Notes under the pieces: model-generated
The model's database searches: none
The model's input: only the letters and a program-made list of their open reading frames with translations
What the model was told of the DNA's origin: nothing
Shown here: one piece after another, positions 1-64,000 of the stretch
Layout: the number at the start of each line of letters is the position of its first letter
Numbering within the stretch: the stretch's first letter is position 1
Program-made: the position numbers and the translations under genes
Assembly (NCBI GenBank): GCA_046350415.1
Contig: JAXMAL010000001.1
Span: forward strand, 1,476,782-1,540,781
Source: Phycisphaerales bacterium
Lineage (GTDB): Bacteria; Planctomycetota; Phycisphaerae; Phycisphaerales; UBA1924
Reading direction: 5' to 3'
Length of the DNA stretch: 64,000 nt

Positions 1-2256
1 GATGCCGATACCCCTCAATTCGGCGTCCTGCACATTCGGATCAATCTCCCGAACCCCAATGATTGTGAGCGGGCACCAACGATTCGAGCAAGAAAACAGC
101 AATGGTGCGCCCTGAGAAATGGGCGGGTCAGGTTCGTCGTCGTATCCTGTTCGAGTTCTCATACTCATCTGGGCCGTCTTGTTGGGGCTACTCTGGCTGT
201 TCGCGCCTGTGAGCACGCCCCATGACCCATCGAGCACCCAGAAGCGGATGCGCCGTACCTTTGTTCCTGTGCTCCATCCTTGGCCAGATGCGAGTTCATT
301 CCAATTATTCGCGTCGTCCGCTGACAGATGCACGCGGCAGATGAACTTGTTGGTCGTTCCCGGAACCGCTCGGCGCGTGCGGATGCGGAACACCTCGGAA
401 GTCATCGACGGCGGAGGCGGAAGCGTTCTGGTTGAACTGTTGGGGAGAGTATCCACCCATTTCCCGGCGGTGTTCTTGGTGAGCTTCACGATTCCGGGGT
501 TGGGTACATCGTCGTCTGGGGCTTGATCGCCGATGTCGAACCAACAGTCTTCGATCGCAAGGTTCTTTCCACCGGGGGCGACAATGATCGGCTTGAACAC
601 GGTCGTGTCCGTTGGAACCGAGATGTACTGAAGCCCGCCATGAGTGTCCAACTGCGAATACGAGTTGAAAAAGACCCGAGCATCGTACAAAACGGCCGTA
701 CCTTCCGATCGCCCCCACGTGCTGAACACCTGCATCCAGCGATCCGGGTGACTCTGGTCCGGGCAGTACAAGAGCCGTGTTATTGCCAAACGCTGCGGAG
801 GATCACCCCCATCGTCGTCGCTCGCGTTCGAGAGTACCGCCACCAGCGAGCCCGCACCACTTTCCGCTATTGATTGTGCCAGGCAGAACACGATCCCGCG
901 AAGGCGCGAAAAGCTCGCATCGTACACCGACCCAAAGCCGGTCGTGAAGCCGTGCAGATGCTCGATCCAAAGTTGGTCTGTGCCGTTCTGCACCTCGGTT
1001 GGCTCCGGCAGAACCATTCGCGTCAGGACCTCGGCCTGTTCATCCGTTCCCCAGATCAAGGTGCTTCGATAGAGAGAAATGGGCACGCTGTTGCTGAACG
1101 GTTGCGCGAGCCGCGGTCTCGGCCCGAGCGCGACGCCGACCGGCTGCTGAGAGCGAGAGCCGGGCAACGGATCGGGCGGGCCATATTGGCGGAAGCCGTG
1201 GTACCCGGCAGAGGTCCAGGACCAGTGCTGGGGATCGGAGTAGTCGTTCCCAAGACTGTCAAGGCGGTAGCAGATGAATCGGCTGTGATACTGAGCATCG
1301 CCAACCGATACGACCATCTGAATGCTGTTGCTACCGTACTCGGTGACTTGGCAGGAATGCGCGTGGCATCCGGTGGAAAAGGTCCCGTCTCCCTGCTCGA
1401 TGTCTGCGTAGAAGGGGTTACCGCTGACGGTATCCCATCCCCACGGGTCGTTTTCGGTAGTCCGCTTGAACTTCAAGACGAAGACTCGCCCTCCGAGTGT
1501 AAGCGGGACCGGGGGGTCATCTTCCGAAAACGCTTGGAATCGATAGTCAGTCGAAGATACCCAGCACGTCAGCGGATGCGCGTCGCCACGGGCATGAGCG
1601 AGAGAAGCGTGGAGGCACCATTCGCGTCCGCGATAGAAATTGGGTTGATTGTCTCCGACAGAGGCGTCGTTCCACAGGTGAGTCCAGACGGGAGTCGTAC
1701 CTGTGAGCTGGGCAAAGCCCCATCCAACAATCTCGTAGGTTTCCGTTGAGCCAACCTTTTTCACTAACATGCCGCCGAGCACGACGAGGCCATGAACAAC
1801 TACCGCAGAATTGGGAACCAGCGAGTAGTCGGAGGACAAGCCGCTCGGAGTGAAGCACGCCGCTTCGGTTGGATTGTTCCCTTCGACGTTTACGAGCGAG
1901 ACGGTTGTCAGGTCGGTCCGCTTGACCTCCGACAGCGTTGATCCAGAGAGTACAAAGAGCTTTCCGTGGTCTTCATCGCGGAAGACCATCAGTGGCGTGG
2001 TTCCGTCTGCCGCGACGCCAGCCGCGAGAAGCCGTGATTCGGGCGCAGCGCCTTGGCTGCCAATTGTGACCTCCGTCGGGGCCACGACCGGAGCAATATG
2101 CGTGGCCCGATCGAATCTCGGCTTGTTCGAGATCACCGAAGCGCCGCTTGGATCGACCGTCGCGACAGCACGGGAAAACGTCACACCGAGAGGTGTATCG
2201 ACCCGGTAGAAGTTGCCGGTGTAGCTGCCGTCGAATCTGAATTTCCACTGTGCCAT
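1..2256 (-). CDS. Large orphan beta-rich protein, C-terminus beyond the window edge (>751 aa)
   Basis: Not in the ORF track because it runs off the left edge. The minus frame with codon first bases divisible by 3 is open from 2514 to 1. ATG at 2256 is preceded by GGGGGAAG (RBS-like). Hand translation: MAQWKFRFDGSYTGNFYRVDTPLGVTFSR...FSEDDPPVPLTLGGRVFVLKFKRTTENDPWGWDTVSGNPFYADIEQGDG...NVQDAELRGIGI. It is rich in W/G/T/S and I recognise no motif. Confidence 0.65.
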   Translation of the reverse strand, partial: MAQWKFRFDGSYTGNFYRVDTPLGVTFSRAVATVDPSGASVISNKPRFDRATHIAPVVAPTEVTIGSQGAAPESRLLAAGVAADGTTPLMVFRDEDHGKLFVLSGSTLSEVKRTDLTTVSLVNVEGNNPTEAACFTPSGLSSDYSLVPNSAVVVHGLVVLGGMLVKKVGSTETYEIVGWGFAQLTGTTPVWTHLWNDASVGDNQPNFYRGREWCLHASLAHARGDAHPLTCWVSSTDYRFQAFSEDDPPVPLTLGGRVFVLKFKRTTENDPWGWDTVSGNPFYADIEQGDGTFSTGCHAHSCQVTEYGSNSIQMVVSVGDAQYHSRFICYRLDSLGNDYSDPQHWSWTSAGYHGFRQYGPPDPLPGSRSQQPVGVALGPRPRLAQPFSNSVPISLYRSTLIWGTDEQAEVLTRMVLPEPTEVQNGTDQLWIEHLHGFTTGFGSVYDASFSRLRGIVFCLAQSIAESGAGSLVAVLSNASDDDGGDPPQRLAITRLLYCPDQSHPDRWMQVFSTWGRSEGTAVLYDARVFFNSYSQLDTHGGLQYISVPTDTTVFKPIIVAPGGKNLAIEDCWFDIGDQAPDDDVPNPGIVKLTKNTAGKWVDTLPNSSTRTLPPPPSMTSEVFRIRTRRAVPGTTNKFICRVHLSADDANNWNELASGQGWSTGTKVRRIRFWVLDGSWGVLTGANSQSSPNKTAQMSMRTRTGYDDEPDPPISQGAPLLFSCSNRWCPLTIIGVREIDPNVQDAELRGIGI

Positions 2257-2750
2257 GACTTCCCCCAGCCCATGCTGATACCTTTGCGACGCTCCAGCGG
2301 CACGCTCCGATGGGGCGACCCCCTCCAAGTCTGCCACGGATTCTCGGGCTGGCCACCCAATCTCCCGGCATCCGTCCGATATTCGCTCGTGATCTTGTCG
2401 GTGCCCGATGGCGAGCGTCCCTGCGGCCGTGGAACCTCCCCGAACTAGGGGGTGTGGGCAAGAGCTGTACCGAGGTCCGGCGCTTCCGATCCCCGAATGT
2501 CGCGGTTTACACTCTCAGGGCGGCGTCGGTGAATCGACAGATGGGGCGGTCCAGCGTCGAAGCCAATCACTGCGAATGTTGCAGCGAAGGGACGACCATC
2601 AGCGCTGCCCTTGCCAGTCGCGATTCCAGCGGCCGTTGCCGAGCATCGCAGCGTCCAGACGGCGGCCTCAGATCAACAGTCTGTTGAGTTGTGCCGCTCC
2701 CTCCGCGTGATCGGGTCACATGATGGTCGCTGTCGATGGTGCGGGGGCAC

Positions 2751-5700
2751 TCAGGTATCGGAATGGAGCTTCTTGAGGGCACCGTCGATGGCGGTATCGC
2801 CCGCGGACACCAGCGCGTCTATTTGATCCAGACACCAATCTCGAACGCCATCATTGGCATTCCCTTGAGCACGTTCGTAAATTCTGAGAACGCAATCTGC
2901 GGCCTTGTCCGCAAAGTACGCTCGCACATGACTGAGATCGCGGTTCATCGTGGTCATGTCGGTCCGCGCGCGCAGGACGACGTGGGCCAGTGCAGGCTGA
3001 AATGGCGAAAGGTCACCCGCATAGTCCGCAAGCGGCCTCATCAGATCATTGGGGTCTCTCAGGAACTGCGAACTGCGAGCAAACTTCATGGCCAACTCGC
3101 CTCCGAGCGGAGAACGCATGACTTCCTCATCCCGGAACACCTCAGCGGCCGCGCCCGCGACGGTGGCATCTTCGTCATCGAAAAAGCGGGGAAGCCGCTC
3201 TGCAGCGCGAAGGCCGTCAGGAGTCGTCTCAACAAGACGTGCTAATGCCCTAGCTACGCCGCGCCTGCACGCGACGTTGCCGCGCGCGCAAGAGCCCGCG
3301 ACGACCTTCATGCGCGACTTCTTCAGTTCGATAACCGTCGAGAACACCGCGCCCTTCTCTTCCACCTTCTCAATCCCACAGGAGGTCATTCGCTCGATGA
3401 TGGACTCGACCCGAGCATCGCAGCGCCACCACAAATAGTTCAACAGGCGGTTGAGGTGGTACGAGTACAGCACGCGAGCATCCGAACCGCCACACGCGAT
3501 CTCCAGCAGACGAATGGCACGGTCCGGATCATCATTCAACAGGGGACCAACTAGTCCAATTGCCGCGACCCGGACCGACGGATGGGGATCGCGAACGGCA
3601 GCTTCTGCAACGGTCTCGAACTGCGTCCGCTTCTCAGGGCGGTGCCACATCAGCCGTTCAATCGCGTGAATCGCTACTCCACGCGCGCCATTGATCGACA
3701 AGCTAACCACATCATCCGCCGACATGTCGCCAATCGCGGTTTGCCCATCCCTGTTTTCCATTGACGGGTCTGGATGCGACACTGCGTGCTCGCAAATGCG
3801 AGCAATCGTGGTATCGCTCCACGCCTCCGTTGGCCTTGCCTGCACCAGCCATCCCAGCCTCTTGGAAAGGTCTTTCGACTCCCTTTCCACCAATCGGTTC
3901 AGGCACCTCTCAATGTCAACGGCTGTAGCGGCCTTCCAATCCGCGCCAGCGCTGTTTGCCTCAGGCTCGGTGGCGGATGCCGCTTCGAGAATAGCCTCAA
4001 ACCAGTCGTCCCGTGCCTCCGGTGGTAGGCTTCGGGCTAGTTGTACGGCGCGAGAAGGGTTCGCCCTTGCCACTTGCTTGAACGACATGTCCGACAGGCG
4101 CTCTGGAGTTTCAAATGATGTCTTGTCGGATGACTCCCATCGCTTACTTATTCGAGTCGCCCACTTGCGACCCGCCATCAACTCCCAGTCACGATCCGAT
4201 ACGAATGGCAGTCGTGTTGTGGGAATCAGAGATCGCATCGAGCGAAGACGTACTCGCGATGATGGCGGCTTCCATCGTTCAGGGCGGGACATCAACCATT
4301 CAGGCGGGCGCGGCGATCGCAGGCGCTGAAGATCGTCGCAGAACTTCGCATCCCACTGAGCGAGCCTCGCTTTTCCAGCCTCGCCGAGTTGTTCGAGCGG
4401 TATCGCGGACAGCAAGAGGTATTGGGGCAAGCCAGTGAGGTTGGGGACTAAGTGTGAGCGACTTTCGAGAACATCCTCCCGTCGCCGCTCCATGTGACGC
4501 CGCTCTGAGGGATCACAGAATGCGAGAATTGCCGCCGAGAGACGCTCCCGGCACTCGGGTGCTGCTTCCCACAAGTGGCGCACCGCGCTTCTGCCACGCC
4601 AAAAGCGCCGTACCACATCAGAATGCCCGTGCGCGCCGAGACGACGTACGTCCGAGAGCAGCCATTCAATCGCCACTTGCGGAATGGGTGCGAGAAGACT
4701 TCCGATGACCGACACACAAAGCCGAGTCGCCGTGCGGCTCCGAAGTCGCAAAAAGGGAACGGTGTGCGTCCAAAGCAACGGAGAGTGATCCGAGGCCAGC
4801 GCCGTCGCGGCCTCTTCGAGCATCGTGCGCAGCAAGCGATGAAATAGACGGCAGGGGTGATCCCAGCTCAATCTTTCTCTTGACCCTGCGGCACCGACAC
4901 GCCATTGTCTAGCACGGTATTTCAGACTCCGCAGGAGTATCGGTGCGAGCGTAACCCATGTCTCTCGTGGGACGGTGCCAGCAAGCTGCTTCAGCATAGC
5001 GCGATCAGAGTCCTTTCCGCTCGCCCATCTGTCGAACTTCTCGGGAATGCCCCGCTTCATCAGGCCCGGCCGATAGGCGTGCGCAAGCTCCCATCGCATG
5101 AGGTGTGCGGCGAATCGCAACGCCGCCAACGGCGCGGACTTCGCAGCGTGCCGAATGTCGTAGGTGTCACACGAAAGCAGTTCTCGGCGTTGAAGACGGA
5201 AACGCCATCGGGAGGATTCAGGGGTGTCATGCTCCGTTCCGTACGGAAGACATCGCGCCAAGAGTAATGGCTCGATCCGATGCTCTTGTGTGAGAGCAAA
5301 GAGCAACGCGAACACAGCTTCCGCATCGGTTTCGGCCAGTAGGCGGAGCGTTCCGGCCGCCCAAAGAGCGTCACTCTGGTGCTCCGACAAGAGCAACCGG
5401 CGGAGGTGCCCAGCTTTGAGCAACTCGCGCCACCAAGCGACGGTGGTCCAGCACCGCATCCTGATGCGACGAGTCCAAGATGGGATGTCGTGCAACTTCT
5501 CTGCTATCGCAATCTCGGACTCCAACAGAGGCGCACACTCCGCCAGCAGTCGAAGGACCAGATCGCGAATGTGCTCCCGAATGCCCGTGCTCAACAGCAA
5601 GTCGTGAACAGCCTTGGCGTAGGTGTGCGGGTCGTCGTCACGCAGGATCGCCAGCAACTGCCGCATCTGCTCGCGCCTTGCGAGGGACTGATCGGTCGAT

Positions 5701-7445
5701 GCGACCCACGCCGCAACCGTCGTCTGTGCTGATGCAACGAGCCGAAATACTGAGAGCGCGATCTGGTGATCGAGGAATCGTTGGTGCGCAACTCTGAATC
5801 GTTCGGGATCAAGTGCATCGAGATAGGACTCGGAGGTCAAAGCGTTTAGGGTACGACGATCCGGCTCAATGTTCGCGGAAAAGTCGAGCCTGCCGCGGGC
5901 TTCCACAACCTCACGCACCCGAGCAATCACCGCCTCGGCTGTTGCACTTGGAATTCCGTGACGTGACTCAAGCCGCGACTTGACACTGTTCCAGTGCGCA
6001 GACAACAGGCTTGAAGCACCCGCGACCTTGGTCAGGTCCGCTCCGCGTTCAACCAAGTCAGACCAAATCCACAGCATCAGTGGGTTGCACAGCAAGGCCA
6101 ATTGCTCAGCAGTCGGGAGCGGCACTCCCCATTCTTTGATGATGCCCTCAACCTGCGCTGATTCCAGCGGCTTCACCTCGATCTCGCGCAAGCGGCCCTG
6201 CGTGTCCTGATCCTTGCGCCAATTCCGCAGGTTCGGATCATCCTTGATGTCAAAGGTCCGGCATGCCACCACGACGGTCACATTCTGCGAATGGATCGCG
6301 TCGTCGAGAAGCTGAACTGTGACATCCCACGCTGAGGTCGAGTGAACGCCCGCCCACCTTACCGCATCAAGTTGGTCCACAACCACAACCGCGCGCTTCC
6401 CGCCAGCAAGCCGTGTCGCGCATCGGTCGGGAGTATCTGGAAGTTCAAGTGTCTCCCTTGAGTAGCGAAGCAGTCCCCCGCCGGATGGCAGGGCGTTGTC
6501 GAGGCGGAGAGGCACCACGCAGATACCAGATTTGATGAGTCGTTCCACGGTTTCGAAGAGCACCCCAGATTTCCCGCTTCCGGCACCGCCATGCACAAGA
6601 ACCACCTGAGGCCCGACCGATTCCATGACGGTCTTCAAGATCGTCTCGGTCTCCTTTCGCGGGATCAGCTTGTGACGAATCAGATGCCTCCCGAGTTGCG
6701 AGAGGAAGCGATCGCGGAGCTTGTGAACGGCCAAGACGTGATCCGGGAGTCTGCTCCAATCGCGGGGCTCGATCTTGAACCTGTCAGATCGCAGGTCTGA
6801 GAGCAGTTTGTCGCAGGTGACAAGTTGCCCGAGTCGGGATTCCAGAGCGTCGCGAATCGCAATGCGTACGGCGGCCCCTGAACCGTGGAACAGATCACTG
6901 CACCGCGTTTCCACATGTCGTTGGAGATAGTCTGGAGTCGTATGTTCTTGCACGAAGACCCGAGAGAGCCATTCAACGCACTTCGCATCCGCCTCGTCCG
7001 TTGTGCCCGCTCGCCAGTGCTCGCGAACGCGCTCGAATGCGGGGGATAACGACTGCGACAGCGACTCCATGAACGCAGTGGAGCTAGCCGCCGCCCTTGC
7101 TCGCTCGGTGAGATCGGCCAACTCACCTGCACTGCTCGCGAGCACGAGCCGGAAACGGCTGGAGGGGTACCGAGTCAATTGATCGCGGATTGCACCAAGT
7201 AGCCCTTCACTCGCGAGAGTCGCGATTGTCCACTTCTTGTCGCGGCTTCCTTTGCACTGGACGCACTCAATAGTCCCATCCGGCAATCGGCGGCGATACT
7301 CGATTCCATCGAAATCGCTCCCGACGCCTTCCCATTCAATCGTCGTCGCGTTTCCCTCGATCAGTTCGAGAGCGGCAGCGACGACGCAGTGCGCCTCGAA
7401 CCGATTCCCCATCTTGTCCGCGAACCCGCCCGTCGGCCATCCCAT
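2751..7445 (-). CDS. Cap4/DUF4297-like PD-(D/E)xK nuclease + STAND-type P-loop NTPase + helical (HEAT-like) repeat protein, 1564 aa; Avs-like candidate defence protein
   Basis: The N-terminus (aa 1-230) has the nuclease-fold pattern IEWEGVGSDFDGIEY...TIECVQCKG (D..E..QxK; nt 7251-7340). Walker A is GGAGSGKS (nt 6567-6590), Walker B is VVVVDQLD (nt 6366-6392), followed by VVVACRTFD (STAND/NACHT 'TSR'-like). The remaining ~1100 aa are L/R/A/E-rich helical sequence with a HEAT-type motif, DPHPSVRVAAIGLVGPLL. Confidence 0.85.
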   Translation of the reverse strand: MGWPTGGFADKMGNRFEAHCVVAAALELIEGNATTIEWEGVGSDFDGIEYRRRLPDGTIECVQCKGSRDKKWTIATLASEGLLGAIRDQLTRYPSSRFRLVLASSAGELADLTERARAAASSTAFMESLSQSLSPAFERVREHWRAGTTDEADAKCVEWLSRVFVQEHTTPDYLQRHVETRCSDLFHGSGAAVRIAIRDALESRLGQLVTCDKLLSDLRSDRFKIEPRDWSRLPDHVLAVHKLRDRFLSQLGRHLIRHKLIPRKETETILKTVMESVGPQVVLVHGGAGSGKSGVLFETVERLIKSGICVVPLRLDNALPSGGGLLRYSRETLELPDTPDRCATRLAGGKRAVVVVDQLDAVRWAGVHSTSAWDVTVQLLDDAIHSQNVTVVVACRTFDIKDDPNLRNWRKDQDTQGRLREIEVKPLESAQVEGIIKEWGVPLPTAEQLALLCNPLMLWIWSDLVERGADLTKVAGASSLLSAHWNSVKSRLESRHGIPSATAEAVIARVREVVEARGRLDFSANIEPDRRTLNALTSESYLDALDPERFRVAHQRFLDHQIALSVFRLVASAQTTVAAWVASTDQSLARREQMRQLLAILRDDDPHTYAKAVHDLLLSTGIREHIRDLVLRLLAECAPLLESEIAIAEKLHDIPSWTRRIRMRCWTTVAWWRELLKAGHLRRLLLSEHQSDALWAAGTLRLLAETDAEAVFALLFALTQEHRIEPLLLARCLPYGTEHDTPESSRWRFRLQRRELLSCDTYDIRHAAKSAPLAALRFAAHLMRWELAHAYRPGLMKRGIPEKFDRWASGKDSDRAMLKQLAGTVPRETWVTLAPILLRSLKYRARQWRVGAAGSRERLSWDHPCRLFHRLLRTMLEEAATALASDHSPLLWTHTVPFLRLRSRTATRLCVSVIGSLLAPIPQVAIEWLLSDVRRLGAHGHSDVVRRFWRGRSAVRHLWEAAPECRERLSAAILAFCDPSERRHMERRREDVLESRSHLVPNLTGLPQYLLLSAIPLEQLGEAGKARLAQWDAKFCDDLQRLRSPRPPEWLMSRPERWKPPSSRVRLRSMRSLIPTTRLPFVSDRDWELMAGRKWATRISKRWESSDKTSFETPERLSDMSFKQVARANPSRAVQLARSLPPEARDDWFEAILEAASATEPEANSAGADWKAATAVDIERCLNRLVERESKDLSKRLGWLVQARPTEAWSDTTIARICEHAVSHPDPSMENRDGQTAIGDMSADDVVSLSINGARGVAIHAIERLMWHRPEKRTQFETVAEAAVRDPHPSVRVAAIGLVGPLLNDDPDRAIRLLEIACGGSDARVLYSYHLNRLLNYLWWRCDARVESIIERMTSCGIEKVEEKGAVFSTVIELKKSRMKVVAGSCARGNVACRRGVARALARLVETTPDGLRAAERLPRFFDDEDATVAGAAAEVFRDEEVMRSPLGGELAMKFARSSQFLRDPNDLMRPLADYAGDLSPFQPALAHVVLRARTDMTTMNRDLSHVRAYFADKAADCVLRIYERAQGNANDGVRDWCLDQIDALVSAGDTAIDGALKKLHSDT

Positions 7446-7485
7446 GCCATATCGTACCGGAATCGAACAATCCGGGTGGGGTCAT

Positions 7486-7502
7486 TTCAACAGACTGTTG
7501 AA
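7486..7502. repeat. 17-bp perfect palindrome TTCAACAG-A-CTGTTGAA, candidate operator
   Basis: Read directly from the sequence. It lies about 41 nt upstream of the NTPase ATG (7445, minus) and about 39 nt upstream of the ATG at 7541 (plus), in a divergent AT-richer region. Confidence 0.4.
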
Positions 7503-7540
7503 TTGAGATTGAAACCGACGTGCTCGTCACCGCTTGCCAG

Positions 7541-7966
7541 ATGATCGCAGCGACGCCGCTCTTGGAGATGCGCGCAGTATGTGAGAGTTGCGGTTGCGCC
7601 TATGCCTCCATCGGCGCAGCGTTGTTTCTGTCCCGCCTGCGGCCACAATTCAGCAGCGAGCACTGTCGACGCGGCGCGTTCCGCCGTTAGTGCCACCATA
7701 ACAGCATCGATGAGATTGCGGGAACCGTCGCTGATGCAGGCGGCACGGACTTTGCTCGCGACGTGACCAGAACCCTGTGCGAGTCAACTCTGGAACGTCT
7801 TGTCGCGGCGTTTCAGAGATTCGCGGAGGCCGCATTTCATAAACTTCCTTGCGCTGCCACGATGAGCATCCGGCGCAGTGCCTTCCAGAGCATCGACGAG
7901 GGTGATGTCCTCTGGCGTGAGACTGTCGGAAAGGGTTACTCCGACTTGATGGCTGCCCCGAGATGA
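7541..7966 (+). pseudogene. Small plus-strand ORF interrupted by one in-frame TAG (7688-7690); possible gene remnant or unknown small protein
   Basis: The frame starting at ATG 7541 reads MIAATPLLEMRAVCESCGCAYAS...RR*CHHNSIDEIAGTVADAGGTDFARDVTRTLCESTLERLVAAFQRFAEAAFHKL...GYSDLMAAPR. The second half (track ORF 7763-7966) looks helical and protein-like. The first half is weak, and I recognise no domain. Confidence 0.25.
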
Positions 7967-7972
7967 ACGCTT

Positions 7973-9169
7973 TCACCCATACTTCAGCGCGAAGTCGTTC
8001 GCACGCCGAGTGTCCGTGTCGGTGTATGCCAACGTGGTCCGCAGCGACGAGTGATCCAGCAGCGTGCTGGCGAGATCAAGACTCTCAGTGCGTGTCGCAA
8101 AGTCGGCAAAGGTGTGACGCAGTTGGTGGGGGTGCCAGTGTTGAACGCCCGCCTTCACGCACGCGCGGGCGACGGCTTTTCGATAGGACTTCCGCGTGTA
8201 CATCGTTCCGGGAGCACGCTCGCGCTTCGCTGCGCCTTGCGCGGCCTTCATTGCTCTCAGCACCTGCGATGCCTGCACCGGAGTCCTGCGTGCGATACGC
8301 ATCGCTGAATGCCGCGCCGCTTCGCTCAGTGCCGGGGAGAACATGGGCTGTTCGGGATTGCGATCCATGAAGCCCATCAGGAGCAACTGCGCTTTCGGCC
8401 CGAAGCGAATCGTCCTTTCGCGATTGTGGTGTTTCGTCTTGTGGTGAAGAGGGCGATAGAGCCAGATGTCGCCGCTCTTGTCGATCTCAGACCACCGCAG
8501 CCTTCGGATTTCACCCGGTCGCGCGCCCGTCAGTATCTGGAGTTGGACCATGGCGCGGACATCGTGGGGGAGGTACGGAAGTGTCTTCTCGACAACCTCT
8601 GGCGCAACGGGCATGACGCGCTTCGTTTCTCGCCCGGCTTCCCCGACGCGAAGCGCGCGGACGCCGCACAGCCGGAGGTGAACCGATGGTTCAACGAGTT
8701 CCTCTCCAACACCCCATTTGAACACGGTTCGAATTCGACGAGTCGCCTCATTGATCCCGTTGCGGCTCCAATTCAATCGGTCCATCTCCGCGCGCAGTGC
8801 CTTCAACTGCGTTGGGCCGAACTGCTCGACCAAGGTATCGCCGTAGAGCCTTCGCAGTGCTTTCAGGGCGCGCTTGATCGGCTCCAGTGACTCCGGCTGG
8901 AGGGATCGTTTGGAGGCGAGCCAGTATCGCGCGATGAGTTCCTTGACGCTCAATTCCCGCCGTTCAGCCTCGCACAGCGGCAGCGAGCCGTCGTTGGCGA
9001 GGAACTCGGCGATCATCCGCTTGTATCGCTGGTTTCCGTCCTTGTCCCCCTCGGGGCCGAAGTAGAAGTCCCTGCCTTTGAAGCGGGCGCGGCGAAGACC
9101 GCTCCCCTTGTGGAGGCAGAGTTGCGGGAATTTCACAGTCTTGGGGCCAGCGGCGGCACGTCGGGGCAT
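7973..9169 (-). CDS. int: Tyrosine recombinase / phage-type integrase
   Basis: 398 aa. The catalytic signature is spread as TGARPGEIRRLRW (Arg), HQLRHTFA (HxxR) and LLDHSSLRTTLAYTDT (His..Tyr). GGAGA lies 7 nt upstream of the ATG. The gene sits directly 3' of the tRNA. Confidence 0.92.
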   Translation of the reverse strand: MPRRAAAGPKTVKFPQLCLHKGSGLRRARFKGRDFYFGPEGDKDGNQRYKRMIAEFLANDGSLPLCEAERRELSVKELIARYWLASKRSLQPESLEPIKRALKALRRLYGDTLVEQFGPTQLKALRAEMDRLNWSRNGINEATRRIRTVFKWGVGEELVEPSVHLRLCGVRALRVGEAGRETKRVMPVAPEVVEKTLPYLPHDVRAMVQLQILTGARPGEIRRLRWSEIDKSGDIWLYRPLHHKTKHHNRERTIRFGPKAQLLLMGFMDRNPEQPMFSPALSEAARHSAMRIARRTPVQASQVLRAMKAAQGAAKRERAPGTMYTRKSYRKAVARACVKAGVQHWHPHQLRHTFADFATRTESLDLASTLLDHSSLRTTLAYTDTDTRRANDFALKYG

Positions 9170-9185
9170 GGCGTGGTCTCCGGTG

Positions 9186-9213
9186 CCGAAAAGTGGTAAA
9201 TACCACTTTTCGG
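9186..9213. repeat. 28-bp perfect inverted repeat CCGAAAAGTGGTA-AA-TACCACTTTTCGG in the int leader
   Basis: 13-bp arms with a 2-nt centre, read directly. It lies 17-44 nt upstream of the int start codon, between int and the tRNA 3' end. Confidence 0.5.
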
Positions 9214-9284
9214 GGATTCCTGAGCCACTCTGCCCGACACAGGCAGGTACGCATAAGTGCTGCGTTCAGCGTGTTTTTCGTCAA

Positions 9285-9358
9285 TGGGCGCAACAGGACT
9301 CGAACCTGTGACCTCGGCTATGTGACAGCCGCGCTCTAGCCAACTGAGCTATGCGCCC
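9285..9358 (-). tRNA. tRNA-Val (anticodon CAC)
   Basis: The reverse complement GGGCGCATAGCTCAGTTGGCTAGAGCGCGGCTGTCACATAGCCGAGGTCACAGGTTCGAGTCCTGTTGCGCCCA folds as a cloverleaf. Acceptor: GGGCGCA/TGCGCCC. D stem: GCTC/GAGC. Anticodon stem: CGGCT/AGCCG with loop GTCACAT. T stem: ACAGG/CCTGT with loop TTCGAGT. CCA is not encoded. Confidence 0.9.
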
Positions 9359-9434
9359 GACTTTTCAGGCCCCGGGCTCGCGCCCACGGCGGGGAGAACC
9401 ATAGCGCCGCTCCCCCTCCAAGTCACTCGCCAAG

Positions 9435-9752
9435 TCACTCGTCGTCCTCGCCGCCCCCGTCCGCCATCGCCTCATAGCTCGCGATCAGGCGCCCCATCAC
9501 CACGGTGTACGTCAGCGTCCCCTCCGCCGCGTCGACCTCGGGCAGGAACTCCTCGTCCAGCGACGACAGCAGGTCGGGCACGTCCTCCTCGCGCCAGCCG
9601 GAACTCTCCAGCAGCACCACCGTCCCGCTCACCGGCGTGCGAGGACCAAGTCCGAGGAAGTGCAGATCAACGAGCGCGGCCTCGCGACCGTCCTTGTACG
9701 CGATGAACCGCTCCGACGAGAGTGTGCGCAGCGTTCGCTTCCATGTAATCAT
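9435..9752 (-). CDS. Small acidic hypothetical protein (105 aa)
   Basis: ORF with core-like high GC3 and plausible composition (MITWKRTLRTLSSERFIAYKDGREAALVDLHFLG...). No motif recognised. Confidence 0.45.
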   Translation of the reverse strand: MITWKRTLRTLSSERFIAYKDGREAALVDLHFLGLGPRTPVSGTVVLLESSGWREEDVPDLLSSLDEEFLPEVDAAEGTLTYTVVMGRLIASYEAMADGGGEDDE

Positions 9753-9867
9753 GGGACGGCTCCACAGTTCGCCCAGAGCCTACCAGATCCGCGCCGCCTC
9801 GCCAGCACGCCGCGATCCACTCATCCACCGTGATCGTCGCCCTGCGGCTCCGCGCACTGCGCGAGCC

Positions 9868-10731
9868 TCAATACTGGCCCGCGGGCGTGCTCGAACCGCC
9901 CGAGCTCGGGCGCGACAGCGGGTCCGGGCCGACCAGCTGCTTGGTGATCACGATCTCCACACGCTGGTTCTTGCGTTGGTCCGATTCGGTGTACGCACGC
10001 GGGACGGCCCGCTCGTTGTCGGCGCACGCCACCAGCCGGATGTTCTCCCACTTCACGCCGTTGGTCGCCATCAGGTTCGCCACCGCCTGGGCCCGGTCGA
10101 ACGCGAGCTTGTAGCCGCGATCGCCGCCGGCGCGCATCCGCTCGGTGGGGGAGACGTGCCCGCGCACCTCGATCACGAATCGCTGGTCCTTGGCGCGGTT
10201 GGCCATGTCGATGACCGCGTCGCGCGCGGCGGCGTTGAACTGCGCCGAGCCGTCCTCAAAGCTCACGGTGTTCGACACGTTCGAGACATCGGTCTGCGTC
10301 GGGCCCTGGCCGATCTCCTGGTTGCCGGGCGGGCCTTCCTGCTTGAGCGGGCCGAACATCTTCTCTTTCTTGCGACGGACCAGCGCGGCCTCGCGCGGGT
10401 CGCGTGAATCGATGCTCACCGGATTGTTGAACGCGGCCCGGATCCCGATCGCCAGGTCGAGCATGCGATCCTCGGCCGACATGCTCTCGCCCGCGCCGTT
10501 CTCATCGGGATTTCCGCCCATGACGGGATCGGCCTTGGGCCCCATGTTCATCGCCAGCAGGATCACGAACAGGCCCATCATGAGCGCGGTGTTATCCGCG
10601 AACGAGATCATCCACTCGGGAACGCCCTCGTGCTCCTCGTGCCCGCCGCCATGGCCGCCGCCGTGACCGCCGCCGCCGTGGCCTCCCCCGCCATGTTCTT
10701 TCTCGTCATGTCCCTCTTCATGGTCCGACAT
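9868..10731 (-). CDS. motB: Flagellar-type stator protein MotB (OmpA-like C-terminal domain) with a His/Gly-rich N-terminus
   Basis: EWMISFADNTALMMGLFVILLAM is the plug/TM segment with the conserved Asp. The C-terminus has an OmpA/MotB fold pattern (VEIRGHVSP...GYKLAFDRAQAVANLM...NQRVEIV). It starts 36 nt after motA. Confidence 0.85.
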   Translation of the reverse strand: MSDHEEGHDEKEHGGGGHGGGGHGGGHGGGHEEHEGVPEWMISFADNTALMMGLFVILLAMNMGPKADPVMGGNPDENGAGESMSAEDRMLDLAIGIRAAFNNPVSIDSRDPREAALVRRKKEKMFGPLKQEGPPGNQEIGQGPTQTDVSNVSNTVSFEDGSAQFNAAARDAVIDMANRAKDQRFVIEVRGHVSPTERMRAGGDRGYKLAFDRAQAVANLMATNGVKWENIRLVACADNERAVPRAYTESDQRKNQRVEIVITKQLVGPDPLSRPSSGGSSTPAGQY

Positions 10732-10767
10732 GGTGGTTCCTCGCGTGTGCCCGCGGCGAATTCACGA

Positions 10768-11550
10768 TCAGGCCGCGACCTTGACGTTGCCGCGTGTGAC
10801 GGCCGGGATGAACGACATCATGCGGTCGAGCGTGACGCGCGGGTTGTCGCCCGCCTGGATCGAGAGGATGCCCTGGAGCATCATCTCGCGGGCCAGGATC
10901 TCTTCCGACGAGCGGAGCGCCAGCTTGTCGCCGATCGGGCCGGCGACCGCGTTCGCGAGCACCGTGCCGTACATCGTCGCGACGACGGCCAGCGCGAGCA
11001 TCTTGCCCATGGCGCCGATGTCGCCGTCGCCCAGCTGCCCGAACATGCCGATCTGCCCGATCAGCGTGCCCACCAGCCCCCACGCCGGGCCGTACACCTT
11101 CACCAGGTCGAACAGCTTCTTGCCCGACTTGTGCCGGTCCTGCATCGCCAGCACTTCCATGCGCAGCGTCATTTCGATATTGGAGGGGTCCACGCCGTCG
11201 ACCGCCATCTTCAGCCCCGCCGCCAGGAACGGGTCCTCGATCTTGCGGGTCTCGGACTCCAGCGCCAGGATGCCGTCGCGACGCGCCTTCTCCGCCAGCG
11301 CCTGAATAACCTGGATAATCTCCACCGGGCTCTTGCCCTTGTGGAACATGAAGGTCTTGATGTAACCGCCGACGGCCATCACGCGGTTGAGCGGGAGCGC
11401 CATGAACACGACCGACATCGAACCGCCGAACACCGTGAACACGCCCTCCTGCGAGTAGAACATCGCCAGGTGCCCGTGCGATCCCTCGTAGGCGACGAAG
11501 CCCAGACAGAAGACACCGATCAGCGTTCCGATGAGACTGGATTTGTCCAC
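10768..11550 (-). CDS. motA: MotA/TolQ/ExbB-family proton-channel stator protein
   Basis: GPAWGLVGTLIGQIGMF and ALAVVATMYGTVLANAVAGPIGDKL match the MotA channel helices. The track ORF extends to 11679, but GTG at 11550 (VDKSSLIGTLIG...) with an upstream GAGAGAGG is the more likely start. Confidence 0.82.
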   Translation of the reverse strand: MDKSSLIGTLIGVFCLGFVAYEGSHGHLAMFYSQEGVFTVFGGSMSVVFMALPLNRVMAVGGYIKTFMFHKGKSPVEIIQVIQALAEKARRDGILALESETRKIEDPFLAAGLKMAVDGVDPSNIEMTLRMEVLAMQDRHKSGKKLFDLVKVYGPAWGLVGTLIGQIGMFGQLGDGDIGAMGKMLALAVVATMYGTVLANAVAGPIGDKLALRSSEEILAREMMLQGILSIQAGDNPRVTLDRMMSFIPAVTRGNVKVAA

Positions 11551-11836
11551 AGTGTCCGGCCTCTCTCTGAAGCGATGACATGGCGGGGCACGCGTGCGCA
11601 CCCACCCGTCAAGGACATCGGCCGGATCGGCGCACGGATGGAGCGCCGGTGCCGCGTGCGCCGCGCCCGAGCGGATCACGTGCCGGGTGTGACGGTTGTG
11701 CCGCGGGAGTTATGGGAAGTTGAGGTTCACCGCGGAGTTCGCGGAGAGCGCAGGACGGACGCGACCTTGCGCTCGATCTCGTGATGGGCCCGTCTCGGAC
11801 GCCGCACCCACGCACCATCGAACGCCATGATCCGGC

Positions 11837-12253
11837 TCAGCGTGCCGGTTTGCCGCAATTCGGACACGTCGGGGGTTTTGGCTTCTGCCCCGGGGCCGGC
11901 GGCTCGTGCTTTGGCACATAGAACTTCTTGCACGACTCGCAGCGCGACGCCCGCGCCGTGTTCTGCTTCTTGCACGCCGGGCACGCCGGGTTCTGGTCCT
12001 CGTGGTCGCGATAGAACGCGCCGAGTTCCGCGGTCGAGAGCGTGAACTCCTTCTTGCACGACGCTTCGAGGCACAGCCAGCGCGTCCGGGTCTCGTCGTA
12101 TTCTTCAGCGCCGTCGCCGCTGCTTGATGACCCGAGCGAGCGCCACGCGATCACCGCCGCGCCCACCAGCGCCACCGCCGCGATCGAGAGCTTGATGATC
12201 GCGCTCTTCTCTATTGCCAGTACTCCTCGTGCGGCTTGCCGTCGTTGTTCCAC
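11837..12253 (-). CDS. Membrane-anchored double zinc-ribbon protein
   Basis: An N-terminal basic stretch plus TM helix ([19 protein letters not shown]) is followed by four CxxC pairs (CLEASC, CPAC, CESC, CPNC). The start is uncertain; I chose GTG 12253, which overlaps the upstream gene. Confidence 0.5.
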
Positions 12254-13020
12254 TTCCGCCGGGCCTCGAGCGTCGGCGCCACCATGTCGCGCTGCTTCTT
12301 GGCGCTGGCGTGCCCGTCGCCCCACACGAAGTTCGATCCGCCCGCGTGGCGCGGGCTGGGCCACTCCGCGTCCGCCGCGTCGCTCGGGTCGAGCGCGGTG
12401 TCCCAGTTGAAGTCCGACTTGCTGTCGGCCAGCATCACCATCTCCGACGGGAACACCACGCGCGTGTCCTTCACCTCGCCGAAGTCCTTGTGCCCGACCC
12501 ACCCGCCCAGGCCAAGGTGCGGAACCGTGAACTCCATCACGCCCCAGTCGTTGTAGCCATAGCTGAACCCCGACACGTTGTTCAGCCGCTTCTCGTTCTC
12601 GTCATAGCCGTACTCGGCCTTGGTGTTCGCCTTGTACACGCGCTGCCACGTGAACTCGGGGAGCACCGACGGGCAGTTGAAGACTTTCATCACGCCGTTG
12701 AGCTGAAAGCGCAGACGCGGCGGCCACACGATGTACGTCGGGCCCTGCCACGTGTGATGCCCCGGGAAGTAGCCCTTGTTCGCCGCCTGGTAATGCACCA
12801 GCGCCTGCCCCAGCTGGCTGAGATTCGCCAGGCACACCGTCTGGCGCCCCGCATCGCGCGCCTGCCCGAGTGCAGGCAAGAGAATCGCGATGAGCAGCGC
12901 GATGATCGCGATCACGACAAGCAGCTCAATGAGCGTGAACCCGCGCCCCGCGGCACGCGTCCTTCTCGCTCGATCGCAAGGGCTATCAGGCCGTTCGCAC
13001 GATGGCGGGCTCTGGTCCAT
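12211..13020 (-). CDS. Prepilin-type N-terminal cleavage/methylation domain protein (DUF1559-like pseudopilin)
   Basis: [25 protein letters not shown] is the classic type IV pilin-like leader and hydrophobic segment. A C-terminal H-x9-DG-like motif ([13 protein letters not shown]) is typical of the planctomycete DUF1559 family. Confidence 0.85.
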
Positions 13021-13095
13021 GCATCCATGCTACCAGAACCCCTCCCCCCGACACAACGCCCGCGAGATTGCCAAACTCCGCGCGTACCCTTTCCC

Positions 13096-13620
13096 ATGCG
13101 CCACATCACGCTCATCACCACCGGCGGAACGATCGAAAAGACCTACGACGAGGCCACCGGAAGCCTCGAAAACAAGCGATCCATCGTCCGGCGCATGCTC
13201 AAGCGTCTGCGCCTCGAAGACACCAGCATCAGCGTCATCGAGCTCATGAGCAAGGACAGCCTCGTCATGACCGACGACGACCGCGCCCGCATCATCGAGG
13301 CCGTCCGCGCCTGCGGCGGGGCGGTCAAGCCCGGCGTCACCTCGCCCATCCACGGCGTGGTTATCCTCCACGGCACGGACACCCTCTCGATCACCGGCGA
13401 TCGCATCGCCGCCGAGATCAGCACGCCGTCGGTCCCCGTCGTCCTCACCGGCGCGTTCCGCCCCTACGAGATGACGCGCTCCGACGCGCTCCAGAATCTG
13501 ACCGAGGCGATCTTCGCGACCGGCGTGCTCTCGCCCGGCGTGTACTGCGTCTCGCACGGCCGCGCCCTTCCCTTCCCCGGCGTGAAGAAGGACCGCGAGC
13601 GCTGGACGTTCGTGAAATAG
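13096..13620 (+). CDS. Short asparaginase-family protein (N-terminal domain only, 174 aa)
   Basis: Only the 3' third of track ORF 12214-13620 is credible. It starts at ATG 13096 and reads MRHITLITTGGTIEK...ILHGTDTL, carrying both asparaginase threonine motifs (TGGTI, HGTDT). Confidence 0.75.
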   Translation: MRHITLITTGGTIEKTYDEATGSLENKRSIVRRMLKRLRLEDTSISVIELMSKDSLVMTDDDRARIIEAVRACGGAVKPGVTSPIHGVVILHGTDTLSITGDRIAAEISTPSVPVVLTGAFRPYEMTRSDALQNLTEAIFATGVLSPGVYCVSHGRALPFPGVKKDRERWTFVK

Positions 13621-13715
13621 GCACCGGGCATCAGGTGTCGGGTATCCGAATCCACTGACCTTCCGCCCCGTGAGCACGCGGCGAGCGGCGCGGAGTCGGC
13701 GGCTTCGATTGCATA

Positions 13716-14321
13716 TCACATGCCCGCGGCGGCGCGGGCGGCCCCCATCGCGGCCGAAATGGCCGCGTCGTAGTTGGGTTCGGTGGCGACCTCGGGGACG
13801 ATTTGCTGATAGCGGATGATGCCGCAGGCGTCGATGACGGTGACGGCACGGGCGAGCAGGCCGTGCTCGCGGATGCGGAGGGCGTAGCGGTCGCCGACCT
13901 GGCGTTGCTTGCTGTCGGAGAGGGTGATGACGCGGTCGATGCCGGCGGCGGCGCACCAGCGTTTCTGGGCGAAGGGGAGGTCCATCGAGACGGTGAGCAC
14001 GACGAACTTGTCGCCGAGCGCGGAGGCACGCTCGTTGAAGGCGCGGGTCTCGGCGTCGCAGACGGGCGTGTCGAGCGAGGGGACGGTGGAGAGGATGACG
14101 ACCTTGCCGCGGAAATCGCTGAGGTGTTTTTCGGAGAGGTCGGTGGCGACGGCGGCGAAGTCGGGGGCGTCGTCGCCGACGGCGGGGGCGCGGGCCGCGC
14201 CCTCGAGCGTAACGGGCTTGCCTTTCATGGTGACCAGGGCTTCGCGCGCGTGGGGGCGCGGCGAGGTGGTGCAGGCGGGGAGGAGGGCGAGGAGGAGGGC
14301 GGCGGGGAGGAGGAGTTTCAT
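13716..14321 (-). CDS. tpx: Thiol peroxidase (atypical 2-Cys peroxiredoxin), lipoprotein-type signal
   Basis: APDFAAV...FRGKVVILSTVPSLDTPVCD...KRWCAA is the Tpx signature. The leader is MKLLLPAALLLALLPAC. The ATG at 14321 overlaps the upstream stop as ATGA; an alternative start is at 14360. Confidence 0.85.
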   Translation of the reverse strand: MKLLLPAALLLALLPACTTSPRPHAREALVTMKGKPVTLEGAARAPAVGDDAPDFAAVATDLSEKHLSDFRGKVVILSTVPSLDTPVCDAETRAFNERASALGDKFVVLTVSMDLPFAQKRWCAAAGIDRVITLSDSKQRQVGDRYALRIREHGLLARAVTVIDACGIIRYQQIVPEVATEPNYDAAISAAMGAARAAAGM

Positions 14322-15043
14322 GGGGGATTGTTGCACTCGTGGTGTGGAGGCGTCGGCCATTCGCGTTTCGGCGCCTGCTCAAATCTTGGCGAGCCGAGCG
14401 ACTGCATCCAGTCTCTCCACGTCCTGACGCTCATCGTTGAGAGATCGCCCAGTGACACCTTCATCTCTGGCATCCGAGCATGGATGTGGCGGATAAACTC
14501 GTTGTCGTTGCACGCGTTTGCACTGATGGTGAGTTCGTCTGGAAAATCGCTCCACCAGAGCAAAGCATGAACGGTTTGTCCGTTGAATGTGGCCGCGAAT
14601 TCTGCTGACCATTCGAATGTCGGGTACTCGTACGCCCGAAGGAACGTGGCACTAAACTCGCTGACAAGCCAGTCGCGAACAAGCAACCAATCGACGCGAC
14701 CCGATGAATTGGACGGTAGGTCGAACGAGGCTTCAAGCGTGCCGTCGGGAAGTTTGGCGAGATTTGGCGCGAGGTACCGGGGCTGCGCGTTCTGATCGGT
14801 CGGGGCCGGATTGGAATCGCTTTCGGTATTCGTGGGCCAACGAACACAGCCGGTCACAATGAGACTCACGCCAGCGAACATGAGGCCGAAGGCGAACAAC
14901 CAAAGTCCGAGGCCACTATTCCCCCACCGAAACTGCAAATACGCCAAGAATACGAGGACAACTCCGAGTATCGTGATTCCACTTCCAACAACGATTAGAC
15001 ATTGGGAGAAGAGTTTGCGGCAGGCTGTGCCTGATTCTGGCAC
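14318..15043 (-). CDS. Hypothetical membrane-anchored protein (2 TM + ~150-aa soluble domain), lower GC
   Basis: Two clear TM helices (LIVVGSGITILGVVLVFLAYL, LWLFAFGLMFAGVSLIVTG) are followed by a W/F/E-rich domain. It starts 12 nt after the thiC stop and overlaps the tpx start by 4 nt. Confidence 0.55.
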   Translation of the reverse strand: MPESGTACRKLFSQCLIVVGSGITILGVVLVFLAYLQFRWGNSGLGLWLFAFGLMFAGVSLIVTGCVRWPTNTESDSNPAPTDQNAQPRYLAPNLAKLPDGTLEASFDLPSNSSGRVDWLLVRDWLVSEFSATFLRAYEYPTFEWSAEFAATFNGQTVHALLWWSDFPDELTISANACNDNEFIRHIHARMPEMKVSLGDLSTMSVRTWRDWMQSLGSPRFEQAPKREWPTPPHHECNNPP

Positions 15044-15055
15044 GGGTCACCTTCC

Positions 15056-17158
<2,103 letters not shown>

Positions 17159-17160
17159 AC

Positions 17161-17247
17161 TCGCTTCCCTCCGCCGGTGCGAACCGGGTCAGGTTCAACG
17201 GGTGCATCTCAGCGTTCGGCCCCGTATGGCCGCCGCGCCCCGAGCGA
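17161..17247 (-). promoter_or_regulatory. TPP (THI-box) riboswitch in the thiC leader
   Basis: The minus-strand RNA reads UCGCUCGGGGCGC...GCUGAGAUGCACCCGUUGAACCUGACCCGGUUCGCACCGGCGGAGGGAAGCGA. It has the conserved CUGAGA, ACCC, GAACCUGA, CCGG..ACCGGCG and AGGGA elements and a P1 helix UCGCU/AGCGA. The 3' GGAGGGAAG doubles as the thiC Shine-Dalgarno. Confidence 0.82.
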
Positions 17248-17324
17248 ACGCGGGATGGTAGGGACGCTGAGGCGTGGCCTCGGCGGCGGGCGAGAAACGT
17301 GCGGCTTTCGTTGGTGAGGGGGCT

Positions 17325-18458
17325 TTACCAGACGAGGTTGGCGGTCGGGTTGGCGGCGGCGGCGGGGAGTGTGCCCGGGCCGCAGACCACGACTTCACCC
17401 AGCACGACGTTGGCGTTGGCGTTGATGTTGGCGGCGTTGCCGCGCAGGCGATTCCCGATGACTAGGTGCTTTCCGGAGGGGAGATCGATGGCGGTGCCGC
17501 TGCAGTCGTTGAAGTCGTTTCCTTGGATGCGCATGCTGCCGCTGGCGAACTGGCTGGATGCAATGCCCTTGGCGCATTGCGAGATCAGGCAGTTCTCGAC
17601 AGAACTGGCCCCATCGATGAAGACGCCGGCAGTGATGACGTTGCGGATGGAGCAGGCGCGGACGGCGGTGCCGGGGCCGGCATAGATACCCGCGTCGCTA
17701 TAAGAGGATGAGCCGGTCGTGGTGTAGACGGAGCAGTTCTCGACGAGCCCGCCGCTGATCTTGATGCCGGTGGAGGACTGGTTGCTGACGACGCAGCCTG
17801 TGACGACGGAATTGGAGCCGACGAAGATACCGGAATGGCCGCCGTCGATGATGCAGTCTTCGATGCGGGCGCTTCCGAGGAACTGGATGCCGGCCTCCCC
17901 GATGCCGGCGGTGACGCGGATGCGGCTGGCGATGCAGTCGAGGGACTGGAAGATCTCGAGCGAGCCGAGTTTGTTGGCATTGAAGGCGAGGTCCTCGAAG
18001 CGGCTGTCGCGGAAGTCGCCCGACAGGCCGTAGCCATTGAAACTGTTGATATTGCCGTTGCGGACGACGAGGGCGCGGCGCAGGCCGCCGGGAGAAGCAA
18101 TCCCGGTGGAGGGCGTGCTGCCGGTGCCGGTGATCGTGAATCCGTTGAGGTCGATGGTGACATTGTCGGCGGCGACGGCGATGGCGTTCTTGGAGGCGGC
18201 GGTGATGTTGCCCGTCAGGTAATACGACCCGGGTTGCGTGATCTTGTAGAGATTGAAGGTGTCGCCGGGCGTGGTCGTCGCGCTGATGGGGGTGCGGGGC
18301 TCGGGGCCTGGCGTGGGCGCGACCGGGCCGGAAGGAGGATCGAGCGGGCCGGCGGCGTTGGAGCTGGGCGCTTCGGTGAGTTGGGCAGCGAAGAAGGCCG
18401 AGACGAGCAGAAGGGCCAGAGCGTGGGGACGCGGGGTGTCAAAGGACGAGCGGTTCAT
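17325..18458 (-). CDS. Secreted right-handed parallel beta-helix repeat protein
   Basis: Signal peptide MNRSSFDTPRPHALALLLVSAFFAAQL. Repeated ~22-aa units with N/G/I/C patterns (VVRNGNINSF, IEDCIIDGGHSGIFV, VTGCVVSNQSSTGIKI, VENCSVY, VENCLISQC) are typical of pectate-lyase-fold proteins. Confidence 0.72.
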   Translation of the reverse strand: MNRSSFDTPRPHALALLLVSAFFAAQLTEAPSSNAAGPLDPPSGPVAPTPGPEPRTPISATTTPGDTFNLYKITQPGSYYLTGNITAASKNAIAVAADNVTIDLNGFTITGTGSTPSTGIASPGGLRRALVVRNGNINSFNGYGLSGDFRDSRFEDLAFNANKLGSLEIFQSLDCIASRIRVTAGIGEAGIQFLGSARIEDCIIDGGHSGIFVGSNSVVTGCVVSNQSSTGIKISGGLVENCSVYTTTGSSSYSDAGIYAGPGTAVRACSIRNVITAGVFIDGASSVENCLISQCAKGIASSQFASGSMRIQGNDFNDCSGTAIDLPSGKHLVIGNRLRGNAANINANANVVLGEVVVCGPGTLPAAAANPTANLVW

Positions 18459-18724
18459 GGGGCTTTTCACGGACAATCTCCTGGTGCGGGAACTCGTTTG
18501 AGTCGCGTTTGGATTGCGGACGCAGAGCGTGAGCGGCCGCATGGCAAGCTATGACCGAATGTCGCGGGCACGCCGTTTCATCCATCCGTGCGTTGTTTTT
18601 GTGTCGGGCGGCTTCTGGATCGCCGTGATTTGTGGTGCGCGTCGCGAAAAACCCGCGTACGCGTGGCGTTCATCGTGAATTGGCGGTTCCTTCTCGCGGG
18701 AATCGATCGAATCGGTCGGCGGGA

Positions 18725-19258
18725 TTACTGCTGCAGGCCCTTGGAGGCGTTGAAAGCCGCGCTCCCGCCACGGGGGATTGTCAGTGTGCTCCATTCGCGG
18801 CCGGCACGGGCGGCAAGCACGCGCGAGACCTGCACGATCTGGCCCGCGTGATACGCGGCGTGGGCGCAGGAGCGGGCGAGTGCCAAGACGAGCGTGTGCG
18901 GCTCGTTGCGGATCAGCAATGTTCGGGCAAGATCGACATCGCTGACCTCCGCCAGGAACGATTCGAGCGCGGACCAACCGGCACGCCATGCGTTGTTCAG
19001 TTCGTCGCGGTCCTTGAAGTCATCGACGAATTCCGCGTCGCGATTTCGCCAGGGTTTTTCGCCGTCGGTGGTGAAGGGCTCGGTCCAACGCGAGCGGAGA
19101 TTCCCGCCCAGATGCTTCATGATGATCGCGACCGAGTTCGTCTCGGCGTTGAGCGGCACGCGAAGCTCATCCCACGTGAGCTGGTCCGCGGCCTTCTCCG
19201 ACATCGAGCGATAGCGGCGGAACTCGGCGGCGAAGGCGTCGATGACGGCACGGGGCAT
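18725..19258 (-). CDS. DinB-superfamily (DUF1572-like) protein
   Basis: 177 aa. It has a four-helix-bundle pattern with conserved His residues (IIMKHLGGNL...HAAYHAGQIV). Confidence 0.7.
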   Translation of the reverse strand: MPRAVIDAFAAEFRRYRSMSEKAADQLTWDELRVPLNAETNSVAIIMKHLGGNLRSRWTEPFTTDGEKPWRNRDAEFVDDFKDRDELNNAWRAGWSALESFLAEVSDVDLARTLLIRNEPHTLVLALARSCAHAAYHAGQIVQVSRVLAARAGREWSTLTIPRGGSAAFNASKGLQQ

Positions 19259-19305
19259 GCGGGGCTCCTAGGGAAACGGCTAGGACGGTAGGGCCAGCGG
19301 CGGCG

Positions 19306-20253
19306 TCATCGCACATCGGCGTAGGCAAGGTCGCGCTGGAGACGCCGGCCTACTTCGCTGTGGTAGCGCACGCCGAGCTGATCGCGGTGCTGCGTGGCCC
19401 AATCGGTGAGGCGGATCGCGCCGGGGACGGGCGATGGGGAATCGAGCAGGCCGCGCATCAGGCCGGAGATCTCTTCGCGCGTGAGGAGGACGTCGCGGAG
19501 GAAGGGGCTGAGCGTGCGTGCGACGGCGTATCCGAGCGCGGGGGGTACGCGGACGATGCGCGGGCGGAGCGAGAGGATCGACGCGAGCGTTTCTACAAGT
19601 TGGCGATAGGTGAATGACTCGGGGCCGGCGGCGTCGGCGGATGTGTCGCCATCGCGGAAGGCGTGTTCGATCATGAGGGCCGCCATGTCGTCGACGTGGA
19701 GCGGGCGGAGGCGGTATGAGCCATCGCTGAAGACGCCGAAGATCGGGAGACGGCGCAGGGCCCACGCGATGTTGTTGACGAGGATGTCGGAGCGACCGAA
19801 GAGCACGCCGGGGCGGATGATGGCGTGCGGCACGCCGAGAGCGCGGAGCGAGTCTTCGAGCTCGTGCTTGCCGCGGTAATAGGCGAGATCGTCGGCCTGA
19901 TCGGCGTGGAGGATGCTGACGTGGACGATCCGCGCAACACCGGCGTTGCGCGCGGCGCTGAAGAGTGAATTGGTGTGGCGCACCGCCTCGTCGAAGTTGA
20001 AGCGCTTGTGGTTGAAGCGGACCCAATAGGTGTTGTAGAGAACGTGCACGCCGTGGAGGGCATGTTCGAGCGAGCGTGGATCGTCGAAGGCGAGGGGGCG
20101 GATGTCGAGGGATGCGCCGAAGGGATTGGGACGGCGCGGGGAGTTGGTGAGCGTACGGACGCGCAGGCCGCGGGCGAGGAGCTGCTCGGTGATGGAGCGG
20201 CCGGTGTATCCGAGGGCGCCGGTGACGGCGTGGATGGGCGTATCCATGACCAC
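19306..20253 (-). CDS. NAD(P)-binding NmrA/SDR-family (atypical epimerase/dehydratase-like) protein
   Basis: N-terminal Rossmann motif VTGALGYTGRSI, followed by ARIVHVS, YYRGKHELE and the full-length pattern of NDUFA9/NmrA-like proteins. Start is GTG 20253 or ATG 20247. Confidence 0.78.
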   Translation of the reverse strand: MVMDTPIHAVTGALGYTGRSITEQLLARGLRVRTLTNSPRRPNPFGASLDIRPLAFDDPRSLEHALHGVHVLYNTYWVRFNHKRFNFDEAVRHTNSLFSAARNAGVARIVHVSILHADQADDLAYYRGKHELEDSLRALGVPHAIIRPGVLFGRSDILVNNIAWALRRLPIFGVFSDGSYRLRPLHVDDMAALMIEHAFRDGDTSADAAGPESFTYRQLVETLASILSLRPRIVRVPPALGYAVARTLSPFLRDVLLTREEISGLMRGLLDSPSPVPGAIRLTDWATQHRDQLGVRYHSEVGRRLQRDLAYADVR

Positions 20254-20375
20254 CTCCTCGGAGGAATATAGGTCTTACTTCTAGGGTTTTCAACTCTTTC
20301 TGAAAGTTTCGCGTTTTGTGATTGCCAAGGCTCCGCTTACCGTGCCACACGCCGGGGCAAGCGCAGCGGGCGGGA

Positions 20376-21383
20376 TCAGGTGGTTTCGAGGCATTCCTTC
20401 CGCGCGGCGCGGAACGGGCCCTTGTGCTTGGCGAACATGCCGCGGGCGGGACGCCAGGGCATGAAGTTTGGCACCTCACCGATCGCTTCAAGGTGGGCAC
20501 GGGCTCGATCGATCTGGGCAGCGCTCCACAGGGTGAACGCGAGCCAGTGCCTGTTTCGCAGGGAGTTCATCGAGTCGGGCGGGCATGCGCCGCACGCGTC
20601 GTCGGCCTCAATGAGATCGCGCGTCACGTCGTCGTGCTCCCAGTAGCGGCGGTGCTCGCTGGAGCCGGCTTCCAGGTGCTCGGTCGCGTAGAAGTGGGCC
20701 TCGACGGGGAGGATCTCGATCCCCGCGCCGCGTGGCGCTGATCGCGCGTGCTCGCGGGCGAAGTCGAGCGACCGCTCGCGCGAGCCCCCCCACTTCTCCG
20801 TCCGCGAGATGAGCATGGACGAGTACAGAGCGCGAAGGGCGGGCCCTCGCTTCAGAGCGAGGTCGAAGGTCTGCTCGACGAGCTCCCTTTCGCCGAGGCT
20901 GCGGGCGGCCCAGATCAGCCACGGGAACATGGTCGCGTCGGTGCGATCATCCTTCATCGCGGCGGTGAGGAGCCGGGCGGCGTGGGTAAGGCGGTTGACG
21001 AATTCGCGGGCCTGAGCGGGCGTGGCCGATTCGATCCGGCCGCCGCAAGAGGACCAGGCGGACTTGACGCCGTGGATGCCGCTGCAAAGCACGGCGGGGG
21101 CGCTGGCGCGGGCCGTCGCCCACTTTTCGATCCCAGCAAAGTCGTGGGGCCAATCGGCGATCGCTTCGAACGCATAGAAGCGCTCGTTGGGGTCGCCGGC
21201 TGATTCGAGGAAGAGCTCGACGGCGTCGTAGTCTCCGCGGGTGAGGGCTCGCCTTGCTACGGCGGCGCCCGGGCTGTCGACATTGCAATCGACAAGGAAG
21301 TCCGTTCCCTTCGTGCGTTCGGAGTAGTTCACGGCTGGCTCCGCGAGAGGATGTGCGGAGCTTACCGAAGCGCGCGAGGCCAT
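20376..21383 (-). CDS. Hypothetical helical protein (DUF4034-like, tentative)
   Basis: Only the part of track ORF 20376-21671 starting at ATG 21383 (MASRASVSS...) avoids overlap with the upstream gene. The sequence is helical and W-rich. The family name is from memory only. Confidence 0.5.
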   Translation of the reverse strand: MASRASVSSAHPLAEPAVNYSERTKGTDFLVDCNVDSPGAAVARRALTRGDYDAVELFLESAGDPNERFYAFEAIADWPHDFAGIEKWATARASAPAVLCSGIHGVKSAWSSCGGRIESATPAQAREFVNRLTHAARLLTAAMKDDRTDATMFPWLIWAARSLGERELVEQTFDLALKRGPALRALYSSMLISRTEKWGGSRERSLDFAREHARSAPRGAGIEILPVEAHFYATEHLEAGSSEHRRYWEHDDVTRDLIEADDACGACPPDSMNSLRNRHWLAFTLWSAAQIDRARAHLEAIGEVPNFMPWRPARGMFAKHKGPFRAARKECLETT

Positions 21384-21399
21384 GCAGGCGAGTGAGGAC

Positions 21400-22272
21400 T
21401 CATGAGGGATTGACGCGACGCTTTTGAAGCCAGGCAACGAGGCCGATGAGGGCGCCCAGCGCGGCGCCGACGATCGCGACCTTGAGCGCAAGGCTGGACG
21501 AAGGCGCGGAGGGCGGCGTTTGGGGCGGGGCCGAGCCTTCGCCGGCGAAGACGAACTCGGCGCCCTGGTCGAAGCGGAGGGAATCGGCGATCGCGCGGAG
21601 CTCGGGGAGTGCGGCGTCGAAGTCGGCGGCGGGCGCGTAGGCGTGGACGATGAGATGTGCGTCATGGGCAAAGGCGCTGACGCTGAGATAGCCGAGCGAT
21701 GTGCCGCCGGCCTGCATCTGGCTGGAAACGATGAGACGATGACGGACGGGATCAGAGTCGAAGGTGGGCGGCTTGGCGCTCATGCCGAGTTTCTCGAAGA
21801 TCGCTTGGGATTGGGCTTCGAGTTGAGCTCGATTGAGGCGTTCGAGTTCGGCGAAGGTCAGGCCGGCGGGGAGTGCGCCTTGTCGCTGGATGAGGACGTA
21901 GCGGCCGTTCGGGATCTCGGGGAGGAGTTGAACGACGTAGACGGGCGGCTGGCCACCGGCGCGGGCGACCATGGACTGGGCGACGTCGTTAACGGCTTTG
22001 AGCGCGGCGGGCGGCGCGACGACCCAGCCCCTCAGGATTGTGATGGTCCAGTTGGCGCCGTCAAGCCTGTATTCGGTTTGCGCGGAGGCAGCCGGAGCCA
22101 GCAACGAACAGAGGTGCGTGATCGCCAGCAGAAGAAGTGAAGCTGCATACGGCGGGCGGGCGGGCTGCGATGAGACTCTCGATCGTGGCGACGAGGTTCT
22201 TCGTATCGTGCTGCGTCCTGCGAGTGCACTCCGAGGCAATGGACTCCGCGAGGCGTGGGCGGTGGCGGTCAT
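21400..22272 (-). CDS. Hypothetical exported protein with a C-terminal TM anchor
   Basis: Chosen start is ATG 22272 (MTATAHAS...). Features: a signal-like segment LLLLAITHLCSLLAPAASA, a C-terminal helix LKVAIVGAALGALIGLVAWL and a basic tail. Confidence 0.5.
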   Translation of the reverse strand: MTATAHASRSPLPRSALAGRSTIRRTSSPRSRVSSQPARPPYAASLLLLAITHLCSLLAPAASAQTEYRLDGANWTITILRGWVVAPPAALKAVNDVAQSMVARAGGQPPVYVVQLLPEIPNGRYVLIQRQGALPAGLTFAELERLNRAQLEAQSQAIFEKLGMSAKPPTFDSDPVRHRLIVSSQMQAGGTSLGYLSVSAFAHDAHLIVHAYAPAADFDAALPELRAIADSLRFDQGAEFVFAGEGSAPPQTPPSAPSSSLALKVAIVGAALGALIGLVAWLQKRRVNPS

Positions 22273-22316
22273 GGGTTCATGGTACCGCGCGGCGCGAAGC
22301 CTGTAGACTGCGCGGG

Positions 22317-23135
22317 ATGTCGATCGAGATTCCAGGGCCGCGGGAGCTGGCGGAGCACTGTGATCGGGCGGCGCGGATGACCAACCGCGTGCGGCCAGAG
22401 GCGGTGGCGGATGTGCCGCGGGGCTGGGCACGGGTTCGAGCGGGCGGCGAGAGCGACGAGTTTGCGTCGACCGGATTCAATCGTGTTCATTGGTTCACGC
22501 TTGAATCGGCGATCACGGATGATGAACTACGCGAGACCATCGACGTGCTGCGCTCGCGCGGGGTCAGGCGGGCGTTCTTCTGGATGAACGCGGCAGGATG
22601 CGAGGGGAGCGGGTTGAGCGCGCTGGACAGAATCGGCGCGGCGCCTGTGCCCTATGTGAGGTATGTGGTGCTTGCGCGGCGAGCGGGCGTGTGTGCCGCG
22701 CCGCGGGTGACAACGCTGGTGGTGCGCGGCGTGTCAGCCCGGGAGCTGCCGAGCGTGCTTGGCGCGATGGAAGAGCGGTTCAGCCCCGAGAGCGCGCAGG
22801 CGGCGTGCAGATTGGTCGAGTCCGGAATCGCGGAGGCCTTTGCGGCGTTCGACGGTGACGTGCCGACGGCGTTCGCGGCCCTGATTCCCGATCGCGAGGG
22901 AGACGGCTTTGGGCACCTGGGCTGGGCGGGAACCGTGTCCGGCTCTCGCGGACGCGGCGGGCAATCGGCGCTGATCGCGGCGCGCGTGTCGCGTGCCGCG
23001 GAGCTGGGCCTGCGTTGGTGTGTCAGCGAAACGAACACCGCGATTCCGACATCGCTCAACAACCTGATCAGGCTGGGGTTCGTGGCAACTCTGGAGTGGA
23101 TGGTGTTCCGCTGGGATGATCGCGCGGGCGCGTAA
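22317..23135 (+). CDS. GNAT-family N-acetyltransferase
   Basis: ATG 22317 (MSIEIPG...). The acetyl-CoA pocket motif GSRGRGGQSALIAARV (R/Q-x-x-G-x-G/A) lies in the C-terminal half. Confidence 0.65.
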   Translation: MSIEIPGPRELAEHCDRAARMTNRVRPEAVADVPRGWARVRAGGESDEFASTGFNRVHWFTLESAITDDELRETIDVLRSRGVRRAFFWMNAAGCEGSGLSALDRIGAAPVPYVRYVVLARRAGVCAAPRVTTLVVRGVSARELPSVLGAMEERFSPESAQAACRLVESGIAEAFAAFDGDVPTAFAALIPDREGDGFGHLGWAGTVSGSRGRGGQSALIAARVSRAAELGLRWCVSETNTAIPTSLNNLIRLGFVATLEWMVFRWDDRAGA

Positions 23136-23166
23136 TCGCCCCGACATGCATGCAACCCAATGTCGC

Positions 23167-23871
23167 TCAGTCGATCGAGATTCGCGGCACCTTTTCAACG
23201 AGCGTGTCGGACCACCAGCCGTCGACGACCCACGGGCCCTGGCCGAGCTTGGCGCGCACCTCGCTGGCTTCCTTGGCGTCGATGACATACACGCCGCCGG
23301 GGCTGGCGCTTCCGGCGAATCGGCCCCACCAGATGATCGAACGATCGAGCGAAGCGGCGGCGAGGGCGGCCTCGGCCTTGGCGGAGTCGCGGGCCGTCAC
23401 GATGACGTAGGCACGGATGGGCGGCGGCTGGGTTGGATCGCGCGGTGAGGTCGAGCGTTTGGCGTCTTCGGCCTTGAAGATGTCGTAGAACTCGCGGAGG
23501 CGCGCGGTGGCGCGGAGCGGGATGCACTCGGCGACGAACTCGCCCGCGACCACGCCGGGATCGGTCGCGACGAGCTTGCGGGCTTCGTCGACGCTGGGCG
23601 TGTCGAAGATAAACAGGCCGCGCCAGGTCGGGTCCGCGGGGTCGGCGTATGGCCCGGCGATGATGAGCTTGCGCTCCTCGGCGAGGCGCTTCATGTTGGC
23701 CATGTGCCCCTTGAAGATCTCCTGCTTCTGCTCGCGCGTGTTGGTGGCGCTGGCGGGGCCGCTCTTGAGGTAGGTGAAGACGTAGCTCGCGTCGGCGTTG
23801 CCGCGGGTCGCGCACGCGGCGAAGAGGACGAGCGTGGACGCGAGGATCGTGACGAGGGTGAGTCTGATCAT
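23167..23871 (-). CDS. YciI-like domain lipoprotein
   Basis: Leader MIRLTLVTILASTLVLFAAC. The pattern HMANMKRLAEERKLIIAGPYAD...FIFDTPSVDEARKLVATDPGV matches the YciI-family core. Confidence 0.6.
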   Translation of the reverse strand: MIRLTLVTILASTLVLFAACATRGNADASYVFTYLKSGPASATNTREQKQEIFKGHMANMKRLAEERKLIIAGPYADPADPTWRGLFIFDTPSVDEARKLVATDPGVVAGEFVAECIPLRATARLREFYDIFKAEDAKRSTSPRDPTQPPPIRAYVIVTARDSAKAEAALAAASLDRSIIWWGRFAGSASPGGVYVIDAKEASEVRAKLGQGPWVVDGWWSDTLVEKVPRISID

Positions 23872-24070
23872 GGGATTCTCGGAAAGGCCTCTGGCGGTTC
23901 TTGGTGTGCATCAGGGCGGACGTTGGTGGCTTGGGGATGGTTCGGGCAGGACGCCGGCGCCGCGGAGGAAACTGGACGCGAGTGTCGCAAGCTCGGCGGA
24001 AGTCTGGCGAACGAGTAAAATCAATCGACGCATGATTCCCGGTCCCAGAACCGCGGGAACGCGGCGGGCA

Positions 24071-24565
24071 TCAGACGCCGGTGCCGAACGCGATCGGATC
24101 GAGGCGAGGGAGGGGCTCGACGCCGAGGCGCTTGAGCATGTTGAGGCACTGGGCGCGGTGGTGCGTGCCGTGGTCGAAGAGCTGGGCGAGCGCGACGGGG
24201 ACGGGGAGTTTTCCGGCGGGCGCGCTCCGCCAAGCGACCGAGCCTCGTTCGGCGTGGCGGAGAACGAGAGATTCGACGGCGTCGTCGAGGGCTCGCCCGG
24301 ATTCGTCGAGGAGGCTGAGCAGGCCGTCGACGCTGGAGGCTCGTGCGGCGAAGTCAGAACGGCGCTCGTAGGCCTTGCCGGCAAAGCAATCAGCGAAGGA
24401 GGTCATGGCCTCGACCATGTGCGAGAGCGTGGCGGCGAGCGAGCCGGGGCCTATGTCGAAACGCTGCTCCCACTGCTCACGCGAGAGCGGGCGGCAGGCT
24501 TCGAGCAGGCGGCGTGTCGCCCAAACGTTGTGCTCGAGCTGGGTTGAAACGATCGCGTCGATCAC
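24071..24565 (-). CDS. DinB-family metal-dependent protein
   Basis: The sequence NVWATRRLLEAC...ATLSHMVEA...LFDHGTHHRAQ carries the DinB His triad. GTG start with GGAGGG 8 nt upstream. Confidence 0.78.
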   Translation of the reverse strand: MIDAIVSTQLEHNVWATRRLLEACRPLSREQWEQRFDIGPGSLAATLSHMVEAMTSFADCFAGKAYERRSDFAARASSVDGLLSLLDESGRALDDAVESLVLRHAERGSVAWRSAPAGKLPVPVALAQLFDHGTHHRAQCLNMLKRLGVEPLPRLDPIAFGTGV

Positions 24566-24743
24566 CGGAGAGCCCTCCGCTTAGGAATATAGCCGATGGT
24601 TTCGCGTGTGAGAACTCTGCGTATTCAGCATCCTTTGACAGGCGAAGGCGGTAGTCTTGATATCCGGGTCCTTTGATCTCGTTTGAAGGTGGTCGTGGCG
24701 CGTCACGGACGATCAATTCGACGCCAGGGCCGGGGAGAGGCGC

Positions 24744-26138
24744 ATGTTGATGGCTCAATCATCGACGACGAAACTGACGCGGGGAATGAACTTGCGGGCG
24801 ATCGCTGTGACGGCGGCGTTCCTTGGCGGGTTGGGGGCGATCGGCGCGCAGACGCGTGCGGAACCGCCACGCGTCGTCTGGGCGGCGCCCGATCTGGCGG
24901 ATGTCGGCGTTGATCCGGCGCTCACCGAGATCCGCGTGAAGTTTGACCAGGACATGAGCCCGCTCGGGCGCTCGATCTGCGGCGGCGGGACGAGCATGCC
25001 GACGCTCTCCGGCAAGCCGCACTGGATAGACGCGCGCACGCTGGCGATCCCGGTATCGCTCAAGCCGTCCATGCTGTACAGCTTCAGTATCAACTGCCCG
25101 GCGGCGAGGAATTTCCGGAGTGCGGCGGGCGAATCGGCGGTGCCGTATCCGATCGCGTTCAGGACGCGTGCCGAGGGCGAGGCCGCTCCGAAGGCGCTGA
25201 CGCCCGAGGAGACGAGGCCCAAGATCGAGGCACTGCGGCTCGCGGTGACGGAGCGTTACTCGCACGTGGACAAGCTTCCGGCGGACTTTGAGAAGCAGCT
25301 CGCGAACGCAACGCCGACGCTGGAGGCCGCCACGACTCCGGCGATGTTCGCGAGGCGTGTGCGCGACCTGCTGCGTCCCACGCGCGACGGGCATCTGTGG
25401 ATTCGAGTGAACGACATCACGCTCGGCGTGCGCGAGGGCTCGGCGATCCCGAATGCCGATCCGAAACGGCTCGCGAAGATTCTCAAGAACGCGGGCGAGT
25501 TTGAGGGCGTGACGACGGCGAAGCTCGCGGACGGGATCGCCTACATCGCGTTCGACGATTGGGCGCGCCGGAACGGCGATTGGCTGGCGCCGGCGTTTGA
25601 GTTTCTGGACGGGCTCGACGCCGCGACGCCGCTGGTCGTGGACGTGCGCCTCAACGGCGGGGGCGACGAGGGGCTCGCCAGGAGCGTGGCGGCGAGGTTC
25701 GTTGAAGAGCAATTCGTCTATGCCAAGAGCCTCATCCGCAACCCCGAGGCGAAGGACGGCTATGACGGACCTTTCGAGCGTGTGGTCGAGCCCGCGGGCA
25801 AGCGCCACACCGGCCCGGTCGCGGTCCTGATCGGGCAGGTCTGTGTCAGTTCAAACGAATCGTTCATCCTGATGATGCAGAAGGCCGGGCTGCGGGAGAC
25901 GTTCGGCGAGACGACGGGCGGGAGTTCCGGAAACCCCAAGCCGCACGAGCTTGGGCATGGCGTGACGCTGTTCCTTCCTTCGTGGCGTGATCTGACGCGC
26001 GACGGCCGGGAGATCGAGGACCACGGCATCGAGCCCGATCACGCGGTCGCGTGGCCCGGCGCTGAGCAGTCCGGGGACCCGGTGCTCGACGCGGCGATCG
26101 CGTGGCTGAAGGGAAAGGCGTCGGGCGCGTCGCACTGA
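24744..26138 (+). CDS. S41-family (tail-specific-protease-like) peptidase with an N-terminal Ig-like domain
   Basis: Signal-like N-terminus. VVDVRLNGGGDEGLA and VAVLIGQVCVSSNESF resemble the S41 GG and catalytic Ser blocks. The start could be ATG 24786. Confidence 0.65.
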   Translation: MLMAQSSTTKLTRGMNLRAIAVTAAFLGGLGAIGAQTRAEPPRVVWAAPDLADVGVDPALTEIRVKFDQDMSPLGRSICGGGTSMPTLSGKPHWIDARTLAIPVSLKPSMLYSFSINCPAARNFRSAAGESAVPYPIAFRTRAEGEAAPKALTPEETRPKIEALRLAVTERYSHVDKLPADFEKQLANATPTLEAATTPAMFARRVRDLLRPTRDGHLWIRVNDITLGVREGSAIPNADPKRLAKILKNAGEFEGVTTAKLADGIAYIAFDDWARRNGDWLAPAFEFLDGLDAATPLVVDVRLNGGGDEGLARSVAARFVEEQFVYAKSLIRNPEAKDGYDGPFERVVEPAGKRHTGPVAVLIGQVCVSSNESFILMMQKAGLRETFGETTGGSSGNPKPHELGHGVTLFLPSWRDLTRDGREIEDHGIEPDHAVAWPGAEQSGDPVLDAAIAWLKGKASGASH

Positions 26139-26317
26139 TCGGACCTTGAAGAACGGCGCTTCCGACGCAACGTCCGCTAGTTGCGAGGGTCTGTGGCGCG
26201 CCTGCGTTCTCGCACGCACGGAGATTCGATCGCGCACAACGCCCATGGGTGTGCGGTTGCGTGCGGGGTCGTCGTCGCCGATCCACACTCGCCAGAGTCA
26301 CTTCACGGAGGCCGGGC

Positions 26318-27130
26318 ATGCTTGGTTTTCGGGCGTTGGTGGGCGGCATCGCCGGGGGCGTCATCGGCGTCATCCTGTGGACGAGCGTCACCTACTTCAC
26401 CGGGTACGAGATCGGTTGGGTCGCGTGGTTCGTCGGCGTGCTGACGGGCGCCGGCGTCAGCGCGTCGATCGAGCGGCGCGGCGGAGTCCTGACCGGGATG
26501 CTCGCCTGCCTCATCGCGATCGGCACGGTCGGCGCGGGCAAGGTCGCCATGGCGCGGATGGCAGCCAGCGAGGCCATCGCGAGCATCGGCGAGAGCTTCA
26601 CGGACGAAGACGCCGTCTTTCATATGACACGGAACGACCCTGAGGCCGAGCCCATGGACGAGGAGGGATACGACCGCGCGGCGTTTGATCGCGCGGCCGC
26701 ACGCTGGGAGGCGATGTCGGAGACGGAGCGCGACGCGTATCGCCTGCAGGCAGCGAACGAGGTCAGGCAGGAGATGGAGTCGAATTCCGAAGCGGTCACG
26801 GTCGTCGCGCTGTTTCAGAGCCTGAGTCCCTATGACATTCTGTGGATCATCCTGGCGGGCGCGAGCGCGTTCAAGCTTGCCTCGCGCAATGACCAGCCGC
26901 GGCACTCATCGATCATCGACGCGGCCGCCAACAAGGAGGGCGGGCTGCACCCGGCGTTCAAGGGCTCGAGCGAGGCGGAGAGCATGAATCCCGCGTCGTT
27001 CGGCGGGATCCGCGGGCTGCCGTCCGCGCCGCCATCGAGCGCACCGCGGTTTGCCCCGGGCGCTCAGGCCGCCCCGGGCGAGGTCGCCACGACGGACGAT
27101 CAGACGCCGGGCAGTGCGGACGCGGCGTAA
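26318..27130 (+). CDS. Hypothetical multi-pass membrane protein
   Basis: ATG 26318 (MLGFRALVGGIAGGVIGVILW...). It has three or more TM helices, an acidic loop and a final TM. No motif recognised. Confidence 0.5.
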   Translation: MLGFRALVGGIAGGVIGVILWTSVTYFTGYEIGWVAWFVGVLTGAGVSASIERRGGVLTGMLACLIAIGTVGAGKVAMARMAASEAIASIGESFTDEDAVFHMTRNDPEAEPMDEEGYDRAAFDRAAARWEAMSETERDAYRLQAANEVRQEMESNSEAVTVVALFQSLSPYDILWIILAGASAFKLASRNDQPRHSSIIDAAANKEGGLHPAFKGSSEAESMNPASFGGIRGLPSAPPSSAPRFAPGAQAAPGEVATTDDQTPGSADAA

Positions 27131-27229
27131 GGAACACAAACACACGCGGCGATCATGCCGCGGCACGAATCCGAGGGAGAGAGCGCACGGCATCGGGGCA
27201 ACCCGGTGCCGTGTGTCGTTTTGGAGAGA

Positions 27230-27736
27230 TCATGTACCGATTGCGGGAGACAGCGACTTGATCAGGCGATGAGCGTTGACAAGAACCATGACGATCATCG
27301 GAATCGAAAAGGGAACCGAGTCCTGCAACGGATTACCGCGGGGTGGCTGGAGAATGGAGTATCCCAGTGAGATCACAATCGCCGCCAACGCTACTGAAAG
27401 AACGAGCAGCGCCGTTCGGCGCAACATCCCGCGCCGGATAAGAGGGGCAAATACGATGGCGGTACTCGTCACGAGCGTCACGACCGAGAGCAATGCCGCT
27501 GTGACGCTGGGGTCTGCCTTGCCGATGATCAGTTTGGGCGCGCACTGCAACGCAAAGACACCGGCCGGACCGATCCCGTGGCCATAGAGGACCGGGTAGG
27601 CCAAAGAGAACACCAACGTCGCGATGGACGCCGCGAAATCCCCGCGTGTTGGGCAGTGCGAGCCCTCGCTTTTTCCGCATTGGGATGGTGTATCCGTCAT
27701 CACAAGGATCACTCTGTCGCTGCAGCAGGCCTGCAT
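27230..27736 (-). CDS. Hypothetical membrane protein, lower-GC gene
   Basis: 168-aa ORF with four hydrophobic helices. It is visibly less GC-rich than its flanks. No motif recognised. Confidence 0.45.
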   Translation of the reverse strand: MQACCSDRVILVMTDTPSQCGKSEGSHCPTRGDFAASIATLVFSLAYPVLYGHGIGPAGVFALQCAPKLIIGKADPSVTAALLSVVTLVTSTAIVFAPLIRRGMLRRTALLVLSVALAAIVISLGYSILQPPRGNPLQDSVPFSIPMIVMVLVNAHRLIKSLSPAIGT

Positions 27737-27744
27737 TCGCGCCG

Positions 27745-28596
27745 CTACTTCTTCTTGGCGTACAAGTGAACGGCCATGCTGCCGTAGACGTGCGTTTCGG
27801 GACCGAGCGTGCCGGGCACGGCGAGATCGACCTGGACGCGCGGCGCCTTGGACGCCTCGCTCTTGGGCTCGATGGTCTCCTCTTCGGCGTCGCCTTCGAT
27901 CGCCTCGATGGCTTCGTCATCCAGCTCGCCATCTTCGATCGACCAGACTTCGGTCCAGTCGTTGCCCGCGCGCTTGTCGCGATGGCGGGCGCGCGAGCCG
28001 CCCGACTCCGAACGCGACCCGGGGCGCGACGGCGTGCGTCTCGGCGCGCCCTTCTTGCCCTTGCGGCCGGCCGGCTCCGCGTCGGCTGGTTGCGCCTCGT
28101 CCTCGAGCTCATAGAACAACGGCCACGGCGTGCGCAGGAGCACGAACCCGTCGTCGCTCAATCGCTCGGCCAGCGCGCCGACCTGGGCCAGCACCCGCGC
28201 CACGCCGAGCTTCTCGTGCATGATGACGTAGGGCGGGTCGAGGAACGCGATCGTGACCGGGCGGGGGCAGCGGGCCAGCGCGCCGATACCCAGCGCGTCC
28301 CCCACCACCACCTCGGTGCGATCGGAGACGCCCAACTCATCGATGTTGCGTTCGAGCACCTTGGCCATGCGCCGATCCTGCTCAACGAAGACGCACGACG
28401 CGGCGCCGCGCGAGAGCGCCTCGAGACCGATCGAGCCCGTGCCGGCAAAGGCGTCGAAGAACACGCCCCCCGGCGTGTGCCCGCGGAGGATCGAGAAGAT
28501 CGACTCCTTCACCCGATCGGGGATCGGGCGCGTCTGCACGTCCTCCGGCGGAGAATGGAGCTTTCGAGAACGGAACTCTCCCGCGATGATGCGCAT
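27745..28596 (-). CDS. rsmD: 16S rRNA (guanine966-N2)-methyltransferase RsmD with a charged C-terminal tail
   Basis: ATG 28596: MRIIAGEFRSRKLHSPPEDVQTRPIPDRVKESIFSIL...FDAFAGTGSIGLEALSRGA...FLDPPY carries the RsmD signature and SAM motifs. Confidence 0.85.
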   Translation of the reverse strand: MRIIAGEFRSRKLHSPPEDVQTRPIPDRVKESIFSILRGHTPGGVFFDAFAGTGSIGLEALSRGAASCVFVEQDRRMAKVLERNIDELGVSDRTEVVVGDALGIGALARCPRPVTIAFLDPPYVIMHEKLGVARVLAQVGALAERLSDDGFVLLRTPWPLFYELEDEAQPADAEPAGRKGKKGAPRRTPSRPGSRSESGGSRARHRDKRAGNDWTEVWSIEDGELDDEAIEAIEGDAEEETIEPKSEASKAPRVQVDLAVPGTLGPETHVYGSMAVHLYAKKK

Positions 28597-28694
28597 TGAA
28601 GATGATAGAACGAGCACGCGGGGCGAGCGTTTGACACTGGCTTTGTCCTTCGGGGCGGCCGGGATTGCGGGCCGCGTGGTAGCATGTTCTCGCC

Positions 28695-29375
28695 ATGGCC
28701 AAGCGATCACCACAAGAGAAAACCGGGGCGGGCGAGGGAAAGATGGCACCGCGAACGCGCCGGCGCCAGAGCAAGACAGCGACGCGAGATTGTGGCGCCG
28801 CCATCGGTTTCAGTGCCTTGCTGCATCGGCCCGTGGCGAAGGGAAAAGCGGTCGCGTGGACGTTCCTGGTTTTGCCCGCGGAGGTGAGCCGGAAGCTGCC
28901 CTCGCGCGGCATGGTGTCGGTCGGGGGCACGCTGGGCGGCGCACCGTTCCAAGCAATGTTGCAGCCGGACGGCAAGGGCGGGCACTGGCTGAAGGTCGAT
29001 CGCAAGCTCCGAGAGGCGGCGGGCGCGAAAGTGGGCGACACGGTCTCACTGGAGTTCGTGCCGACAGCGGAGGAGCCCGAGCCCAAGGTGCCGCCCGACC
29101 TGCGTCGGGCGCTGGCGGGCGCGCCGGCGGGGAAGGCGGGCTCACGCGGGGCCCGCGACGTGTGGTCGGACATCACGCCCGCGGCCCGGCGAGATTGGGT
29201 TCACTGGATCGAGTCGGCGAAGCAGTCGGAGACGCGCGAGCGGCGTGTGGCCGCGGCGATCGACATGCTCACCAAAGGCAAGCGACGCCCGTGCTGCTTC
29301 GATCGCTCGGGGATGTACAGCAAGAGCCTGGGATGTCCAGAGTCCTCCGAACATCCGGGGAGCGCGAAGGGCTGA
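28695..29375 (+). CDS. DUF1905 + YdeI/OmpD-associated family protein
   Basis: HWLKVDRKLREAAGAKVGDTVSLEF is DUF1905-like. ITPAARRDWVHWIESAKQSETRERRVAAAIDMLTKGKRRPCCF is the YdeI C-terminal signature. Confidence 0.7.
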   Translation: MAKRSPQEKTGAGEGKMAPRTRRRQSKTATRDCGAAIGFSALLHRPVAKGKAVAWTFLVLPAEVSRKLPSRGMVSVGGTLGGAPFQAMLQPDGKGGHWLKVDRKLREAAGAKVGDTVSLEFVPTAEEPEPKVPPDLRRALAGAPAGKAGSRGARDVWSDITPAARRDWVHWIESAKQSETRERRVAAAIDMLTKGKRRPCCFDRSGMYSKSLGCPESSEHPGSAKG

Positions 29376-29558
29376 CTGGTTGAGAGCCTCCCGGCCGCTC
29401 TTGTAACTCGGCACAGAAGAACCACATCGTCGTCCGGCCCAAGGATTGCGGAGACTGTGCGCCTCGGCCAGTTGCGGCGTGGAGATCAGAGTCTTGCGTC
29501 TTGTGGCTCTCGCCGGCCGGGGGCAATCCGGGCGACTCGCCGCTCGAAGTGGCCATTG

Positions 29559-30521
29559 TTAGAGGCGTCGACGGTAACGATCGAAGAGCACGGCGCCGAG
29601 CAGGATCGCGCCGCGTGCGATGTACTGAAAAAAGGGCTCGATGCTCTTGAGGTTCATGGCGTTCTGCACGATGCCCATGATGAGCACGCCGGCGATGACG
29701 AACTCGATGCGCCCCACTCCGCCGGTCAGGGATACGCCGCCGAGCACGCAGGCCGAGATGACCTCGAGCTCGAACCCCTGCGAGGTCATGGGCTGCCCGC
29801 TGGTCATGCGCGATGCCAGCACGACGCCGGCGAGCGCCGCGACGAAGCCCTGGAGCGCGAAGATGCCGATCTTGGCGCGATCGACGGGCACACCCGCGAG
29901 GCGTGCGGCTTGCTCGTTGCCGCCGATCGCGAGCGTGTTGCGCCCGAAGACCGTGCGCGAGAGTAGGAAGCCGAAGGCGATGAAGCACGCGATGCAGATC
30001 CACACCGGAACGGGGAGACCGAGGAACGCGGAATTGCCGAGCAGGAAAAAGGACTCCTGTCCGATTCCGACCGCCTTGCCTCCCGAGACGATGTAGGCCG
30101 CGCCGCGGACGATCTGCATCGTGGCGAGCGTCGTGATGAGGGGGTTGATGCGGGCCTTTGCGACGACCACGCCGTTCAGGAGGCCGACCGCCACGCCCGA
30201 CGCCAGGGCCGCCGCAACGCCGAGGCCGACGCTCTCGCTGGCGCGCATGACGACCGCGGCGATCACTCCCGACGCCGCCACGACGGAACCGACGGAGAGA
30301 TCAAAGTTCCCGGAGGCCAGGCAGAAGAGCATGGTGCAGCTAACCATGCCGACGGTCGAGACCGCCAGGACGAGGCCCTGCATGTTCTGGAGCGTGAAGA
30401 AGTTCGGGACCAGCAGGGAGCACGCCAGGAACAGGATGCCAAGCACGGCGAGCATGCCCGCCTGTTCCCACAAGGCGGTGATCGACGAAGGGCCATTGGC
30501 GCGTGGAGTCGTGGATGCCAT
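29559..30521 (-). CDS. araH: Sugar ABC transporter permease (AraH-like)
   Basis: 320 aa, about 10 TM. The sequence GNFDLSVGSVVA...NPLITTLATMQIVRG...GRNTLAIGGNEQAARLAGV is typical of ribose/arabinose-family permeases. It follows araG by 9 nt. Confidence 0.85.
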   Translation of the reverse strand: MASTTPRANGPSSITALWEQAGMLAVLGILFLACSLLVPNFFTLQNMQGLVLAVSTVGMVSCTMLFCLASGNFDLSVGSVVAASGVIAAVVMRASESVGLGVAAALASGVAVGLLNGVVVAKARINPLITTLATMQIVRGAAYIVSGGKAVGIGQESFFLLGNSAFLGLPVPVWICIACFIAFGFLLSRTVFGRNTLAIGGNEQAARLAGVPVDRAKIGIFALQGFVAALAGVVLASRMTSGQPMTSQGFELEVISACVLGGVSLTGGVGRIEFVIAGVLIMGIVQNAMNLKSIEPFFQYIARGAILLGAVLFDRYRRRL

Positions 30522-30530
30522 TCAGAGCAC

Positions 30531-32021
30531 TCAGGAGGAAGGCGGGAGCGCCAGGCGGAGAAGTCCTTCCTGGGTCGCTTGCGATCGATCGAACTCACCA
30601 ACGATGCGACCAAGCCGCATGACGAGAATCCTGTCGGAAACGCCCAGCACTTCGGGGAGCTCGCTGGAGACCATGAGGATACCGACGCCGCGCTCCGCGA
30701 GTCCGCGGATGATCGCGTAGACCTCGCTCTTGGCGCCGACGTCGATTCCGCGGGTGGGCTCATCGAGCATCAGCACGCGGACCCTCTCGGAGAGCAGCCG
30801 CCCGAGGATCGCCTTCTGCTGATTGCCGCCCGAGAGATTCCGAATCGCCTGCGCGGGCGACGGCGTGCGCACGCCCAGCGTGCGGATCTGCTCGTCCGCG
30901 TTGGCGCGTTCCCACGACTCGCGGATCAGCACGCCGCCCAAGGCACGATGCCGCCGGGCGCTGAGGTTGATGTTCTCGCGCACGGAGAGCACGGGGATGA
31001 TGCCGTCTTTCTTGCGGTCTTCGGTGCAGAGCAGAAGCCCGGCGCGGATGGCGTCGGCGGGCGAGCGAATCTGAAGCGGCGTGGCGTCGAGGCGCACGCT
31101 TCCGCCCCTGGGCGTCTCCGCGCCGAAGACGAGGCGCAGAAGCTCCGACCGGCCCGCCCCGACGAGCCCGAAGACGCCGACGATCTCGCCCGCGCGGACG
31201 GACAGACACACGGGAGAGGTGAGGCCGGGTCCTTCGAGTTGGTCGATCTTCAGAATTTCTGCGCCGGGAGTCCGCGGCGAGTAGGCGTACACGTCGCCGA
31301 TGTCGCGCCCCACCATGGCGCGGATGATCGTGTCGTGCCCGAGGCCTTCGAGCGATTCAAGGGTCTGCACATGCCTGCCGTCACGGAGCACGGTTGCGCG
31401 GTCGCACACGCGGAAGACCTCCTCGAGGCGATGGCTGACGTACAGGACCGCGCAGCCGCGTGCCTTCAGGCCCGCGATGACCTGGAACAGCCGCTCGATC
31501 TCGCGGGCCGAGAGGCTGCTGGTGGGCTCGTCGAACGCGATGACGCGGGCGTCGCGGCTCAGCGCCTTGGCGATCTCGATCATCTGCCGCTGGGCGAGCG
31601 GCAGCTTGGCGACGCGCGTGCCCGGATCGATCGAATCATCGAGGGGGCGGAGCAGGTCCGCCGCGAGATCACGCAGCGAGCGTCGGTCGACGAACCCCGC
31701 GCGGGACGGGAAGTGGCCGAGAAAGATGTTCTCCGCGACCGAGAGCTCGGGCACGAGGTTGAGCTCTTGGTAGATGACCGCGACGCCCGAGTGAATCGCG
31801 TCGGAAGGGCGGTCAAATGCCATCACGTCATCGTCGATCCGCAGCACGCCCGAATCGGGCCGGTACACGCCGCTCAGCACCTTGAGCAGCGTCGACTTGC
31901 CCGCGCCGTTCTCGCCCAGGAGGGCATGCACGCTCCCGGCCCTTACGTCGAGCGACACCTCTTCCAGCGCTTTCACGCCCGGAAACGACTTGGTGACGCG
32001 GTGAAAGCGGAGAAGCTTCAT
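30531..32021 (-). CDS. araG: Sugar ABC transporter ATP-binding protein, duplicated ATPase (AraG-like)
   Basis: ATG 32021 (MKLLRFHRVTKSFPGVKAL). Walker A GENGAGKST, LSGGNQQK signatures, and two nucleotide-binding domains. Its start overlaps the upstream stop as ATGA. Confidence 0.9.
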   Translation of the reverse strand: MKLLRFHRVTKSFPGVKALEEVSLDVRAGSVHALLGENGAGKSTLLKVLSGVYRPDSGVLRIDDDVMAFDRPSDAIHSGVAVIYQELNLVPELSVAENIFLGHFPSRAGFVDRRSLRDLAADLLRPLDDSIDPGTRVAKLPLAQRQMIEIAKALSRDARVIAFDEPTSSLSAREIERLFQVIAGLKARGCAVLYVSHRLEEVFRVCDRATVLRDGRHVQTLESLEGLGHDTIIRAMVGRDIGDVYAYSPRTPGAEILKIDQLEGPGLTSPVCLSVRAGEIVGVFGLVGAGRSELLRLVFGAETPRGGSVRLDATPLQIRSPADAIRAGLLLCTEDRKKDGIIPVLSVRENINLSARRHRALGGVLIRESWERANADEQIRTLGVRTPSPAQAIRNLSGGNQQKAILGRLLSERVRVLMLDEPTRGIDVGAKSEVYAIIRGLAERGVGILMVSSELPEVLGVSDRILVMRLGRIVGEFDRSQATQEGLLRLALPPSS

Positions 32022-35000
32022 TCGGGGCGAGACCTCCGGGGCGGCGAGAGCCGCGAGCGAGCGAACCGTGCGCCGAGATGCCCGGGTTCCATCGCCAGCA
32101 CCTTCGCGAAGTGCGATCTGGCGGAGTGAATCCTGCGGAGGCCCGCGAGCGCCAGCCCGCACAGGTACAACGCGTCGATGCGATTACGCCGATCGAGATC
32201 GTCGATGAACAAGAGCATGTTGGGCAGGCTGGTCGCGAAGTAGTCGATCGTGGCGGGTGCCTCGAGTTGCTTCCTGGCCGAGTCGAGCAGGCCTCGCAAT
32301 GTCCGCGTTGCTTCGGCGCGACGCCCGAGTGCCGCCTGCGCCATGCCTTTCCAATACGTCATCTCCGAGTACGAGCGGACGGCCATGCCCTGGAAGTCCG
32401 TGCCCGCGCTGGCGGCCCGATTCCACGAGTCGGCCGCGCCTCGCGCATCGCCCAGCGCCCGCAGCGCGAGGCCGAGCGAGCAGTCCAGGTGCGCGCGTGC
32501 CGCCAGCAGGTGGCGGGCCTCGCCGAGGTTGTCCGGCACACGGATCGCCGCTTCGAAGTGGTCGCGAGCGCGGTGGGCATCGCCCGCACCGAGCGCCGCG
32601 TACCCCATCAGTACCTGCGACCACTCGTGCTGCGCGAGCACCGAGCCTTCGCCGCCTTCCCACGGATGGAACCGACGCGAGGCGAGCAACGCCGCGGCCT
32701 GTTCCGGCGCGCCCGTCAGGTTGTACAGCTTCGCCAATTCGATCGAGAGATCATCGCGCCGTTCGACGAGATCAAAGTGCGCGAGCAAATGCTTGAGCCG
32801 TGACTTCGGGTCCTCACCCAGCCGCTTGCGGAGTTGATCTTGCTCATACAACAGCCGCGCGTCCGCGGGCGCGGCGCGACGGGCGGCGGCGTATGACCTT
32901 GCGGCCCTCGCGGAGTCGCCGCGGATGTTGAAATACGCGATGCCGAGATTGCGGTGCACGATCGAGAAGCCGGCGCATCCTCGCCGCGAGCGCTCCCAGC
33001 AGCGGATGGCTTCGTCGTATCGGCGCTTGTCGTAGAGCAGATTGCCGAGGTAGTATGCCGCTCGATGATCGTTCGGGGCGGCCTTGAGCGCGGACTCGAG
33101 GACCTGGATCTCTTCCAGCCTCGATGGGAAGCAGTAATCGGTCGACGCGCGACGGGCTTGGATCAGCCAGCGTGCCTGCGCGCGTGCGTCGCGGTTCTGC
33201 TCGCAAAGCCACGCCCGTGTGTACCCGAGCATGGGATGGGCGGACTCCGCACGATTCAGGAGCTTCATCGCCTCCGCGAACAGCCCCGCCTCCGCCAGGT
33301 CGAACGCAAAGTCGAGGTGCGCCTGCGCGTTCGTGACCGGGAACCGCTCGATCGACGCGAACGGATCGATCTCAATCGCCTCACGATCGACCGTGTCCGC
33401 GTCGGCATCGCGGCCCAGCCGGCGCAGGATCGCCGACATCACCAGGCGCGCCTTGTTGTGCATCCGGTTGGTGTCGAGCGAGAGGCGGAGATGCCTGAGC
33501 GCCGCTTCGTATTGGCCCGCTCGGGAGTCCAGGCATCCGATCGCGTGGAACGCCGCGCATCGCCACGCGTAGTTCCACGTCGCCTTGTACAGGGCGTCGT
33601 ACGCCTCGTCGCTCCGGCCGAGCCAACGAAGGCACAGTCCGAGGTTGTACGACGCCTCGCCGTCGTACGGGTTGGGATTTCTGCGTGTTTGAGAGGCGAT
33701 CGCGGCACGGAAGAACGGCTCCGCGAGCCTGTGCTCACCGCGGCGCATGTGGAACAGGCCCATCGCGTTGCCGGCGCGTGAATCGGACGGATCGCGGGCC
33801 AGGCACTCGCGCCAGTAGGCCTCCGGGCTTCTGGTTGCGTGGCGATACTGATCCAGATGCACGCCGGTGAGGTACAGCTCATCGCTCGAGCGCACCTGGG
33901 ACGGCGGCGGCGCGGCGGTCGCGGGTGCGGGGGCTGAGCGCCTTGGCGTGTGGACGCGAACGCACGACACGATCTCTCGCCCGTCGCGACCCAGCACGCG
34001 GGCTTTCAGATCGCCCGAGGGAAGTTCGATCGCTTCGACGAACGGCCGGCCGGGCTCGAGATCGAGTCGACGCTCGAGAACGTCTCGCCCGTTGCGGGAC
34101 AGGACCACGCGAGCGCCGTCGAAGCGCCGCGTCACCGCGACGCCGAGCCGACCGTCTTCGAGGTTGATCGCCGCGTCGAGGTTCGCCTGTTTCGCAGGGC
34201 CGATGCGCTGGATCGGGTACCAGTACTGGCTGAACGTCCGCGATTCAAACGGCATCAGCCACGAGAAATCGGGCTGGTTGTCGGTGTAGACGCCGGCCAT
34301 CAGCTCGATGTAGGGCACGCCGTCGTCGGTGAGCTCGCGATCCCACGCGTGCCCGAACTCGTGATGGCCCCAGGTCCACTGCTTCTTGCCCGGGGCGATG
34401 CGCCGATCGGCGATCTGCACGATGCCCGCCTGGGCCTTGTGGTCGTATCCGCCGAGGAAGTCGCACGTACTGCCCATCGCCATGTACGACGTCGGCACGG
34501 GGATGTTCGCGTACCACGTCAGGTCGTCCGCGGGCCCGAGCGCACCGAACGGATTGTCGCGCCGGCGGGCGCGCGAGGCGTAGTCCACTCCGTAGTACGT
34601 GCCCGAGCAGCGCGGGAACGTGCTCATGGCGCGGCGTGCGTGGTCGGCGACGTGCGTGACGTCCCGCGGAAAGAACGACTGATACTGCTCGTGCACCGCC
34701 GTCGCGACGTTCGCCCACCAGAGAAACGTCTGCGGGAGGGGCGTGCGGTTGTAGATCTGCCCGCGGAGTTCAAGGGCGGCCCGTCCCGGGCGCAGGCACA
34801 CGCCGTGCATGCCCTTCAGGCGGTTCATCGGCTCGTGCTCCGAGAGCCAGATCGTCTTTGAGCCGTCGTCGCCCTCCTCGATCCGGCACTCCGTCGGCAT
34901 GTACGTCGTCGGGCGATGATGCTGCGGCCAGTTGATCTCGATGCCGCCGGAGATCCAGGGGCCGAGCAGCCCGACCAGCGCGGGCTTGATCACCTTCTGG

Positions 35001-35314
35001 TTGTAGATGAAGTCGTAACCGTTGGACCGATCGCGCGCGATGTGGATGCGCCCGCCGATGTCGGGGAGCACCATGACGTACAGGTGCCCGTTGTCGATGT
35101 GAACGGCGCGCCAGGACTTCGGAACCGGGGAGTGCGAGACGCGATCCGTTACCGGGAGGGGGTACACGCGCCCGCTGCTCCCCTGGTAGACGCGTCGCTC
35201 GAGGAACATAGGGTTGGGATCGGGCGGCGGGACCTCGTAGGTCGGGAGTGTGACCGCCTCTTCCCACGCGCGCACCGGCGCTCCCTCACGCTCACTCCGC
35301 TTCGCGGGCTTCAT
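32018..35314 (-). CDS. DUF5107-domain protein fused to a long TPR region (1098 aa)
   Basis: ATG 35314: the N-terminus VRAWEEAVTLPTYEVPPPDPNPMFLERRVYQGSSGRVYPLPV...ALVGLLGPWISGGIEINWPQHHRP...RTPLPQTFLWWAN matches my memory of the DUF5107 family. The C-terminal ~600 aa are TPR-like (AYYLGNLLY, NLGIAYF, etc.). Confidence 0.75.
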   Translation of the reverse strand: MKPAKRSEREGAPVRAWEEAVTLPTYEVPPPDPNPMFLERRVYQGSSGRVYPLPVTDRVSHSPVPKSWRAVHIDNGHLYVMVLPDIGGRIHIARDRSNGYDFIYNQKVIKPALVGLLGPWISGGIEINWPQHHRPTTYMPTECRIEEGDDGSKTIWLSEHEPMNRLKGMHGVCLRPGRAALELRGQIYNRTPLPQTFLWWANVATAVHEQYQSFFPRDVTHVADHARRAMSTFPRCSGTYYGVDYASRARRRDNPFGALGPADDLTWYANIPVPTSYMAMGSTCDFLGGYDHKAQAGIVQIADRRIAPGKKQWTWGHHEFGHAWDRELTDDGVPYIELMAGVYTDNQPDFSWLMPFESRTFSQYWYPIQRIGPAKQANLDAAINLEDGRLGVAVTRRFDGARVVLSRNGRDVLERRLDLEPGRPFVEAIELPSGDLKARVLGRDGREIVSCVRVHTPRRSAPAPATAAPPPSQVRSSDELYLTGVHLDQYRHATRSPEAYWRECLARDPSDSRAGNAMGLFHMRRGEHRLAEPFFRAAIASQTRRNPNPYDGEASYNLGLCLRWLGRSDEAYDALYKATWNYAWRCAAFHAIGCLDSRAGQYEAALRHLRLSLDTNRMHNKARLVMSAILRRLGRDADADTVDREAIEIDPFASIERFPVTNAQAHLDFAFDLAEAGLFAEAMKLLNRAESAHPMLGYTRAWLCEQNRDARAQARWLIQARRASTDYCFPSRLEEIQVLESALKAAPNDHRAAYYLGNLLYDKRRYDEAIRCWERSRRGCAGFSIVHRNLGIAYFNIRGDSARAARSYAAARRAAPADARLLYEQDQLRKRLGEDPKSRLKHLLAHFDLVERRDDLSIELAKLYNLTGAPEQAAALLASRRFHPWEGGEGSVLAQHEWSQVLMGYAALGAGDAHRARDHFEAAIRVPDNLGEARHLLAARAHLDCSLGLALRALGDARGAADSWNRAASAGTDFQGMAVRSYSEMTYWKGMAQAALGRRAEATRTLRGLLDSARKQLEAPATIDYFATSLPNMLLFIDDLDRRNRIDALYLCGLALAGLRRIHSARSHFAKVLAMEPGHLGARFARSRLSPPRRSRPE

Positions 35315-36414
35315 TCCTTGGTGATCCCCTGTTCCTTCAGCACCCGGCGGAAGTTGGCGCGATCGATCAGGATGCCCGAGGTCCGCGTGTCCGTGGGCGG
35401 CGCCTTGCCCTCGGCGACCCAGCGATACACCATCTCCGCGGTCTCGTAGCCGTGACGCTTGGGCGTGAGCAGCACCGACGCGAAGAAGCCGGTGGGCGTG
35501 GGCTTCTCGAACTCCACGATGCAGTCCGTGCCGTTGATGCCGATGCCCACGACGCTTTCGGCGGTCAGACCGCGGCCTTCCATGGCGCGCACCGCGCCCA
35601 TGACGGCGCTGTCGTTCATGCCGCACACCAGCCACTTCTTGACCTCGGGCTTCTGAGTCAAGAGCACGTTGACCGCGTCGAACGATCCCGGCACGTCGCT
35701 GGTCTTCTGGGCCGCCTTGTAGATGCGATCCGCGGGGAAGCCCGCCGCGGCGAGGGCGGCCATCGCGCCGTCGGTGCGTTCCTTGGCGGTGTCGAGTTCC
35801 TCAAAGGTCACGACGCACGCGCCGGCTTCTCCCGGCGTCCAGCCGCGCTTCTTGCACTCGTCGGCCAGCGCCTTGCCGACCGATTCGCCGATGGTGCGCG
35901 CCGAAATGCCCAGGTGCGCGACCTGCGTCATTGGCTTGCCGTCCGCGCCGATGAGCTGATCATCGACCGTCATGAACTTGAGGTTGTTCCGGCCGGCCGC
36001 CGCGACGATCGCGGGCCCGAGACGGACGTCGGGCGTGCAGATCACGAATCCCTTGGCGCCCGCGGCCGCGAGATTGTCGATCGCCGCGAGCGTCTTCTCG
36101 CCGTCGGCCGCGCCGATCTTGATGAGTTCGAATCCGTTCTTGGCGGCGGCCTCGTCGGCGAATCGCCACTCCAACTGGAACCAGGGCTCCTCGGGCTGCT
36201 TGACGACGAACCCGATCTTCACCTTCTCGCCGCCCGAGCCGCCCGAGCCGCCCGAGCCGCCCGAGCCGCCCGCAGACCCGCCGCCGGGCGCGGGCGTTGG
36301 CGAAGTGCTTGAAGGCGCGCCCTTCTCGCACGCGACCAGGCACACCGTGACCGCCGCGAGCATCGAGAACAGAGCCCGGCACGAAAGAATCCAGTTCGGT
36401 CGGATGTTGATCAT
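35311..36414 (-). CDS. araF: L-arabinose-binding periplasmic protein (AraF-like) as a lipoprotein with a Gly/Ser linker
   Basis: Colinear with E. coli AraF as I remember it: GFVVKQPEEPWFQLEWRFAD...DGEKTLAAIDNLAAAGAKGFVICTPD...WLVCGMNDSAVMGAVRA...IGIGINGTD. Lipobox LVAC, then GGSAGGSGGSGGSGGSGG. Confidence 0.9.
   Translation of the reverse strand: MINIRPNWILSCRALFSMLAAVTVCLVACEKGAPSSTSPTPAPGGGSAGGSGGSGGSGGSGGEKVKIGFVVKQPEEPWFQLEWRFADEAAAKNGFELIKIGAADGEKTLAAIDNLAAAGAKGFVICTPDVRLGPAIVAAAGRNNLKFMTVDDQLIGADGKPMTQVAHLGISARTIGESVGKALADECKKRGWTPGEAGACVVTFEELDTAKERTDGAMAALAAAGFPADRIYKAAQKTSDVPGSFDAVNVLLTQKPEVKKWLVCGMNDSAVMGAVRAMEGRGLTAESVVGIGINGTDCIVEFEKPTPTGFFASVLLTPKRHGYETAEMVYRWVAEGKAPPTDTRTSGILIDRANFRRVLKEQGITKE
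36231..36266. repeat. Tandem 9-bp repeat (CGCCCGAGC x4) encoding the (GGS)n linker of AraF
   Basis: Four perfect 9-mers read directly in the sequence. They are in-frame and lie inside the araF coding region. Confidence 0.85.
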
Positions 36415-36557
36415 CGAGATCTCCTCAGGAATCGTCCGGGCGCGGGTGTCCTCGCCCGGCGCAGTCTACACCCGCGCGGGGCCCGTTGACCACCCGCGCC
36501 GAGTTAGGGAAAACTGGCGGCACGCACGAGAGGAATTCAAAGGCAGCGCGCCGGCGT

Positions 36558-39500
36558 CTACTTGAGCTCCGCGTTCATCACCGCTTCCAACCGCACCGGG
36601 CCGATCAGCCCCGATTCGAGCAGCGGCGAGTCCTTGGACCACAGACGCCAGCTCGTAAAGGTGAATCGCCCGCTCGGGCTCGGCTTTGTTCCCGACAGCC
36701 ATTCCGGCCAGCGCTTCAGCGTGCCGCCCGGGTTGCGGTCGGAATCCTCCGCGAGCTGCTCGTCCCCGATCATGCGGTTCACCCACAGATTCGTCACGCG
36801 AACCTCGAGCGAGTTCTCGCCCGCTTTGAGCGCGTCGGTCACGTCAACGCGATAGGGAGATCTCCACAGCACGCCGAGGTCGCGCCCGTTGAGCGAAACC
36901 TCCGCGATCACCGCCACATTGCCAAGGTCGAGCCAGACCCTTCGCCCCTGGCCCAGGAGCTCCGGCGGCACGCTGATCGTCTTGCGATACGAGGCGGTTC
37001 CGGAGAAGTACCGAGCACCGGGCTGCTCGAGCGTGCTCCACGACTTCAACTCGGGCAGCGTGAGCTTGTCCGGCGCGCCCCAGCGCGGCGGGAAACTCAG
37101 CTCCCACGCCCCCTTGATCTCCAGAGGTTCAGGAATCGATGCGATGTTCACCTCGCCGCTCCGCCCGGAACTCCAGCGAACGCCGTATTTTCCCGGGCGG
37201 CTGGCTTCAAGAATCGTGCGTCCCTGTGCATCGATGCTCAACTCCGCCGGGCGCGAGGGCGAGACCAGAAGGTGCATCGTCTCGGGGTCGGTGGCGCTGG
37301 CGGTGCGTGCGACGCCGTCGAGCGTGTACTCGACGCGCAGCGTCTTCACGACGTTGTACGCGGGGTCGTCCCCCTCGGCCATCCGCCGCACCCTGAACTC
37401 GTACTCGCCGCGGTCCGCGAGCTGCTGCAGCTTCGACGTCACATTCCGCGTGCGAGCGGCGTCGCCGGGCACGCCGTAGCTTGCCGAGCGAACCACGAGC
37501 GTGTGCGAGACGCTTTCGAGACGGATGATCTCCGGGTCGGTCGCGCTGACCGTGCGAGGCTTGCCGTTGGTTGTGTACTCGATGCGGAGCGTCTTGATGA
37601 CGCCGTACGCGGGGTCTCCCTCGCGGGCGAGCGACGCGACGCGGAACGCGTGCGTGCCGCGTGCCGTCATGGCGCGGACCTGCGCGGTGACGTCCTTGGT
37701 CCTTGCCTGGTCGTTCGCCGGGCCCCAGGTCGCGTGCTGCACGACGACCTTCGCGGGCGTTGCGACCGGCCCGCCGATCGGCTCGTTGTCGCGCGTGAAG
37801 GAAACCACGTGGTCCGTTGACGCGTTCGAGCCGCGGCGGAACACGACGAACACCGATTCCGCGGGACCCAGCGAGAGCGGCACGAGGGTCTGCTTGCCGC
37901 TGGCCTCGTACATCGCGGCCGGCTTTGAGTCCCCCGTCTCGGCGTTCCAGAGCTCCGGGCGGAGGCCGGAGACGCGGAACGCGCACGTCGCCGCGACGGG
38001 GCGCGACGAGATGTTCGCGACGAAGTACAACTCGCCGTCGCTCAGGGTCCGATGGATGTACCGCAGGTCCGATGGATCGTCGCTCCCGCGTGCCTCAAAG
38101 TCCGGTGGCACTCCCATCGCCGCGAGTGTCTGCTCGGCGCTCTGGCCGCGAATGACTTTGCCTCGTCCGATCGCGTGCTCCGCGCCGGGCCTTGCGTCTT
38201 CCTTGCCCCACAACTGGGCCGCCAGCTCGCGAACCTGCTGGTCGCACGCGGGATACCCCGACAGGCTCGGCGATTTCTCGGGCCGATCGCCGATCACTGT
38301 CAGCCCCGCCTCCGCCAGCTCCTTCACGCGGCGCAGCAGTTCCGGCGTCATCGTTGCGACCGCGGGCAGCACGAGCACGCGATACCGCATCGCGTCCGAA
38401 AGAACCAGCTCGTTGTTCTCAACCCTGCTGTGGTGCAGGATGACGTCCGGAGGGCAGGCGTCGAAGTTGTACCCGCCGCGCACGGGCGGCGACCCGTCGG
38501 CCATCGCGGAGGGAGGCACAAAGTGCTGCGGCGAGCCCTCCGGCGCCAGGTAGCAGATGTCCGCGACGAACCGACCCTGCCTGAGCAGGTACTGGCAGCG
38601 AGAGAGATACTCGTGCCATGGCTTGGACTGGTCCCACCACGTCTGCGTGCGTTCGTAGTGAAGGCCCCACGGGCCCATCGTCATGCCGGGGCGCCGGTCG
38701 ATCCAAGGCTGCATCGCGTACCGATGGAACACGAACCGGTTGATACCTTCACAGAACGCCCAGTCGCCCATCGCCTTGATCGAGCCCGGGTGGTCGCGCC
38801 ATCGCTCCTGGTCGTTGGCCGTGAAGGCCTCCGCGCCGAGAATCGGCTTGTTGTAGACGTGGGCCGCGGAGGCCATCACCGTGCAGGTGTCGGCCGCCCC
38901 GTACGCCCCGTACGACCAGAACTCGCACATCGGCTCGTCCGCGGTCCCCGCATACGCCATGTCGTCGGCGGGCTCGCCGTAGGCCTCGATGGAGAGGCGG
39001 ATGCCGTGCTGTTTCGCGAGTTCCTGCGTGTGTCGCGCGTAGTTCTCGATGATGAGATCGGACACCGTGAGACGCAGGTCCCACAGGAAGCGCTCGGAGA
39101 CCTCCAGCGAGTCAACCACGCGCCCGCTCATGACCGGGAGCAGCATCAGCGGGTCGTAGCCGCGAAGGCGTTTGAACTCCTCACGCATCTTCGCGGTCCA
39201 GTTCTGCGTGCTGACTTCCCAGCTGTCGATGTGCGTGCTGACGAGCGTCGGACCCGCCAGCGGGCCGACATCCGCGATCAATCGTCCCATCAACCCCGCG
39301 AACGCCGCCTCCGATCCTTCCTTGCTCAGCTTGTCGCACTCAAGCCCGCGCCCGCTTGCGGGCGATGGCAGATTGACCGCGCCCGTCGACGTGTGCCCGA
39401 ATCGCATGATGACCCACTTGCCCGCGGGCACCTGCCACGAGAGCGTGCCTTCGGCGCTCATCTTGCCGGAAAGATCGACCATGCGATCGCGCGCGATCGC

Positions 39501-40253
39501 GGCGCTCGCCGCGGTCGCAGGAATCATGCCTGTCGGCGCGACCGGGCCGGGAGTCGGGCCCGCGCCGTACAGCGCCTTGTCGACAAGCCCCTCGATCCGC
39601 AGCGGCTTGCCACCCTTGGCTTCATCGTCGGGTACCGGCACTGCGAGCACCGCGATGTCTCGATAAAAGCCCGCGGCGGTTGCGGGCGTCGCCAGCGTGC
39701 CCTTGAACGCGCCCGGACCCTCGAATGGAGTCTCGGACCACACCACCTTCTGCATCGACTGCTCGGGCTTGATCCACGGCCCGCCGCTCCCGCACCAGCC
39801 CGCGTCGTCGTTCATGTTGATCTGAAGGCCAAGGCGGGCCGCCTCGGCGCACGCGTGCTTGAACAGCTCGCGCCACTCCGCGCTCGCGAACCCGATCGGT
39901 CCTTCCGGTGCGCCCTGATCGACCTCCATGATGAGCACGCCGCCGATCCCCACGCGTGCCATCGCCTCAAGGTCGAGCGTGATCCCTTCTCGCGTGATGT
40001 TGCCATTGAGCCAGAACCAGTAGACCCACGGGCGAGCGTCGCTCGGCGGGCTCTTGAAGTTCGGCATGAGCAACGCCACATCGTCTTTGCCTTCGCTCGC
40101 ACGCGCGGACGTTTGGCTGGAGCTTGAGCGACCGATCGCAATCTCAGGCGTGAACGCTTGACCCGACGCGGCCTGGACTTCAGCGTTCGGGGTGTGCGCG
40201 ACCATGATCGCGGCAAGGGCCGCGACCCCGATAAATGGATTGGACTTCAACAT
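36558..40253 (-). CDS. Large secreted glycoside hydrolase (GH106-like alpha-L-rhamnosidase family, tentative) with internal tandem domains and a C-terminal galactose-binding-like domain
   Basis: Signal peptide. The N-terminal block ARPWVYWFWLNGNITREGITLDLEAMARVGIGGVLIMEVD is what I recall from GH106-type 'glycosyl hydrolase' proteins. Two ~85-aa repeats are present, and the C-terminus (WLDLGNVAVIAEVSLNGRDLG) has a jelly-roll pattern. Confidence 0.8.
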   Translation of the reverse strand: MLKSNPFIGVAALAAIMVAHTPNAEVQAASGQAFTPEIAIGRSSSSQTSARASEGKDDVALLMPNFKSPPSDARPWVYWFWLNGNITREGITLDLEAMARVGIGGVLIMEVDQGAPEGPIGFASAEWRELFKHACAEAARLGLQINMNDDAGWCGSGGPWIKPEQSMQKVVWSETPFEGPGAFKGTLATPATAAGFYRDIAVLAVPVPDDEAKGGKPLRIEGLVDKALYGAGPTPGPVAPTGMIPATAASAAIARDRMVDLSGKMSAEGTLSWQVPAGKWVIMRFGHTSTGAVNLPSPASGRGLECDKLSKEGSEAAFAGLMGRLIADVGPLAGPTLVSTHIDSWEVSTQNWTAKMREEFKRLRGYDPLMLLPVMSGRVVDSLEVSERFLWDLRLTVSDLIIENYARHTQELAKQHGIRLSIEAYGEPADDMAYAGTADEPMCEFWSYGAYGAADTCTVMASAAHVYNKPILGAEAFTANDQERWRDHPGSIKAMGDWAFCEGINRFVFHRYAMQPWIDRRPGMTMGPWGLHYERTQTWWDQSKPWHEYLSRCQYLLRQGRFVADICYLAPEGSPQHFVPPSAMADGSPPVRGGYNFDACPPDVILHHSRVENNELVLSDAMRYRVLVLPAVATMTPELLRRVKELAEAGLTVIGDRPEKSPSLSGYPACDQQVRELAAQLWGKEDARPGAEHAIGRGKVIRGQSAEQTLAAMGVPPDFEARGSDDPSDLRYIHRTLSDGELYFVANISSRPVAATCAFRVSGLRPELWNAETGDSKPAAMYEASGKQTLVPLSLGPAESVFVVFRRGSNASTDHVVSFTRDNEPIGGPVATPAKVVVQHATWGPANDQARTKDVTAQVRAMTARGTHAFRVASLAREGDPAYGVIKTLRIEYTTNGKPRTVSATDPEIIRLESVSHTLVVRSASYGVPGDAARTRNVTSKLQQLADRGEYEFRVRRMAEGDDPAYNVVKTLRVEYTLDGVARTASATDPETMHLLVSPSRPAELSIDAQGRTILEASRPGKYGVRWSSGRSGEVNIASIPEPLEIKGAWELSFPPRWGAPDKLTLPELKSWSTLEQPGARYFSGTASYRKTISVPPELLGQGRRVWLDLGNVAVIAEVSLNGRDLGVLWRSPYRVDVTDALKAGENSLEVRVTNLWVNRMIGDEQLAEDSDRNPGGTLKRWPEWLSGTKPSPSGRFTFTSWRLWSKDSPLLESGLIGPVRLEAVMNAELK

Positions 40254-40714
40254 GGCCCTGCCCTCGTGGTATCGGAGGCGCCCTGGGGGTAGAGACCACG
40301 CTCCACCCCGGTATGGGGGAGTCTAGGAAGCACGGAGCGGCCGCCGGTGTCAGGAAGTTCGTCAGAATTGGCGCGAGGCCGCGGGGGGCTGACGGCGTTT
40401 TCGGCAGATCGAGCGATGGCATCTCGCATCCGGCGGGTGATAGAAGTTGCAATCTTGTGTCTGTCAAGGCTCCCGGGTCTTCAGCGAATCGTCCCGGCAC
40501 ATGAAGTTTGTTCCACATCACTCCCATTTAGGGTGTACTCGATGCGCGGCGCTCTCTTCAAACCTGGCATGGAGTGGCTTGACAACACGCTCCTTCATGA
40601 CAGAAACACATCACCTTAGCAACATTCGGAGCAACCGCGCGATTGGGATGCCGGTATCATGGATGTGGCATACGGCGCGGATCGGCGGCGAACCGGAACA
40701 GCAAGGAGTTCATC

Positions 40715-42379
40715 ATGGGCAAGGCACGGTCGATTCATCTCGGACTGAACTCGGTCGATCCCGAACACTATTCGGGCTGGTCGGGCCAACTCAACGCGTG
40801 CGAACAGGACGCGCGAGACATGCTTCGACTCGCGATGAACCGGGGAGTCACGACAAACGCCGTGTTGCTGACGCGCGACGCGACGGTCGCGAGGTTCGAG
40901 CAGGCGATGCGCGAGGCCCAGGCATCGCTCGGCGCCGGCGACCTTCTCCTCATCAGCTACTCCGGGCACGGCGGGCAGGTCCCGGACCGAAACGGCGACG
41001 AGGCCGACGGAAAGGACGAGACCTGGTGCTTGTTCGATCGCGAGTACGTCGACGACGAGTTGTTCGACCTCTTCGCGGGCTTTGCGCCGGGCGTCCGGAT
41101 CGTGGTGCTTTCGGACTCGTGCCACAGCGGGACCGTCGCGCGCGTCGCCGAGTATCGCGGATTTGCCCCCGATTCGACGACCGCGTATCGCTGCATGCCC
41201 AGCGATCGAGCCACGATGGTGTATGAGCAACACCGGCGCCTGTACGACGCGATCCAGGCCCGGACCCGTGGCGGGCGTCGTTCCCAGGACGGGGCGAGCG
41301 TGCTCCTGATTTCGGGCTGCCAGGATTCGCAGCTTTCGATGGACGGTGATCGCAACGGCTTGTTCACCTCCAAGCTCCTCGAAGTGTGGAACAACGGGCT
41401 ATTCAAGGGCTCCTATCGCCGGCTCCACTCGCTCATCAAGGCCCGTATGCCGTCGACGCAGGTACCCAACCTCTTCCAGTGCGGAGCACCTGATGACGCG
41501 TTCCCCGAACTCGAAGCCTTCGATCCGGGTGCGAGCGGTGACATGCGGCGCGACGACGATCCATCCGGGCTCTGGAGGCGCGGGCTCCCGCTGGTGGACT
41601 ACCCGGTGCGGACGCAGGAGCCCGGAATCCGCGCGGCCCGCGAGCCGGGCGACATACCCCCGGGTCTTCCGACCGGGTTGAACGAGTTGCCGCAGGCGAT
41701 GAACCGCGTGTTTGACCTCTCGGTGACGGGCGCGATGTCGCTTGGGATTCCGATCGCGGGCTCGGTCTCGGGCGGCGGTTCGCGTCATGTGCTTGTGCTT
41801 GAGCGCTGCGCGTTCAAGGTGCTCAAGTCCGGCACTGGTCTGACCCAGGAATGGGGGTACGCGATCCGGTTCTGCCTTACCGTCAACAAGTTCGACGCCT
41901 CGATGAAGCTGACGCTCCCGTTCCTGGCGGCATCGGCGGAAGTAGGGAGCATCGAGGCGCAGTGGATGCTTCAGGTCATCGGTCTCGGCGGGCCCAAGAT
42001 TGACGCGGTATCGCTCCCGCCGACCGAACTCAACGTCGAGACCTTCGTGCTCGCCAAGCAAAGCCTGGCGGCGCTCATCGGCGCGGTTCGTGACCCGGAC
42101 ACCGTGTTCACGCCCCAATGCCTGCGGGAGATCACACCGGCGGATCAGCGGGATCTCGCGTTGCGCCGCGCGGTCGCGCACACCGTCGCGCTCGACGCGA
42201 TCGCGGACGGCGTCACGCTCGAGCGGGCTCAGAAGCGAGCGGCCGACCCGCTCGCGGCCGACGTGATCCGCGACATGTACCACGACATCGCGGGCATCGA
42301 TGTGCCCACGCTCGAGCCCTCGTCGAACGCGCGCGCGGAGGCCAGGCGGTTGCTCGGGCGGGTCGACCTGAGTTTCTGA
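40715..42379 (+). CDS. Caspase-like (peptidase C14, orthocaspase) protease fused to an unrecognised C-terminal domain (554 aa)
   Basis: ATG 40715 with AAGGAG 6 nt upstream. The caspase dyad is YSGHGG (His codon 40967-40969) and VVLSDSCHSG (Cys codon 41120-41122). After a P/G/R-rich linker, aa ~330-554 match no motif I recognise. Confidence 0.85.
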   Translation: MGKARSIHLGLNSVDPEHYSGWSGQLNACEQDARDMLRLAMNRGVTTNAVLLTRDATVARFEQAMREAQASLGAGDLLLISYSGHGGQVPDRNGDEADGKDETWCLFDREYVDDELFDLFAGFAPGVRIVVLSDSCHSGTVARVAEYRGFAPDSTTAYRCMPSDRATMVYEQHRRLYDAIQARTRGGRRSQDGASVLLISGCQDSQLSMDGDRNGLFTSKLLEVWNNGLFKGSYRRLHSLIKARMPSTQVPNLFQCGAPDDAFPELEAFDPGASGDMRRDDDPSGLWRRGLPLVDYPVRTQEPGIRAAREPGDIPPGLPTGLNELPQAMNRVFDLSVTGAMSLGIPIAGSVSGGGSRHVLVLERCAFKVLKSGTGLTQEWGYAIRFCLTVNKFDASMKLTLPFLAASAEVGSIEAQWMLQVIGLGGPKIDAVSLPPTELNVETFVLAKQSLAALIGAVRDPDTVFTPQCLREITPADQRDLALRRAVAHTVALDAIADGVTLERAQKRAADPLAADVIRDMYHDIAGIDVPTLEPSSNARAEARRLLGRVDLSF

Positions 42380-42630
42380 ATCGCGCCCGCGAGATAGCTC
42401 GAGCCACGGCGTGCCGCGGCTCGTCGGCCTGGGCCGAGGAAGCCCGGCCCGCACCATAGCTCAGCAGAGCGTCGGCATCACTGCGCTCGATCGCAAGCAG
42501 CCTCGCGATTCCGCGAGGGGGATTCGCCCCGTTCCCATTCATCCGGCTATGCTCAGTTGGTCATGACCATTTGCGATACTCGTTCGATCAGACCGCACCA
42601 TCGCGCGTCGTAGCCCGCCGTGGAGGTCCC

Positions 42631-45006
42631 ATGAAACTCAGAAGATCGAGCCTGCTCGCCAGCGTCCTCTCACTCGTCGGCGCCGCGATCGCGGCCGCCC
42701 AGTCCTCACCGCCCGCGACGCCCCCACCATCGACGACGGTACCCGCGCACACGTTCTCGATCGGCCCGACCGATTTCATGCTCGACAGCAGGCCGTTCCT
42801 CATCCGCTCCGGCGAGATGCACGCCGCCCGAATCCCGAAGGAATACTGGCGGCATCGTCTTCAGATGGTGCGCGCGATGGGCTGCAACACCGTCTGCGCG
42901 TACCTCTTCTGGAATCAGCACGAGCCGCGCGAGGGAGAGTTCGACTTCACGGGCCAGGCCGACGTCGCGGAGTACTGCCGGATCGCGCAGGAGGTCGGGC
43001 TCTGGGTGATCCTGCGCCCGGGTCCATACTCGTGCGCCGAGTGGGAGTTCGGCGGCTTCCCGTGGTGGCTCCTGAAGAACCCGGAACTCAAGCTGCGCAC
43101 GCGCGATCCCGCGTACCTCGCCGCCCTGAACCGATACGTCGCCAAGGTCGGCGAGCAGCTCGTGCCGCTCCAGATCGATCGCGGTGGCCCGATCATCATG
43201 GTGCAGGTCGAGAACGAGTACGGCAGCTACGGCAACGACAAGGAGTACATCGGGCTCCTGCGCGATCAGCTGCGCAAGGTGGGCTTCGGCGTGCCGCTCT
43301 TCACCTGCGACGGACCTTCCCAGCTCCCCAACGACACGCGCCCGGAAATCTTCTGCGTCGTGAACTTCGGCGGCGATCCCGAGGGCTGCTTCAAGGCGCT
43401 CCGCGCCATCCGCCCCGAGGGCCCGCTCATGTGCGGCGAGTTTTATCCCGGCTGGTTTGATTCATGGGGCGCACCCCACCATCGCGGGAGCGTTGACGCC
43501 GTCGTCCGCGATCTTCGCTTCATGCTCGAGCACAACCAGTCGTTCAGCATCTACATGGTCCACGGCGGAACATCCTTCGGCTACAGCGCGGGCGCCAACG
43601 CGCCGCCCTTCCGCCCACAGAGCACGAGCTATGACTACGACGCGCCCATCGACGAGGCCGGCCGGCGCACGCCGAAGTTCGACGCGATCCGCGAGCTCTT
43701 CTCGGCTCACCTCCAGCCGGGTGAAACGCTCCCCGACGCCCCCGCCGCGCATCCGATCATCTCGTTCCCGCGCGTGAACCTGCAGTCCGCGGCTCGCCTG
43801 TGGGACAATCTCCCATCGCCGGTCCACGCCGACCAGCCGCGCACGATGGAACTGCTCGACCAGGGCGGCGGATGCATCCTTTACCGAACCGTGCTCCCCC
43901 CGGGCGCCGCGGGCACGCTCGCCGTGCGCGAGCCGCACGACATCGCCCAGGTCCGCATCGACGGCACGCTCGTCGGCGTTCTTGACCGTCGGTACAACAA
44001 GACATCCCTGGCGATCCCGGCTCGCGAGAAGCCCGCTCGCCTCGACATCTTCGTCGAAGCCATGGGACGCGTGAACTACGGCGGCCAGATCCACGACCGC
44101 AAGGGCATCACGAGCAAGGTCGAACTCGTCTCGTCGGGCTCGACGACGGAGCTCCGCAATTGGGAGATGTTCTCGCTCCCGCTCGATGCGCCGTGCGTTG
44201 CGGGCCTGACGTACGCGCCCGCGTCCAAGCCGCTCGGCGCTCCCGCGGCGTACCGCGGCACATTCGAACTCAAGAATGTCGGCGACACGTTCCTGGACAT
44301 GCGCACCTGGACGCGCGGCGCCGTCTGGATCAACGGGCACGCCATCGGGCGCTACTGGAACATCGGCCCGCAGCAGACGCTCTATGTTCCCGGTTGCTGG
44401 CTCCGCAAGGGCAACAACGAGGTCATTGTGCTCGACACCATCGGCTCGGCCGGCCAAGCCGGCGTCGAAGGCCTGGCCGCGCCGATCCTCGATCAAGTCC
44501 AGCCCGATCCGCTCGCGCCAACCGGGCACCGCAAGCCCGGCCAGGCGCTGAAGCTCGATGATCTCAAGCCGCTGGCCGAGGGCGAGTTCCCGCGTGGCAA
44601 GGAATGGCAGGTCGCAAAGTTCGCGCCGACGCCGGCGCGGTTCGTGTGCCTGGAAGCGCTGAGTTCGAACAAGCCCGACGAGTTCACGACGCTCGCGGAG
44701 TTGGAGGTTCTTGACGCGGAGGGCAAGCCGCTGTCACGCGACGGCTGGTCGGTCGCGTACGCCGACAGCGAGGAGCTCGGCGCGGAAGAGGGCGCTTCCG
44801 ACAACGTGCTCGACTCGAACGCCGCGACGTTCTGGCACACGCAATGGCAGGACGCCAAGCCGCATCATCCGCACGCGATCGTGATCGACATGGGTTCGAC
44901 ACGAACGATCACGGGCGTGCGCAGCCTGCCGCGCCAGGATAGCCCGAACGGACGGATCGGAAGGTACCGCGTCTTCGCGTCGACGGCTCCAATGCCGGAT
45001 TTGTAG
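42631..45006 (+). CDS. GH35 beta-galactosidase with a C-terminal F5/8 type C (discoidin) domain
   Basis: ATG 42631 with a signal peptide. GH35 blocks are present: GEMHAARIPKEYWRHRLQMVRAMGCNTV, YLFWNQHEP, RPGPYSCAEWEFGGFPWWL and QVENEYG (catalytic Glu). The C-terminus has NVLDSNAATFWHTQW. Confidence 0.9.
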   Translation: MKLRRSSLLASVLSLVGAAIAAAQSSPPATPPPSTTVPAHTFSIGPTDFMLDSRPFLIRSGEMHAARIPKEYWRHRLQMVRAMGCNTVCAYLFWNQHEPREGEFDFTGQADVAEYCRIAQEVGLWVILRPGPYSCAEWEFGGFPWWLLKNPELKLRTRDPAYLAALNRYVAKVGEQLVPLQIDRGGPIIMVQVENEYGSYGNDKEYIGLLRDQLRKVGFGVPLFTCDGPSQLPNDTRPEIFCVVNFGGDPEGCFKALRAIRPEGPLMCGEFYPGWFDSWGAPHHRGSVDAVVRDLRFMLEHNQSFSIYMVHGGTSFGYSAGANAPPFRPQSTSYDYDAPIDEAGRRTPKFDAIRELFSAHLQPGETLPDAPAAHPIISFPRVNLQSAARLWDNLPSPVHADQPRTMELLDQGGGCILYRTVLPPGAAGTLAVREPHDIAQVRIDGTLVGVLDRRYNKTSLAIPAREKPARLDIFVEAMGRVNYGGQIHDRKGITSKVELVSSGSTTELRNWEMFSLPLDAPCVAGLTYAPASKPLGAPAAYRGTFELKNVGDTFLDMRTWTRGAVWINGHAIGRYWNIGPQQTLYVPGCWLRKGNNEVIVLDTIGSAGQAGVEGLAAPILDQVQPDPLAPTGHRKPGQALKLDDLKPLAEGEFPRGKEWQVAKFAPTPARFVCLEALSSNKPDEFTTLAELEVLDAEGKPLSRDGWSVAYADSEELGAEEGASDNVLDSNAATFWHTQWQDAKPHHPHAIVIDMGSTRTITGVRSLPRQDSPNGRIGRYRVFASTAPMPDL

Positions 45007-45057
45007 CGTCTCGCGCCGCGCGGCCGTCGGATTTCACGCAAGGAGCGGCGGGCGCCT

Positions 45058-45612
45058 CTATCCGATTCTCGCGAGCACGCGTCCGGCCTCGACGGCGTCG
45101 CCCTTCTGCACCAGCAGCTCCTTCACCGTGCCGCCCACGAGCGCTCGCACGGTGCCGGTCATCGGACGATCATCGCTCACGTACTTGCGGGCAATCTCGA
45201 TCACGACGATGGAGTCGTAGGCCTTGACGGCATCGCCCACCTTGACATTCACGTTGGTGATGATGCCGGGAATCGGGCTGCAGACTTCGCCCGGCGCACC
45301 GACGCCCAGGCCGTGCCACGCTGGCTTGGGGGGAAGCGGCGGCTCGGGCGGACGAGCGAGCACGGGCGGTGCCTCGGTCGTTACGAGCGTGGGCTGGGCG
45401 TTGGGCGTGGGCTGGGGGTTGGGCGGGGGGTTGGAGCCATTTCCGCTGCCGTTCATGCCGGGCACGAGCATGCGACCGGCGGGCGCCTTGGGCGGGGCGA
45501 CGACGGGCGCACTCTGCACGCGGAGGTCGGCCGAGGCGAGCGACGCGTTGGGATCAACCACGTCGACTTCGACTTCGTAGGTCTGACTTTCGATGGTGAC
45601 GTGGAGCTTCAT
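45058..45612 (-). CDS. Biotin/lipoyl-attachment-domain protein (1.3S/BCCP-like) with a divergent modification motif
   Basis: A Pro-rich linker is followed by a C-terminal hammerhead-fold pattern, SPIPGIITNVNVKVGDAVKAYDSIVVIEIARKY...LVQKGDAVEAGRVLARIG. The canonical E-A-M-K-M is replaced by E-I-A-R-K-Y. Confidence 0.72.
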   Translation of the reverse strand: MKLHVTIESQTYEVEVDVVDPNASLASADLRVQSAPVVAPPKAPAGRMLVPGMNGSGNGSNPPPNPQPTPNAQPTLVTTEAPPVLARPPEPPLPPKPAWHGLGVGAPGEVCSPIPGIITNVNVKVGDAVKAYDSIVVIEIARKYVSDDRPMTGTVRALVGGTVKELLVQKGDAVEAGRVLARIG

Positions 45613-45962
45613 GTCGTTGTCTCGCGTGCGGGCGTGGTGTGCGGGGCTGCGGGCGTGACGCCGTGTGTTGAGGTGATTGGCGGCTGCTGCGGGTTCACGA
45701 GCCCGCGCGCCAGCCGCGCCGGGCCGGGCGTGGATCGCGATACTCCATGGAAGCCCGGCGGGCCGATTGCTGCCACGGCGAGAGCTTCGACGTGTGGGCC
45801 GGCTGGCTGAGCGAGCGGACGTGCGTGATCACGGCGCGCGGGCCGGCGACCAGCGTGACGACCGCCTGGATCGCCTTGAGGTGGTGCGGCGGGATGGAGT
45901 GTCGTGGTGGTGCGTGGGTGGTTGGCATGGTTCGGATCGGATAGGTTCGGCGGGCGGAAGGA

Positions 45963-47585
45963 CTACAGCGGGATCAGGCCGTGCTTCTTCTCGGGGCGGA
46001 GCTCGCGCTTGGTCTGGAGTTCGTCGAGCGCCCGTGCGATGTAGCGCCTGGTCTCGCCCGGCGCGATGATGTCGTCGACCATGCGGCGCCCCGCGGCGAC
46101 GAACGGATTGGAGAACGTGTTGCGGTAGAGATCGGTCAGTTCGGCGCGCTTGGCGGCGCGGTCCTTGGCCTCCGCGAGCTCGCGCTTGAAGATGACCTCC
46201 ACCGCCGCCTCGGCGCCCATGACGGCGATCTCGGCCGTGGGCCAGGCGGCGACCGCGTCGGTGCCCAGGTCCTTGCTCGCCATCGCGACGTACGCGCCGC
46301 CGAAGGCCTTGCGCAGGATGACGGTGATCTTGGGCACGGTGGCGGCGGAGTAGCTGAAGAGCAGCTTGGCGCCGTGGCGGATGATCCCGCCGTACTCCTG
46401 CTGCACGCCCGGGAAATAGCCGGGGGTGTCGACGAGCGTGAGGATCGGGATATTGAAGGCGTTGCAGAAGCGGATGAAGCGCGAGGCCTTGTCGCTGGAG
46501 TCGATGTCGAGCGCGCCGGCCTTGACGCCCGGGTTGTTGGCGACGATGCCGACGCTGCGGCCGGCGATGCGCCCGAAGCCGATCACCATGCTGCCGGCGA
46601 AGCCGGCCTGGACTTCGAGGAAATCGTCGTTGTCAACGAGGCGCTGGATGACGTTGTGCACGTCGTAGGTGCGGCGGGGGTCGGCGGGGAGGATCTCGCC
46701 GATCGCGTCGTCCGTGCCGATGTCGCCCGGGAAGGCCAGACGCGGCGGGTCCTCCATGTTGTTCGACGGCAGGAACGAGAGCAGTCGACGGCAGAGGGCC
46801 GCGGCGTGCTTGTCGTCCTCGGCGATGAAGTGAATGTTGCCCGAGTAGTGCATGTGGGCCTCGGCGCCGCCGAGCTCTTCGGCGCTGACGTTCTCACGGG
46901 TGACCTGCTTGATGACCTGCGGGCCGGTGATGAACATCTGGGCCCGGCGCGTCTGGATGACGAAGTCGGTGAGCGCGGGGCTGTAGGCCGCGCCTCCCGC
47001 GCAGGGCCCGCAGATGAGCGAGATCTGGGGCACCAGCCCGGAGAGCAGCGTGTTGTGATAGAAGACGCGCCCGTAGGCGCCGAGCGAGTCGATGCCCTCC
47101 TGGATGCGGGCGCCGCCCGAGTCGTTGATGAAGATGAAGGGCGTGCCGGTCTTCTGGCTCATCTTCATCATCTCGACGATCTTGTCGCCGTGGACTTCGC
47201 CCAGCGCGCCGCCGCCGACCGTGAAGTCCTGGCTGGCCAGGTGAACGAGGCGCTTGTCGATGGTGCCCGAGCCGGTGACGACGCCGTCGGCGGGGAAATC
47301 CTTGCCGTTCATGCCGAAGGTGGTGCAGCGGTGCCTCGCGAAGCCGTCGCGTTCGTGGAACGAGGCGTTGTCGAGCAGGACGTCGATGCGCTCGCGCGCG
47401 GTGAGGTTTCCGGCGGCGTGGTGCTTGGCGATGCGGTCGGCGCCGCCGCCCAGCATCAGCACGTCGCGGCGCTTCTTGAGCTCAAGGAGACGATCGGCCA
47501 TCGAGATGGGAGTCGGGGCCTTGGCGGGCGGGACTGGCGGGACTGGCGCGGCGGAGGGAGTGTTCGGCGTGGTGGCGTTGCTCAC
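45963..47585 (-). CDS. Acyl-CoA carboxyltransferase (propionyl-CoA carboxylase beta / methylmalonyl-CoA carboxyltransferase 12S-like)
   Basis: Full-length match to the carboxyltransferase pattern: LTARERIDVLLD, VVTGSGTIDKRLV, INDSGGARIQEG, CGPCAGGAAYSPALTDF, GVVANNP, GGAYVAM. The start is uncertain: GTG 47585 (GAGAAAGGG upstream), ATG 47501 or ATG 47657. Confidence 0.9.
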   Translation of the reverse strand: MSNATTPNTPSAAPVPPVPPAKAPTPISMADRLLELKKRRDVLMLGGGADRIAKHHAAGNLTARERIDVLLDNASFHERDGFARHRCTTFGMNGKDFPADGVVTGSGTIDKRLVHLASQDFTVGGGALGEVHGDKIVEMMKMSQKTGTPFIFINDSGGARIQEGIDSLGAYGRVFYHNTLLSGLVPQISLICGPCAGGAAYSPALTDFVIQTRRAQMFITGPQVIKQVTRENVSAEELGGAEAHMHYSGNIHFIAEDDKHAAALCRRLLSFLPSNNMEDPPRLAFPGDIGTDDAIGEILPADPRRTYDVHNVIQRLVDNDDFLEVQAGFAGSMVIGFGRIAGRSVGIVANNPGVKAGALDIDSSDKASRFIRFCNAFNIPILTLVDTPGYFPGVQQEYGGIIRHGAKLLFSYSAATVPKITVILRKAFGGAYVAMASKDLGTDAVAAWPTAEIAVMGAEAAVEVIFKRELAEAKDRAAKRAELTDLYRNTFSNPFVAAGRRMVDDIIAPGETRRYIARALDELQTKRELRPEKKHGLIPL

Positions 47586-47660
47586 GAATGACCCTTTCTC
47601 ACGAAGAACGCGGAGAGCGATTGAGATCGGTGCGGGAGCCGGCGCTGAACCCGGCACCGG

Positions 47661-48101
47661 TCAGTGCGCACGGGAATGAACGCTTGCGGGCTGGCACAGT
47701 TCGGTCAGCACGCCCATGGAGGCCTTGGGATGAAGGAACGCGATCGACGAATCGTGGGCCCCGGCGCGCGGGCGTTCGTCGATGAGACGGATGTCACCCG
47801 CCTTGAGCGCCTCGAGGCGGGCGGCGAGATCACCGACGGTGTACGCGACGTGGTGAAGGCCCTCGCCGCGCTTCTCGATGAACTGCGCGATGGTTGAATC
47901 AGGGCTGGTGGGCTCGAGGAGTTCGAGGCGGACGGGGCTTTCGATCGGGCCGAGTGCGTAGAACGCGACGCGAACCTTCTGATCGGGAACCGTCTGCACG
48001 CCCTCGAACCGAGCGCCGAGGATCCGCTCATAGAACTCCCGCTGCGCGTCCAGCGACCGGACCGCGATCCCGATGTGATTGACGCCTTGGGCCTGGATCA
48101 T
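47661..48101 (-). CDS. mce: Methylmalonyl-CoA epimerase (VOC/glyoxalase fold)
   Basis: The pattern VNHIGIAVRSLDAQREFYERILG...LELLEPTSPDSTIAQFIEKRGEGLHHVAY is diagnostic, and the pathway context supports it. Confidence 0.88.
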   Translation of the reverse strand: MIQAQGVNHIGIAVRSLDAQREFYERILGARFEGVQTVPDQKVRVAFYALGPIESPVRLELLEPTSPDSTIAQFIEKRGEGLHHVAYTVGDLAARLEALKAGDIRLIDERPRAGAHDSSIAFLHPKASMGVLTELCQPASVHSRAH

Positions 48102-48325
48102 GAGCGATCTCCCAAGTCAGGCGGCCGAGCGCTCGCGTTCCGTGCGAGCAGCCGAGCGGAGCGGTGAATTCGGAACCGAATCGCCAACTCCGCGACCGAT
48201 CGCATGATAGGCCGTCGGTCCGTGGAATCCCTGAACTCATCGTTGTTTGTAGCGGTTTTCAACGATTCGTCGCCATCGACGACCTGCTTCGTATTTCATT
48301 CGGAGATCGTGCGGAGAGCCCGCGT

Positions 48326-49443
48326 TCAGTGTCCGTCAATACGAACTTGCGGCGCGGCACGAAGCTCCTCGCGCAGCGCCGCGATCACGCGCTCCACCGC
48401 GAGCACGGGCGGCACTCGTCCGTCGAGCACGTCCCCTTCCGCTTGGTTCATGGCCGCCCTCGCGCCGGGGAGGTCGAGCAGCAGGCGGTCCAGCCGCTCG
48501 TGCAGGAGGGCGCGGAGCCAATGGCGGTCCTGGGCGCGTCGGCGCGTCTCGGTCTCGCCCGATGCCCGCCGCCGCTCGAATCGCGACTGAACGTCCTCGA
48601 AGACGCGCCACACGCCGTCGCCCGTCAGGGCGCTGCACGTGCGCACGGAGACCGCGGAGTGCGTGTCATCGCCGCGCATGACGCGGGCGGCCGCTGCGTA
48701 TTCCGCCGCCGCCGTTCGAGCTTTCGCGGCGTTCTCACCCTCGGCCTTGTTCACCACGATGATGTCGACACGCTCGAGCAGCCCGCGCTTGATGCCCTGC
48801 AGTTCATCGCCCGCGCCCGGGATCGCCAGCGCCACGACGACGTCGCTCATGTCCGCGATCGCGGCCTCGCTCTGCCCGACGCCCACGGTTTCGATCAGAA
48901 CGACATCGAACCCCGCGGCCTCGCACACGAGCATCGCCTCGCGCGTCTTGCGCGCGATGCCGCCGAGCGTGCCGCCGCTGGGGGAGGGGCGGATGAACGC
49001 ACGCGGATCGCTCGACAGCCTGCTCATCCGCGTGCGATCGCCCAGGATCGAGCCGCCCGACACGCGGCTGGAGGGATCGATCGCCAGCACCGCGACGCGA
49101 TGACCGCGCTCGATGAGCATCGAGCCGAGTTGCTCGATAAACGTTGACTTTCCCGCTCCGGGCATGCCCGTGACGCCGATGCGCATCGCACGGCCCGTGC
49201 CGGGAAGCAGTCGCGTGAGCACCTCCTGGGCGACGGCCTCGTCCGAGGGTTTGGTTGACTCGATCAGCGAGATCGCGCGCCCGAGCACGGCACGATCCGC
49301 CGCGAGCACGCCGCGGGCGTAGTCGTCGACGCTCAGTTCCTGGCGCGCGGGGCGTGCGGATGCCGACGCGCTGGCGCCCTGGCCCGCTCTGGCGACCGAC
49401 ACGCCGAAGCGCGAGGCCTCGCCCTCGCGAGGAGCGGGGTTGC

Positions 49444-49447
<4 letters not shown>
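48326..49447 (-). CDS. meaB: Methylmalonyl-CoA mutase-associated G-protein chaperone MeaB/ArgK
   Basis: P-loop [14 protein letters not shown], then ETVGVGQSE and VVNKAEGEN (NKxD-type). The start overlaps the mutB stop (ATGA at 49444-49447). Confidence 0.9.
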
Positions 49448-51668
<2,221 letters not shown>

Positions 51669-51672
<4 letters not shown>

Positions 51673-53807
51673 AGCGACACTCCTTCCTGCACGAGGAGTT
51701 CGGACAGTGTCCTGACGACATCGCAACGCATATAGATGAAACGGTCTACGCCCGCCTCGCGATAGGCGGGCTCGCTCGCCCCGGGATTGCCCGCGAGGAT
51801 GACGGTGCGCGCGCCCGCGCAGTGGAGCAGCGGCGCCAGCGTCGCGACGCTGGTCGCGTAGAGCGCGTCGCTCGAGCAGATCACCGCGATGCTGGCGTCG
51901 CGGTGGGCAAACTCCGACGCGCTCTGCGCCACATCCGCCCCGCCCGCCACGACGCTCACTTCAAAGCCGCCCGCTTCGAAGAAGCCCTTGGCGTAATTGG
52001 TGCGGGCCAGATGGTCCACGGGTGTGCCGATGCTGACAAGGGCTACGCGCGGGCGTCGCCCGCACGCCGCGGCGTATTCGTCCGCCGCATCGCGAAGGTG
52101 CTCAAACGCCTCGGCGAAGGGATGGAGCGCGACCGCGTGGACACTCGCGGGCGGCCCGCCGTTGCCCAAGATCGCGGTGATCGCGCCGATCGTCGCCCCC
52201 TGCGAAGCGAGATTGAACGCCTGCTGGCTCATCGCTCCGCCGAGCGCTGGCGAGAACCCGTTGGCGTTCGATGTGTGGAGCGGCTTGGCGCGCCGGCGCA
52301 CCGCACGCTCGCATGCTTCACGCCTGATCGCCTCGATATTCACGCTGCATGGTTCGGGGCGATGCTCGCCCACGCACGGGAACTCGCTCACTCCGAGCAG
52401 AGCCTCCTTTCGTGTCGCGATATCGCGCCAGCGCGGCTGCGCGGCCGTGTCGATCTGTCGCGCGACCCAGCCGTCCTCGAGACTCCGGGCCATACCCCCG
52501 CGCGACTCGATCGCCTGCAGGATCACCCACGCACGCTCGCAGATCTCGTCGGTCAATCGCTCGAGGTACCAGCAGCCCCCTGGCACGTCCACGACTCGGT
52601 GCAGGTGGCACTCTTCCTGCAGGATCAGGTGCGTGTTTCGCGCGATGCGTCGCGCCAGCGTGCCGCTGCGCCACCCGGGCTTGCCCACGACCATCGCGGC
52701 GTCGAAGGGCTCGGACCCGATCGCGTCGGCCCCGCCCAGTCCGGCGGCGAACACGCAGACACAGTTTCGGAGGATGTTGACCCACGGATCACGGGCCGCT
52801 AGCACGCGCTTGCTGGGGCGCGCGTGCATCTTCATCCGCTGTCCGTCGAGCCCCACGCCGCAGGCCTGCGCGACCCGCCCCCAGAGGCGTCGGGCCGCGC
52901 GCAGCTTGGCGATCGCCAGGAACTGGTGTGTCCCGACCGCGTAGCTGAAGAGGAGCTGGGACGCCGCCTGGTCGGTGCTCATCCCCGCGCACGTCATGGC
53001 GCGCAGGTACTCCAGCGCCGTCGCCATCGAGAACGCCAGGTCCTGCGTCGCGGTCGCGCCCGCGTGGTGATAGGGCGCCGTGCCCACGCGGATCGCCGTG
53101 ACATCCGAGAAGCGCGCCGAGGTCCATGCCGCCAGGTCCGCGGCACGCGCGAGCCCCTCCGCGATCGGCCAGGGCAGGTGCCCCTCGCGTGCAAGCACGC
53201 CGAGCGGATCAGCATTGAACGCCCCGCGGCACTTCTCAGGCTCAATGTTCGCGGACTCCCACACGGCGCCGAGCTGCGCCGCCGCGGGAATGAAGGCGGC
53301 GCCGGCTTCGAGCGCGACGGAGATCATCCCGAGGTGAACGCCCAGCAGGGCGTCGCGCAGATCATCCGCGCTCGAGATCATCGCGCCGTCGACGCCCGCC
53401 AGCTCGCGTGCAGCCGGATCGTCGGGATCAAGCCCGGCCCGGCCCGCGGCGTCGTAGCGGATGAGAATCGACGTGACGCCGCCGGCGAGGTCCTCAAGGA
53501 TGGCCGCGTTCAACTCGCGCGGGCTGGGTGCGTCGTGCTGCTGGCGGATATCCCAGCCGCGGAGCTGGTGATCGAGCGGGAGCGAGCCGCGCGTGAAGGG
53601 CGATAACCCGCTGAAGCCCGACGGGTCGCCCGCGCGGCGCCAATCGCGCGCGGTGTAAAGCGGCTGTACGTAGAGGCCTTCATAGGTGTGGGTGACGAGC
53701 TTGCGTTCAAAGGGCGCACCGTTCAGGTCTTGCTCGACCAGGGCGCGCCATTGAGCCTCGTCCACGTTCGGGAACGATTCGCAGATGTCGAATGTACGGG
53801 GGAGCAT
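51669..53807 (-). CDS. mutA: Methylmalonyl-CoA mutase small subunit
   Basis: ATG 53807 ([28 protein letters not shown]...). It shows mutase-fold similarity throughout, but the C-terminal domain lacks DxHxxG, as expected for the beta subunit. Confidence 0.85.
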
Positions 53808-53974
53808 CGTGCACCTCGCGGGCGCGGCCGGCACGGCTCGGAAGATCGCGCACCGGCAGAGTTCCGTCGCGCTCAGTTCAGCATAGTCCTCCGTTATCGA
53901 ACAGTCTTTGCTGACTCGCGCAGAATCTCCGATGTCGAGCGCTAGACTGATCGAAATCACACTTTGCCCGGAGG

Positions 53975-55261
53975 ATGCACATGAACATCGTCCGAAACGC
54001 CGAAGAGGCCGTCTCCTTCATCCGCAGCGGGATGAACATCTTCGTGCACGGGAGCGCCGCGACGCCCGCACCGCTCCTGAGCGCGCTGGCCGCCCGCAGC
54101 GACCTGCGCGACGTCCGCCTCTTTCACCTGCACACCGAGGGTTCGGCCGCGATCCTTTCGCGAGAGGTCGCAGGACGGATCACGTCGTACTCGTTTTTCA
54201 CCGGGCCCGACGCTCGCGAAGCGATCCAGGACGGACGCGCCGACTTCATACCCGTGTTCCTGTCGGACGTGCCCGACGTGATCACCTCCGGGCGCATCCG
54301 CATCGATGCCGCGCTCGTGCAGCTCTCGCCGCCCGACAAGCACGGATCGTGCACGCTCGGCACATCCATCGACGCGGCCCGCGCCGCCGTCGACACCGCG
54401 CCCATCGTGATCGCCGAGATCAACGATCGCTTCCCGCGCACGCACGGGAACACGGCCGTCCCGCTCTCCCGCGTCACCTGCGCCTTCCGCTCCAGCCGCG
54501 AACTGCCCGATCACCCGCCGGGCGATCCGACCGAGGTCGAGGCGCGCATCGGGCGCATCGTCGCCGACCTGATCGAGGACGGGAGCACGCTCCAGATGGG
54601 CATCGGCGCGATCCCCGACGCCGTGCTCTCCAGCCTTGGAAACAAGCACGAGCTGGGCGTTCACACCGAGATGTTCTCCGATCGCCTCATCGACCTGGTC
54701 GAGGCTGGCGTCATCACCAACCGCCACAAGGAAGTCCACCCCGGGCGGATCGTCACGTCGTTCTGCTCGGGCTCACGCCGCCTGTATGACTTCGTCGATG
54801 ACAACTGCATCGTCGAGTTCCACGGGTGCGATCGCACCAACGACACCGCGATCATCCGGCGCAACCCCAAGGTCGTCGCGATCAACTCCGCGCTCCAGAT
54901 CGATCTCACCGGGCAGGTGTGCGCCGATTCGATCGGACACCGCATCTACTCCGGCATCGGCGGGCAGATGGACTTCATCCGCGGCGCCGCCCTCAGCCCC
55001 GGAGGCAAGGCGATCATCGCCATTCCCTCCACCGCCTCGGGCGGCAAGCTCTCTCGCATCACGCCCGAACTGCTCCCCGGCGCGGGCGTCGTCACGACCC
55101 GCGGACACGTCCACTGGATCGTCACGGAATACGGTGCCGTGAACCTGTGGGGACTCTCGCTGCGCCAGCGCGGCGAGGCACTCATCAGCATCTCGCACCC
55201 GGATTTCCGCAACGAGCTGATGTCGAAGCTCGCGGGCCTGAGACACTTCACGCTCAAGTAG
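53975..55261 (+). CDS. Acetyl-CoA hydrolase/transferase-family CoA-transferase (4-hydroxybutyrate/succinyl-CoA type)
   Basis: SGMNIFVHGSAATP, LQMGIGAIPDAVL, GVHTEMFSD (catalytic Glu context) and IYSGIGGQMDF are typical family blocks. Confidence 0.85.
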   Translation: MHMNIVRNAEEAVSFIRSGMNIFVHGSAATPAPLLSALAARSDLRDVRLFHLHTEGSAAILSREVAGRITSYSFFTGPDAREAIQDGRADFIPVFLSDVPDVITSGRIRIDAALVQLSPPDKHGSCTLGTSIDAARAAVDTAPIVIAEINDRFPRTHGNTAVPLSRVTCAFRSSRELPDHPPGDPTEVEARIGRIVADLIEDGSTLQMGIGAIPDAVLSSLGNKHELGVHTEMFSDRLIDLVEAGVITNRHKEVHPGRIVTSFCSGSRRLYDFVDDNCIVEFHGCDRTNDTAIIRRNPKVVAINSALQIDLTGQVCADSIGHRIYSGIGGQMDFIRGAALSPGGKAIIAIPSTASGGKLSRITPELLPGAGVVTTRGHVHWIVTEYGAVNLWGLSLRQRGEALISISHPDFRNELMSKLAGLRHFTLK

Positions 55262-55349
55262 GCGGCATCCCAGTCTTTCGGCAGGGGAAGACCTCGACAC
55301 ACCAGGTCGGGCTTGAGTCCAGTTCGGCCGAGACCGACTGAGTCACCGG

Positions 55350-56744
55350 TCACTTCGCCGGTGCGCCCTCACCCGCGGGCTGCTTTGCAGCGCCGTCGCG
55401 GCTCAGCCCGAACTTGCGGATCTTGTTGTACACCGTGACGCGGTCGATGCGCAGGATGTGGGCCGCCTGAGCGATGTTCCAGCCCGTGCGCTCCAGTACG
55501 CCCTGGATGTGCCGGTGCTCGATCTCTTCGAGCGAATCGTCGCACGCCTGTGTCACCACCGCCGCGCGTGGGGCCGAAAGCGGCAGGTCCTCGGGCCTGA
55601 TCTCGGGAGGCCTGCCCACCACCATCGCTCGCTCGATCGCGTTGCACAGCTCGCGCACATTCCCGGGCCAGTGGTGCTCCGACAACCGGCGCATCGCCTC
55701 GACGCTGATCCCCGTGATCTTGCGGTCCATCTGGCGCGAGAATCGCTCGACAAAGTGACGCGCGAGCAGCGGGATGTCGTCGGCCCGCTGACGCAGCGGC
55801 GGCGCCTCGATCGAGAACACGTTGATCCGATAGAACAGGTCCTGGCGGAACTTCCCCGCCCGCACCGCGGCCTCCAGCGATTCGTTCGTCGCGCAGATCA
55901 CGCGGAAATCCACGCGGACCGTGTCCTGCCCGCCCACGCGCGTGAAGCTCTTGTCCTCCAGAACCCGCAGCAGCTCGACCTGCATCCGCTCGGGGATCGA
56001 GCCGATCTCGTCGAGGAACAACGTCCCGCCGTCGGCCATCTCGATCTTGCCGCGCCGGCGTTGCGTCGCGTTCGTGAACGCGCCCTTCTCGTGCCCGAAG
56101 AGCTCGCTCTCGAGTAGAGACTCCGGGATCGCGCCGCAGTTGACAGGGATCATCGGCGCGTAGCGTCGCGGGCTGTTGGCGTGGATCGCGCGGGCGATGA
56201 GCTCCTTGCCCGTACCGCTCTCGCCCGTGATGAGCACCGTCGCGTCGGTCGGCGCGACCTGCCGGATCAGCTCGATGACCTTGCCGATCGCCGGGCTCTC
56301 GCCCACGATCGTGTCCACCGAGACCATCTCGTCGATCAGGCGTTTGAGATTCTGGTTCTCGCTGGCCATGCGCCGTTTCTCGACCGCGCGCTGCAGAAGA
56401 TGGCTCAGCTCCGCGGGATCGATCGGCTTGGTGAGGTAATCGAACGCGCCGTCCTTCAGCGCCCGCACCGCGGTCTCCACCGAGCCGAACGCCGTCACGA
56501 TCACGACCTCCATCGCCGGATCGATCGCGTGCAGCGCCGCTTGGAGCTCGAGCCCGTCCATCCCCGGCATGCGAACGTCGACCACCGCCGCGTCGAACGC
56601 GCGCTGCCCGGCCATCGCCAGCGCCGACTCCGCGCTCGCCGCGGGAACCGCGTCGAAGCCGTCCTTCGCGAGCCAGCGGCTCAGCGAATCACGCAGGGCG
56701 AACTCGTCGTCGACCACCAGAATCGCCGGACGATCGGGCTTCAT
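55350..56744 (-). CDS. Sigma-54-dependent response regulator (NtrC family: REC + AAA+ + Fis-type HTH)
   Basis: [12 protein letters not shown]...DVRMPGMDG is the receiver domain. The AAA+ domain has GESGTGKE, the sigma-54 contact loop GAFTNA and [10 protein letters not shown]-terminal HTH is present. The start overlaps the kinase stop. Confidence 0.92.
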
Positions 56745-58447
56745 GCGTTGTTCTCCTCGCCGGACTCACACTTCCCGGTTGGCGCCTCATGGCGAGAGCC
56801 CGGCACCGCAACATCGCTCACCGCCGAAGCGGTCGGTGACTCCGCACGACTCCGCGGCAGCCACACCGTGAATGTCGTTCCCACGCCGGGCGTTGAGTGC
56901 ACTGTGATCTCGCCGCCGTGCGCGTGCACCACGCCGTACACCACCGCCAGCCCCAACCCCACGCCGCTCGTCTCGCCCTTGGTTGTGACGAACGGCTCGA
57001 AGATGTGCGGCAGCAGTTCGGGCGCGATGCCGACGCCCGTGTCCTGGATGCTGAACTCCACGCGCTCCGCGTCGCCGTGAATCCGAACGCTCAGCACCGC
57101 TTCACGGTCCTTGAGGTCGTGCATCGCCTCGCTCGCGTTCATCAGGAGCGCGAGCACCGCCTGCTGGATCTGCCCCTGGTCCGCGACGATGGTGGGATCG
57201 CCCGAAAGCAGCGTCGTTTCCAGGCGGATCTTGTGCATCTGAAGGTGATGACGCACCAGCATCAGGCTGTTCTGCACGATCTCGTTGATGCTCACCATCT
57301 TCGTGCGAACGCTCTGCCCGCGTGCAAACACCAGCAGGTTCTTGACGATCTCGCTGCAACGCACCGATTCGCGGTCGATCAGGGCCAGGTAGCTGTCGAT
57401 CTGCGCCAGCTCGCCGGGCGCGATTGCCTGCTCGCTCAGCTCGCGGCGTGTCAATCTCGCGTAGGTCAGGATGCCGCCCAGCGGATTGTTCAGCTCGTGC
57501 GCGACCGTCGCAGAGAGCTTGCCCAGAGAGGCCATCGTCTCCACCTGCGTCATTCGCTTCTGCGCCTGGCGAAGCTCCCGCGTCTTCTCCTCGACGCGGC
57601 GCTCGAGCGTCCGCGACCACTCCGCCAGTTCCTCCCGAGCCCCGCGAAGGTCGTTCACCATGCCGTTGAACGCGCCCGCCAGCTGCGCCAGGTCGTGGTG
57701 CCCCGGCACCTCGATCTGCGTCTGCAGGTCCCCGGCCGCGATCCGCTGCGTTCCCTCGTGCAGGCGCTCCACCGGTTCATGGATCAGCCGGCGGATGAAG
57801 AGCGCGACGATCAGACCCGCCGTCATGATGAGCAGGATCGTCGTCGTGCCCAGCTGCGCCCGGGCGCGATCGATCGCCTCGTCGAACGGCGCCATCGTCA
57901 TCTGCACGTCCAGCACGCCCAGCACCGGGCGGTGCGCCGGCGGCGGGTGGCACTCCAGCGACGAGCAACTCGCCTCGTTCATGATCACGCTGAGCGAGCG
58001 CTGCCCCTCGTGCCCATCGCCTATCACGGGCAACTCGACGCTTCGCAGCACCTGCTGCCCGGTCTGGGCGCCGTTGATGTGACACGCCACGCAGTCCGGG
58101 CTCGTGATCGAGATCACGCGCCCGCGCTCCTGCGCGTTGGCCGTGAGCGCGACGCGCCCGTCCTTGGAATACACGCGGATCGCGGTGAAGCCCGCCGACG
58201 AGCCCAGGCTCTCGATCCGCGATTGCACCTCGCTCATGCGGTTGAGCAGCATGCCGTCGTGGGTCGCGTTGCGGATCAGCGAGGTCGAGCGTGCCAGGTC
58301 CGCGCGGATGAAGCGTTTCAATTCCTCGCGCACGCCCCAGTAGCCGATCGCCGCGTGGATCGCCAGCGCCACCGCGATAGTGATCGCCAGCGGCACCAGG
58401 AGTCGCAATTCGAGGGAACGGGCAAGAAGTCCGGGCTTGGCAGACAT
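56741..58447 (-). CDS. Sensor histidine kinase (TM - periplasmic domain with CxxCH - TM - HAMP - HisKA - HATPase)
   Basis: ATG 58447 (MSAKPGLL...). H-box [13 protein letters not shown] boxes NASEAM, DTGVGI, GVGLGL. The HAMP domain follows TM2. The periplasmic segment contains DCVACH (nt 58079-58093) and CSSLECH (nt 57947-57967). Confidence 0.88.
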
Positions 58448-58798
58448 GTCGCACCAGCCATAAGGACTCTGACATCCGTATTGTTCGGCCGGCCCATGCG
58501 CCGAGTCCACACCAAGTGTTGAGACTTTCATCAGCCGCGCCGCACGCTCGCAAGGCCTCCGTTCGTACAAACCGCTTGCTGATAGCATCATCAGGCAAAC
58601 AGCCACCGGGCCGTGCGCGACCGTGAGCCTTGCCGCGTCGCGATGTCGTTATCGATTGCGCGCCACCGGCGCCACCTCGCCCGCGCCGTTGCGATCTTGA
58701 GCGCTGAAATCCGCAACAGGGTTGTGGATTTCATCATCACTCCCGCAGCACATCGCGCTCGCCCCCGCGTTTTCGGCCTTGCCCGAGCCTTTTCGGAC

Positions 58799-58814
58799 TG
58801 GCCCCGTGATTGCA
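58799..58814 (+). promoter_or_regulatory. Sigma-54 (-24/-12) promoter TGGCCC-CGTGA-TTGCA
   Basis: It matches TGGCAC-N5-TTGCW in both the GG/GC dinucleotides and the exact spacing. It lies 42 nt upstream of the ATG at 58856 and is divergent from a sigma-54 enhancer-binding-protein operon. Confidence 0.62.
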
Positions 58815-58855
58815 ACAGCGATCACCAGTCACCAGTCCCAAGAGAGGAGCCTCCC

Positions 58856-59254
58856 ATGGCACACCTCGGAACCAACCAGAACAAGATGATCCGCGAGTAC
58901 GTCGCGCCGACGGCCTTGGGGCTTGCCCTTGTCGTGTGCATGCCCTTGCTCGGGATCGCCGCCGTCATGATGCGCGGCACGCTGATCGCCGCCTTCGCCG
59001 TCTGCGTCGGGATCGGCGTGACGGTCGCCGCGTGGCACATGATCGAGCCCACCCTCAGCCCGCGCTGGCGCCACGCGATCCGCGAACTGGCCCTGGGCGT
59101 GGCGCTGATTGTCAGCCTTCCTCTGCTCGCGGTCGTTCTCTTCGTCATGCAGGGCACCGTGTCCGCCCTGCTCGTCGTCGCCGCCGTCGCGCTCACGCTG
59201 ATCGGCCTCTGGCGCATTTTCGCCGCGGGCGGCCATGTTCTTCGCACCCGCTAG
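58856..59254 (+). CDS. Small 4-TM membrane protein with an internal duplication
   Basis: ATG 58856 with AGAGAGGAG upstream. The two halves align: ALGLALVVCMPLLGIAAVMMRGTLIAAF...AAWHMI versus ALGVALIVSLPLLAVVLFVMQGTVSALL...GLWRIF. Confidence 0.6.
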   Translation: MAHLGTNQNKMIREYVAPTALGLALVVCMPLLGIAAVMMRGTLIAAFAVCVGIGVTVAAWHMIEPTLSPRWRHAIRELALGVALIVSLPLLAVVLFVMQGTVSALLVVAAVALTLIGLWRIFAAGGHVLRTR

Positions 59255-59309
59255 TCACGTTCTCCTCGATTGACCTCGGCGGCTTGATCCAACGCTCGGG
59301 AGATCTCCG

Positions 59310-60281
59310 ATGAACGCTCGCACTTCCAGTCAAAGCACCCCGAAGAGCGGAAGTGGCGTTCAGGCCCCGACCGACACGAGCCGCCGCGGATTTCTCAAAG
59401 CCGGCGCCGTGCTCACGGCGCTGACGGTCGGTGGAAAAGCCCTGGCCAATGGCGGCGCGGACGGCGCCTCCAAGCTGAGCCCGGGCCGCATGGGGGTGCT
59501 GGTTGACCTGACCCGCTGCGTCGGCTGTCGACGCTGCGAGTGGGCGTGCAACGACGCCAACGCCAACCCGCACGGCACGCTCGAAGAGTGCGACGACCAG
59601 TCTGTGTTCGCGACTCTTCGCCGCCCGCGCACCGACCAGTTCTGCGTCGTCAACGCGACGCGGAACCCCAAGGCGGACCCGAGCCCCGCGGACCCGCCGA
59701 TTTTTGCCAAGGTCCAGTGCATGCACTGCGAATACCCGCCGTGTGTCTCCGCCTGCCTCGTCGGCGCGATGGAAAAGAGCCCCGAAGGCCCGGTGACCTA
59801 CGACGCCTCCAAGTGCATCGGCTGCCGCTACTGCATGATGGCCTGCCCGTTCGAGCGCCTCACCTACGAGTACGACCGGCGCTTCACCCCGCGCGTCCGC
59901 AAGTGCGAGCTCTGCGTCCACCGCACACGCGAAGGCAAGATCCCCGCCTGCGTCGAGATCTGCCCCGTCGAGGCGCTCCAGTACGGCAAACGCGAAGACC
60001 TCCTCCGCATCGCCCATGAGCGCATCGCCGCACACCCCGATCGCTACGTCGATCGCGTCTACGGCGAGACCGAGGCCGGCGGAACCTCTTGGCTCTACCT
60101 CTCCGCTCGTCCCTTCGAGCAGCTGGTTGACGTCGGCCTGCCCAGGCTCCCCGACAAGAGCCCCGCCGAGCGCACCGAGCACATCCAGCACGCGATCTTC
60201 AAGGGCGCCGCCGGCCCGCTGGGCGTCGCCGCCCTTCTGACCACTCTCCACTTCCTCACCCGCAAGGGAGGTCACGCGTGA
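59310..60281 (+). CDS. Tat-exported 4Fe-4S cluster protein (NrfC/HybA/DmsB-like)
   Basis: Twin-arginine leader SRRGFLKAGAVL. Four Cys clusters: CVGCRRCEWAC, CMHCEYPPCVSAC, CIGCRYCMMACP, CELCVHR...CVEICP. Confidence 0.9.
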   Translation: MNARTSSQSTPKSGSGVQAPTDTSRRGFLKAGAVLTALTVGGKALANGGADGASKLSPGRMGVLVDLTRCVGCRRCEWACNDANANPHGTLEECDDQSVFATLRRPRTDQFCVVNATRNPKADPSPADPPIFAKVQCMHCEYPPCVSACLVGAMEKSPEGPVTYDASKCIGCRYCMMACPFERLTYEYDRRFTPRVRKCELCVHRTREGKIPACVEICPVEALQYGKREDLLRIAHERIAAHPDRYVDRVYGETEAGGTSWLYLSARPFEQLVDVGLPRLPDKSPAERTEHIQHAIFKGAAGPLGVAALLTTLHFLTRKGGHA

Positions 60282-61642
60282 GTGCCTCATTCCCCATCCC
60301 GATGCTCGATCGCGCCACGCGCAACCCCGCCGACTCCCGCCGTTACTTCACGCCCGGGATGCTGGTCGTGACCGCGATCGCGGCCGTCGGCGCCGGCGCG
60401 TGGCTCTTCCGCATGCTCTTCGGCCTGGGCGCCGCCACCAACCTCAACAACGCCTACCCCTGGGGTATCTGGATCGGCATCGACGTTGCCACCGGCGTCG
60501 CGCTCGCCGCGGGCGGCTTCACCACCGCCTTCCTCGCCCACATCCTCCACCGCGAGCGCTACCACCCTCTCGTCCGCCCCGCCCTCCTCACCGCGATGCT
60601 CGGTTACACCTTCGTCGCGCTGGGCGTCGCCACCGACCTCGGACGCTTCTGGGCCATGTGGCACGTCATGCTCCCGCCCTTCTGGCAGCCCAACTCCGTC
60701 CTCTTCGAGGTCGCCATCTGTGTCATGTGCTACCTCTCCGTCCTCTACATCGAGTTCCTGCCCGCGGCCTGCGAGCGCTTCATCGGCCGCGTCAACCTCC
60801 CCGGCCGCCTCTCCGCCCTCAACCAGCCCGTCGACCGCGCCCTCCGCCTGGCCGACAAGACCCTCGGCCGCTTCATGACCATCTTCATCATGGCCGGCAT
60901 CATGCTCTCCTGCATGCACCAATCCTCCCTCGGCACGCTGATGGTCATCACCTACGGCAAGCTCGACGCCCTCTGGCACACGCCCGCCCTCCCGCTCCTC
61001 TTCCTCCTCTCCGCCTTCGCCGTCGGCTACCCCATGGTCATCTTCGAGTCCATCATCGCCCACCGCTCCTTCGGCCTCCCCGGCGAGCGCGACCTCCTCG
61101 CCGAACTCGGACGCTTCATCCCCTTCATGCTCGGCCTCTACCTCACCGTCAAGATCGCGGACCTCGCGCTCCGCGGCCAGCTCCCGCGCCTCCTCGTCGG
61201 CGACTACTACACGCAGATGCTCACGCTCGAGATCTGCCTCGGCGTGATCATCCCCATCCTCATCTTCAGCAATCGCCGCCTGCGTGCCCGGTCCCGCTGG
61301 CAGTTCATCGGCGCCGCCCTCGTCGTGCTCGGCGTCGCCTTCAACCGCCTCAACGTCTTCCTCTTCGCCTACTCGCCGCTCGAGCGCGGCGCGATGTACC
61401 GCCCCTCCGGCGTTGAAATCGCCGTCACCCTCGGCGCGATCGCTCTCACAGTCATGATCTACCGCTTCATCGCCCTCAACCTCCCGGTGATCGAGCAGCT
61501 CGAGCACGATCCCGCGCCGCACACCCACGACGAACGCGGCTTCCCCATCATCACGCCCATCGCCGCGAACCTCCACAGCCGTCCCATCACTCCCACCGTC
61601 CCCGCCGCGCCGAAGCACAACCCGGTCGGCGTCAAGGAGTGA
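60278..61642 (+). CDS. NrfD/PsrC/HybB-family integral membrane quinone-interacting subunit
   Basis: 454 aa, about 10 TM. N-terminal WGIWIGIDVATGVALAAGGF is typical of the NrfD family. The start overlaps the stop of the FeS gene. Confidence 0.86.
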   Translation: MSASFPIPMLDRATRNPADSRRYFTPGMLVVTAIAAVGAGAWLFRMLFGLGAATNLNNAYPWGIWIGIDVATGVALAAGGFTTAFLAHILHRERYHPLVRPALLTAMLGYTFVALGVATDLGRFWAMWHVMLPPFWQPNSVLFEVAICVMCYLSVLYIEFLPAACERFIGRVNLPGRLSALNQPVDRALRLADKTLGRFMTIFIMAGIMLSCMHQSSLGTLMVITYGKLDALWHTPALPLLFLLSAFAVGYPMVIFESIIAHRSFGLPGERDLLAELGRFIPFMLGLYLTVKIADLALRGQLPRLLVGDYYTQMLTLEICLGVIIPILIFSNRRLRARSRWQFIGAALVVLGVAFNRLNVFLFAYSPLERGAMYRPSGVEIAVTLGAIALTVMIYRFIALNLPVIEQLEHDPAPHTHDERGFPIITPIAANLHSRPITPTVPAAPKHNPVGVKE

Positions 61643-61645
61643 GCC

Positions 61646-62722
61646 ATGAACCGCATGCTCGCCACCCTCGTTGTTCTCCTCGTTGGCCAGGCCCAGGCCC
61701 AGCCCCCCAACACCGGCGCCCCGATCAACCTCGACAAGGTCGACAAGATCCCCGAGATCGTGACGCTCGACCAGGTGCCCGGTTGCTACGGCTCCGTCCG
61801 CTTTGACCACCGCGTCCACGTGCAGATGTCCGGGATGCACGGCGAATGCCGCAACTGCCACCACGAGCTGCCCGAGAACGCCAAGTCCACCGACAAGCCC
61901 GACGTGCGCCCCTGCCGCGAGTGCCACGAGCCCGCCAGCAACGCGACCATCGACGGCAAGCCCGGCCTGCGCGGCGCCTATCACCGTCAGTGCCTGAGCT
62001 GCCACCGCGATTGGACCCACGACAACGCATGCGGGTTCTGCCACATCGTCTCCGGGAACATCCGCGCCAACCCCGGCCTGGCCGAACGCCTCCGCGGCAA
62101 CCTCCAGCCCCGCGCCGAGGCCCACGCTTCCTACGTCTACACCACGGGCAACAAGGGCATCCCGATGGTCACCTTCCATCACAAGGACCACACCGAACGC
62201 TTCGGCATCAAGTGCGTCGAGTGCCACAGCGGCAACTCCTGCAGCGAATGCCACGGCAGCATGGCCGCCCGCCCCGTCGTGAACCGGCAACAGACCTGCT
62301 ACAACTGCCACTCCCAGGACCGCTGCGTCACCTGTCACGACCTCCGCGAACGCCCCGCGTTCGATCACGCCCAGCGCACCGGATGGTGGCTCCGCCCCGG
62401 GCACGCCTCCCTCGCCTGCAACGATTGCCACAAGCCCAACGAGTTCCCCAGCAAGCCCGTCACCGGCGCCTGCCTCCCGTGCCACGCCAAACGCTGGGGC
62501 GAACAGGGCTTTGATCACAGCCGAACCGGCGTCGCCCTCGAAGGCGATCACGCCTACTTCGAATGCCTCGACTGCCACCGCGGCGGCAACGAGCAGATGC
62601 TCGCCGATTGCACCAAGTGCCACGCCAAACGCCCCGTCGACGGCCCGCGCCGCGTCGGCCGCGACAACGCCACCTGGTGGGACGATCGCATCAACCCCGA
62701 AGCAACAACCAGCGATCACTGA
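61646..62722 (+). CDS. Periplasmic 12-heme cytochrome c (three cytochrome c3-like tetraheme modules)
   Basis: Signal peptide MNRMLATLVVLLVGQAQA. I count 12 CxxCH motifs: CRNCH, CRECH, CLSCH, CGFCH, CVECH, CSECH, CYNCH, CVTCH, CNDCH, CLPCH, CLDCH, CTKCH. F(D/H)H..H distal-ligand motifs are also present. Confidence 0.9.
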   Translation: MNRMLATLVVLLVGQAQAQPPNTGAPINLDKVDKIPEIVTLDQVPGCYGSVRFDHRVHVQMSGMHGECRNCHHELPENAKSTDKPDVRPCRECHEPASNATIDGKPGLRGAYHRQCLSCHRDWTHDNACGFCHIVSGNIRANPGLAERLRGNLQPRAEAHASYVYTTGNKGIPMVTFHHKDHTERFGIKCVECHSGNSCSECHGSMAARPVVNRQQTCYNCHSQDRCVTCHDLRERPAFDHAQRTGWWLRPGHASLACNDCHKPNEFPSKPVTGACLPCHAKRWGEQGFDHSRTGVALEGDHAYFECLDCHRGGNEQMLADCTKCHAKRPVDGPRRVGRDNATWWDDRINPEATTSDH

Positions 62723-62767
62723 TCGGTCTCGGACCCCGCCATCTCGCTCATCGATGCCGTGTTCTTG

Positions 62768-62803
62768 GGCTGCCCGTGAGTTTCTCTCGCGGGCAGCCTT
62801 TTT
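62768..62803 (+). terminator. Rho-independent terminator after the cytochrome operon
   Basis: A 9-bp perfect stem GGCTGCCCG / CGGGCAGCC with a 13-nt loop is followed directly by TTTTT. It lies 46 nt after the stop at 62722. Confidence 0.78.
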
Positions 62804-62950
62804 CGGAGCGCCGCCAAGCCAGTCTATTCAACGCGAGAGGCGGACTCCCCGCTCACCGACTGCTGCTGCGATCGTGATGCTGCGGGATAGCGCACGCGCC
62901 GACGAACCTTCCGGCGGCGCACATCGGCCGCCCCGCGCTGGCCTATCCGT

Positions 62951-64000
62951 TTACTCCCACCACACACGCGCCCACATCGCCAGGTTGATCGAGGGCCAGG
63001 CGAGCTGCCACACCTTCGACGCGTCCGATCGGATCATCTCGCGCAGCATCGGCGTGAACACTCCACGCGCCCACTCCGACCGCTCGATCTCCGAACCACG
63101 ATCGACCACCCACGACTGGAATGGCAGGGGAAAACTCGCCTTGGGTCTCTGCACGATCTCTCGCGGCAGATCGCCCGCAAAGGCGTCGCGCAACGCGATC
63201 TTGCTCCTCGTCAGTCCAGCCGAGCCCGCGCCCGATCCGTCGCCGCTCGTCGCGAACTTCATGCCCATTGGCAGTTCGTTGGCGAGCCGCGCCACTTCGA
63301 TATCCGCGATCGGTGTGCGTCCCTCGATGCCCTCGAGCATCGAGGCGCTGTCGAGACGAAGCAGGAGCCCAGTGAGATTGATCCGCCGAATGAACCGCAG
63401 GTGCGCCTCGGCGGGGTCATCAACGCCCAGCGAGGCGCGCTCGAATTCCGCGTCATAGGTCGCGCGCAGCGTTTCGTCGTCCTCGCTCACGCGGCGGAAC
63501 TCCTTCGTAATCGCCTCCCGCTTCACCTCCGGCGACATCCACGCGTTGCTCACCAGCTGGTGCGTTCCGCCCTCGCGACGCCACTGAGCTTCGCTCCTGC
63601 CACGCGTGCGCTCGAAGATCCCCTGCATCGGCGCGACGTATCCCGCGAAGAGCTCGTCCGCGCCCTCGCCCGAGAGCGCGACGACACGCCCGTCGGCGCG
63701 GATCCGTGCCGCCACCGCGTTGATCGCAACTTCGTTGGGCGTGCTGAGCGGCACGCCGGTGCGGCGGATCATCGACTCCCACTGGCTCGCGAACATCGCG
63801 CGATCGACAAGCACCTCGGTGTGACGGCCGTCAATCGCCTCGGCCATCAATCTCGCATACGCGAAGTCGTCGCTACCGGCCTGCCCATCGGCGCTCGCGG
63901 CTCCAGCGCAATAGGTCATCACATGCCCATCACGATCCGCGATCGTGTCGCAAAGGCCCGCGGGCTGGTCGCTCGCGCCCCCCGCGGTCCGCCTCTCGCC
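62951..64000 (-). CDS. asnB: Asparagine synthase (glutamine-hydrolysing), C-terminal synthetase part; N-terminus beyond the right edge
   Basis: The frame stays open to position 64000 (GERRTAGGASDQPAGLCDTIADRDGHV precedes the track's first start). The sequence VALSGEGADELFAGY...VDRGSEIERSEWARGVF matches the AsnB C-terminal domain pattern. Confidence 0.82.
   Translation of the reverse strand, partial: GERRTAGGASDQPAGLCDTIADRDGHVMTYCAGAASADGQAGSDDFAYARLMAEAIDGRHTEVLVDRAMFASQWESMIRRTGVPLSTPNEVAINAVAARIRADGRVVALSGEGADELFAGYVAPMQGIFERTRGRSEAQWRREGGTHQLVSNAWMSPEVKREAITKEFRRVSEDDETLRATYDAEFERASLGVDDPAEAHLRFIRRINLTGLLLRLDSASMLEGIEGRTPIADIEVARLANELPMGMKFATSGDGSGAGSAGLTRSKIALRDAFAGDLPREIVQRPKASFPLPFQSWVVDRGSEIERSEWARGVFTPMLREMIRSDASKVWQLAWPSINLAMWARVWWE

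Follow-up and report, generated by a model that had tools for sequence, protein, structure and literature searches.

The tRNA-Val locus and its composition

The window analyzed here, a stretch of 64,000 nucleotides (C1:1476782-1540781), belongs to a 4.46-Mb Phycisphaerae-like wastewater MAG (G000), and positions given as C1 are those of its contig. ARAGORN predicts one tRNA gene in the window, the minus-strand tRNA-Val(CAC) gene at 9285-9358; it is the single gene for this tRNA in the whole genome, and its sequence is the same in congeners G001-G003. The features of the left part of the window, which belong to an island designated A, are as follows.

9285-9358, minus strand: gene for tRNA-Val(CAC), serving as attL of island A (ARAGORN, window and whole genome)
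9283-9326, minus strand: att identity segment of 44 bp, made up of the last 42 nt of the tRNA (anticodon loop to 3' end) and TT (blastn)
9186-9213, no strand assigned: 28-bp palindrome in the integrase leader, containing GTGGTAAATACC at 9193-9204 (motif count)
7973-9169, minus strand: IntVal, a tyrosine integrase of 398 aa whose gene points away from the tRNA and into the island (Pfam, PHROG)
7487-7976, minus strand: two small overlapping ORFs of 108 aa and 70 aa, between the integrase and the cargo (ORF calls)
2751-7445, minus strand: 1564-aa STAND-type NTPase, a candidate defence gene (Pfam, PADLOC)
1-2337, minus strand: first 779 aa of an ORFan of 1033 aa (C1 1476017-1479118; ORF calls)

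The first-pass annotation had read this arrangement as an integrative island, with a tRNA-Val gene, an adjacent integrase and co-oriented cargo of lower G+C and weaker third-position bias, and each of these elements was borne out. ARAGORN, Pfam and PHROG agree on the tRNA and the integrase, and all large ORFs left of IntVal lie on the minus strand (7650-7976, 7487-7699, 2751-7445 and 1-2337). The computed G+C is 0.58-0.62 over positions 1-9000 and 0.65-0.70 over nearly all of the remaining window, so that the earlier estimates by eye were right. The windowed composition checks proposed at that time likewise set the island apart from the core or the genome on all three measures: among the 5-kb windows of the genome, those of the island rank between the 0.8th and 4th percentile for G+C and between the 92nd and 99th for tetranucleotide distance, and the GC3 of its ORFs is 0.66-0.74, against 0.86-0.90 (about 0.88) in well-supported core genes. 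The whole of island A measures 17.6 kb (C1 1468453-1486065), of which 8.3 kb lie past position 1 of the window.

The integrase and its attachment site

IntVal matches the Pfam family Phage_integrase (PF00589, 5.8e-19) and the PHROG_1 integrase (5.9e-33), and candidate active-site motifs of the R / HxxR / H / Y series (ARPGEIRRL, HQLRHT, LDHSS and AYT) were picked out by eye, with no reference alignment. The start of the gene lies 115 bp from the 3' end of tRNA-Val. The closest relatives, with 75-79% identity, are found in four other MAGs, of Phycisphaerales, all of them about 117 bp downstream of tRNA-Val(CAC), and relatives at 31-39% identity adjoin other tRNAs.

A blastn search of the whole genome returned a sole other copy of the 44-bp att segment, at C1 3421160-3421203 on the plus strand, which is 1.93 Mb away, inverted and identical at 44 of 44 positions; in the whole-genome ARAGORN run this second site is not part of a full tRNA. 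The palindrome of the integrase leader has a similar counterpart, as the pattern GGTA[AT][AT]TACC occurs at exactly two sites in the 4.46-Mb chromosome, C1 1485976 and C1 3421023, the latter 137 bp upstream of the core of the distant attR-Val. GTGGTAAATACC is a candidate arm-type or regulatory site.

Cargo and backbone of island A

The 108-aa and 70-aa ORFs are without a Pfam or PHROG match. Near them begins the homology that island A has in common with a second island, B (window 7079-7500 against C1 3402115-3402535, 96% by blastn). The 1564-aa protein has a Pfam match to nSTAND_NTPase5 that is below the cut-off (1.6e-4) and a PADLOC match to PDC-M54A (5e-9), and 89 homologues of about 1500 aa are annotated as nSTAND1/5, NB-ARC, AAA_16 or HEAT; a sequence search of the PDB gave no match. 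Island B keeps just the first 112 codons of this gene, the rest having been lost (tblastn).

The 1033-aa ORFan is the first gene of a backbone of about 11 kb common to A and B, and its copy in B is 92.5% identical. Past the left edge of the window the backbone goes on with ORFs of 417 aa (DUF7453/NxxGxxAF), 224, 900, 91, 281 and 430 aa, and its left limit is a 15-bp tRNA-Glu repeat at C1 1468453-1468467. Except for the 417-aa ORF, none of the backbone ORFs has a Pfam, PHROG, NCBIfam or PADLOC match. The 1033-aa protein is rare, with two copies in this genome, homologues at 29-31% identity in 3 of 300 genomes of the order and, among the four congeners searched, a homologue in G001 alone (58% identity). 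The G001 homologue is uninformative on att sites, because it lies on a 20-kb contig (C23) that has neither a tRNA nor an integrase.

Mismatched borders and a sister island

No second copy of the tRNA-Val 3' segment had been seen earlier in 1-9284, and the distal att site was expected just beyond position 1. Searches with exact 11-mers and with blastn-short (word size 7) agree with the first statement and contradict the second: neither 1-9284 nor the next 60 kb to the left contains a repeat of the tRNA-Val 3' end, for which the 44-bp copy lies far off and inverted, and the left edge of island A carries instead CCCATCGGGGTCATT, a 15-bp copy of the tRNA-Glu(TTC) 3' end plus 3 nt. A simple tRNA-Val island, with a direct tRNA-Val repeat and the remaining cargo just past position 1, would suit the arrangement of tRNA, integrase and low G+C as well as the presence of more island to the left, but it is very improbable given the lack of any tRNA 3' repeat of at least 11 bp within those 60 kb, and given that the boundary at C1 1468453, placed by composition and homology, has both the tRNA-Glu repeat and the tRNA-Glu downstream flank. 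What stands of the earlier reading is the targeting of tRNA-Val, the truncation by the window edge and the further cargo; what falls is the position of the distal tRNA-Val att.

Island B, which begins at tRNA-Glu(TTC) (C1 3399017-3399091) and is closed by the 44-bp tRNA-Val repeat, is 22 kb long and low in G+C. It contains a second integrase, IntGlu (Pfam PF00589, 8e-11). The two islands are collinear in the tRNA-to-distal direction, with about 11 kb in common at 76-100% identity and in inverted orientation (blastn). This identity is mosaic, with exact tracts of 1413, 914 and 457 bp between which the copies differ by 4-24%. Island A is bordered by attL-Val and attR-Glu and island B by attL-Glu and attR-Val; there is one integrase per att type, IntVal in A and IntGlu in B, and both ORFs are intact. 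The arm motifs are paired crosswise as well: GTGGTAAATACC, found twice in the chromosome, pairs the proximal end of A with the distal end of B, and TGCGTCGCNTTTTGCGTC, found exactly twice, pairs the proximal end of B with the distal end of A.

Flanking sequences in congeners and an intact relative

The DNA just outside the left edge of island A aligns with the sequence directly after tRNA-Glu in G003 and G004, which have empty sites there. Reciprocally, the DNA that follows the distant attR-Val aligns over about 180 bp with the DNA downstream of tRNA-Val in G001 and G003, whose tRNA-Val sites are empty (the comparison with related genomes that had been proposed earlier), and also with the DNA beyond the distal repeat of an island that G002 carries of its own. 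The breakpoints consist of inverted homologous repeats whose unique flanks, when checked against the congeners, are reciprocally exchanged. The whole block right of attR-Val was at one point taken for the tRNA-Val downstream flank; this was rejected, as only the first ~180 bp qualify, followed by an unrelated breakpoint, and the block C1 3421481-3425500 lies upstream of tRNA-Val in all four congeners. Breakpoints apart from those of the inversion thus lie near window position 13.6 kb and some 200-280 bp to the right of attR-Val, and synteny with the congeners is short-range overall.

Another MAG (L032) contains an intact 3.5-kb relative composed of tRNA-Val, an integrase, a DUF1580 gene and a 44-bp attR, which repeats the same 44-bp segment from the same starting base. 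One of its ends matches the near end of island A (80%) and the other the far end of island B (71%). Both copies of its arm motif read GTGGTAGATACC, so the two arms covary.

Symmetry about the origin and short-read contigs

The dnaA gene lies at C1 2.430 Mb. The islands are centred at 1.477 and 3.410 Mb, with a midpoint at 2.444 Mb, 14 kb from dnaA, so that the two endpoints are equidistant from the origin. The minimum of GC skew is flat, from 2.2 to 2.75 Mb; an argument for replichore balance from GC skew was dropped for this reason and the position of dnaA used in its place.

Logan short-read contigs from four metagenomes give independent support, with 0 mismatches, for two junctions: that of the tRNA-Glu downstream flank, the 15-bp att and island A, and that of attR-Val with its downstream DNA. 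The parts common to A and B have about twofold depth. The contig graph is built on 31-mers, shorter than the 44-bp att core, and its contigs break at every repeat boundary; neither a read nor a contig spans either island end to end. Two of the exact tracts, at 914 and 1413 bp, are longer than short reads, and the linkage within A and B therefore comes from the MAG assembly only. This bears on the possibility of an assembly artefact, in which the chromosome would hold two ordinary islands and the assembler would have swapped copies within a near-identical tract, thereby creating a false 1.93-Mb inversion. That the genome is a MAG, that A and B have three long exact tracts and that public short-read contigs leave the linkage unconfirmed would all fit such an error. 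We nevertheless regard it as quite unlikely, since a 4.46-Mb contig implies long-read data, whose reads are usually long enough to cover tracts of 1.4-2.3 kb, the copies diverge by 4-24% between the exact tracts, and real inversions of this kind, symmetric about the origin and between inverted repeats, are common.

Proposed history

It is likely that homologous recombination between two related, inverted islands produced an origin-symmetric inversion of 1.93 Mb, with mismatched att sites in both islands as the result. Island A would have entered the 3' 44 bp of tRNA-Val(CAC) by means of its own tyrosine integrase, and the ancestor of B would have used a different integrase and a 15-bp core to enter tRNA-Glu(TTC), which lies on the other replichore, and would have done so in inverted orientation. 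Recombination of the RecA type between the inverted backbones of about 11 kb would then have flipped the intervening 1.93 Mb, with dnaA at its centre. Such a crossover would exchange the distal halves, so that A would run from tRNA-Val and IntVal to a tRNA-Glu-type attR and the old tRNA-Glu downstream flank, and B from tRNA-Glu and IntGlu to a tRNA-Val-type attR and the old tRNA-Val downstream flank. A crossover between two inverted islands yields exactly the hybrid att pairs observed. The crossover point cannot be placed because the identity between A and B is mosaic, and the history may have had more steps, because synteny with the congeners is short-range and further breakpoints lie nearby.

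Neither island is excisable as a unit, because the attL and attR of each integrase are 1.93 Mb apart and inverted; island A as it stands is not a simple excisable unit. Both integrases are probably still active, and an Int-mediated reaction of attL with attR would re-invert the segment rather than excise an island.

The product of this inversion is the same as that of a site-specific inversion of a cointegrate between attP-Glu and attB-Glu. Island A and island B could thus have come from one bipartite integrative element: a cointegrate with both integrases and both attP sites would have entered tRNA-Val, and IntGlu would then have split it reversibly by joining the internal attP-Glu to the inverted chromosomal attB in tRNA-Glu, inverting 1.93 Mb and leaving A and B. 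Both this origin and the route proposed for it appear unlikely. It is similarly doubtful that A and B are the resting parts of one non-conjugative bipartite element of about 39 kb, whose IntVal or IntGlu flips the origin-centred 1.93-Mb segment, reassembles the element at one tRNA and excises it. Such an element would account for mismatched att pairs on two separated parts with one integrase per part, for the head-to-head att sites on opposite replichores and for the balanced outcome, together precisely the geometry of bipartite tRNA-Val symICEs (PMC9174649), and also for the intact integrase ORFs and retained arm motifs. However, the composite would hold two direct copies of the 11-kb backbone and be unstable, and the mosaic of near-identical tracts shows that the copies have undergone homologous exchange. 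As for the Val module, its known intact relative is a simple monopartite element of 3.5 kb, no conjugation genes were found in A or B, and more steps would be needed than for a single crossover between two ordinary islands. We infer that the inversion arose by homologous rather than site-specific recombination.

Comparison with known systems

Candidate classes other than a tRNA-targeting island were considered for A and B. A prophage was rejected, as only the integrase matches PHROGs and Pfam reveals no capsid, tail, terminase or lysis genes, and IMG/VR does not contain the backbone protein. An ICE or IME was rejected because no ORF of A or B matches a relaxase, a coupling protein or type IV secretion in Pfam or NCBIfam.

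Island A resembles tRNA-targeting islands with P4-type or other tyrosine integrases in that the recombinase gene lies by the 3' end of a tRNA that is rebuilt by an element-borne 44-bp part, in its atypical composition, in the empty sites of relatives and in its defence-like cargo. It departs from them at the distal border, which lacks a tRNA-Val direct repeat: the matching repeat is 1.93 Mb off and inverted, and the far end is the att of another element. The proposed inversion accounts for this lack of a visible distal att site. Island finders that use flanking direct repeats would miss or mis-delimit such islands.

Inversions that are symmetric about the origin and lie between repeats formed by prophages or islands have been well documented (PMC8743559, PMC11602124). 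As in the inversions of E. coli O157:H7 (PMC8743559) and Streptococcus pyogenes (PMC11602124), inverted homologous mobile elements on opposite replichores lie symmetrically about the replication axis, with hybrid elements at both breakpoints. Unlike those cases, the elements here are small non-phage islands in a Planctomycetota MAG, and the inversion is deduced from one assembly plus congeners rather than from isogenic strains. That an island pair flipped nearly half of the chromosome around its origin is an ordinary kind of event with unusually clean evidence: two mobile islands reshape nearly half a chromosome, the replichores stay balanced and the islands are locked in. The island pair would constitute a large-scale genome switch if the wastewater population contained both orientations.

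The polypartite (bi- or tripartite) symbiosis ICEs of Mesorhizobium and Bradyrhizobium are similar in having separate chromosomal parts that each lie between att sites of different integrases, with a single integrase for every att type and tRNA-Val as a target, in having att sites head-to-head across the origin and in using inversion as the joining or splitting step. They are reported to be conjugative, 0.05-0.8 Mb in size and without a backbone common to their parts, and their inversions have been shown experimentally to be made by integrases (Haskett et al. 2016, cited in PMC9174649). The parts described here differ in measuring 17.6 and 22 kb, in being without conjugation genes and in having 11 kb of common homology, which is enough alone to explain the inversion. 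Should the bipartite reading be true, A and B would be a miniature analogue of polypartite symbiosis ICEs, an integrase-controlled switch of chromosome orientation in Planctomycetota. The locus also records, in the poorly studied Phycisphaerae, a family of small tRNA-Val elements whose 44-bp core is defined and whose arm motifs covary.

The tRNA-Val island

The source is a metagenome-assembled genome from wastewater (4.47-Mb assembly, five contigs; C1 is the main contig), and the window corresponds to C1:1476782-1540781. Its nearest integrase relatives point to Phycisphaeraceae or Phycisphaerales as the host group. Island A, at the left end of the window, begins with two features:

9285-9358, minus strand: tRNA-Val(CAC), sole tRNA of the window (ARAGORN)
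7973-9169, minus strand: IntVal, 398-aa tyrosine recombinase (Pfam Phage_integrase, 5.8e-19; PHROG integrase, 5.9e-33)

The IntVal ORF lies 115 bp from the tRNA, on its 3' side, and its R / HxxR / H / Y motifs are discernible (by eye rather than from a reference alignment). The remaining large ORFs to its left are on the minus strand throughout. IntVal has four close relatives (75-79% identity), each encoded about 117 bp downstream of a tRNA-Val(CAC); remoter relatives adjoin other tRNAs. The first-pass annotation had described this arrangement of tRNA, integrase and co-oriented cargo, which ARAGORN, Pfam, PHROG and ORF strands bear out, and its visual estimates of lower G+C and weaker third-position GC agree with the computed values. 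G+C is 0.58-0.62 in window 1-9000 versus 0.65-0.70 across nearly all of the remaining window, and GC3 is 0.66-0.74 in island ORFs versus 0.86-0.90 in well-supported core genes. Among all 5-kb windows of the genome, those of the island rank at the 0.8-4th percentile by G+C and at the 92nd-99th by tetranucleotide distance, a further check that it had named.

Exact 11-mers and blastn-short confirmed its observation that 1-9284 holds no second copy of the tRNA 3' end. Its placement of a distal att site and more cargo beyond position 1 was half right: low G+C persists 8.3 kb further left, to about C1 1468500, so that island A is about 17.6 kb (C1 1468453-1486065), but the same searches found no tRNA-Val repeat in the 40-60 kb leftward. 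The empty tRNA-Val sites that it suggested seeking in relatives are present in two congeners, G001 and G003. Island A is a genuine tRNA-Val island truncated by the window edge, as had been proposed.

The 1564-aa protein that it encodes is a member of a widespread STAND NTPase family (roughly 1500 aa), with homologues annotated nSTAND1/5, NB-ARC, AAA_16 and HEAT. It matches PADLOC PDC-M54A (5e-9), had no match in a PDB sequence search, and is a candidate defence gene. Phage and conjugation signatures are lacking in the rest of the backbone genes, which are ORFans.

A sister island at tRNA-Glu

The only other copy of the tRNA-Val 3' 44 bp lies at C1 3421160-3421203, 1.935 Mb away, on the opposite strand and outside any tRNA gene. 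Directly left of it is a 22-kb block with G+C of 57-65% (mostly around 60%), island B, which starts at a second tRNA:

C1 3399017-3399091: tRNA-Glu(TTC)

A second, distinct tyrosine integrase (IntGlu, 427 aa) adjoins this tRNA, which its 3' end overlaps. From their tRNAs outward the two islands run collinear, with about 11 kb in common:

ORFan, 1033/1027 aa
DUF7453 protein, 417/416 aa
ORF, 224 aa
ORF, 900 aa, the B copy split by a 279-bp deletion
ORFs, 281 and 430 aa

The match is a mosaic of alternating 99-100% and 76-96% identity tracts, the former including exact runs of 1413, 914 and 457 bp. The 1564-aa gene is missing in B apart from its first 112 codons, and B has an additional 5.3 kb, not in A, that encodes among others an Nmad3-domain protein (nucleotide-modification-associated domain 3; 278 aa; C1 3411867-3412703, or 3867-4703 of L003, the extracted B locus), with a 461-aa ORFan upstream of it. 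The backbone is rare, being found in few genomes of the order. The 417-aa DUF7453 / NxxGxxAF-repeat protein (C1 1474767-1476020; 14767-16020 of L001, the extracted A locus) has at least three paralogues outside both islands (53-76% identity; C1 1377170-1378330, 1578499-1579602 and 3653699-3654652).

Mismatched att sites

The left edge of island A is CCCATCGGGGTCATT, the 3'-terminal 12 nt of tRNA-Glu and 3 more nt (C1 1468453-1468467), in the orientation of tRNA-Val. By itself this 15-mer is not significant genome-wide; it falls exactly where the island ends by composition and by homology. DNA just outside it aligns with sequence directly after tRNA-Glu in the congeners G003 and G004, where a PPC-domain protein gene and tRNA-Ala(GGC) adjoin tRNA-Glu, so that these sites are empty. 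Roughly 180 bp past the distant 44-bp copy aligns with DNA downstream of tRNA-Val at the empty sites of G001 and G003, and also with DNA after the distal repeat of a tRNA-Val island in G002. Boundary position and flank matches together give the islands mismatched att pairs: A is attL-Val ... attR-Glu plus the tRNA-Glu flank, and B is attL-Glu ... attR-Val plus the tRNA-Val flank.

The G002 island (C9:311802-322108; L004 2802-13108) is a different element of roughly 10 kb in the same tRNA-Val, with a 26-bp distal repeat. Its integrase is of the IntGlu type (42% identity), its 3' end overlapping the tRNA, so two unrelated integrase lineages target this tRNA in one genus.

As judged from sequence, motif pairs and an intact relative independently tie the separated island ends together. 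Each motif occurs exactly twice in the chromosome:

Window 9193-9206: GGTA[AT][AT]TACC, copy 1, IntVal leader palindrome
137 bp upstream of the distant attR-Val core: GGTA[AT][AT]TACC, copy 2
114 bp downstream of tRNA-Glu, island B: TGCGTCGCNTTTTGCGTC, copy 1
53 bp inside the 15-bp repeat of island A: TGCGTCGCNTTTTGCGTC, copy 2

The relative, L032 from another Phycisphaerales MAG, is an intact 3.5-kb element of tRNA-Val, int, a DUF1580 gene and a 44-bp attR beginning at the identical base. Its proximal 1.39 kb matches the near end of island A (80%), and its distal 0.8 kb the far end of island B (71%). Both of its arm motifs are GTGGTAGATACC in place of GTGGTAAATACC, so the two arms covary. In island B a 119-aa DUF1580 protein adjoins attR-Val (L003 12312-12671; C1 3420312-3420671), with homologues (73% identity) within the tRNA-Val elements of L032 and a further MAG locus, L029; it is a candidate for a factor that excises or regulates the Val module.

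A probable origin-symmetric inversion

The missing att partner of island A is best explained by a 1.93-Mb inversion between the two related islands. In the proposed mechanism, these would have started in inverted relative orientation at tRNA-Val and tRNA-Glu; one crossover in the common backbone would invert the intervening DNA and exchange the distal halves, yielding attL-Val/attR-Glu and attL-Glu/attR-Val, exactly as observed. The near-identical tracts would be the expected trace of gene conversion between copies within one cell. With the attL and attR of each integrase now 1.93 Mb from one another in inverted orientation, neither island is excisable, and an Int-catalysed attL x attR reaction would re-flip the segment instead. 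The island centres (1.477 and 3.410 Mb) have their midpoint at 2.444 Mb, near dnaA at 2.430 Mb (top DnaA match, C1 2429931-2430410); this places the two ends of the inversion at equal distances from the origin, to about 1%, and leaves the replichores balanced, as repeat-mediated inversions typically do (PMC8743559, PMC11602124). Inversions of this kind are known; the present case comes from a phylum that has received little study, and its internal evidence is unusually complete. A second DnaA-domain match (155 bits; C1 3731465-3731926, 627-aa open frame) lies far from dnaA.

The same product would arise if a cointegrate of both elements had entered tRNA-Val and attP-Glu x attB-Glu recombination had followed. 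Polypartite symbiosis ICEs, bipartite tRNA-Val elements included, show integrase-made inversions (PMC9174649) whose geometry matches that of islands A and B. This route, however, requires more steps and a composite holding two direct 11-kb repeats, conjugation genes are absent, and, for the Val module, the known relative is a monopartite element; we consider it improbable and rate it below a single crossover between two islands.

Misassembly within an exact A/B tract is slightly less probable again, because the 4.46-Mb contig implies long reads, although the public short-read contigs end wherever they reach a repeat or the 44-bp core. Those contigs match the junction of tRNA-Glu downstream flank, 15-bp repeat and island A with 0 mismatches, and likewise attR-Val and its flank, as far as C1 3422664; their depth is about twofold across the common parts. 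In runs X1 and X4, contigs from L001 12767 carry nine B-type letters at L001 14441-14507 (C1 1474441-1474507). The X1 contig continues through the A-specific 74-bp junction (A-type) and the X4 contig omits it and resembles B, which leaves X1 as the sole run with the A-type variant bearing B-type letters; this variant reflects either population variation in gene-conversion extent or a chimeric k-mer contig.

Wider chromosome context

The tRNA-Val neighbourhood is prone to rearrangement. In all four congeners, C1 3421481-3425500 adjoins the far end of a 4.3-kb block upstream of tRNA-Val, an arrangement that implies extra breakpoints, one near window 13.6 kb and the other some 200-280 bp to the right of attR-Val. 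Synteny with all four stops at window 13613-13686 (C1 about 1490400-1490470), and the congener counterparts of window 13636-18600 are on other contigs; this breakpoint is a second rearrangement in which the island repeats are not involved. Synteny with G002 is fragmented into blocks of 2-60 kb. Over window 14001-35000 the GC skew is strongly positive (+0.15 to +0.22 to about 25000, then tapering) against a negative regional average, and G+C has a low of 0.613 at 14001-15000; the segment may be recently inverted or relocated, or may reflect strong gene-strand bias. Outside the window, the 3' ends of tRNA-Lys(CTT) and tRNA-Asp(GTC) are each overlapped by a further IntGlu-type paralogue (C1 1630642-1631319, 42% identity, and C1 1604282-1605373, 24% identity, respectively); the pair probably marks more islands, 120-145 kb to the right of where the window starts.

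Follow-up and report, generated by a model that had tools for sequence, protein, structure and literature searches.

A probable divergent member of the Avs7 antiviral receptor family carried as swappable cargo of a tRNA-Val mobile element in a Phycisphaerales bacterium

We analysed a 64,000-nucleotide stretch of a Phycisphaerales genome (contig JAXMAL010000001.1; henceforth the window) and found that a gene on its reverse strand, at positions 2751–7445, probably specifies an Avs7-family receptor, a single-chain antiviral STAND protein whose activation resembles that of Avs7 from Salmonella enterica (SeAvs7; PDB 9N00, 9N01 and 9YIX; Lee et al., Nature 2026, PMC13581612). This reading is based on domain architecture, co-linear homology to SeAvs7, conserved catalytic and nucleotide-binding residues, and the position of the gene in a swappable defence slot, while we infer the trigger, oligomeric state, nuclease activity and protective phenotype of the window protein from SeAvs7. 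The Avs7 family was characterised in 2026 (bioRxiv 10.64898/2026.01.04.697583; Nature 657:735, PMC13581612), and SeAvs7 itself, on binding the major capsid protein of a phage, forms tetramers and degrades DNA (PMC13581612). A first-pass annotation of the same DNA had suggested a possibly undescribed subtype of Avs-like protein. That suggestion fell because homology with SeAvs7 runs along the length of the window protein; judged by sequence, it is a distant and divergent Avs7 member and the subtype has already been described.

The gene begins with an ATG and runs without interruption through 1,564 codons to a stop codon, as established by the ORF call and the translation. All the nuclease, P-loop and HEAT strings that the first-pass annotation had quoted from it are present in the translation where it had placed them. 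Full-length co-linear homologues have 1,468–1,622 amino acids, the seven nearest having 1,559–1,606 amino acids and 43–54% identity to the window protein. Homologues with an NCBI record include P0011 (locus tag NTU79_01580). Relatives are encoded at 501 loci in species-representative genomes, and when the best 80 of these were inspected, all four segments of the protein lay within one ORF in 68. The frame is thus not a chance one. The clade of the window protein forms one 50%-identity cluster, so far found only in Phycisphaerae-type genomes and metagenomes. The GC content at third codon positions (GC3) of the gene is 0.66, compared with 0.88–0.90 in core genes. Genes flanking the homologues include recombinases, another STAND protein, an EAD1-trypsin protein, an IS66 fragment and a Lit-like peptidase.

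Given that single-sequence searches remained sub-threshold, family profiles were needed to place the protein. Searched alone, it had zero matches in the PDB sequence set, and in Pfam, NCBIfam and PADLOC it had matches to the P-loop only, all below threshold. The family profile, by contrast, matched the SeAvs7 chains (9n00, 9n01 and 9yix) in the PDB sequence set with E = 1.1e-75, covering SeAvs7 residues 48–644 and 982–1399; the second-best PDB match (E = 1e-4) was confined to the P-loop. When we used hhalign to compare the family profile with 18 proteins of the SeAvs7 clade (partial proteins with at most 81% identity to the SeAvs7 fragment used as query), we obtained a match with a probability of 100% and E = 5.3e-56 over 952 columns, running from residue 6 in the N-terminal GG motif into the sensor, at an identity of only 17%. 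One relative, P0159, bridges the two groups in pairwise comparisons (E = 8e-66 to the window sensor and 9e-18 to SeAvs7). Together with the AlphaFold2 (AF2) models and Foldseek searches described below, the profile match upholds the tripartite arrangement that had been proposed from the letters of the DNA, in which a nuclease is followed by a STAND NTPase and then by a sensor of helical repeats.

The central part of the protein (aa 255–600; 5646–6683, reverse strand, as are all features of the protein given below) comprises nucleotide-binding, helical and winged-helix domains, recognised from family profiles, Foldseek and the alignment with SeAvs7. Its four diagnostic motifs were located in the family alignment, and the coordinates of the first three were checked in the translation: Walker A, GGAGSGKS (aa 286–293, with Lys292 and Ser293; 6567–6590), in which G286, G289, G291 and K292 are invariant; Walker B, VVVVDQLD (aa 353–360, with Asp357; 6366–6389), in which D357, Q358 and D360 are invariant; the sensor-1 block VVVACRTFD (aa 391–399, with Arg396; 6249–6275), in which C395, R396 and D399 are invariant; and the winged-helix motif FRVAHQRFLDH (5766–5798), in which H554 is invariant. 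The SeAvs7 equivalents, whose numbers were counted by hand from profile alignments, are K291 and T292 (GSGKT) for K292 and S293, D358 (VVIDSLD) for D357, R395 for R396 and H545 (FGHQ motif) for H554. In SeAvs7, D358 coordinates ATP and Mg, R395 contacts the gamma-phosphate of ATP and H545 contacts the beta-phosphate of ADP (PMC13581612). The block VVVACRTFD had been read as a STAND sensor motif, and its alignment with C394-R395 of SeAvs7 and its invariance in the family bear this out. The similarity of aa 260–450 to STAND and AAA NTPases likewise held at the family level, nSTAND_NTPase5 and AAA_16 each matching 17 of 24 members. In the AF2 model of aa 1–620 (pLDDT 88), the top Foldseek matches were EcAvs4, NOD2, NLRC4 and CED-4; EcAvs4 ranked first (E = 2.5e-12). 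On these models, the central module is assigned a STAND fold.

The assignment of the N-terminal domain (aa 1–235; 6741–7445) as a Cap4-type PD-(D/E)xK nuclease draws on family profiles, the AF2 model and residue conservation. It cannot be made from the window protein alone, because that sequence has no match to Pfam Cap4_nuclease; it also falls below every nuclease threshold in Pfam, NCBIfam and PADLOC. The proposed Cap4/DUF4297 relationship therefore found no profile match in the single protein but did find one in its family, where Pfam Cap4_nuclease matched 7 of 40 homologous N-termini, and it is on such family profiles that the nuclease assignment relies. The sole match of the N-terminal family profile was the Cap4 domain of SeAvs7 (residues 46–193, E = 2.4e-9), and the N-termini of SeAvs7-clade proteins match the PADLOC models for LmuA, a Cap4-type nuclease. 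Within the stretch IEWEGVGSDFDGIEY...TIECVQCKG (aa 36–66; nt 7248–7340, coordinates checked in the translation) lie the predicted catalytic-motif residues E39, E49 and Q63-x-K65, the last being equivalent to Q60-x-K62 of SeAvs7. Residues conserved among the homologues are G6, G7, K11, G13, E17, E39, an acidic residue at 49, Q63 and K65, and the acidic, Q-x-K and N-terminal glycine motifs all align with the SeAvs7 clade in hhalign. The two groups differ in the wording of the first N-terminal conserved motif, which is G..SNRGD.YQ in SeAvs7 and GGxADKxGNR[YF]E in the family of the window protein. The AF2 model of the N-terminal domain has the core order alpha-beta-beta-beta-alpha-beta; Foldseek searches with aa 1–620 were dominated by the NTPase, and the nuclease fold was therefore not isolated by them.

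The remainder of the protein (aa 601–1564; 2754–5645) appears to be an all-helical, HEAT/TPR-like sensor on the evidence of AF2, Foldseek and the profile match. The C-terminal part had been described as rich in leucine, arginine and alanine, and residues 601–1564 indeed contain 12% of each; the AF2 C-terminal model is helical throughout (pLDDT 83, pTM 0.57). A HEAT-type repeat core, DPHPSVRVAAIGLVGPLL (aa 1286–1303; 3537–3590, coordinates checked), contains V1291 and R1292, which are invariant in the family alignment, and D1286, which is present in at least 90% of members. The earlier impression of a HEAT/ARM-like sensor is borne out by Pfam HEAT matches in 9 of 24 relatives and by Foldseek, which returned only generic HEAT solenoids from the PDB (TM-score about 0.2, from a library that seemingly lacks the SeAvs7 structures). 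A short helix predicted by AF2 closes the protein (aa about 1553–1563; 2754–2789; residues 954–964 of the C-terminal model). As a query on its own, the sensor retrieved 831 cluster representatives, and its identity to relatives outside its own 50% cluster does not exceed 32–34%. Profile positions 995–1396 match SeAvs7 residues 982–1399 with i-E = 3.5e-19, an alignment from which we take the sensor to be homologous to that of SeAvs7.

One clade of the Avs7 family, amounting to 192 of 1,757 representatives, is associated with EF-Tu, which SeAvs7 contacts through Q999, D1003, K1044, H1048 and D1059 (PMC13581612). The EF-Tu interface is thus the mark of one Avs7 clade and does not define the family. 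In the profile alignment, read by hand, these interface residues are not conserved in the window protein, which has K, A, L and R-type residues at the corresponding positions. Dependence on EF-Tu therefore appears unlikely. The stretch aligned to the EF-Tu-binding region of SeAvs7 also contains an Arg/Pro-rich insertion (aa 1038–1070; 4236–4334), which is confined to the window protein and P0001–P0006 (alignment columns 1301–1340) and has a pLDDT below 50 in AF2 (C-terminal-model residues 439–471).

These properties of the sensor bear on what the protein recognises. The same STAND switch and Cap4 nuclease might respond to some phage protein that is not the HK97 major capsid protein, and in a variant of this proposal the protein might sense a capsid fold peculiar to Planctomycetota phages, which would functionally make it a distinct specificity class. 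In keeping with this idea, the sensor is divergent outside its own cluster and carries the clade-specific insertion without the EF-Tu interface residues; across different STAND families, helical sensors of a similar kind are known to recognise at least 13 distinct proteins of phages (PMC13581612). We nonetheless consider a different target unlikely, given the sequence homology of the sensor to SeAvs7 982–1399, the retention of capsid recognition by homologous Avs7-type sensors even when they are fused to unrelated effectors (e.g., Dsr1), and the dependence of this recognition on shape, not on specific contacts (PMC13581612). Because the sensor has the insertion and is without the EF-Tu interface, we put forward as a tentative proposal, with the odds against it, that this deeply divergent clade may constitute, within the Avs7 architecture, a specificity class of its own, directed at another phage component or a non-canonical capsid of Planctomycetota phages and working with no host co-factor.

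Under the preferred reading, that of an Avs7-family receptor with SeAvs7-like activation, the protein would at rest be an autoinhibited monomer with ADP bound, by analogy with SeAvs7. Its large helical sensor (aa ~601–1564), expected to be two-lobed, would clamp a freshly synthesised protein of the phage, the HK97-fold major capsid protein being the likeliest candidate. The NTPase would thereby be released and ATP would replace ADP, with Lys292, Asp357 and Arg396 as ligands, and a tetramer would form via the NTPase and nuclease domains. The assembled Cap4-type PD-(D/E)xK nuclease, with E39, E49, Q63 and K65, would then degrade double-stranded DNA and so abort the infection.

The genomic setting of the gene points to an integrative element, in agreement with the first-pass annotation, which had spoken of a tRNA island. 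The integration site is a tRNA-Val(CAC) gene (9285–9358, reverse strand; ARAGORN, Rfam tRNA 64.7 bits) whose 3' end faces a tyrosine integrase of 398 aa (7973–9169, reverse strand; Pfam Phage_integrase E = 5.8e-19, PHROG integrase E = 5.9e-33). A sister element, L091, sits at the same tRNA-Val, and blastn aligned it with the window in two blocks, one covering the integrase side (window 9326–7973 to L091 1–1354, 91% identity) and the other the opposite flank (window 2799–2150 to L091 8029–8689, 82% identity), with nothing alignable between them. The intervening variable cargo slot (2800–7972) holds the Avs7-like gene and a 527-bp upstream stretch. The conserved flank (2150–2799, reverse strand; 82% identity to L091 and L092) takes in the terminal 48 nt of the Avs7-like gene, followed by a conserved leader that does not code for protein and then by the beginning of a backbone gene, and the junction alignment shows that the 48-bp remnant of the 3' end of the Avs7-like gene is kept in L091 and L092. 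In these two elements the same slot is occupied by LmuA, LmuC and LmuB (Lamassu, with a LmuA of the Cap4 type in L091) together with PDC-S28, and in L088 by an MmeI restriction-modification gene. GC and GC3 are lowered in the element, a foreign base composition. No repeat of the tRNA 3' end (att) was found within 1–9400; the far end of the element would therefore lie beyond the window, and the rest of the backbone, with the DUF7453 gene, is expected past its left edge. The Avs7-like gene is thus swappable cargo of a tRNA-Val mobile element. We also considered whether the conserved leader might contain a structured RNA and rejected this, the leader having no covariation and no Rfam match.

The large ORF downstream of the Avs7-like gene, noted earlier as one of two unusual neighbours, is a real gene, yet it belongs to the backbone of the element. 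Its frame opens at 2514 and reaches its first ATG at 2256; it continues past the left edge of the window, so that 1–2256 (reverse strand) contains 752 codons, the opening portion of a gene for a protein of ~1,000 aa. It has the codon-position GC pattern of coding sequence and eight homologues, seven of them full-length (994–1,034 aa); the four with an organism name are all from Phycisphaerae metagenome-assembled genomes. Since it lies on the same strand as the Avs7-like gene and 495 bp away, the two could be imagined as a two-gene system. We regard this as highly improbable: none of the flanks of 87 other loci encoding STAND relatives contains a homologue of the downstream gene; in L088, L089 and L091 its homologues adjoin variable and unrelated cargo (an MmeI restriction-modification gene, an FGE-sulfatase gene and Lamassu); and recombination has joined the elements at a point separating the two genes, since L091 and L092 keep the backbone gene and its leader but no more than the final 48 nt of the Avs7-like gene. 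The downstream ORF is accordingly a genuine backbone gene and not a partner of the Avs7-like gene. Opposite to it, the ORF at 874–1749 (forward strand) was rejected as its antisense shadow by codon-position analysis. We likewise do not regard as coding the '134-aa gene' that was called upstream of the backbone gene in L091, since the corresponding stretch of the window contains in-frame stops. The second unusual neighbour, an interrupted small ORF upstream (7487–7972), gained no support as a gene: its frame contains one internal stop, matches no family, shows no clear codon-position signal and is not conserved in the sister element.

Not every STAND protein serves defence, and in the published tree of 589 STAND clades, non-defence clades are interspersed among defence clades (PMC13581612). 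The protein could by this token be a non-immune signalling or regulatory STAND protein, or else a decaying and inactive copy, but we hold this to be exceedingly improbable: the ORF is intact and of homologue-like length, all catalytic and nucleotide-binding residues are present, the protein includes a nuclease effector, and the horizontally acquired slot that it occupies elsewhere holds Lamassu or restriction-modification genes.

Our reading as an Avs7-family receptor extends an experimentally characterised family to Phycisphaerales (Planctomycetota). To our knowledge, phage defence in this lineage has barely been studied. The element provides a clean natural case of defence-cargo exchange, in which the same tRNA-Val integrase and backbone carry either an Avs7-like gene or Lamassu with PDC-S28, and the slot between the integrase and the ~1,000-aa backbone gene is a place to seek further defence genes. 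The divergent sensor and its non-conserved EF-Tu interface offer a contrast case for the generality of capsid sensing and host-factor use in Avs7. Current understanding is not overturned by these observations, which concern a probable defence gene of a known kind.

Among known systems, the first-pass annotation had left it undecided whether the protein falls within Avs1–Avs5 or forms a new clade. Its sequence places it outside Avs1–5: of the corresponding PADLOC models only Avs2 matched the window protein (E = 0.032, aa 272–397), and in the family weak Avs2 matches occurred in at most 3 of 24 members. Nor does it stand for an undescribed subtype, the profile and hhalign comparisons placing it in Avs7. 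EcAvs4 and SeAvs3, reportedly described by Gao et al. 2022 (PDB 8DGF and 8DGC), are said to sense portal or terminase through unrelated sensors. Like the window protein, they have a PD-(D/E)xK-type nuclease at the N-terminus, together with a STAND NTPase and a helical sensor; Avs4, however, has no family-level sequence match, its alignment with the family profile (E = 0.2) being restricted to the P-loop.

The nuclease family Pfam PF14130 (DUF4297) is common to the window protein, Cap4 of CBASS and LmuA of Lamassu, the difference being that in the window protein it appears to be placed under a fused STAND switch. In the CBASS Cap4 effector, the Cap4 nuclease is fused to a SAVED domain and the gene adjoins that of a CD-NTase. 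Profile searches found neither SAVED nor CD-NTase in the window protein, and SAVED, CD-NTase, LmuB and LmuC are absent from the island segment (nt 1–9358), where the Avs7-like gene has only the integrase and the backbone gene as neighbours. Defence-associated sirtuin 1 (Dsr1) has an Avs7-type capsid-binding sensor (PMC13581612), with a SIR2 effector and without the STAND NTPase that the window protein possesses. The link to Dsr1 is only indirect, because the PADLOC Dsr1 model matches neither the window protein nor its family; SIR2 was likewise absent from the window protein in Pfam and PADLOC. The best match in the defence libraries was PADLOC PDC-M54A (E = 5e-9), from the uncharacterised candidate system PDC-M54. 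In the window protein this match is limited to aa 271–406; PDC-M54A also matches proteins of the wider family (20 of 24, with E = 5e-29 at best) and of the SeAvs7 clade (10 of 18).

The closest characterised counterpart is SeAvs7. Avs7-type sensors have a sharply bent, bilobed shape, and the N-terminal effector of the family is variable, being a Cap4 nuclease in SeAvs7 (PMC13581612). SeAvs7 and the window protein differ in host (an enterobacterium versus a member of Phycisphaerales), in Walker B (DSLD versus DQLD) and in the 30-aa Arg/Pro-rich insertion in the EF-Tu-binding region, present in the window protein and not in SeAvs7; they have no pairwise match, the homology being apparent at profile level at about 17% identity. 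The C-terminal helix of SeAvs7 (1511–1521) is conserved, also in length, and has a role in the release of autoinhibition (PMC13581612), and the short helix predicted at the end of the window protein corresponds to it. Both proteins consist of a Cap4 nuclease, a STAND NTPase with a winged helix and a helical sensor of about 950 aa, within total lengths of 1,523 aa (SeAvs7) and 1,564 aa (window protein), and they have in common the Walker A lysine, the Walker B aspartate, the sensor-1 arginine, the winged-helix histidine and the Q-x-K motif. Both are also single-gene systems, and both match PDC-M54A.

The open reading frame at 2751-7445 (-) starts with an ATG and encodes 1,564 residues. All strings quoted in the first-pass annotation were recovered in its translation where expected: a nuclease-region block (IEWEG...QCKG, aa 36-66), Walker A (GGAGSGKS, aa 286-293), Walker B (VVVVDQLD, aa 353-360), a VVVACRTFD block (aa 391-399) and the HEAT-like segment DPHPSVRVAAIGLVGPLL (aa 1286-1303). 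Leu, Ala and Arg each make up 12% of residues 601-1564. The ATG start is credible because the closest homologues share the N-terminal motif M-x-x-P-x-GGFADK and, judged from its homologues, this is a real gene rather than a chance ORF in a GC-rich genome.

Searched on its own, the protein reached no curated threshold in Pfam, PADLOC or NCBIfam: Pfam gave nSTAND_NTPase5 at E = 1.6e-4 and no match over the N-terminus, PADLOC gave the candidate PDC-M54A (5e-9) and Avs2 (0.03), both in the P-loop region, and NCBIfam gave nothing useful. At the family level, nSTAND_NTPase5 and AAA_16 were each found in 17 of 24 members. A confident AlphaFold2 model of aa 1-620 (pLDDT 88, pTM 0.76) best matched EcAvs4 (E = 2.5e-12), followed by NOD2, NLRC4, CED-4, Dark and SAMD9, all of them STAND proteins, in agreement with the STAND NTPase proposed earlier. 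For the first 235 residues AlphaFold2 also predicted a PD-(D/E)xK core layout, alpha-beta-beta-beta-alpha-beta, in which E17 sits on helix 1 and E39 right behind strand 1, E49 opens strand 2, and strand 3 carries Q63-x-K65. Across 40 homologous N-termini from different phyla, G6, K11, E17, E39, K65 and W72 were invariant, and G7, G13 and Q63 were at least 90% conserved. Cap4_nuclease (PF14130) did not match the window protein itself; it matched seven of the 40 (best E = 3e-5) and was the sole Pfam family matched by several of them, which, together with the predicted core order, bears out the suggested Cap4/DUF4297-type N-terminus. The C-terminal 965 residues were predicted to be all helical (AlphaFold2, pLDDT 83, pTM 0.57), with low-TM-score resemblance only to generic HEAT solenoids (CAND1, importins, CRM1). 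HEAT-type Pfam models matched 9 of 24 family members, and the sensor thus does appear HEAT/ARM-like rather than classic TPR.

A word-indexed search returned 25 full-length-type homologues (about 1,470-1,620 aa), the best seven being 43-54% identical to the window protein across its entire length; just a single 50%-identity cluster contains the window protein. Relatives are encoded at 501 loci in species-representative genomes from many bacterial phyla and some archaea, and in 68 of the 80 best of these loci the nuclease, the NTPase and the N- and C-terminal halves of the sensor were all found in one ORF. A sensor-only query retrieved 831 cluster representatives out of 1.84 billion, the majority of them 1,520-1,590 aa long, with a matched region at ~645-1540. 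One further locus (L044, 540-5945) carries a 1,802-aa ORF with the family NTPase and both sensor halves and without the Cap4 domain; the place of that domain is presumably taken by another N-terminal effector, which fits the swapping of effectors within Avs7.

When compared with solved structures, the family profile matched 9n00_A (also 9n01 and 9yix) with E = 1.1e-75, far ahead of all others, in two stretches (chain residues 48-644 and 982-1399); the next-best structure reached E = 1e-4 over the P-loop only, and Avs4 reached 0.2. The entries show Salmonella enterica Avs7, or SeAvs7, in its apo and capsid-bound states (Lee et al., bioRxiv 10.64898/2026.01.04.697583; Nature 657:735, PMC13581612). 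Profile-profile comparison with 18 SeAvs7-clade proteins gave a probability of 100% and E = 5e-56 over 952 aligned columns, the alignment beginning at the N-terminal GG motif and extending into the sensor, and one homologue (P0159) formed a pairwise bridge (8e-66 to the window sensor, 9e-18 to SeAvs7). PDC-M54A was matched by the window family and the SeAvs7 clade alike, and Cap4-type LmuA models matched the N-termini of the latter. The PADLOC Avs1-5 models detected weak NTPase similarity, and nothing beyond it, in the window protein and its family. The earlier suggestion of a possibly undescribed subtype therefore gives way to a published one.

The window-family counterparts of functionally assigned SeAvs7 residues were invariant (SeAvs7 numbers were hand-counted from the profile alignment; the paper's text has the Walker A pair as Thr291/Lys292). 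Specifically, K291/T292 of Walker A correspond to K292/S293 in the window protein, D358 of Walker B to D357, R395 (ATP gamma-phosphate contact) to R396, H545 (ADP beta-phosphate contact) to H554 and, in the profile-profile alignment, the nuclease motif Q60-x-K62 with its preceding acidic residues to Q63-x-K65, E39 and D46/E49. Since R396 pairs with R395, the VVVACRTFD block, correctly picked out in the first pass and read there as TSR-like, is identified as the sensor-1 arginine motif. At the far C-terminus, AlphaFold2 predicted a short helix (aa ~1553-1563) corresponding to the conserved C-terminal helix of Avs7. The window protein probably belongs to the Avs7 family and, by analogy with SeAvs7, would share its general mechanism.

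GC content is 0.59-0.61 in the segment holding the Avs7-like gene versus 0.66-0.68 elsewhere in the window, and third-codon-position GC is 0.66 in this gene, 0.74 in the integrase and 0.69 in the large downstream ORF (hereafter the backbone gene); in core genes it is 0.88-0.90. A tRNA-Val(CAC) gene (9285-9358, -) has its 3' end towards the tyrosine integrase (398 aa; 7973-9169, -). No repeat of the tRNA end was found within 1-9400, so the far boundary of the element lies outside the window. We used blastn to compare this element with sister elements on two metagenome contigs (L091 and L092). Window 9326-7973, i.e., part of the tRNA and the integrase to its exact stop codon, was 91% identical to L091 1-1354, and window 2799-2150 was 82% identical to L091 8029-8689, with nothing alignable between these blocks (window 2800-7972 vs. 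L091 1355-8028). The intervening 6.7 kb of L091 comprises Lamassu (LmuA with Cap4 nuclease, LmuC, LmuB) and the candidate helicase PDC-S28, a four-gene block that occupies the slot in both L091 and L092; the intervening 5.2 kb of the window comprises the Avs7-like gene and its 527-bp upstream stretch. On the left, the junction falls inside the 3'-terminal 48 nt of the Avs7-like gene; L091/L092 keep this stretch, stop codon included, with a one-base deletion, in a region that is intergenic there. Because the C-terminus it encodes is conserved among homologues of unrelated contexts, the simplest reading is that the slot in the L091 lineage once held an Avs7-like gene, later replaced. The slot between the tRNA-Val integrase and the backbone gene is a defence-cargo hotspot caught mid-exchange.

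Part of the swapped module is the stretch from the integrase stop to the Avs7-like start (7487-7972), with a minus-strand frame holding one internal TGA and a plus-strand frame holding one stop. No family match and no clear codon-position GC signal were found for it, and the sister element has no counterpart; the interrupted small ORF noted there was dropped and the stretch treated as probably non-coding. Homologues of the STAND protein were not confined to a conserved housekeeping context. An IS66 fragment adjoins one, a Peptidase_U49 gene another, and at L087 (homologue P0008) the neighbours are a 2,070-aa nSTAND1-WD40 protein and an EAD1-trypsin protein (9200-15412 and 16681-18587, respectively) and a large serine recombinase, so that several STAND proteins share one defence island there.

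The backbone gene (1-2256, -; first ATG at 2256, cut at the window edge after 752 codons) has a coding-type codon-position GC pattern, confirming that the large downstream ORF is a real gene. Its product has eight homologues, seven of them full-length (994-1,034 aa); the four with an organism name, one of them 95% identical, were all recovered from MAGs of Phycisphaerae or Phycisphaerales, which also points to a Phycisphaerales origin for the window. This family of ~1,000-aa proteins had no match in Pfam, PHROG or PADLOC. Homologues (L088 10001-12985; L089 7993-11097; L091 8571-11588) recur directly beside variable blocks of defence cargo in mobile elements: in L088 the block holds HsdM and a restriction-modification gene of MmeI type, in L089 an FGE-sulfatase gene and one further gene, and in L091/L092 the four genes named above. 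Serine or tyrosine recombinases lie on their flanks, and a DUF7453 gene follows in L088 and L089. The backbone gene is a conserved component of integrative elements. We rejected it as a partner of the STAND gene, as it is missing from the flanks of 87 relative-encoding loci and stays when the STAND gene is replaced (L091/L092). Between elements with backbone proteins of only 46-54% identity, the ~110 nt directly 5' of its ATG (about 2256-2365, -; counterparts L089 7976-8067, L088 9914-10003, L091 8481-8572) show 88% identity or hardly vary at all. RNAalifold draws a hairpin there, with no compensatory changes and no Rfam match; the stretch may be a conserved leader or protein-binding site.

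Elsewhere in the window, a TPP riboswitch (Rfam RF00059, 62.7 bits; 17149-17252, -) lies at the 5' end of a 700-aa ORF (15056-17158, -) whose predicted start it overlaps by 10 nt; this ORF is presumably a thiamine-biosynthesis gene. The first core gene past the tRNA (9868-10731, -) encodes 287 aa with a His/Gly-rich N-terminal repeat, HGGGGHGGGGHGGGHGGGHEEHEG, followed by a predicted membrane segment. GC skew changes sign sharply near 14 kb (-0.08 to +0.18; about 12000-16000) and drops to -0.28 near 61 kb (58000-64000), probably reflecting same-orientation gene blocks rather than a replication landmark.

At rest, SeAvs7 is a monomer that holds ADP and is autoinhibited. With help from host EF-Tu, its bilobed sensor clamps onto a monomer of the HK97-fold major capsid protein; ATP replaces ADP, four protomers join via their NTPase and Cap4 domains, and the activated nuclease degrades dsDNA (PMC13581612). 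Given that all residue classes needed for this cycle are conserved, the window protein would by analogy also rest as an autoinhibited ADP-bound monomer, clamp a phage major capsid protein with its sensor, exchange ADP for ATP, assemble into four protomers via its NTPase and Cap4-type domains and then degrade dsDNA. We put the chances that its trigger is a capsid protein at roughly even. Use of EF-Tu appears unlikely on three grounds, the first being that the EF-Tu-associated clade comprises only 192 of 1,757 Avs7 representatives (PMC13581612). In addition, the SeAvs7 EF-Tu contacts Q999, D1003, K1044, H1048 and D1059 are replaced by K, A, L and R-type residues in a hand-read alignment, and the closest clade has an Arg/Pro-rich insertion of ~30 residues (aa 1038-1070; low-confidence prediction) in the same stretch. 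At L083 (5570-9198), the neighbours of a 53%-identical homologue (P0004) are a large TPR protein and a Lit-like gene of the Peptidase_U49 type. Lit is the classic example of a protease in phage defence: a capsid peptide of the phage triggers it to cut EF-Tu. It is curious to find a Lit-like gene beside a relative of a receptor that binds both capsid and EF-Tu.

To our knowledge, there is little experimental phage biology in Planctomycetota. The architecture, family and mechanism described here have already been published, together with a list of 3,272 Avs7 homologues (Lee et al., PMC13581612). The mildly new points are the evidence for a hotspot and how far the sensor has diverged. With ~17% identity to the SeAvs7 clade at profile level, the window protein would be a deeply divergent member of the family.

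Follow-up and report, generated by a model that had tools for sequence, protein, structure and literature searches.

The stretch of DNA analysed here (the window; 64,000 nucleotides from a Phycisphaerales bacterium) carries a gene whose 554-residue product joins an orthocaspase domain, through a disordered linker, to a C-terminal domain that belongs to a non-enzymatic, previously unnamed family. We tentatively propose, by analogy with gasdermins and CDCL proteins, that the gene encodes a cytoplasmic single-chain protease-effector module, whose protease-licensed and probably membrane-attacking effector would represent a new family. Such a one-chain combination of a protease with the effector that it releases is probably of a kind not yet described.

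The caspase-fusion gene and its surroundings

The features discussed below are listed by their positions in the window.

36558-40253, minus strand: GH106 alpha-L-rhamnosidase gene, flank of the caspase fusion (Pfam)
40254-40714, no strand: 461-bp spacer between the divergent GH106 and caspase-fusion genes, GC 0.60
40703-40708, plus strand: Shine-Dalgarno sequence AAGGAG, 6-nt spacer to the ATG, read directly from the sequence
40715-42379, plus strand: coding sequence of the caspase-linker-domain fusion protein (P0002), 554 aa, with full-length homologues P0003-P0007
40763-41482, plus strand: Peptidase_C14 (orthocaspase) domain, aa 17-256 (Pfam, E=4.8e-23)
41540-41638, plus strand: disordered Pro/Gly/Arg/Asp-rich linker, aa 276-308 (AlphaFold2 pLDDT <50)
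41639-41641, plus strand: Arg309 (AAR|EPGDIP), a conserved basic residue at the domain boundary and inferred candidate P1 of a self-cleavage site
41648-42376, plus strand: C-terminal domain of the new protease-linked family, aa ~312-554 (AlphaFold2 model, family profile)
41693-41980, plus strand: beta core, aa 327-422 (AlphaFold2 secondary structure)
41993-42355, plus strand: mostly helical C-terminal half of the domain, aa 427-547 (AlphaFold2 helices)
42571-45006, plus strand: GH35 beta-galactosidase gene, flank of the caspase fusion (Pfam)

The original prediction, made from the sequence alone, described an open reading frame with an AAGGAG Shine-Dalgarno sequence between two glycoside-hydrolase genes, and the start (ATG at 40715, stop ending at 42379), the Shine-Dalgarno sequence and the GH106 and GH35 flanks were all found. 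The gene is present in a single copy in this genome, and its homologues P0003-P0007, from five independent clusters, are 49-85% identical to it across 100% of the length, with both domains and the His-Cys dyad retained. Its promoter presumably lies within the spacer at 40254-40714. Searches of this spacer yielded neither an Rfam match (E<=1) nor a sigma-70 consensus, a terminator, a conserved small ORF or homology to the sister genome G002. A 103-aa ORF upstream of the P0007 fusion was considered as a possible partner and rejected, as it is a low-quality frame and is absent from the window.

The fusion gene is absent from all 40 relatives compared, and across the phylum it was found in 2 of 401 genomes. 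Its site is a synteny break with respect to the sister species: in G002, the block 29564-40065 has the opposite orientation to GH35, and past GH106 the two sequences are unrelated. A clean insertion into an empty site was rejected, since this comparison shows rearrangement plus presence/absence instead, and the flanks contain no direct or inverted repeats suggestive of a mobile element. From its distribution and the synteny break, the earlier suggestion of an inserted gene is supported in the sense of an acquired accessory gene. Its argument from base composition fell: the gene body (GC 0.664) is native in comparison with the window (0.661) and scarcely below the two glycoside-hydrolase genes (0.670-0.671), with a GC3 of 0.838 versus a median of 0.852, and only the upstream spacer is of lower GC (0.60 versus 0.66 for the window).

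The gene is best read as an accessory gene of sporadic distribution, which came to lie between two glycan-hydrolase genes where the DNA had been rearranged, and as one that has no functional tie to them, which corrects the idea that it is part of the surrounding glycan locus. The suggested link to conflict systems gained no support, as the immediate neighbours of the fusion gene and those at most related loci are glycan or housekeeping genes with no recognisable defence genes or islands, and no family member was found on the viral contigs scanned.

The orthocaspase domain

The N-terminal domain had been called an unambiguous C14/orthocaspase with an intact dyad, and this was borne out. Pfam Peptidase_C14 (PF00656) scores 82.5 bits, above the gathering cut-off of 21.4 bits, with the catalytic His85 (40967-40969) in the motif YSGHGG (aa 82-87) and the catalytic Cys136 (41120-41122) in the motif SDSCHSG (aa 133-139). 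In a Foldseek search the closest structure was GSU0716 (PDB 3BIJ; E=3e-32, 52% identity, TM 0.92), followed by metacaspases 9 and 4, Yca1 and MCA2 at E values of 1e-14 to 1e-8, all of the caspase-hemoglobinase fold. The domain does not belong to the EACC1-associated caspase subfamily (NCBIfam NF047832), for which it scores 29.8 bits, below the cut-off of 140 bits. Metacaspase and orthocaspase relatives cut after Arg/Lys (PMC6426788), and LcCaspase cuts R|G (PMC12642450). The orthocaspase is an active-looking clan CD protease and, judged from these relatives only, probably of the Arg/Lys type.

The caspase domain belongs to the GSU0716-type clade, a very large group (>1,400 matches) of lone caspases of ~305 aa. 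However, GSU0716-type proteins are single-domain or fused to PG_binding_1 and sit alone among housekeeping genes, and only about six clusters bear the C-terminal domain of the window protein.

The linker and the C-terminal domain

A Pro/Gly/Arg-rich linker had been noted before the C-terminal region, in agreement with the disorder that AlphaFold2 gives for aa 276-308. Because the linker has a pLDDT <50 and the full-length model a pTM of 0.56, there is no fixed packing between the domains, and the linker is not docked into the caspase active site in that model. The linker has semi-conserved LW(G/R) and aromatic-x-Pro motifs in common with the leaders of stand-alone family members; LWGD and aromatic-x-P, for example, recur in the leader of P0122. 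A basic residue lies 4-7 aa before the first motif of the domain in all caspase-linked members (window, P0003-P0007, L013, L043), and at the same position in one of five S8-linked members.

The C-terminal domain itself, modelled from 77 sequences, folds confidently (pLDDT 93.7, pTM 0.82). The predicted fold consists of a four-strand antiparallel meander (aa 327-336, 357-371, 377-391 and 414-422) followed by helices (aa 441-457, 476-497, 512-526 and 537-547), matching the beta-rich part and helical tail that had been predicted. Two inserts lie at one end of the sheet, a Gly/Ser-rich one (aa 337-356) and another with an LPFLAASA helix (aa 392-413), and over the 77 family sequences beta-amphipathicity has its maxima on these inserts, not on the strands. 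Only A340, G381, R385 and G423 are invariant across the family, with no invariant polar residue of catalytic type. The suggestion that the domain might instead be a sensor found no support, as it has no ligand-binding or repeat character.

The region had been described as unrecognised, and so it remained: alone it has no match in Pfam (E<=10), NCBIfam (E<=1) or PADLOC (E<=1), and the family profile has no real match among PDB sequences, with no gasdermin chain at E<=10. Matches to arginine kinase and alphaRep (E>=0.008) were taken as noise. The structural comparison that had been proposed as a check was carried out with Foldseek. Nothing in the PDB was significant (best E 0.025, TM-scores 0.29-0.37), and a viral structure library gave incoherent matches only (prob<=0.14). 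The weak top of the PDB list consists almost entirely of MACPF/CDC pore-formers, none of them significant (E 0.025-3), namely 5imw (prob 0.77), suilysin, TgPLP1, anthrolysin, Plu-MACPF, C9, Mpf2Ba1 and Bth-MACPF (TMq 0.35-0.37). The topology is compatible with the bent four-strand sheet and two clusters of MACPF/CDC proteins (Foldseek E 0.025-3, TMq 0.24-0.37), and the pore-former assignment rests on this topology and on a coherent but weak list in which no match is significant. The MACPF signature (Y/W)G(T/S)H(F/Y)x6GG and the CDC undecapeptide occur in none of the 77 family members.

A family of proteins linked to many proteases

The domain is an autonomous conserved family of 290 clusters at 50% identity (E<=1e-3), which agrees with the view that it is an independent module and not a usual orthocaspase partner, and adds that the module is mobile and tied to proteases. 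Nearly all members are stand-alone proteins of 230-330 aa (typically ~280) with a leader of ~50 aa, the homologous part spanning residues ~50-290. Where members carry a name it is "hypothetical", and no Pfam domain occurs in any of them. The genome scan for the family used an alignment of 16 closer sequences.

Of the 28 informative distinct loci, 11 have a peptidase gene (S8, C14, C1, M10 or M12) directly next to the domain gene (binomial P~3e-7, with 6% taken as background), with operon-like spacing such as the 4-bp gap in L006; no protease is adjacent in the remaining 17 informative stand-alone loci. The arrangements, relative to the domain gene, are:

S8 peptidase, directly downstream: L005, L006/25/26, L010, L029
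S8 peptidase, upstream: L001, L027
C14 peptidase, directly upstream: L013/14/45, L043
C1 papain, upstream: L020
M10 peptidase, downstream: L028
M12+TPR protein, upstream: L047
Fusion to C14: window, P0003-P0007, L017
Fusion to Aspzincin_M35 (M35 metallopeptidase): P0156

By adjacency or fusion, the linkage covers at least six MEROPS families (S8, C14, C1, M10, M12 and M35), which is what a protease-plus-effector (or protease-plus-substrate) module predicts. The protease is N-terminal in both kinds of fusion, and the junction is the counterpart of the stand-alone leader. Family members are best read as normally separate pro-proteins of ~280 aa, encoded beside a dedicated intracellular protease. 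Long ORFs adjoining L011, L012, L021 and L024 look like high-GC artefacts and were discarded. The L013 caspase protein has an alpha/beta-hydrolase-like N-terminus, for which a link to the L039 membrane protein was suspected, but BLASTP gave no support for it.

Comparison with known protease-licensed effectors

Bacterial gasdermins (bGSDM; Johnson et al., bioRxiv 10.1101/2021.06.07.447441) resemble the family in being sporadically distributed non-enzymatic proteins of ~250-300 aa encoded beside intracellular C14 or S8 proteases, and in both cases activation by a single cut is expected. The partner proteases also match the PADLOC models "subtilase" (E down to 5e-25) and "caspase" (3e-21). However, the domain has no sequence or profile match to gasdermin (Pfam, NCBIfam, PADLOC, PDB sequences), and the gasdermin pore-state entries 9a84, 8sl0 and 6vfe appeared in Foldseek only at E 1.6-3.1 and TMq 0.07-0.08. 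The putative inhibitory, variable, protease-facing part is here the N-terminal leader or linker, whereas in gasdermin it is a C-terminal peptide; a Cys within the first eight residues, as in the palmitoylated N-terminus of gasdermin, occurs in 2 of 76 members. In the window protein, moreover, the effector is fused to its protease in one chain.

CDCL pore-formers are activated by clan CD proteases (C11) that remove an N-terminal activation loop and uncover an oligomerisation edge (PMC11952106). A weak Foldseek resemblance, in a bent four-strand sheet with two clusters that might unfurl, and an N-terminal pro-segment, here putatively removed by a protease, recall these proteins and MACPF. The window domain is, however, about half their size, lacks the signature motifs, membrane-targeting domain 4 and a signal peptide, and resembles them without statistical significance, and its system apparently acts within the producing cell and is not secreted.

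Licensing of death effectors by proteases is a logic common in bacteria, and the survey of protease-associated effectors by Evans et al. comprises MBL, alpha/beta-hydrolase, Pepco, EACC1, CATASP, MPE, PCaspase, CalpT and Csx30 (PMC12642450). As in those modules, the gene of the effector keeps company with those of caspase-like or serine proteases, and licensing by site-specific cleavage is proposed here; their caspase-like partners cut after Arg (R|G). The domain is nevertheless none of the ten families surveyed and has no NCBIfam or PADLOC match, Pepco and EACC1 are only ~115 aa long, and in most loci the partner proteases of the present family lack a sensor such as STAND or TPR, TPR repeats being found in one partner only (L047). 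The recurrent protease adjacency or fusion expected of such modules is present (11 of 28 loci plus two fused protease families), whereas an association with defence islands or phage sensors, also expected, was not found at the loci examined.

A working model and its alternatives

According to the mechanism that we propose, the leader of ~50 aa in stand-alone members, or the linker in the window protein, would hold the domain inert until it is cut by the partner protease, shortly before its first beta-strand; in the window protein, its own caspase domain would probably cut after Arg309. The freed domain would expose an edge strand and oligomerise, and the two amphipathic inserts would refold to beta-hairpins that breach the membrane, so that the cell is killed or arrested. 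Gasdermin, EACC1 and CDCL/MACPF effectors follow such a logic. The window protein has no sensor domain. In a bolder form, which we regard as possible but hold with less assurance than the general module, the domain would define a new family of miniature pore-forming executioners of a perforin/CDC-like kind, kept latent by an N-terminal leader and licensable by almost any co-encoded intracellular protease (S8, C14, C1, M10, M12, M35). The window gene would then be the extreme form, with caspase and executioner in one polypeptide and self-cleavage enough to kill, and it would be the bacterial equivalent of a caspase with its gasdermin. We count against the module the 17 of 28 loci with no adjacent protease, the lack of defence genes, the lack of a sensor domain, the undocked linker of the full-length model, the lack of any significant Foldseek match and the signal peptides of P0164 and P0191.

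Any dedicated substrate or regulator would account just as well for the linkage to proteases, and the domain could be a non-lethal partner of the protease (a dedicated substrate, a regulator, a bait-type inhibitor or a folding helper, for instance in a signalling or stress-response switch) that attacks no membrane. The housekeeping-like contexts, the histidine-kinase genes found after the domain gene at L032 and L066, the alpha-2-macroglobulin gene adjoining it in L041/42 and the lack of significance of the structural match to pore-formers all fit such a role. We consider it somewhat unlikely, since it would be unusual for one inhibitor or chaperone to serve a serine, a cysteine and three metallo-protease families alike and the rare, patchy distribution is atypical of a core regulatory device. 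An effector that refolds would also better account for the length of the amphipathic, Gly/Ser-rich inserts and for the lack of conserved catalytic or binding residues at the surface.

Several of the partner families (S8, C1, M10, M12, M35) are classically secreted enzymes, the M10 protein of L028 and the M12 protein of L047 have N-terminal hydrophobic anchors, and signal peptides are present in P0164, P0191 and P0240. The family might accordingly consist of pro-toxins against other cells, that is, inter-bacterial or anti-eukaryote pore-formers matured by a co-encoded protease like CDCL, BSAP and aerolysin-type toxins, with the fused caspase as maturase; protease-activated MACPF/CDC-like antibacterial toxins are a precedent (PMC11952106; bioRxiv 10.64898/2026.08.05.742979). 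Such a role is improbable, because the window protein, most members and most adjacent proteases have no signal peptide, a receptor-binding domain is not present and no secretion-system genes lie nearby. A type I secretion link, considered for the OEP genes near L012 and L062, was rejected because these genes belong to RND efflux pumps. The signal peptides of P0164 and P0191 fit an extracellular role better.

Finally, the single copy and the rare architecture could point to a fusion that arose by chance read-through or through an error of assembly, or to a functionless gene in decay. This is highly implausible given the same architecture in five further clusters with both domains and the dyad conserved, the open frame with a strong Shine-Dalgarno sequence and native codon bias (GC3 0.84), and the confident AlphaFold models of both domains.

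Implications

A main theme now emerging, and one that joins bacterial and animal immunity, is that of death effectors under protease control (gasdermins, EACC1, Pepco, MBL nucleases). The domain described here is missing from the curated libraries searched and from the ten-family survey, yet its genes bear the same genomic signature, with unusually broad protease partners, and the fold, predicted with confidence, gives a weak hint of kinship with perforin/CDC proteins. Should the domain be a pore-former, it would represent a third lineage of protease-activated pore proteins in bacteria, and the window protein would be a compact, self-contained caspase-executioner fusion. If it is not, it is still a conserved, unnamed family of protease substrates or regulators that deserves a name.

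An orthocaspase fusion gene between two glycoside hydrolase genes

The original prediction placed a gene with a perfect Shine-Dalgarno sequence between two glycoside hydrolase genes, and both the signal and the position were borne out.

The fusion gene and its flanking genes
36558-40253, minus strand: GH106 alpha-L-rhamnosidase, flanking gene (Pfam)
40643-42379, plus strand: open frame (ORF reading)
40703-40708, plus strand: perfect Shine-Dalgarno sequence AAGGAG (sequence)
40715, plus strand: functional start ATG of P0002, the 554-aa fusion protein, with AAGGAG 6 bases upstream
42571-45006, plus strand: GH35 beta-galactosidase, flanking gene (Pfam)

Five further clusters (P0003-P0007; 49-85% identity, 100% length coverage) share the full architecture with both domains kept, and a sixth further copy of the fusion lies on a metagenome contig (L017); the caspase-domain fusion is thus not an accident of the window's genome.

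Residues 17-256 of P0002 match Pfam Peptidase_C14 (E=4.8e-23, 82.5 bits versus a cut-off of 21.4 bits), and the motifs YSGHGG (aa 82-87) and SDSCHSG (aa 133-139) supply the dyad His85/Cys136, confirming the caspase domain with an intact dyad. In the full-length AlphaFold2 model (120-row alignment, mean pLDDT 86), residues 1-275 form a caspase-hemoglobinase domain, for which the best Foldseek match was GSU0716 from Geobacter sulfurreducens (PDB 3BIJ; E=3e-32, 52% identity, TM 0.92), followed by metacaspases from plant, yeast and trypanosome. The caspase domain occurs at about 50% identity in more than 1,400 proteins, the majority of them single-domain proteins of about 305 aa and some carrying PG_binding_1 or other tails; the two clade homologues whose genomic setting was inspected were each a lone gene amid housekeeping genes. 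It scored only 29.8 bits with the NCBIfam EACC1-associated caspase model (cut-off 140 bits) and 26.7 bits with the PADLOC model named "caspase". Three proteins of the same orthocaspase clade (P0048, P0072 and P0101; 571-578 aa) carry a different C-terminal module, two copies of a ~120-aa repeat (…RYYAVEVTTNPYYF…NFFASWKTPPF…LYYRVW…) without Pfam annotation, which is a further unnamed caspase partner. Another, P0073 (593 aa), has a ~250-aa unannotated C-terminal region that by eye is unrelated to the C-terminal domain of P0002.

The C-terminal domain belongs to a family of stand-alone proteins

The description of the C-terminal region as unrecognized held: its last 235-265 residues had no match in Pfam (E<=10), NCBIfam (E<=1) or PADLOC (E<=1), and a 77-sequence family profile gave only noise against all PDB chain sequences. 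An exhaustive phmmer search with residues 320-554 against 1.84 billion cluster representatives revealed a separate family of 290 proteins at E<=1e-3 (98 at E<=1e-10, 50 at E<=1e-30). Nearly all members have 230-330 aa and are homologous from about residue 50 to residue 290; the domain is therefore normally a stand-alone protein of about 280 aa with a leader of about 50 aa. Exceptions are the caspase fusion P0007, P0156 (573 aa), in which an Aspzincin_M35 metallopeptidase precedes the domain (Pfam E=7e-41), and P0240, which has a signal peptide and two tandem copies of the domain. All 66 clusters of matching length in the 90%-identity collection are "hypothetical protein", none with a precomputed Pfam domain. 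Across the 77 members the invariant residues are limited to A340, G381, R385 and G423 (window numbering). Asp, Glu, His, Ser and Cys are all missing from this set, and this speaks against an enzyme. A minority (P0164, P0191 and P0240) carry N-terminal signal peptides, so the family may comprise intracellular and exported branches.

Genes of the domain family adjoin proteases of several catalytic classes

We called and annotated ORFs around the domain genes at 12 loci from species genomes, 32 from metagenomes, several exact look-ups and one more from the window's phylum. A peptidase gene adjoined the domain gene in 11 of about 28 informative non-redundant loci (binomial tail 3e-7, assuming a generous 6% background for either neighbor being a peptidase). 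In almost every case the two genes share a strand, and in many they are a few bases apart.

Peptidase genes adjoining domain genes (L-numbers are loci)
S8 subtilase, downstream: L005, L006/L025/L026, L010 (=L034), L029
S8 subtilase, upstream: L001 (catalytic GTSMAAPHVAG), L027
Peptidase_C14, upstream: L013/L014/L045, L043
Papain-family C1 (plus DUF5648), upstream: L020
Matrixin M10, downstream: L028
Reprolysin-like M12 fused to TPR repeats, upstream: L047

Local S8 and C14 model matches cluster immediately beside the domain gene, and in PADLOC the S8 partners match "subtilase" (E down to 5e-25) and the C14 partners "caspase" (E=3e-21). The partners at L006, L010, L005 and L029 (S8), L020 (C1) and L013 (C14) lack a signal peptide; two partner metalloproteases have an N-terminal hydrophobic anchor. 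Seventeen loci had no adjacent protease, their neighbors including GH9, an enolase-superfamily enzyme, a radical SAM protein, FlgO/CsgG, histidine kinases (twice), DHHA1, DUF6526 and alpha-2-macroglobulin. No family member was found on viral contigs.

Several other neighbors were recorded. The caspases preceding the domain gene at L013/L014/L045 (6007-7875) and L043 (635-2476) have an N-terminal alpha/beta-hydrolase-like part of about 260 aa (HGVG…GHSLGS; Pfam Abhydrolase_6 E=7e-6 in L014); enzymes of the alpha/beta-hydrolase type are among the known protease-licensed effectors. A gene for bacterial alpha-2-macroglobulin, a broad protease trap, adjoins the domain gene convergently at L041 (2822-4639, minus strand) and L042 (4123-5394, minus strand). 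At two unrelated loci a histidine-kinase gene follows on the same strand (L032, 4387-6423; L066, 7527-8903). RND efflux operons with OEP, membrane-fusion protein and AcrB genes closely follow caspase fusion P0007 (operon at L062, 3981-8292) and a stand-alone member (operon at L012, 9125-14794), possibly by coincidence. The gene directly after the domain gene at L039, at 3602-5233, encodes a multi-pass membrane protein of 544 aa that shows lipase-like HGVG and HSQGS motifs and has no Pfam match.

Structural model of the domain and of the linker

In the AlphaFold2 model of the domain (77-sequence alignment, pLDDT 93.7, pTM 0.82), the N-terminal ~105 residues form a simple meander of four long antiparallel strands (domain positions 8-17, 38-52, 58-72 and 95-103), and the remainder is mainly helical. 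The β1-β2 and β3-β4 connections lie at the same sheet end and are both enlarged into inserts, one with a Gly/Ser-rich segment (…LGIPIAGSVSGGGS…), the other bearing the motif that is best conserved in the family, K-L-[ST]-L-P-F-L-A-A-S-A. On average across the family, the beta-type hydrophobic moment is highest in these inserts, at positions 72-84 and 16-28, and not in the modeled strands; segments kept as coil or helix and able to refold as amphipathic hairpins would be expected to show this pattern.

Foldseek returned no PDB match at E<=1e-3. Below significance, ranks 1-8, 10, 13 and several more were MACPF/CDC pore-formers: 5imw at the top (E=0.025, prob 0.77), and suilysin, TgPLP1, an aegerolysin-partner pore, anthrolysin O, C9, Plu-MACPF, Mpf2Ba1 and Bth-MACPF (TMq 0.35-0.37). 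Gasdermin pores appeared only at E~2 with TMq<0.1, and viral models gave only incoherent noise. Since no match was significant and all 77 members lack both the MACPF signature and the CDC undecapeptide, a perforin/CDC-like reading of this model is a lead, not a result.

Because residues 276-308 are disordered (pLDDT<50) and the full-length pTM is 0.56, the two domains of P0002 are predicted to be beads on a string. The fusion linkers and the stand-alone leaders have in common "LWG(D/E)" and an aromatic-x-Pro element (compare P0122, a homologous protein, MGSDRNEDLWGDSPVRLNGWKVSP), showing the linker to be the former leader of a stand-alone protein. In all caspase-linked members a basic residue lies 4-7 residues ahead of the domain's first conserved motif; of five S8-linked members, a single one shows this feature.

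Junctions of caspase-linked members (slash, candidate cleavage site)
Window: AAR309/EPGDIP
P0003: PRGPGDVP
P0004: RRDASIP
P0005: KRDGLNSIP
P0007: ARDVSKIP
L013: LRSPSPYPF
L043: TRGAAPFPF

Orthocaspases and metacaspases cleave after Arg/Lys (PMC6426788), and for one caspase-like protease from bacteria, cleavage of its effector at R/G has been demonstrated (PMC12642450). From these precedents and the boundary residue, in a small number of sequences, we infer that P0002 may cleave itself after Arg309, the exact end of the disordered stretch.

Origin of the fusion gene

The gene had been proposed to be an insertion on account of a lower GC content. That reason fails: the gene body (GC 0.664, GC3 0.838) cannot be told apart from the window (GC 0.661, median GC3 0.852) or the GH106/GH35 genes (0.670-0.671), and the sole lower-GC part is the 461-bp upstream spacer (GC 0.60), in which no Rfam family, consensus promoter or terminator was found. 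The proposal itself stands in substance. The domain, present once in the window's genome, was found in none of the 40 nearest genomes, which belong to the same genus (4), family (20) or order (16), and in only 2 of 401 sampled across the phylum. In a same-genus sister genome (G002), the GH35 orthologue (85% identity) directly follows the orthologue of window gene 29559-30521, and the block 29564-40065 (~10.5 kb; an AraFGH-like transporter with a DUF5107-TPR gene, plus GH106) is inverted relative to GH35. Nothing in G002 corresponds to window 40066-42615, and its sequence beyond GH106 has no counterpart in the window. The fusion gene is therefore not native to the glycan locus; it is an ameliorated accessory gene that sits at the junction of a rearrangement, with neither repeats nor mobile-element genes beside it. 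Within the inverted block, an ABC-type ATPase gene (30531-32162, minus strand) matches the PADLOC mad3 and AriA-type ATPase models (E=3e-36), most likely through generic P-loop similarity and not as defence.

A probable dedicated protease client

The reading with the best support makes the domain a dedicated protease client, because its links with serine peptidases, cysteine peptidases and three families of metallo-peptidases are explained only by a role indifferent to catalytic class. We consider it probable that this client is a protease-licensed effector or substrate. The domain would stay latent until its partner protease removes the leader or linker and frees the effector; this fits a non-enzymatic domain with an N-terminal leader or linker, intracellular partners, patchy spread and two refoldable amphipathic inserts. 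The effector would most probably be a membrane-permeabilising oligomer. The full statement, with membrane attack from within, is put forward tentatively. Gasdermins likewise have C14 or S8 protease neighbors (bioRxiv 10.1101/2021.06.07.447441), EACC1 and Pepco are pore-formers (PMC12642450), and in CDCL toxins an N-terminal activation loop covering the oligomerization edge is removed by clan CD C11 proteases (PMC11952106).

That the domain is instead a non-lethal regulator or substrate is rather unlikely. A pro-toxin acting on other cells would suit the few members with signal peptides and the classically secreted partner protease families, but P0002 and most partner proteases lack signal peptides, which makes this reading quite improbable. 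An artefactual fusion is hardly credible.

The protease-licensing logic of the dedicated client is already known, but the effector family is not: Pfam, NCBIfam and PADLOC lack it, our literature search found no related description, and it is not among the ten protease-associated families of PMC12642450, of which Pepco and EACC1 have about 115 aa. A single-chain caspase-effector fusion without any sensor would also be unusual.
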